From Candidatus Thorarchaeota archaeon (lineage in GTDB: Archaea; Asgardarchaeota; Thorarchaeia; Thorarchaeales; Thorarchaeaceae): 21,322 nt of DNA. The notes below the pieces were generated by a model. It saw nothing but the letters and a program-made list of their open reading frames with translations. It was not told the DNA's origin and did no database searches. The stretch lies in the NCBI GenBank assembly GCA_016840855.1, contig JAEORO010000189.1, positions 1-21,322 on the forward strand, written 5' to 3'. The first letter of the stretch is position 1. The number at the start of each line of letters is the position of its first letter. Of the stretch, positions 1 to 21,322 are shown in pieces. Both the position numbers and the translations under genes were made by a program.

Positions 1-273
1 CAAGTTGAGTTGAGTGCTATCTATAGGGAATTGATTGCAAACGCTATGAGTGCTTACGATAGTATTGTAAGTCACAACTTGAATCGTGTCATTAAGACAC
101 TAACATCCATTTCGCTTCTTGTTACTGTTCCCACATTGATTGCTAGCATATATGGTATGAATGTAGGATTGCCATTTCAGGAGGAAACTCTAGCGTTTGT
201 ATTTGTCATATTTATCAGCCTATCCATAACACTCCCAATGCTTGTTATCCTCACAAAGAAGGGTCTAGTCTAA
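1..273 (+). CDS. corA: CorA-family Mg2+/Co2+ transporter, C-terminal part (5'-truncated by window edge)
   Basis: Frame is open from base 1. It shows N-x-x-I-K-T-L-T, then TM1 ending in the family signature YGMNV-x-LPF, then a second TM helix and a basic tail (KKGLV). Confidence 0.92.
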   Translation, partial: QVELSAIYRELIANAMSAYDSIVSHNLNRVIKTLTSISLLVTVPTLIASIYGMNVGLPFQEETLAFVFVIFISLSITLPMLVILTKKGLV

Positions 274-310
274 CCCTCTTGCATTTTCGCCAAAATAGCA
301 TGGAAAGAAT

Positions 311-345
311 CGAACTTATTTATCAGTAGGTTAACAAGTTAATCT
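311..345 (+). promoter_or_regulatory. Putative BRE/TATA promoter for a near-leaderless pfkA transcript, with an imperfect palindrome before the ATG
   Basis: CGAACTTATTTATCAG (311-326) ends ~20 nt before ATG 346 with no obvious Shine-Dalgarno. TTAAC-AA-GTTAA inverted repeat at 331-342. Confidence 0.4.
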
Positions 346-1311
346 ATGAAAATTGCTGTTCTCACTAGTGGCGGCGATAGTCCTGCAATGAACGCCGCTA
401 TTCGTGCAATAACCAGAGTCGGAATTAACAGACATTGCGAGGTTTTTGGGGTCTATGGTGGATTTCAAGGTATTCTCAATGAGCAAATCCATGAGCTAAA
501 CTCTCGATCTGTTTCCAGAATACTACACAGAGGTGGGACAATCCTCACAACTGGTAGATCTGAGGAGTTCAAAACTCAAGCTGGATTGAAAAAAGCAACC
601 AAAATATTGTCAGATCGTGGTTTTGATGCACTAATTGCTATTGGAGGGGATGGTACAATGCATGGATTGGATGAACTTGGAAAATATTGGAATGGTCGAT
701 TGATTGGATTACCAGGAACCATTGACAATGATCTTTCAGGAACAGATTATACAATTGGTTTTGACACAGCAGTGAACAATGCACTAGAAGCATTGGACAA
801 GATTCGAGACACAGCTGAAGCATTTTCACGTATTTTCCTTGTTGAAGTGATGGGTCGTCATGCTGGATTCATTGCATTTCATGTGGGTGTTGCCACTGGT
901 GCATCAGCAATATTGATGCCAGAAACAACAACAACAATCGAGGAACTAGCTCAGAAAGTTACTGCAGCAAAAGCCCGGGCAAAAACAAGTGTTCTCGTAG
1001 TCGTTGCTGAAGGTGATGAGTTAGGAAATGCACATGTGATAGAGAAGGCGTTATCAGAAAAGATAGGTGAGGGTTGTAGAGTATCCGTTCTTGGTTATAT
1101 ACAAAGAGGTGGAAATCCAACACACTTTGATCGGATACTTGCGACTCGCCTTGGAGCTTATGCAATTGAATGTCTCTTGGGTGGAATGCATGGCGGCATG
1201 GTTGGGGAAGTCGATGGTAACCTAATCATGACTCCCTTTGAGGATACATGGACAATAAAGAAACCATTAGATCAATGGATGCTAGGGCTCCTAGATGAAT
1301 TATCAAGCTAA
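346..1311 (+). CDS. pfkA: ATP-dependent 6-phosphofructokinase, PfkA family
   Basis: Canonical motifs IAVLTSGGDSPAMNAAIR, GGTIL, IGGDGT, PGTIDND, TIGFDTA, VEVMGR, VVAEG and LGYIQRGG. Gly in GGDG and in PGTIDN are the ATP-type specificity residues. Confidence 0.96.
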   Translation: MKIAVLTSGGDSPAMNAAIRAITRVGINRHCEVFGVYGGFQGILNEQIHELNSRSVSRILHRGGTILTTGRSEEFKTQAGLKKATKILSDRGFDALIAIGGDGTMHGLDELGKYWNGRLIGLPGTIDNDLSGTDYTIGFDTAVNNALEALDKIRDTAEAFSRIFLVEVMGRHAGFIAFHVGVATGASAILMPETTTTIEELAQKVTAAKARAKTSVLVVVAEGDELGNAHVIEKALSEKIGEGCRVSVLGYIQRGGNPTHFDRILATRLGAYAIECLLGGMHGGMVGEVDGNLIMTPFEDTWTIKKPLDQWMLGLLDELSS

Positions 1312-1350
1312 TACTCGGCAGACTAATACGCAGGTGCGTATAGATACTGA

Positions 1351-1833
1351 ATGGAGGTCGAGGAATTGGTCTTCAAGTACCTTGCAGATTATCATCTTTG
1401 GGCCGGATGGAAGATGCGGGAAGTTCTAAGCGGGTTAGATGCTGAAGATTTCTCACAGGAGGTCTTTGGTACAAGTCCTCGGGAACTTGTGCAACACATA
1501 GTCTTGGCTTTAGAAACCTGTTTTTATTTCATCGAAAATGAAAGAGATAGTTCAGTCTTTGATAGGGTCAAAAGACTTCCTCGACAGGAATTGCTTAAAC
1601 GTTGGGAGGTCCTCGACACAAGACTCAGTCATGCTATTGAAGAGATACCTCAAGACAAGATAATGGTCAAGCATATCAGAGAAGAGCCATTTGAGATCGA
1701 TGTTTTGGATTTCTTCCTGCAATATCTTCTTCACACCACTCATCATCGTGGCCAGCTTGCAAAAGTTCTGAGCGGCATGGACTTGGAGGTTCCCGGTACT
1801 GATTATCTTATGTTTTTTGGAGAGCACGCTTGA
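1351..1833 (+). CDS. DinB/YfiT-like four-helix-bundle metalloprotein
   Basis: 160 aa. N-terminal YHLWA, internal QHIV and C-terminal HTTHHRGQL supply the His triad typical of the DinB superfamily. Confidence 0.85.
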   Translation: MEVEELVFKYLADYHLWAGWKMREVLSGLDAEDFSQEVFGTSPRELVQHIVLALETCFYFIENERDSSVFDRVKRLPRQELLKRWEVLDTRLSHAIEEIPQDKIMVKHIREEPFEIDVLDFFLQYLLHTTHHRGQLAKVLSGMDLEVPGTDYLMFFGEHA

Positions 1834-1985
1834 ATGCGTATTTCAGAATAGTGCAAAGATGTTTTCAATTCAATTAATGAGTTGGATTTCTTCTTTGAAA
1901 TAATATTTCTTGCATGTGAACACAAATCTCTCATTCGAAGACTTTAACTAGCCCCACGCTTTACAGCACTTTAAGGTGGTATTTC

Positions 1986-2642
1986 GTGGACATAACAAGA
2001 TCCCTAAACGGTAGTGAATTGAGGGACTGCGATGTTGTTGACTCAAGCGGTCAGAAGGTTGGTCGTATCAATGATATGACATTCACATTTGATGGCCAGT
2101 TGAAGCTCGAGCAGTTTATTCTTGCTGGGTCTGACTGGGAGGAGTTTCTCGAATCCATCAAGATGAAACCTGATAAAGATCCACTGTTCGATGCATCCAT
2201 GATTCGCTGGATTGGTGACAAAGTTCAACTCGAGTCGAATGTTAATGCGTTGAAGACGACACTCGATAAAGGTGCGATTCCAAAAGGAGAAATTCGATGG
2301 TCTGAACTATCAAAGAAACACATCGTTGATAAAGATGATGTAACAGTAGGCAAAGCTGTTGACATCGATTTTGATATTGATGGCACAGCATCTCTCACAG
2401 TTGGTGGGGGTATGGTCGAAGAAACTCTTGAGAGAATCGGTCTGAAGGATGATATCGATATCATAGTACCAGCAGAAACAATTGAGTCGATTGCTGACCA
2501 AATCAGACTCAATGTATCAAAGGACGAACTCCAACTTACGATGGACAATGCACTTGAGAGTCCTGAAGTTCATGCAGTAAAGGACAAAAGAGATGTAGAA
2601 CGAAGCGTTGTGAAAGTACGCTTATTTCAGAGACCTATCTAG
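1986..2642 (+). CDS. Tandem (double) PRC-barrel domain protein
   Basis: Two internal repeats, ELRDCDVVDSSGQKVGRINDMTFTFDG and ELSKKHIVDKDDVTVGKAVDIDFDIDG, match the PRC-barrel pattern. GTG start with AAGGTGG SD-like sequence at ~1973-1979. Confidence 0.85.
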   Translation: MDITRSLNGSELRDCDVVDSSGQKVGRINDMTFTFDGQLKLEQFILAGSDWEEFLESIKMKPDKDPLFDASMIRWIGDKVQLESNVNALKTTLDKGAIPKGEIRWSELSKKHIVDKDDVTVGKAVDIDFDIDGTASLTVGGGMVEETLERIGLKDDIDIIVPAETIESIADQIRLNVSKDELQLTMDNALESPEVHAVKDKRDVERSVVKVRLFQRPI

Positions 2643-2770
2643 CAAATCAAGCGTTTCCTATTGCAGATTCAGCCGCATGGGGAAAGAGTCGTTAGAAGAT
2701 ATTTTATCAGATATTCAAAACTGATAATTAGTATACTAACGCCTGCTGATTACAAGCCCCCTCCGCGATA

Positions 2771-5700
2771 TTACCAAATATGCAATGGTTCTTCTTCCTC
2801 AATCATCAAGTCGTCAGTATCCGAAAAGTCGAACTTCATCCTTGAGAGAAGTTTCTTTATATCCTTGACTTCCACTTCTCTGGATTTATAGTCTAGCAGT
2901 ACTAATCGCAATTGATGTAGAGTTTTGCCAAGTTTCGGATTGAGTAATTCAGGAGCCTTTTGTCGAAGCTGCTCCCAAATATCTCGTGCCTCCTTCAGCG
3001 CTTGTTCAGCATCCGGTAATTTCTTGACTTTATGTTGTATAATTCCGAAGTTGTGAAGAGATGAAGCCAATCCTGCTTGGTACATTTCAGGTGATTGCTT
3101 GACGAGTCTTCTTCGAATTTCAATTGACTCTCTGAGTGACTCTTCTGCATCGGAATATTTGTTCATGTCTGCAAGGAGGATACCTTGGTTGTTAAGTGAG
3201 ATAGCTAGTATTGGTTCAAAGAACTGTGCCTCGATCTCAACAAATTGCTTCTGAATATCAACTGCTTCGGAGATTTGCGAATAAGCATCTTCAAGCATAC
3301 CCAATTCCCTGAGAAGCAATGAGTAATTGTTGCGCGTGAGTGTTGTATTATATTGAAACTTACTTGGGATCAGATGTATGATTTCTTCAAAGAGTCCCAA
3401 CGATTCTTGATAGAGTCGTCTTGCCTCTCGTAATTCTTCAAGCTTTCTGTGTGTGATGGCCAAATTACTCATAGAGAGAGCATAGTCATGTTTCGAATAA
3501 CTTGGTACAACATTTTGCTGTTTTTTAATTGTACTCAGAGCATCTTCAAGCAAATTCTTGGCCTTGAATGGTTTATCTACACATAGATAGAATGCGCCAA
3601 AATTATTCAATGCCTGTCCCAATAGGTATTCATTCCAAGAAGATTGATTTCTTTGGGCTTTAAGAAATTTAGTCGCTTCATTCATCTCTCTCTTTGCATC
3701 TACCAGTTTGAGGGTCCTTCTATAAAGAGCCAACGAAATTGTAGATATATTAATTGCCAGGAGTATTTTAGCCTGATATGGATATTCTTCTTTTTTGGCC
3801 TTTTCTCGGAGTAGACCTTCAGCTCTGCTGAGGACTGAGCTTGCTCTGGAGGTATCTCCACATATTATTAGAAACCGAGCATGGTTGAATAGTTGGTCAG
3901 CAAGATCCAGATCGTAGACTCTTAGTTCTTCTTGGTCAAGCTTTTCAAACATTTGTAGAGACTCATTTAGAACTGGCTCAACCTTACTAATCTGACCAGT
4001 ATAGCACAGAAATTCAGCGTACCAACGTAGAGCATTTGAAAGTCGCCATTCATACACATCATGATCTATATCATCGAGCTCTCTTCTCTCTTTGATAACC
4101 TCACGATACAATTCCTCTGCCTCAGTAATTCTTCCTAAAAACCATAAGTTCAGCGCCAAGTTCCCGCCTATTGCAGCTAGAACCGCTTTAAGACGGGCAT
4201 TATTTGGATCTTGGGTGCATAATTCTCGTTGGAGGTCCAATGCTTCTTGGTAACTCTTTACCCTCTGTGTGATATCTACTTGCATCGTAGCAAGGGTGTT
4301 CAATGCCCAAGGCAACTGGTCTTGATTTTTAGCCTGTCTATAAATTTCGACTGCTTCCTGTGCCAGCGGCAACGCCTCATCCTGTCGATTTAGAACATTG
4401 GCAAGATAAAACCCAAACCTGCAAAGCGTTTCCGCCAGATTCTCCAAGTTCCCTATTATGCTGGTACTTGTAAATTGTCTTTGAATGTCGATTGCATGAA
4501 TGAAACACTCTTCACCTTCCTCATACCTAGAAGTATTAAACAGCAAATCTCCCAAGACACTAAGGTAGATTCCAAGGCTAACACCATTATTTGGGAAATC
4601 TTTTGTGGCTAGCTCTTCGAAATTTCCTACTGCATCCCTAACTGCTGCTTCAGCTTCAGCATATCTGGTTTCAACATACAGAGCCCAACCTGACATTCCT
4701 TGATGTTCTGTTTTACCTTTTTTAGTCTTGAACGATAGATTCCTTAGGATTTCAAGAGCATCTTTGGTGGACTCTCTTCGTATGAGCTTAAAGATGATGT
4801 TCCTCGCTCTCTGGATTGCTTCTTCTTCTGAATATAGTGCTCTAACAGATAATGCCATTCCAAGTAGAGATGGATTATGTTCTTCCTCTGATTCCCTTGC
4901 AAGTAGACTAGAAACCTCCTCTCCTAAGAGAGTCAATTGCTTCCCTAGTTCCGCTCGCACTAAATCCTCTGCAAGATCGTGCAAAACAAAGGTTCCATCA
5001 CTACGTATCGTTACGAAACTCAGTCTTTTCAAGTGATCCCAACTATCAGGAGTCAGTTCCGGTGCAATTATGTGCATGATTTGTTCATCGAAATATGGAA
5101 CTAAGCCCGCGCGATTGATTAGATTGTGTAATCCTTTCGCTTCGCTGAATAATCTTCTCCATACTTTCAACCTAACCTCCGCAAGGGTATCTGCCCGTAA
5201 GTCTTCAATGTCTGATACATATAAATCACTAGTGTTGATCATGTCGCAAATAACGTCAAGGACAAATGGGTTGCCACCACTAACACTTACAATTCTCTCT
5301 TGGAGCTCCCTGTCAACAACTCCCTGAAGCTCAAGCATCTCGATGCAACTAGCTCTGTCAAATTCTGTAAGTTCTGTTTCTTCGATTTCGACTATTTTGT
5401 TCTTGGCTGCAGATCGCCTGCTTGCCATTACTCCGACACAGTGAGAAAGGTTAGAGAGAAAAATTGACCAGAGCTCAGTTTCGGTGATTCTTTTTCCGTC
5501 ATATTTCCACTGCGTTTTTTCATCATCAACATACTCAAAGTGATCTAAAAGAAGAAGGATGGGAATACTTGGATTCTCCCTGTTGTTGACATCCTCCAAT
5601 AATGCTTCTAAATACAAAAATTCAGCACGTCGCGGTTCTTTCCATAGAAATTGAAGAAGCTGCTCGACGTAATTCTTGCCTAACGTTTCCTGAAGCCATT

Positions 5701-6169
5701 TCCCGATTGTGCCATATTTCCCTTTTAACATGGGTGTGACCTTCGCACCAACTGCGTTGATTGCACTCCCAATACTGGCAAGTGACCCTATGAATGGAAT
5801 AGCCATGACAACCTCTTTTGCCCATTCACGTCCCTCTTCCTTTACCGGTTCCACTCCTTCCACGAAACGCTGTCGAATTTGCCAGAGTATGTCAAATCTC
5901 TGAAGCCTGACTCCTTGGAGCACAGCTCCTTTGGCAAGTATGTTAAGACGTTGATAAAACTCTGAATATTGTTCACAGTCCAGACGTATTGTCTTCTCGT
6001 GTGTGTTGACCCAGTGATTGAGCAAAGATGACTTACCAATCCCACCTATCCCTTTGAGGTGGAGCACGATGCTCTTCTTCTTGCATCTCTCAAGAGCTTT
6101 ATTCATCCACTCGATATGTTCTTCTCTGTCCACAAACACATCATCAGATGTTTGGTAGTGCTTGTACAC
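2771..6169 (-). CDS. STAND (NB-ARC/AAA_16-like) NTPase with C-terminal TPR repeats, paralog 1 (~1132 aa; start revised to GTG 6169)
   Basis: FVDREE, Walker A GIGGIGKSS, Walker B LLLLDHFE, sensor-like ASRR, GxP motif SGGNPF and MHD-like LHDLA, then ~42-aa TPRs (LAISLNNQG, LASSLHNFG). The GTG aligns with the start of paralog 3 and follows GTGAGG. Confidence 0.9.
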   Translation of the reverse strand: MYKHYQTSDDVFVDREEHIEWMNKALERCKKKSIVLHLKGIGGIGKSSLLNHWVNTHEKTIRLDCEQYSEFYQRLNILAKGAVLQGVRLQRFDILWQIRQRFVEGVEPVKEEGREWAKEVVMAIPFIGSLASIGSAINAVGAKVTPMLKGKYGTIGKWLQETLGKNYVEQLLQFLWKEPRRAEFLYLEALLEDVNNRENPSIPILLLLDHFEYVDDEKTQWKYDGKRITETELWSIFLSNLSHCVGVMASRRSAAKNKIVEIEETELTEFDRASCIEMLELQGVVDRELQERIVSVSGGNPFVLDVICDMINTSDLYVSDIEDLRADTLAEVRLKVWRRLFSEAKGLHNLINRAGLVPYFDEQIMHIIAPELTPDSWDHLKRLSFVTIRSDGTFVLHDLAEDLVRAELGKQLTLLGEEVSSLLARESEEEHNPSLLGMALSVRALYSEEEAIQRARNIIFKLIRRESTKDALEILRNLSFKTKKGKTEHQGMSGWALYVETRYAEAEAAVRDAVGNFEELATKDFPNNGVSLGIYLSVLGDLLFNTSRYEEGEECFIHAIDIQRQFTSTSIIGNLENLAETLCRFGFYLANVLNRQDEALPLAQEAVEIYRQAKNQDQLPWALNTLATMQVDITQRVKSYQEALDLQRELCTQDPNNARLKAVLAAIGGNLALNLWFLGRITEAEELYREVIKERRELDDIDHDVYEWRLSNALRWYAEFLCYTGQISKVEPVLNESLQMFEKLDQEELRVYDLDLADQLFNHARFLIICGDTSRASSVLSRAEGLLREKAKKEEYPYQAKILLAINISTISLALYRRTLKLVDAKREMNEATKFLKAQRNQSSWNEYLLGQALNNFGAFYLCVDKPFKAKNLLEDALSTIKKQQNVVPSYSKHDYALSMSNLAITHRKLEELREARRLYQESLGLFEEIIHLIPSKFQYNTTLTRNNYSLLLRELGMLEDAYSQISEAVDIQKQFVEIEAQFFEPILAISLNNQGILLADMNKYSDAEESLRESIEIRRRLVKQSPEMYQAGLASSLHNFGIIQHKVKKLPDAEQALKEARDIWEQLRQKAPELLNPKLGKTLHQLRLVLLDYKSREVEVKDIKKLLSRMKFDFSDTDDLMIEEEEPLHIW

Positions 6170-6190
6170 ACTACATGCCTCACAATGTGT

Positions 6191-6231
6191 GATAGGTAAC
6201 ATGAACAGAGGTCCAAGATAAGCTAGTCGGT
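6191..6231 (-). promoter_or_regulatory. Conserved ~41-bp upstream element, copy 1 (putative promoter of paralog 1)
   Basis: Ungapped hand alignment gives 34/41 identity to 9664-9704 and 32/41 to 12769-12809. The minus strand reads ACCGACTAGCTTATCT. Confidence 0.65.
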
Positions 6232-6234
6232 GGG

Positions 6235-9200
6235 TCACCAACTGAAAAGAGGTTCTTCTTCTTCAATCCATAGCTCAGCATCATCGGGAAAATCGAGATT
6301 CATGTCCCAGAGGCGTTTTTGTATAGCTTTGGCTTCGCTTTGCGTGCCATCATCTTCAAGAATAGTCAGTCTTAGTTGATGCAGTGTTTTCGCTAGCCTC
6401 GGGCTAAATAAATCCGGAGCCTTGGCTATCAGCTGATCCCAATTCTCAGCGGCCTCTCTGAACAACGCCTTGGCATCGCTTGATTTCCCAGTTTTCATTA
6501 GCAAGACTCCAAGATTGTAGAGAGATGCAGCCAATCCTGCCTGATGCATTTCAGGTGTTCGTGCAGCCAGCCTTCTTCTAAGCTGAATTGCCTCATTGAG
6601 TGATTCCTCTGCTTTAGGATGCGAATTCAATACAGAGAGGAGAATACCTTGGTTATTGAGGAAAATCGCCAGTATTGGCTCGTATAGAAAGGGCTCAATC
6701 TCAGCATACTCTCTCTCGATTTGAATTGCCTGTGAGAGTCTTACTTCTGCTTCATCGAACAAATCCATCTTCCTTAGAAGAACTGAGTAGTTGGACAATG
6801 TGACTGCAAGATTTTGCTGAAAAACCCTTGGTATCAAATGGGCTATTTCATCAAAGATAGAAAGGGCTTGCAAATAGAGTTCGTTTGCCTTCTTTAATTG
6901 ACCTTCTCTTTTACTCAGAATGGCAAGGTTGCAGAGAGAAACTGCAAATGTGTTCATTGAAATGACAAGCTGGAATTCTTTATGTTTTTCAATCAGACTA
7001 GAAGCTTTCTCAAGTATATTTCTGGTTCCAGATAGTTGATTTAGGTAGAGTTTCGATGCGCCAATGTTGTTCAGCACTATGCCTTCTCCTATTTCATAGA
7101 AATGTGAGGATCTTTCATATTGCTCAAATATCTCGGTTACATTGCTAATCAGCGACTCTGTCATCTCCACTCTAAAGGTCCGTGAGTATAACTGTAGCAC
7201 AGGACCAGCCAGCTCATATGCCAATGGTCTCATGGAATACGGCATTCTTCTGGCCTGTTTTTTGTAATCCTCACTGAATTGAATTGCTTTACTTATGACA
7301 GATTCAGCTTCAACAATTCTTTCCAACGCAACTAAGATGTAAGCCAAATCAAACATGTTCTGAGATGAACTATAAGTCCAACCCCCAGGTTCCTTCTTTT
7401 CTAACTCCTCATAGATTCTTGAGGCTTCACGATAGAATGGTTCAGCCTTTGAAACCTGACGAACTTGCCACAAGCGCCATCCATACCAATGTAGTGCTGC
7501 TGCATAACGCCCTCCATATATGTCCGGGTTTGCAGCATAAAGTTCTCTTCTTATATCTAGAGACTCGCGATTCAAATCTAATGCCTCATTGATGGCTCCT
7601 CTGACGTACAGTTCATTAGATAGATTGCCGCAAATTGCAGTAAAAACAGACTTGTAGCGGGTATTGGTTGGGTCTTGGGAAATCACCTCTCGTTGCTGAG
7701 CAATTGCTTTTCTAAATGTCAGTAACGCCTTATCGCGATTGCTGTTTCTTTGATGCATAATGCCAAGAATATTCAAGGCATACGGCAGCTCTCTTCGCTC
7801 ATTGGATTGCTCATAGATTTCGACAGCCTCTTGGGCAAGTGCTAGTCCCGCCTCCGGGCGATCTGCAAATGTACCCAGAAGAAGCGCAAACGACGAAAGC
7901 ACCTCTGCATCATCCTCCGAGCAACGGTCTGGGTTTTCAGCAGACAGTCTTCTAATAATCGCCAGCCCTTTTGTATAAGATACCTCAGCTTCTGCATATC
8001 TAGCGGTCTCTTTCATAACAGAGGCTAGGATTGCCAAGTAGAAGGCGACACTGCCACGATGTTTGGCAAAATCCTCCTTGGTCAAATTTTCAAAAGTATG
8101 TATCGCGTCCTTCAAGGTAGCCTCTGCCTCAGCATATCTGGTTTCAACCCTCAAAGCCCATCCTAGCATCCCCTGATGTTCCGCTCTGCCACTCTCAGTT
8201 CTTAATGATAGATTCCTCAAAATTTCAAGAGCGTCTTTGCCCGATTCCCTTCGTAAGAGCTTATGGATGATATTCTTTGCTTTCTGCATTGCTGCATCTT
8301 CTGAGAACACAGCTTCAACCGACAACGCCATTCCAAATAGGGATAGATCATGCTCTTCTTCTGATTCCCTTTCAAGCAGAGAAGAGACCTCCGAAACTAA
8401 GGGGCTTAGTTGCCTTCCTAATCCAGCTCGCACTAGATTCTCTGCAAGGTCATGTAACACGAAAGTTCCATCACTGCGCATCGCCACGAAACTCAGTCTT
8501 CTCAGACGGTCCCAACTATCGGGAGTCAATTCGGGTGCGATGATGTGTATTATTCGCTCGCTGAAATACGGAACTAAGCCTGCGCGATTGATTAGGCTCT
8601 GTAATCCCTCTGCTTCACTGAATAACCTCCTCCAGACCTTCAACCGAACCTCTGCAAGCGTGTCTGCTCGTAGATCTTCAATATCCGACTCAGATACCTC
8701 GCTTGCGTTGATCAAATCGCAGATAATATCAAGGACAAACGGGTTGCCACCGCTGACACTAACAATCTTCTCCTGGAGATTATTGTCAACCACACCTTGA
8801 AGTTCAAGCATTTCGATGCAACTATCTCTATCCAGTTCTGTGAGTTCACTTTCTTCAACATGGATTAACTTACTATCAGTCACTGGCCGTCTACTGGCTA
8901 ATACGCCAACACAATTCCTGAGGTTGGAGAGGAAGATGGTCCAGAGTTGTGTCTCGTTTATTTTCTGTCTTTGATATTTCCACTGAGCTTTTGTATCATC
9001 TACATACTCAAAATGGTCTAACAGAAAGAGAAGCGGGGTGTTTGAATCCGCTCGGCTGTTGATGTCCTCTAAGAACGCTTCCAGATAGAGAAACTCAGCA
9101 CGTCTTGGGTCTTTCCAAAGGATTTGAAGAAGTTCCTCAATGTGATTTTTGCCAAGGGTTTCCTGAAGCCACTTACCGATAGTACTATACTTGCCCTTCA

Positions 9201-9642
9201 GTTTCGGAGTGACCTTCGAACCGACCGCACTGATCGCACTCCCGATACTTGCTAGAGAACCGATGAAGGGGATTGCCATGACCACTTCTTTTGCCCACTC
9301 TCTTCCCTCTTCTCTGACGGGTTCTACTCCCTCAACAAATCTCTGGCGAATTTGCCAGAGGATGTCGAACCTTTGCAGCTTGACTCCCTGCAGGACAACT
9401 CCTTTGGTAAGCATGTTTAGACGATGGTAGAATTCTGAGTATTGCTCGCAATCAAGACGTATTGTCTTCTCATGTGTATTCATCCAGTGGTTCAGAAGTG
9501 ATGATTTACCAATTCCACCAATCCCCTTCAGGTGCAGTACAACACTCCTTTCTTTGCATCTGGCAAGAGCATCGTTCATCCATTCAATGTGTTCCTTTCT
9601 GTCCACGAATACATCATCGGATGTTTCGTAGTGCTTGTACAC
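6235..9642 (-). CDS. STAND NTPase-TPR protein, paralog 2 (~1135 aa; start revised to GTG 9642)
   Basis: Same motif series (GIGGIGKSS, LFLLDHFE, ASRR, SGGNPF, LHDLA) and TPR array, largely colinear with paralog 1. GTG-TAC-AAG-CAC start preceded by GTGAGG. Confidence 0.9.
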   Translation of the reverse strand: MYKHYETSDDVFVDRKEHIEWMNDALARCKERSVVLHLKGIGGIGKSSLLNHWMNTHEKTIRLDCEQYSEFYHRLNMLTKGVVLQGVKLQRFDILWQIRQRFVEGVEPVREEGREWAKEVVMAIPFIGSLASIGSAISAVGSKVTPKLKGKYSTIGKWLQETLGKNHIEELLQILWKDPRRAEFLYLEAFLEDINSRADSNTPLLFLLDHFEYVDDTKAQWKYQRQKINETQLWTIFLSNLRNCVGVLASRRPVTDSKLIHVEESELTELDRDSCIEMLELQGVVDNNLQEKIVSVSGGNPFVLDIICDLINASEVSESDIEDLRADTLAEVRLKVWRRLFSEAEGLQSLINRAGLVPYFSERIIHIIAPELTPDSWDRLRRLSFVAMRSDGTFVLHDLAENLVRAGLGRQLSPLVSEVSSLLERESEEEHDLSLFGMALSVEAVFSEDAAMQKAKNIIHKLLRRESGKDALEILRNLSLRTESGRAEHQGMLGWALRVETRYAEAEATLKDAIHTFENLTKEDFAKHRGSVAFYLAILASVMKETARYAEAEVSYTKGLAIIRRLSAENPDRCSEDDAEVLSSFALLLGTFADRPEAGLALAQEAVEIYEQSNERRELPYALNILGIMHQRNSNRDKALLTFRKAIAQQREVISQDPTNTRYKSVFTAICGNLSNELYVRGAINEALDLNRESLDIRRELYAANPDIYGGRYAAALHWYGWRLWQVRQVSKAEPFYREASRIYEELEKKEPGGWTYSSSQNMFDLAYILVALERIVEAESVISKAIQFSEDYKKQARRMPYSMRPLAYELAGPVLQLYSRTFRVEMTESLISNVTEIFEQYERSSHFYEIGEGIVLNNIGASKLYLNQLSGTRNILEKASSLIEKHKEFQLVISMNTFAVSLCNLAILSKREGQLKKANELYLQALSIFDEIAHLIPRVFQQNLAVTLSNYSVLLRKMDLFDEAEVRLSQAIQIEREYAEIEPFLYEPILAIFLNNQGILLSVLNSHPKAEESLNEAIQLRRRLAARTPEMHQAGLAASLYNLGVLLMKTGKSSDAKALFREAAENWDQLIAKAPDLFSPRLAKTLHQLRLTILEDDGTQSEAKAIQKRLWDMNLDFPDDAELWIEEEEPLFSW

Positions 9643-9663
9643 GCTACACGCCTCACTATATGT

Positions 9664-9704
9664 GATGGATGAAATAAACAGAGGTCTTAGATAAGCTAGT
9701 CGGT
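9664..9704 (-). promoter_or_regulatory. Conserved ~41-bp upstream element, copy 2 (putative promoter of paralog 2)
   Basis: The + strand reads GATGGATGAAATAAACAGAGGTCTTAGATAAGCTAGTCGGT, at the same distance from the GTG start as copy 1. Confidence 0.65.
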
Positions 9705-9712
9705 TGTTATCA

Positions 9713-12700
9713 CTAGAAGTCAAGAAGAACTTCTTCAATCTCTTCTGGGTTCTCAACCGTAAATCTGTCTTTGACGACTCGTGGTTCTTTCTTTACCAAT
9801 ACATCCTTGATCTTAGCTACTTCACTTGCAGTAATCTTAGCCTCTTCTTTGTATCCAGATTGACTGTACACTATGCTTAGATTTGTTAGTACAGCTGCTA
9901 AGCTTGGGAGAAACATCACTTCTGTCTTTTCAGCCAATTTTCTTAACAGCTTAAGTGAATCCTTGAGATACTTCATACTCTTGGTTAGATTTTTTTTGTC
10001 GAGGAACACGATGCCAAGATTGTTCAGAGTCCAGGCGAGATGTTTGTCGAACATATCTGGGGAAACCTTGACCAGCTTCTTCCTGATATCTAGACTCTCA
10101 TTCAGTAACTTCTCAGCTTCTTCCAACTTGCCCATCTTTCCAAGAAGAACACCATAATTGTTGAGAACCGAACCGACACGGTTTTGAACTTCGACATCTT
10201 CGGGATTGCTTTTACACAGATCCCTAGAAATTTGGAGTGACTCGATGTATCTCTCTGCTGCATTCTTCATTTTCCCTGTTTTCTGTAATAACAATGCATA
10301 GTTGTTCAGACAATCAGCTATATTGGAACCATGATGTCCTGGAGAAGTTTCCATTAAGTTTCTGAATATCTTCAGAGAGGTATCGTGGGAATCTACAGCT
10401 TGTGAAAATCTGTTCAATTCTGTGTTGAGGACGCCCAAATGAGCGTGAGTGAGGGCTAGAATGAGATCTTCCTCTACAGTGTATTCTTTTGCGAGTTCAA
10501 GAGCTTTGTTGAACATTTCCTCAGCGTCTGCATATCTGCATGTCTGTATTAATAATGTTCCAAGTGTCAGAGATTTCTCAACGATAGCTTCCCATTCTAC
10601 TGCTGGTTCTTTTTGGTATAGGACCATTGTTATCTCTAAAGACCTACGCAAATACTCCTCTGCATCATAAGGTCTATTGGTCTTCCGAAGGGCACGACAC
10701 AGATGTCCAAAAATCGTTCCTCTGAATACGGGGTCCAATTGCTGAAAAGTAGGTGATTCAACAATTTGCCTTGTTATCAATTCTGCATCCAATGGTTTTC
10801 CTATTGATATCCGTATAGCTGCCAAGCTGGAGAGAATTAGATTTGTTGCAGATTGTCTACTCCACCAAAAACCTGACTCTGGTATTTCCTTGCTAAATTC
10901 ATACGATTCTAGCAACATTTTCTCTGCTTCTATTAGTCGGTTTGTATTCATTAGAAACATACCATAGTTCAGACGAACTCCCCAAGCCCCAAGAGTTCGT
11001 GGTAGCTCAAGTCTTGGATCTAGTAAATCTGATTTTCCTAATAAGTCATTGAAGGTAGAGAGACTTTCTTTGTAAGACTCATCAGCTTCTCGCCATCTTC
11101 CTAGTCTCATATAGAACTGTGCTATGTGATATAAGATTCTACCCACATAAAGCAAGTAATCACCAGGTCGTTTGCTAGCAAGTTCTCGCGCAGTAGCAAG
11201 AGCTTCCTGCAGCATGGGTTCACACTCAGCAAACCTGCCAAGTTGAAACAGACAATATCCCCGCCAGTCTTGAATTGCCAAGGTTCCTTCACTCGTGTTT
11301 ATCCTAAGTACCTCCAGCATCTCAAGGAACTCTGTAACAGTTGCACTTGCTCCTGTCGCGATCTGGACTTGGAATTCAAGAGCAACTTTATCAATCGCAT
11401 TTCGAGGACTTGCTCTTGCAAGAGAAGAAATAGCTAAACCTAGCAAAATCAGGTCAGATCTGTCCTTTGAAGCCTTCTCCAATCTGGCCGCGACTTCTTC
11501 ACTTAGTACTTCAAGTCGGTCACTAAGCTCTGCAATAACCAACTCCTCAGCTAAGTCATGCAGAACATAGGTTTCATCTCCAATATTTCTGACAAAGCTG
11601 AGTCGAGTCAATCTGTCCCATTGTTCAGCTTTAATGTCTGGTGCAATAATGTTCATTTCAAGTCTGCTGAAGAATGGTAAAAGTCCAGCGCGATCAATGA
11701 ACGGTGTCAGATCATGTGCCTCATTGAAAAGACGACGCCAAGTTCTGATTCGGACTTCTTCGAGTGTATCTGCTCCGAGATCTTCAATGTCTTCGAACGA
11801 TGTATTTCCTGTGTCGATTAAGTCACAGATAGCACCAATCACAAATGGATTTCCACCGCTCACACTCACTATCTTTTCTTGAAGCTTTGAATCAGATATT
11901 TTTCTTAACCTCAGCAACTCATTGCTACTCTCTGCATTCAATTCGAGCAGCTCAGATTCTTCCACTTGGTCTTTCATTTTCGCGATTACAGCTCGTCTAC
12001 TAGCCATCACCCCAACAGAGTTAGATAACGAACAAAGAAAGACACTCCAGAGTTCCGTTTCTGTAATCTGTTTGCCACCATACCTCCACTTTGCTTTCTC
12101 ATTGTCAACATATTCAAAGCTGTCCAGAAGAAATAGAAGCGGAACATTCATACTACTTCTGAGATTGATATCTTCGAGTAACGCATCGAGATACAAGAAC
12201 TCTGCATGGTGGGGTTCTTTCCACAGAATCTCGAGAAGTCTTTCAACATGATTCTTTCCTAATCTTTCCTGTAACCATTTTCCAACAGTGCTAAACTTGC
12301 CTTTCAGTTTTGGAGTGACCTGAGAACCGACTGCTGAAATTGCACTTCCAATGCTGGTCAAAGTGCCAATGAATGGAATTGCCATGAATACTTCCTTTGC
12401 CCATTGGCGACCTGCTTCCTGAACAGGTTCAACTCCTTCAACGAAACGTTGTCTAATCTGCCAGAGGACATCAAAACGTTGGAGTTTCACACCTTGGAGT
12501 GTCAAGCCTTTAGCTATTATGTTCAATCGATCATAGAACTCAGAATGTTGCTCGCAGTCTACTCGGATTGTTGATTGAATTGTATTTGCCCAATGGTCAA
12601 GCAATGAAGATTTACCAATTCCACCAATCCCTTTGAGATGTAGTACAACACTTTTGCTTTGGCATCGCGCTAGAGCTTGATCCATCCAATTGAGATATTC

Positions 12701-12748
12701 TTCACGATTTACAAAGATTCGTTCAGATGGCTCAAAGTGATCGTACAC
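9713..12748 (-). CDS. STAND NTPase-TPR protein, paralog 3 (1011 aa, more divergent, shorter TPR region)
   Basis: FVNREE, GIGGIGKSS, LFLLDSFE, ASRR, SGGNPF and LHDLA, plus TPRs (CLNNYA, VLNNYG, TLNNLG). GTG start with GAGGT SD-like motif; an in-frame TAA five codons upstream fixes the start. Confidence 0.9.
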   Translation of the reverse strand: MYDHFEPSERIFVNREEYLNWMDQALARCQSKSVVLHLKGIGGIGKSSLLDHWANTIQSTIRVDCEQHSEFYDRLNIIAKGLTLQGVKLQRFDVLWQIRQRFVEGVEPVQEAGRQWAKEVFMAIPFIGTLTSIGSAISAVGSQVTPKLKGKFSTVGKWLQERLGKNHVERLLEILWKEPHHAEFLYLDALLEDINLRSSMNVPLLFLLDSFEYVDNEKAKWRYGGKQITETELWSVFLCSLSNSVGVMASRRAVIAKMKDQVEESELLELNAESSNELLRLRKISDSKLQEKIVSVSGGNPFVIGAICDLIDTGNTSFEDIEDLGADTLEEVRIRTWRRLFNEAHDLTPFIDRAGLLPFFSRLEMNIIAPDIKAEQWDRLTRLSFVRNIGDETYVLHDLAEELVIAELSDRLEVLSEEVAARLEKASKDRSDLILLGLAISSLARASPRNAIDKVALEFQVQIATGASATVTEFLEMLEVLRINTSEGTLAIQDWRGYCLFQLGRFAECEPMLQEALATARELASKRPGDYLLYVGRILYHIAQFYMRLGRWREADESYKESLSTFNDLLGKSDLLDPRLELPRTLGAWGVRLNYGMFLMNTNRLIEAEKMLLESYEFSKEIPESGFWWSRQSATNLILSSLAAIRISIGKPLDAELITRQIVESPTFQQLDPVFRGTIFGHLCRALRKTNRPYDAEEYLRRSLEITMVLYQKEPAVEWEAIVEKSLTLGTLLIQTCRYADAEEMFNKALELAKEYTVEEDLILALTHAHLGVLNTELNRFSQAVDSHDTSLKIFRNLMETSPGHHGSNIADCLNNYALLLQKTGKMKNAAERYIESLQISRDLCKSNPEDVEVQNRVGSVLNNYGVLLGKMGKLEEAEKLLNESLDIRKKLVKVSPDMFDKHLAWTLNNLGIVFLDKKNLTKSMKYLKDSLKLLRKLAEKTEVMFLPSLAAVLTNLSIVYSQSGYKEEAKITASEVAKIKDVLVKKEPRVVKDRFTVENPEEIEEVLLDF

Positions 12749-12768
12749 ACTGTTGACCTCTTACACGC

Positions 12769-12809
12769 GATAAGTGACATAAATAAAGGTCTTAGATAAG
12801 GTCGTCGGT
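12769..12809 (-). promoter_or_regulatory. Conserved ~41-bp upstream element, copy 3 (putative promoter of paralog 3)
   Basis: The + strand reads GATAAGTGACATAAATAAAGGTCTTAGATAAGGTCGTCGGT. It lies in clearly intergenic DNA between divergent genes. Confidence 0.65.
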
Positions 12810-12942
12810 TTTTTGACACGTAAGCAACCTACATCTAGTATTGAAACAATTCGATTATCGGCTACATGAATTGATAGATTTTTAAAGAATTTATGTATAT
12901 AGTGACGCTAGGTATTGCCCTGCGTGAAGGGAGGATGCGATA

Positions 12943-14004
12943 ATGGGTCTTCGAGAATATGTTCTTCGAAGAAGCGTCTATATGATCTTGCTGATTATTG
13001 CAGTCATATGTTTCAATTTCTTTTTATTTAGACTTCCAACTTTTCTATTCGGAGCCAATCCAATCAGTCTGATGCTTAGTGATGAGCTCCGAAGAAATCT
13101 AACTCAAGATCTACTTGAGCAAATGTACCTAAACTTCGGGCTTGTACCTGATCCAGATGTTTTTGATTGGATCTATATGTTCTGGAGATATATTGTGAGT
13201 ATGTTCACTGGTAACTTTGGTGTTTCATTTCTAACGCAAAGACCAGTAATAGACTCAATTGTTGAACGTCTTCCAAACACACTCTTGTTAATGGGAACCT
13301 CTATTTTAGTTTCTATTGTCTTCGGAATGTGGGTTGGTATCAGGGTTGCATCAGATCCTGGTTCTAGAAAAGATCTAGGTGCAATCACTGTATCAATGTT
13401 CACATGGTCTTTGCCCTCTTTTTGGATTGGGATGATGCTTCTGATGATATTTGGCTTCATGCTACCAACATGGACTCAGTCAATATGGGGGGTGCAAATA
13501 GGATTTCCACAGTTCGGAACGATTGATTATGATGTGTGGATTGTTGCAAGAGAGAGTCCGATGGGTGCATTGATGGTGGCTGCTGATGTGTTGAAGCATC
13601 TATTTCTTCCAATGGTGACATTGGCAATCGCTAATTTTGGCGGTTGGTTTCTATTTATGCGAAACAGCCTAGTCACGGTAATGACTGAAGATTATATTCT
13701 TACTGCACGCGCTAAAGGGCTAGATGAAAATCAAGTGCTCTATAAGCATGGCTTAAAGAATGCAATGCTACCAATGGTCACTTTAATCGCTCTCGCTTTT
13801 GGTAGTCTAATTAGTGGCACTGTGCTAATAGAAACTGTCTTCAATTGGAGGGGACTTGGGAAGTTTATCATCGATAGTCTGATAGCTTTAGATTATCCAG
13901 TTGTTCAAACAATCTTTTTACTCATAGCAATTGTAACAATCTTAGCTAATTTTGTCGCGGACTTGCTCTATGGGGTTCTAGATCCACGGATTAAATATGC
14001 ATAG
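12943..14004 (+). CDS. Peptide/nickel-type ABC transporter permease, DppB/OppB family
   Basis: YVLRR N-terminus, GNFGVSF, ERLPNTLLL, SLPSFWIG, HLFLP, EAA-loop EDYILTARAKGL, IETVFNWRGLG, DYP and LDPRI. GGGAGG SD at 12929-12934. Confidence 0.93.
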   Translation: MGLREYVLRRSVYMILLIIAVICFNFFLFRLPTFLFGANPISLMLSDELRRNLTQDLLEQMYLNFGLVPDPDVFDWIYMFWRYIVSMFTGNFGVSFLTQRPVIDSIVERLPNTLLLMGTSILVSIVFGMWVGIRVASDPGSRKDLGAITVSMFTWSLPSFWIGMMLLMIFGFMLPTWTQSIWGVQIGFPQFGTIDYDVWIVARESPMGALMVAADVLKHLFLPMVTLAIANFGGWFLFMRNSLVTVMTEDYILTARAKGLDENQVLYKHGLKNAMLPMVTLIALAFGSLISGTVLIETVFNWRGLGKFIIDSLIALDYPVVQTIFLLIAIVTILANFVADLLYGVLDPRIKYA

Positions 14005-14186
14005 ACTCACAAACCCTCACGAAACTCATTAACTTCTATACAAAGCCTATTATGACTCAATCATTTAGAGAGCGATTTTTGGATAATCTTAACAATCTAG
14101 ATTCAGATATTAAATAGTTAAAAGGCAAACATACCAATTCAATATTAACAAATCAATCTGGAATAACTTTTTGTCATACTTCTTTC

Positions 14187-14194
14187 TATAAATA
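14187..14194 (+). promoter_or_regulatory. Putative TATA box for the TPR-longin gene
   Basis: TATAAATA ends ~30 nt upstream of GTG 14224, consistent with a short-leader or leaderless archaeal transcript. Confidence 0.4.
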
Positions 14195-14223
14195 AGGAAA
14201 CGGAGTATCAGAATTATATCGGA

Positions 14224-15270
14224 GTGAAAAAGCTCGTGCCTGATGAAACCCGCAGCTCTCTTTTCGATAAGAGTGAAAGCGAAAAGGCTTTCGATGCAGG
14301 GAATGTCATCATGAATTATACTAGGGGCGTTCTTCAACACCAGAGGATGAATCTGGATGAAGCAATCAAACTGCTTGAAGAGGCTCTCAATTTAGCTGTT
14401 GAAGGCGATATGTTTGACTATGTCATCAAGTCACAAGTCCAACTTGCATCGGTTCATTTGAAAAGATACCAGATTCATGGCGAGGAAAATGACTATAAAA
14501 CTGCTCTAAACTATTCTGAAAATCTCGCTCAAATTGCAGAGGAACAAAACCTTGCTCCTGGGATTGTTGAATCATTACTACTTCGAGCCATCCTAAAAAG
14601 AACAGCAAAAGATCTAGTTGGAGCAAAACACGATTTATTGAGAGCAAAAGCTTTAGCTCTTGACAATAAACTCGCCACTGTTGTGAAGGTGATTAACCGC
14701 GAGATTGTGGAGCTTCAAAAGCTAGAGAAACCTAACCTCAAATGGGATATTGATTATTCAGAAGAAACGGATTTAGAAGAAAGCTTGGAAGAGATACCTG
14801 GAGTATTTGCTAGACTCATGGAAATGGAGCTCTCACGAAAGCCAATATTGGTACCAGTGAAACTTTATCGACTTGTTGTTATGAAGCCAAAGGACGGTCT
14901 TCCTGTATTCGCGTATGACTTCGATGCTGAATTACAGATGGCAGATTTCTTAGTTTATGGGCTTCTATCCGCAGTAACTTCAGTTGGACTTGAGATTTTT
15001 CCAGATGCTGGTCAGATTAGATCTTTATCTCACGAGGGAAAGACAATCATCATGGAACATGAAGGAGAATATATGGGTGCACTGATTGCAGAGAAAGAAA
15101 ATTTCAGAGCAAGAATTTCCCTTAACAATTTTCTCAAAGGGTTTATCGAGATTGTTCCACCCGAAAAGTGGCATGGAGAGGTTCTCAATAAAGAAGTTAA
15201 GCAAGAAGCAAATTTTCTAGTCGTCAAAACTTTTCGAGACCTTATCCTGCCTGCACCTGAAAGTGATTAG
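14224..15270 (+). CDS. TPR-like helical repeats fused to a C-terminal longin-like domain
   Basis: N-terminal TPR-like helix pairs (RGVLQHQRMNLDEAIKLLEEA; RAILKRTAKDLVGAKHDLLRA). The C-terminal beta-beta-alpha-beta-beta-beta-alpha pattern runs LYRLVVM..DGLPVFAYDF..LVYGLLSAVTSVGLEIF..IRSLSHEGKTIIME..ALIA..LNNFLKGF..WHG, resembling Asgard longin domains. Confidence 0.7.
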   Translation: MKKLVPDETRSSLFDKSESEKAFDAGNVIMNYTRGVLQHQRMNLDEAIKLLEEALNLAVEGDMFDYVIKSQVQLASVHLKRYQIHGEENDYKTALNYSENLAQIAEEQNLAPGIVESLLLRAILKRTAKDLVGAKHDLLRAKALALDNKLATVVKVINREIVELQKLEKPNLKWDIDYSEETDLEESLEEIPGVFARLMEMELSRKPILVPVKLYRLVVMKPKDGLPVFAYDFDAELQMADFLVYGLLSAVTSVGLEIFPDAGQIRSLSHEGKTIIMEHEGEYMGALIAEKENFRARISLNNFLKGFIEIVPPEKWHGEVLNKEVKQEANFLVVKTFRDLILPAPESD

Positions 15271-15272
15271 AA

Positions 15273-18200
15273 TTATCGACGAACCAATTCTTTTTCAATT
15301 GCATCAAGGACTTCATCAACGCGCTCAAGAAGCATTTCTTTTAGTCGTCGACCTGCTGGTTCTGTTGGAGCTTCCATTTCAAATGCTCGAGTGTACATCT
15401 GCTTAGCTTTAATCAGCTCTTCATTCAAAACTTGAAGAACATCTGTACCTGTAAATGGAATCTCCTCAGACACTTCTCGTAACCACTCAAGCTGCGAAAC
15501 CATTTGTTCTCTCATCGTTGAAGAAATACCTACTTCCTCAAGTGAGAGCAGCTCTTCAGGTGTGAGTGCATGTTCAAGTTTTGTGACCCGTTTTCTTGTT
15601 CTTGCGATAAATAAAACAACAGCAATACCAGCGATTCCAGCTAGGCCAAGGTATAGGACCTCTCTTGGGATTGGTGGACTAGACCAGTAGACACTAGGCA
15701 CTCTGTTTCTGTGGTCGACCTTCGTTAGTCCAAATTGATCTTCAAACACGTCGATTTCATAGCTCACGGGACCAACTTCTAATCCCTCAAATGATGCCTC
15801 CCATCTTTGGGTTTCGGCATTGAATAAGGCTTGTTTTCCATTAATTTGGACTATGGTGGTTGGATCATCGATATATGTTTCATCCGATTCATAGCGTAGT
15901 TGGAAGTATACTGTGATGGTGTTCCCTACAGTTGCATTGAAAATAGCTGGGGCAATTGCATCTCTCTCTGAATTGCTAACTCCAGCTAACCAGACATAGA
16001 CACTGTCAAATATGACAGTTACAATGAAATCATCATTTGCATGTAGAACATTAACAGCTGTTGTCTGATCTACTATCACGTCAACTTGGTAATCAAACGA
16101 ACCAGCTTCATTGTAGGATACTGAGATAAGCCAAGATTGATTGACCATATCATAGGTGGCTTCAATCCCATTAATCCATAGTCTACCATTCGTATTAGTG
16201 TATGGTACTTTGTCGTAAGAATATCTCACTTTGAATTTTACTTGAACTGATGAGCCTAGATCGTAGCGCTTAAGGTTTCTGTCACTCCAATAGACCTCAA
16301 ACTCATCCCAAATTATGATTTCTTCATCATTGCTTAGGACATATTTGATACCATATGCTCCAACTTCGATGAACTCTTCAAGAACCGTGTATGCGCGCAT
16401 TCCGACAGAAGATTGAACAAAGTCAATATAATTCAGCGGAAGTGTTCCATTGAATTTGGCTCCATCGTAAGCATAGACTGCGGATTTTTGGATAAAAACT
16501 GGACTACCAATATTTATTCGATTGTGATCCGCAGTTAGAGTAATAATGAGTGCATCCCAAATCACACTCGTTTCATTATTTAGAAGAATGACTGAAATTC
16601 CGTAGACATCACCAAAAGCTGATAACACTGTATATCCTCTACGACCAACTGTAGAGTAGTTTAAGATTGTATTATTGAATGACAATATGCCAACATACGT
16701 TTCATTATCATAGATATATTGAGCATCAACATGAAGTTCAGCTTCATCAAATAAATTGATTCTATCATCTTCAGCCCACATATTCCGTATTGCTATAGCA
16801 TCCCATATCATTGACGGATTCTCTGCAGGTTCTTCAAAAAGCATGACTCCATTTGCATCTACTCCCGTTACTACCCACGACCTGAAATCAATATCTGAAC
16901 TTGAATCAGTGATTACTACCCATCCTGTTTCATTAATTAAATATGGTTCAGAATTCACATAGAGAAATCCATATTCGACATCACTCGAATTCTCCAACCA
17001 TGTACAATGGAAATAGATTGAAATCACTGTCCCAATGTTAACACGTCCATTGACATATCCATCATCGCTAGTAAACGCAAGATTGACCTTTACTATCGGC
17101 GCATCAGTCCAGAACACCTCAATCATCTGAGTATCGAATTCTGTAATACCAAATACACCATCTGTAGCATCAATAACGAGATATTGCTGGTGAACATCTC
17201 CAGGTCCATTCCATATATCAGTGAAATTGTTCATGAAAAGGAATGTACCATTTCTCAGAGTTTCAACAGTCAATGTGCTGGCTCTGCTATTATCGTATTG
17301 ACGTGTTGCAGTAACTGTGAAACTCACTGTATCTCCAAAATGAGCTATTGAGGTATTGGCTTCAATTACAACATTCAACTTGTCCCAGATTATGAATTTG
17401 GGACTGACCTCCTCTATAATCACAGTCAATCCATATATCAGATCTGTGATCTCTGATACCTGAAAGACGTACCCTACAGGATTACTGAATGAATAGCTGC
17501 GATACCAGTACTTATTTCCGGGATCCCAAGTCATTGCTGATCCATTAATATAGACGACACAACCAATTACAATTGGCTGAAAGGCAACTGAGTCATATTC
17601 ATAATCTACCTCAACGTATACATTCTGAGTGTCGCCAACATTAATACGGCTGTCATCCATGTCAATTGAGTACGAAACTATTCGCAACCTGTCCCATATC
17701 ACATAGTCCTCATCGTTGGAACCAATCAACGATATTCCGTAGGAGTCACCAGATGCTGAAATGACAGTGAAATTCCAACGACCAACATCGTTATGCATGA
17801 CGATAGTGTCATTAAGTGTCAGAATCCCATCAAAAAGCTGACCATCGTAGTCATAAGTTGCACTTACAACAATCGAAGCAGCCGTTCCAACATCTATACG
17901 CCTATCATCGACTGTTATTGTTACTGAAATCATGTCCCAGATTACATGCTGGGACTTAGAGTTTTGATTCACCTCTTGAATTTCATAGAAATTACCGGCA
18001 CACGAAACTGTATCAAATGTGATATCTATAACAGACAATTCTGTTCTATTGTGTCTCCAAAAACCAGAACCAAGATGTTGAAAGGCGAATCCATTGATAG
18101 TCACTGTACCATCAATAAGTGGTTTGTAATCATACGCATACTCCAAACTGACAACCACCCAGATATAGTCACCAACATTATCGCGTGCATCACTTGCTTG

Positions 18201-21200
18201 ATATGAAAGAACAATGATCTGGTCCCATATGCACCAAGTTTCAGAGTTTGTCAGAATATAGGTAATACCGTGGGTATCATCACCGAGGGCGTTTAGAATT
18301 GTGTAACCCTTCTTAGTTGCGGTTGCTGATACGAAGGAGGTGTCGTTCAGAGTGAGTGTTCCATCATAGGGTAAATCATCATAATCATACCATGCACTAA
18401 TGACAATACCTGATGCATTCTGATTTACATTAATTCTCTGATCTATAGGGTCTGTCATTGAAATTATAATGGCATCCCAAATGCAGAAGGTTTCATCATC
18501 GACAGAAATTGCAGTTATCTCATAGGTTCCTCCCGAAACACTCTGAAGTCCATAAGCTATTCTCTGAGTCACTCCAGATACAAACTGTGTATTGTTTAGA
18601 GTTAACACACCATCGAAAGGTGTACTGTCATAATCATATACTGCTGATACAACAATACCTGATGCATTAGTACCAATGTTGATTCTTTGATCAAAGGGAT
18701 CGGTTATTGAGATTGTCAAAGAATCCCAGATGCAGTATGTTTCTGCGTTTTGTGAAATAGTAGTGATGCCAAAAGAATCATCCCCAAGTGCAAATAACAC
18801 TCTGTATCCCTGTTTCTGTGCAAAATCATAGCTGAAGACTGTGTTGTTCAGAACGAGTGTACCATCGTAAGTAGCACTGTCGAAGTCATATGTTGCAGAA
18901 ACAACAATTCCTGATGCATTCTCAAAGATGTTTATTCTGTTGTCAGTCGGACCAGTTATTGTGATTGTTAGACTATCCCAGATAATATTCTGAAACTGAC
19001 TATTCTGGTCAACTTGGGTGAGACCGTGTGTTCCTCCATTGTAGGTCACGGCATTATAGATGACTTCTTGCACTAAAGACTTGGTAACTGTGATGCGCCA
19101 GACTCCTGTACCAATATGACTGGCTGTAACAGAGTTGACTGTAACCGTTCCATCTAAGACTGGACCTGAGTCATAAGCGTAAGTGAGTATTAAATCGAGA
19201 TTTACATCATCATTGATATTGACCCTAGAGTCATCAGGTGAATACGATTGCACCAAGATTCTATCAGCGATATAGTTGTTCTGGCTTGATACTGAGAGAA
19301 GATCTTGACCCACACTGTTTGCTCCTTCCTCAACAGCTTTGATTGTTAAGGTATCCTGGCCTACTTCATCATCGGCAAAAACTATCAAGCTAAATTGTCC
19401 GGAAACTAATGTTAGATCACTCCAAGGACCTACATTAAACCCGTATTCGGAGCTAATCACCCAAACATCAGTTTCATTTGAGAGAGGATTATCATTCCCA
19501 GACCCGAGGTAAATCAGTATACCACTCACTGAAATACTTCCATCAAGGTCTCCTCTGTTATTTGTTCCAAATCCATCAGAAATAGTTAGGTTGGTTATTT
19601 CTAGACGCGTTTCAACATCCCAGTTTGTTTCATAGAAATCTTCGTCTGTATCAATCCCATCAGTTACAAATTGTCTGATGTCTGTGTCTGATAGATCTAG
19701 GTGGTCCCATGTAATCTTGATAGCCCATTTTATTTCAAGTCGATTCCCAACTCCTATAGCTAACGACCACGGAGCGAGAATGATGGAATCCGGACCTTGT
19801 TGGATTGAGAATGTATCAGTTGCCACGGTATATCTAATTGTCCAAACAACCTGACTCCTGAAGTTGTCGTATAATGAAACCTCCACGTATTCGATTTGAT
19901 CATAGCCATTTCCATCGCTTGCATTGGTGGATAAAACATAAAATCTGTACATCGCGTACATGTTGTCAGAATCATCAGGATTACTAAGCATAGATAGAAA
20001 ATCTGTATCATTTGAAGGGACTTGATTAGGTGCCTCCGACCAAGTAACTTTTTGAGTTGTTGTGAAAAAGGCTGTTATTCCGTATAGCGTTTCATAACTG
20101 ATTAGACTAGCATTATAGTAATAGACTACATTTGAATTGATGTCATTAAATAGGGTCTTATTAGAATTAGTGAACGCATGCCAGATTGTAGAGTTTCGGG
20201 ATATAATCACTTCATAGGTCGTACAGATTATAGAATCGTAATCATACTTGACAGTGAGTGTGAAGTTTGCTTGTTGCCCATTATATAGTGATGCACCATC
20301 AACTGTGATACTAATTCTAAGCTGGTCCCAAATACAAAATGTATCGTCATCAGTTGATATTGCTGTAATTCCATAAATGTCATCTCCGCTAGCTATCAAA
20401 ACTTCATATCCACGTTTGCCAACCGTTGTCTGGATGAACTGAGTATTATTCAAGACCAATGTACCATCATACGGCATTCCATCGTAATCGTAAGTGGCAC
20501 TTACTACAATCCCACTAGCATTCTCACCTATGTTTATTCTCTGGTCAAATGGGTCTGTAATGGTAATAGTAAGGGAGTCCCATATGCAATATGTTTCTGC
20601 ATTTTGTCGTATGGCTGTTATTCCATAGGAATCATCTCCAGATGCAAATAACACCTTGTATCCCTGTTTCTGTGCAGAACTATATGTAAAGACTGTATTA
20701 TTCAGAACTAGAGAACCATCATAGAGAGTATTATCAAAGTCATAAGTCGCACTCACAATAATTCCAGAAGCATTAGCATTTACATCGATTCGTTGATCTG
20801 AAGGACCTGTTATCAGGATTGTAAGACTGTCCCAGATGCAGTATACCTCATCATTGATTTCGATTGCAGTAATTCCGTAACTGTCATCTCCAAGTGCTGA
20901 GTCTACTGTGTACCAGTGTTGCTGTGCGACAGCATAAGTGAATACAGTATCGTTTAGAACAACAGTGCCATCATATGTTGCTCCATCATAGAGATATATA
21001 GCCTCTGGGTTAACAGACGCTGCGTCTCCTATGTTTACTCTGTTATCTGCGACTGTGATTGAAATAGATAAAGCATCCCAGATTATTGAAGGTCCAGAAG
21101 GTGTGTTGATTGCGTTTATTCCATACTGTGTATCAGTGATAGCATTCACTCTAAATGTCAGTCTTCTGACTAGGGACGATGTTCTAAGTTGTGTCCACAC

Positions 21201-21320
21201 TAGGTCAACAGAATCCCATGCCATGGCTGATCCATTTAGAAACACGGTGCCCATAGCTCCAGTGAACAGGACACTATCGTATTCTCGAATTATGAGGGCT
21301 GTGACTTCTTGAATAGAACC
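15273..21320 (-). CDS. Giant single-pass cell-surface glycoprotein with tandem Ig-like beta repeats and a cytoplasmic helical tail (5'-truncated by window edge)
   Basis: The frame stays open upstream of ATG 21254 to the edge (GSIQEVTALIIREYDSVLF), continuing the repeat pattern. D/T/S/Y/I/V-rich with many NxS/T sequons. TM VLYLGLAGIAGIAVVLFIA (15603-15659) is followed by RTRKRVTK. Confidence 0.85.
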   Translation of the reverse strand, partial: GSIQEVTALIIREYDSVLFTGAMGTVFLNGSAMAWDSVDLVWTQLRTSSLVRRLTFRVNAITDTQYGINAINTPSGPSIIWDALSISITVADNRVNIGDAASVNPEAIYLYDGATYDGTVVLNDTVFTYAVAQQHWYTVDSALGDDSYGITAIEINDEVYCIWDSLTILITGPSDQRIDVNANASGIIVSATYDFDNTLYDGSLVLNNTVFTYSSAQKQGYKVLFASGDDSYGITAIRQNAETYCIWDSLTITITDPFDQRINIGENASGIVVSATYDYDGMPYDGTLVLNNTQFIQTTVGKRGYEVLIASGDDIYGITAISTDDDTFCIWDQLRISITVDGASLYNGQQANFTLTVKYDYDSIICTTYEVIISRNSTIWHAFTNSNKTLFNDINSNVVYYYNASLISYETLYGITAFFTTTQKVTWSEAPNQVPSNDTDFLSMLSNPDDSDNMYAMYRFYVLSTNASDGNGYDQIEYVEVSLYDNFRSQVVWTIRYTVATDTFSIQQGPDSIILAPWSLAIGVGNRLEIKWAIKITWDHLDLSDTDIRQFVTDGIDTDEDFYETNWDVETRLEITNLTISDGFGTNNRGDLDGSISVSGILIYLGSGNDNPLSNETDVWVISSEYGFNVGPWSDLTLVSGQFSLIVFADDEVGQDTLTIKAVEEGANSVGQDLLSVSSQNNYIADRILVQSYSPDDSRVNINDDVNLDLILTYAYDSGPVLDGTVTVNSVTASHIGTGVWRITVTKSLVQEVIYNAVTYNGGTHGLTQVDQNSQFQNIIWDSLTITITGPTDNRINIFENASGIVVSATYDFDSATYDGTLVLNNTVFSYDFAQKQGYRVLFALGDDSFGITTISQNAETYCIWDSLTISITDPFDQRINIGTNASGIVVSAVYDYDSTPFDGVLTLNNTQFVSGVTQRIAYGLQSVSGGTYEITAISVDDETFCIWDAIIISMTDPIDQRINVNQNASGIVISAWYDYDDLPYDGTLTLNDTSFVSATATKKGYTILNALGDDTHGITYILTNSETWCIWDQIIVLSYQASDARDNVGDYIWVVVSLEYAYDYKPLIDGTVTINGFAFQHLGSGFWRHNRTELSVIDITFDTVSCAGNFYEIQEVNQNSKSQHVIWDMISVTITVDDRRIDVGTAASIVVSATYDYDGQLFDGILTLNDTIVMHNDVGRWNFTVISASGDSYGISLIGSNDEDYVIWDRLRIVSYSIDMDDSRINVGDTQNVYVEVDYEYDSVAFQPIVIGCVVYINGSAMTWDPGNKYWYRSYSFSNPVGYVFQVSEITDLIYGLTVIIEEVSPKFIIWDKLNVVIEANTSIAHFGDTVSFTVTATRQYDNSRASTLTVETLRNGTFLFMNNFTDIWNGPGDVHQQYLVIDATDGVFGITEFDTQMIEVFWTDAPIVKVNLAFTSDDGYVNGRVNIGTVISIYFHCTWLENSSDVEYGFLYVNSEPYLINETGWVVITDSSSDIDFRSWVVTGVDANGVMLFEEPAENPSMIWDAIAIRNMWAEDDRINLFDEAELHVDAQYIYDNETYVGILSFNNTILNYSTVGRRGYTVLSAFGDVYGISVILLNNETSVIWDALIITLTADHNRINIGSPVFIQKSAVYAYDGAKFNGTLPLNYIDFVQSSVGMRAYTVLEEFIEVGAYGIKYVLSNDEEIIIWDEFEVYWSDRNLKRYDLGSSVQVKFKVRYSYDKVPYTNTNGRLWINGIEATYDMVNQSWLISVSYNEAGSFDYQVDVIVDQTTAVNVLHANDDFIVTVIFDSVYVWLAGVSNSERDAIAPAIFNATVGNTITVYFQLRYESDETYIDDPTTIVQINGKQALFNAETQRWEASFEGLEVGPVSYEIDVFEDQFGLTKVDHRNRVPSVYWSSPPIPREVLYLGLAGIAGIAVVLFIARTRKRVTKLEHALTPEELLSLEEVGISSTMREQMVSQLEWLREVSEEIPFTGTDVLQVLNEELIKAKQMYTRAFEMEAPTEPAGRRLKEMLLERVDEVLDAIEKELVRR
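15684..21080 (-). repeat. About 17-18 tandem 81-103-aa domains delimited by (C/I/V)IWD motifs, interrupted by one unique insert
   Basis: Boundary Trp codons start at 21080, 20834, 20582, 20330, 18980, 18728, 18479, 18227, 17939, 17696, 17387, 17111, 16805, 16559 and 16310, with spacings of 243-309 nt outside the insert. Consensus: IWD-x-L-x-I...D-x-R-I-N-x-G...Y-D-Y-D...G-x-L-x-L-N...YGIT. Confidence 0.85.
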
Positions 21321-21322
21321 TA

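Follow-up and report, generated by a model that had tools for sequence, protein, structure and literature searches.

Probable origin of a steep divergence gradient between tandem STAND NTPase-TPR paralogs of a Thorarchaeota archaeon in unequal purifying selection, and probable sensor exchange in their family

A Thorarchaeota (Asgard) genome encodes three tandem STAND NTPase-TPR paralogs without an effector domain, the first two of which are closely similar in their switch halves and strongly divergent in the centre of their sensors. The question raised by this locus is which process generated so steep a gradient between neighbouring genes. Coordinates refer to the window, the whole stretch of 21,322 nucleotides that was analysed, and all features lie on its minus strand. 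Paralog 1 (p1, 2771..6169; open reading frame 2771-6241), with a called GTG start at 6169, encodes 1132 amino acids plus a stop codon and consists of a STAND NOD, 14 TPR-like repeats and an acidic-Trp tail. Paralog 2 (p2, 6235..9642; open reading frame 6235-9756; called start at 9642; 1135 amino acids plus stop) has the same long sensor type, while the sensor of paralog 3 (p3, 9713..12748; 1011 amino acids plus stop) belongs to a different clade. A conserved, promoter-like element of 52 nt, common to the three genes, was found upstream of p1 (6184..6235), p2 (9657..9708) and p3 (12762..12813).

Translation bore out the contrast reported in a preliminary description of this DNA. Residues 670-769 of p1 (3863..4162, repeats 5-7) and 673-772 of p2 (7327..7626), compared without gaps, were identical at 34 of 100 positions, and a ten-residue run (RVYDLDLADQ vs GGWTYSSSQN) had no residue in common. 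As judged from sequence, these central blocks are homologous, 34% over 100 residues being far above chance. The first 100 residues showed the strong identity described, although the count of 87 became 86/100 from the called start and 82/100 from an upstream in-frame start. Identity between p1 and p2 was 0.80 over residues 1-300, 0.80 (301-440), 0.68 (441-520), 0.31 (521-900) and 0.49 (901-1132), so that the last TPRs were indeed more alike again, and the same U-shaped profile was observed across 102 family members. The p3 protein was shorter by the proposed ~120 amino acids (121-124 measured), but this deficit corresponded mainly to about two 42-residue repeats, not to three TPRs, with loops and the tail at the C terminus making up the rest. 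The long sensor type has two extra repeats (3500..3769; p1 residues about 801-890) that p3 and ~90% of the family lack; across p1 residues 801-880, 90% of the 102 members showed gaps in the alignment.

Conserved columns, structure models and Foldseek matches identify the switch half of p1-p3 (residues 1-440; 4850..6169, 8323..9642 and 11429..12748, respectively) as a predicted STAND NTPase NOD, comprising an NBD, a helical domain and a winged helix. STAND NODs typically carry a Gly-x-Pro motif within the helical domain, and their winged helix has a His(-Asp) that touches ADP. In addition to Walker A (residues 40-48) and the Walker B Asp209, p1 contained Gly-Gly-Asn-Pro-Phe at 298-302, which provides the Gly-x-Pro motif, and His397-Asp398, the winged-helix His-Asp motif. 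Among the 102 family members, G40, G42, G43, G45, K46, S47 and D209 were invariant, as were G299, N300, P301 and F302, and H397 and D398 were at least 90% conserved. Strand order in the structure models agreed with a P-loop bearing a Walker A (GxxxxGK[ST]) and a Walker B (hhhhD). A helical insert (5570..5917; residues about 85-200, modelled helices 90-195) separates strand 2 from Walker B in the NBD of p1; its first part, residues 81-160, was better conserved than any other stretch in the family (major-residue frequency 0.85-0.89 in the 102 members). Pfam AAA_16 scored above its cut-off in p2 only and below it in p1 and p3, NB-ARC and ATPase_2 remained below their cut-offs, and many TPR_10/12 matches were obtained across the paralogs. 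The AlphaFold model of p1 had a pLDDT of 89.4. Foldseek searches with the NOD model yielded 51 matches at E <=0.001, led by CED-4, Apaf-1, PH0952 (6mfv), PAB2304, NRC2, Avs3 and MalT (E 6.5e-7 to about 1e-4), with Cdc6/ORC also among the leaders; TM-scores were low (0.23-0.35) because domain orientations differ.

In p1, arm helices (411-477) precede a TPR-like sensor of 14 helix pairs (residues 483-1110; 2840..4723), modelled mostly with pLDDT above 90. The C-terminal tail (residues 1111-1132; 2774..2839), an acidic run ending in Trp, was placed by prediction inside the concave groove formed by repeats 6-14. The predicted tail-groove complex scored 0.83, against 0.00 for the best of three controls, on a scale whose mark was reached by 58/80 solved complexes and 2/110 mismatched pairs. 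Three runs shared at least 97% of contacts with a partner pLDDT of at least 77, closeness of residues 1101-1110 being trivial in a model built from two pieces cut from one chain. The last repeats are somewhat more constrained, and the model suggests the probable reason, namely that the conserved tail of the same protein occupies their groove. A TRF search over 2771-12748 returned three trivial arrays of 20-37 nt only, and no homogenised internal repeats.

Apaf-1, CED-4 and plant NB-ARC NLRs provided the best structural matches to the NOD (E 6.5e-7 to about 1e-4), and the His-Asp and Gly-x-Pro motifs are kept. They differ from p1-p3 in the Pfam NB-ARC score (17.6 vs a cut-off of 23.5), in TM-scores of 0.23-0.31 and in domain content, p1-p3 having a TPR instead of a WD40/LRR sensor and no CARD, CC or TIR. 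Fungal NLRs combine a conserved NOD with hypervariable WD40/ANK/TPR repeats, paralog expansion and domain shuffling; as a further hallmark, their internal repeats are near-identical and undergo reshuffling, and positive selection acts on surface positions. The p1-p3 family shares the conserved NOD, variable repeats, paralog expansion and domain shuffling, but its repeats are old and dissimilar and its omega is below 1. In the proposed likeness to immune receptors, with a conserved switch and a variable sensor, the architecture and the modular evolution stand, whereas both mechanisms named for it fail for p1/p2.

As described in PMC6468293, PH0952 and MalT are STAND ATPases with a TPR sensor, autoinhibited through NOD-sensor contacts. 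Like PH0952 of Pyrococcus horikoshii and MalT of E. coli, p1-p3 consist of a NOD, an arm and then a TPR sensor; the NOD model matched 6mfv (E 6.4e-6) and 8bob (E 1.1e-4), and 6mfv also matched the full p1 model. In contrast to these proteins, p1-p3 lack a DNA-binding or other output domain, the NBD of p1 contains the insert of ~115 residues (roughly 85-200), and the tail is predicted to fill its own groove. At the sequence level, no solved chain was matched (best E 0.3); TPR_MalT scored 32.1 bits in p2 and 28.3 in p3 (Pfam cut-off 45), and the best NCBIfam match, FxSxx_TPR, 69 bits (cut-off 300). Roughly 90 defence-associated prokaryotic STAND families, with some sensor types spanning many NTPase clades, are described in PMC13581612. 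With Avs and the defence STANDs of that study, p1-p3 share a STAND NTPase, a mostly TPR-like sensor and the shuffling of sensors between NTPase clades. Unlike Avs, they have no effector domain and no PADLOC match in their neighbourhood: Walker A is already at residue 40, Pfam detected NTPase and TPR families only, and the models contained no further domain. PADLOC applied to p1-p3 gave no Avs/NLR model, with weak TPR models for p3 and pPIWI_RE_Z (E 0.0084) for p1.

The neighbouring genes encode PFK, DinB, a PRC-barrel protein, an ABC permease, a hypothetical protein and a giant DUF7738 protein. None of the six neighbouring proteins (0/6) matched PADLOC, and the flanks consisted of housekeeping genes, with no defence island at the locus. 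The same flanking genes were seen again in other genomes. The family is small and Thorarchaeota-centred; its presence in the genus is patchy (17/28 genomes), and one genome (G002) holds a deletion remnant. No published description of the family was found, as far as literature searching went.

Comparison of p1 with L024, its closest relative with unsaturated dS, indicated different degrees of constraint on switch and sensor. NOD omega (dN/dS) was 0.02-0.08 (dN 0.05-0.11) where dS was estimable, two 100-codon NOD windows yielding no dS, and sensor omega was 0.32 (dN 0.186, dS 0.586); no value approached 1. For p3 and L045, sensor omega was 0.11-0.31. Within the p1-L024 sensor, omega was 0.39 (0.25-0.55) at groove-facing, 0.42 (0.31-0.55) at outward-facing and about 0.25 at core positions, and groove omega was 0.39 (0.22-0.62) in repeats 1-7 and 0.25 (0.11-0.43) in repeats 8-14, with 0.33 at non-groove positions. 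All class omegas were <=0.42, with upper bounds <=0.62 for sensor-position classes and 0.77 for the 22-codon tail class, each value being the average of a class of 42-203 codons from a single pair, in which a few positively selected sites could go unnoticed.

Silent sites placed both halves of p1 and p2 at the same age. Where p1 and p2 have the same residue, the same codon was used at 139/287 positions (0.48) in the NOD and 108/229 (0.47) in the sensor; at four-fold sites, agreement was 53/119 (0.45) and 44/90 (0.49), respectively, with a saturation expectation of 0.27. As silent sites were equally, almost fully diverged in both halves, the suggestion that gene conversion homogenised the p1/p2 NTPase found no support. 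A recombination test (max-chi-square scan) detected no breakpoint between p1 and p2 (permutation p=0.70), and no long identical NTPase DNA tract was present, the longest run being 17 nt where permutations averaged 21 (p=0.95). Since p1-p2 dS is saturated, early events such as old conversion or an early adaptive burst are unreadable from silent sites. With both halves equally old at silent sites and omega below 1, differential purifying selection in old paralogs is therefore the likely cause of the steep gradient.

The preliminary description had instead proposed diversifying selection on ligand-binding TPRs, a claim contradicted by groove and outward omegas that were both well below 1. Mapping on the superhelix model placed variable sites on both faces, which, with omega below 1, is the outcome that this description had itself named as contrary to its proposal. 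An arms race, with viral or other foreign ligands as targets of the central TPRs and with p1 and p2 driven apart by positive selection in the groove, is accordingly regarded as quite unlikely. Variable positions of helix A form an exposed stripe (-2, 2, 5, 9, 12, 13) that is groove-facing in the model, and in repeats 1-7 p1-p2 dN was higher in the groove (0.75, 0.52-1.25) than outside it (0.50, 0.42-0.61), which hints at divergence in specificity; the patchy presence of the family and the deletion remnant in G002 also speak for such a race. However, p1-L024 groove omega (0.39; 0.25) was no higher than outward (0.42) or non-groove (0.33) omega, exposed helix B positions were as variable as those of helix A, and internally homogenised repeats were absent. 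Moreover, p3 differed from a 92%-identical relative at 28/440 NOD and 50/571 sensor residues, and cluster members from other assemblies showed 0-4 residue differences.

Trees of the two halves were also compared. These were 'quick' IQ-TREE runs, with a poor sensor alignment across sensor types. In the NOD tree, p1, p2, L024 and L025_1525 formed a clade (99), which L007 and L031 joined next (100), whereas the sensor tree united p1, L024, p2, L005 and L006 (100) and grouped L025_1525 with L011 and L037 (100). An AU test on the NOD data rejected the sensor clade (delta lnL 97.4, p=0.00017), the sequence identities being known already when the tested clade was named. Ranks were also reversed: the NOD of p1 was 85% identical to that of L007, with unrelated sensors (12-17%), and 72% identical to that of L005, with sensors 40-52% identical. 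At the NOD-sensor junction (4700..4850), p1 and L024, its counterpart in the sister species, became abruptly more similar at silent sites (from 0.49 to 0.70), with the best breakpoint at residue 451 (permutation p=0.002). A significant breakpoint was found in 2/8 similar-sensor pairs, a choice of pairs that biases which half appears older.

Five flanking genes were at saturation relative to the sister species (same-codon 0.40-0.49, dS 2.5 or more). Compared with these genes, and assuming that dS is comparable between genes of this one sister species, p3-L045 (508/728, p=4e-22) and p1 sensor-L024 (287/406, p=3e-13) were far less diverged at silent sites, whereas p1 NOD-L024 (146/303) was equal to them (p=0.39). 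L024 and L045 were 99.7% and 99.8% identical, respectively, to contigs of a single genome (G042). The conflict between NOD and sensor trees indicates that lateral module exchange occurs in the family. Of the earlier recombination claim, conversion between neighbours thus falls away, and what remains is that lineages exchange sensor halves or entire genes. Plain relaxed constraint without module exchange, that is, a single vertical history with a merely faster sensor, fits omega below 1 everywhere and the uniform silent-site similarity along the gene in 6/8 similar-sensor pairs; it is very unlikely in view of the AU rejection of a common topology, the rank reversal of p1 vs L007 and L005, and the p1-L024 breakpoint and young p3 gene inside saturated flanks.

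Concerted evolution, by which conversion between tandem neighbours would keep NTPase halves alike while sensors diverge freely, is most improbable: the grouping of p1 and p2 with sister-species neighbours in the NOD tree despite the L025_1525 sensor from another clade, the common upstream element and an identical 23-nt p2-p3 run at P-loop codons (p=0.0085, three pairs tested) are in its favour, but p1/p2 NOD silent sites diverged like their sensors and like between-species flanking genes, NOD DNA of p1 and p2 is just 76% identical without a long identical tract, the p3 NOD is 67-69% identical to those of p1/p2, and three tandem neighbours in G009 fall in three different NOD clades. Recent p1/p2 conversion is largely refuted; conversion predating silent-site saturation lies beyond these data.

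Taken as a whole, the likely explanation is one of old tandem paralogs under unequal purifying selection, with sensors renewed by module exchange. The genes p1 and p2 are, by their silent sites, equally old along their whole length and would owe their gradient to a NOD that tolerates almost no amino-acid change (omega 0.02-0.1) and a sensor in which some five- to tenfold more is tolerated (omega 0.2-0.5). New sensor repertoires would arise mainly via module exchange and not by point-mutation arms races, with recombination close to the NOD-sensor junction replacing sensor halves or whole genes, also across species. We infer that each paralog acts as an ATP switch that is ligand-gated and has a specificity of its own; it would be held off by NOD-sensor and tail-groove contacts and oligomerise on ligand binding.

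A conserved switch with a variable sensor is often read as the product of an arms race; here, silent sites separate the causes. More unusual is the finding that, at silent sites, sensor halves and one entire gene are far younger than the surrounding chromosome. The family therefore appears to renew its specificities through cassettes exchanged between species at a fixed chromosomal slot. A more far-reaching reading, speculative and on balance unlikely, is that of an Asgard-specific, effector-less receptor repertoire in which lateral sensor cassettes are set on a vertical switch, the tail is a pseudo-ligand displaced by the ligand, and the NBD insert is an output surface which, once oligomerisation has exposed or clustered it, recruits a partner or acts on the membrane. 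If true, this would amount to an immune or surveillance system akin to NLRs but of new build, in the archaea most closely related to eukaryotes. The family offers a tractable case for the role of STAND switches in these archaea.

The three paralogs (p1, p2, and p3) are arranged head-to-tail on the minus strand. Their open reading frames span 2771–6241 (p1; called start 6169; 1132 residues), 6235–9756 (p2; called start 9642; 1135 residues), and 9713–12748 (p3; called start 12748; 1011 residues), with called starts as in public collections. In Pfam searches, the P-loop NTPase of all three proteins matched AAA_16, with the curated cut-off passed in p2 only; NB-ARC and ATPase_2 matches fell below their cut-offs, and the NTPase was followed by a long run of TPR_10/TPR_12 repeats. 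Since Walker A starts at residue 40 and Pfam revealed no domain in p1–p3 besides NTPase and TPR, a fused effector is absent. NCBIfam yielded just a far sub-threshold FxSxx_TPR match, and the best E-value of the NOD (the switch half, residues 1–440) against the sequences of solved structures was not below 0.3.

An AlphaFold2 model of p1, based on a 102-row alignment (pLDDT 89.4, pTM 0.72), showed the NOD to approximately residue 440, arm helices, 14 helix pairs (residues 483–1110) that form the sensor, and a coil tail (pLDDT 79–93). Because a Foldseek search with full-length p1 was swamped by unrelated TPR proteins, next to which the archaeal STAND-TPR protein 6mfv and Avs3 were found, the NOD was folded (pLDDT 86.3) and searched separately. 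Its matches included CED-4, Apaf-1, 6mfv, PAB2304, Cdc6/ORC, NRC2, Avs3, MalT, Roq1, and ZAR1, at E-values of 6.5e-7 to about 4e-4 and low TM-scores (0.23–0.35). Conservation among family members is complete or at least 90% for Walker A, the Walker B aspartate (Asp209), Gly-Gly-Asn-Pro-Phe (298–302), and His397-Asp398. The NTPase module is a STAND NOD, without assignment to a subclade. A helical insert of ca. 115 residues in the nucleotide-binding domain (NBD), located between strand 2 and Walker B (5570–5917; p1 residues ~85–200), holds the most conserved stretch of the family (residues 81–160; major-residue frequency 0.85–0.89 in 102 members), which is better conserved than the P-loop region. 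The insert includes a Gly/Ser/Ala-rich hydrophobic helix. Its interpretation as a transmembrane segment was dropped, as its hydropathy (19-residue Kyte-Doolittle mean 1.63–1.83, the highest-scoring window of both p1 and p2) was equalled by ordinary TPR helices (1.52–1.75).

Judged by the source names of homologs, the family belongs to Candidatus Thorarchaeota/Promethearchaeota; of the 120 proteins listed, one was labelled Sifarchaeia and one Bathyarchaeota. Homologs with E ≤1e-3 numbered 243 among 7,999 scored proteins. Globally, the switch module is rare: 1.84 billion cluster representatives contained 175 matches at E ≤1e-3 and 74 at E ≤1e-30, and an ESM Atlas search returned only generic AAA_16, NPHP3_N, and MalT-WHD STAND clusters. 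NOD matches with E ≤1e-60 occurred in 17 of the 28 genomes of the genus (the present one included), with one to three matches each.

The steep divergence between p1 and p2 noted in the preliminary description was reproduced. The central 300-base blocks (3863–4162 and 7327–7626; p1 residues 670–769 and p2 residues 673–772) share 34 of 100 residues without gaps, and the quoted ten-residue run contains no match. Identity over the first 100 residues is indeed high, at 86 rather than the 87 residues counted before. Along successive regions, p1-p2 identity was 0.80, 0.80, 0.68, 0.31, and 0.49, so that the last repeats are again more alike; the same U-shaped conservation profile was found across 102 family members. 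p3 is shorter by 121–124 residues, for which "three TPRs" is an approximation: the difference stems mainly from about two additional 42-residue repeats in p1 and p2, with 90% of members gapped at p1 residues 801–880.

Gene conversion, proposed as one cause of this gradient, should leave p1 and p2 silent sites more alike in the NTPase than in the sensor. Instead, identical residues were encoded by the same codon at 139 of 287 positions (0.48) in residues 30–400 and at 108 of 229 (0.47) in residues 500–1100, and four-fold sites agreed at 53/119 (0.45) and 44/90 (0.49), respectively (saturation expectation 0.27). A maximum-chi-square scan of p1-p2 detected no breakpoint (permutation p = 0.70), and the longest identical run in the NOD DNA (76% identical) was 17 nt, versus a mean of 21.4 under permutation (p = 0.95). 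Homogenization of the NTPase by conversion thus found no support. Equal silent-site divergence in both halves indicates that p1 and p2 are equally old along their length, and the protein identity of their NODs (~80–90%) is kept by purifying selection. In NOD windows, dN was 0.055–0.25 (0.06–0.09 over residues 30–210) and omega 0.02–0.10 where dS could be estimated, dS being saturated or undefined in most windows. Separately, in one of the three gene pairs examined, p2 and p3, an identical run of 23 nt at P-loop codons ~40–47 (near 9500–9525 and 12605–12630) exceeds the permutation expectation (p = 0.0085). It could reflect constraint on the P-loop codons or else a very short conversion tract of old date.

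Diversifying selection on the TPRs was the other proposed cause. Sliding-window dN/dS among p1, p2, and p3 gave unreliable omegas, with dS saturated or undefined nearly everywhere, and the closest relatives with retrievable DNA were therefore compared instead. Between p1 and its homolog L024 (76% identical overall), the sensor showed a dN of 0.186, a dS of 0.586, and an omega of 0.32, and the NOD an omega of 0.02–0.08 in windows with estimable dS; sensor windows of p3 and its homolog L045 gave 0.11–0.31. Repeats were placed in canonical TPR register from the model helices. Variability in the p1-type clade was greatest at positions −2, 2, 5, 9, 12, and 13 of helix A and 17, 21–23, 25, and 29 of helix B, indicating that exposed positions vary on both faces, and the structural positions 4, 8, 11, 20, 26, and 27 were conserved. 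A complex model touching helix-A positions −1, 2, 5, 6, 9, and 12, which form the groove, provided an independent check of the register. p1-L024 omegas were 0.39 (0.25–0.55) for exposed helix-A positions, 0.42 (0.31–0.55) for exposed helix-B positions, and 0.24–0.26 for cores; groove positions gave 0.39 (0.22–0.62) in repeats 1–7 and 0.25 (0.11–0.43) in repeats 8–14, versus 0.33 outside the groove. None of these classes approaches 1, and the groove evolves no faster than the outer face.

Class omegas of at most 0.42 and variability on both faces are the pattern that the preliminary description had itself named as refuting diversifying selection. A higher p1-p2 dN in the groove of repeats 1–7 (0.75 versus 0.50 for non-groove positions, with overlapping intervals) is left as a hint of divergence in specificity. 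The same genes in other assemblies differed by 0–4 residues, and p3 differed from a 92%-identical relative at 28 of 440 NOD and 50 of 571 sensor positions. No internally similar repeats were found in the sensor DNA. The p1/p2 gradient is real and its cause is ordinary: old paralogs under unequal purifying selection.

Module exchange, on the other hand, does take place in the family. The NOD core of p1 (residues 1–300) shares 85% identity with the L007 core, yet their sensors are unrelated (12–17%); compared with L005, it is just 72% identical, yet the sensors share 40–52% identity. Trees of 35 full-length members were in conflict: in the NOD tree, p1, L024, p2, and L025_1525 grouped together (support 99), followed by L007 and L031 (100), with L005 and L006 elsewhere, and in the sensor tree p2, (p1, L024), and (L005, L006) grouped together (100), with L025_1525 placed with L011 and L037 (100). 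An AU test on the NOD data rejected the sensor clade (delta lnL 97.4, p = 0.00017), a group chosen after the regional identity table had been seen. Significant silent-site breakpoints occurred in two of eight pairs with similar sensors, p1-L024 and L056-L045, the other six being uniform. The p1-L024 breakpoint lies at residue 451, with a silent-site similarity of 0.49 to its left and 0.70 to its right (p = 0.002). What is left of the proposed recombination is an exchange of sensor halves or entire genes between lineages. No close silent-site match to a donor of the p1 or L024 NOD was present among the family members compared (best four-fold identity 0.47).

L024 and L045 match two contigs of the congeneric species G042 (99.7% and 99.8% identity), whose slot and gene order correspond to those studied here. 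Five flanking genes are at silent-site saturation between the two species: PFK (same codon 120/262, dS 2.6), PRC-barrel (42/100, dS saturated), the 348-residue hypothetical protein (137/278, dS 2.5), the giant DUF7738 protein (109/238, dS 2.5), and ABC permease (100/252, dS saturated). Relative to L024, the p1 NOD is at the level of these flanks (146/303, p = 0.39) and the p1 sensor is far younger (287/406, p = 3e-13); relative to L045, p3 is far younger over its entire length (508/728, p = 4e-22), and where p3 starts, nucleotide identity between the species steps up to ~0.84, from a flank level of ~0.70. The middle gene p2 and its positional counterpart L025_1525 have a common NOD (85% protein identity) with saturated silent sites, and sensors from different clades. 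Codon bias cannot account for values of 0.70, since the same-codon fraction within the family plateaus at ~0.47 (p1-p2). In this species pair, all three genes thus have sensor histories uncoupled from the chromosome. By the flanking PRC-barrel gene, a one-gene measure rather than a genome-wide distance, G005 and G009 seem nearer to the present genome (dS 1.1–1.3) than G042 (saturated), yet the G009 (L054) and G005 (L061) arrays have fewer gene types in common with p1–p3 than the G042 array.

Occupancy of the slot ranges from one gene to three, and the gene types differ. Among 38 loci, some redundant, recurrent flanks encoded PRC-barrel (10), PFK (6), DinB (6), ABC permease (6), the 348-residue protein (5), and the giant protein (5). 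The last two, with 1993 (15273–21254, minus strand; sole Pfam match a weak DUF7738) and 348 residues (14224–15270, plus strand; no Pfam match), are array neighbours conserved in five loci and appear to be part of the stable flank, not of the array. In G002, another species of the genus, the slot holds short remnants only: three short pieces beside the PRC-barrel gene (L068, contig C7, ~43369–44050), 50–80% identical to p1 and corresponding to its N-terminal residues 15–181 and C-terminal residues 1087–1156, one with a stop, which together are the deletion remnant of a family member. Antisense open frames on the plus strand (8237–8800 and 11922–12251), opposite the p2 and p3 NODs, recur in 16 related loci; the simplest explanation is that strong conservation of the coding sequence opposite gives rise to them. 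Elements of ~52 nt precede p1, p2, and p3 (6184–6235, 9657–9708, and 12762–12813, minus strand; 77–79% identical). Their core lies ~60 nt upstream of the start codon and is retained by at least 80% of the 43 family members compared, which come from many genomes; a purine-rich Shine-Dalgarno-like stretch follows, just ahead of GTG. The element looks like a family-specific promoter (TATA/BRE-like) with a ribosome-binding site; with such an element before each gene, p1, p2, and p3 are probably separate transcription units with control in common. No PADLOC defence model was matched by p1–p3 or six neighbours.

The p1/p2-type tail, an acidic run with a terminal Trp, is conserved, and its consensus is discernible across the family. 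A two-chain model of p1 residues 441–1100 and 1101–1132, pieces of one protein, scored 0.83, versus 0.00 for the best of three controls; among solved complexes, 58 of 80 attained the mark used for complex scores, as did two of 110 mismatched pairs. Three runs had at least 97% of contacts in common, with a partner pLDDT of at least 77, and residues 1121–1132 contacted helix-A groove positions of the repeats at 810–1043. The model supports binding of the p1 tail to its own sensor groove. Such contact, if real, would account for the higher conservation of the last repeats relative to the middle ones, and would suggest that the tail acts as an autoinhibitory pseudo-ligand, which would agree with the autoinhibition between NOD and sensor known from PH0952 and MalT (PMC6468293).

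For prokaryotes, STANDs whose sensors are TPR-like have been described, as have sensor types common to several NTPase clades (PMC13581612). Asgard NLRs treated in the consulted passages of PMC11291487, on Asgard defence, are of the NACHT type only, and the consulted sections of a 2020 bioRxiv preprint on Asgard diversity name TPR only as a promiscuous domain. In the main texts of the literature on Asgard STAND/NLR/NB-ARC/TPR proteins, no description of the family was found. This effector-less Asgard STAND family thus appears to be undescribed. An arms race and conversion between neighbours are not supported for p1/p2; what stands out is that sensors in this family are renewed laterally, at a slot that stays fixed.
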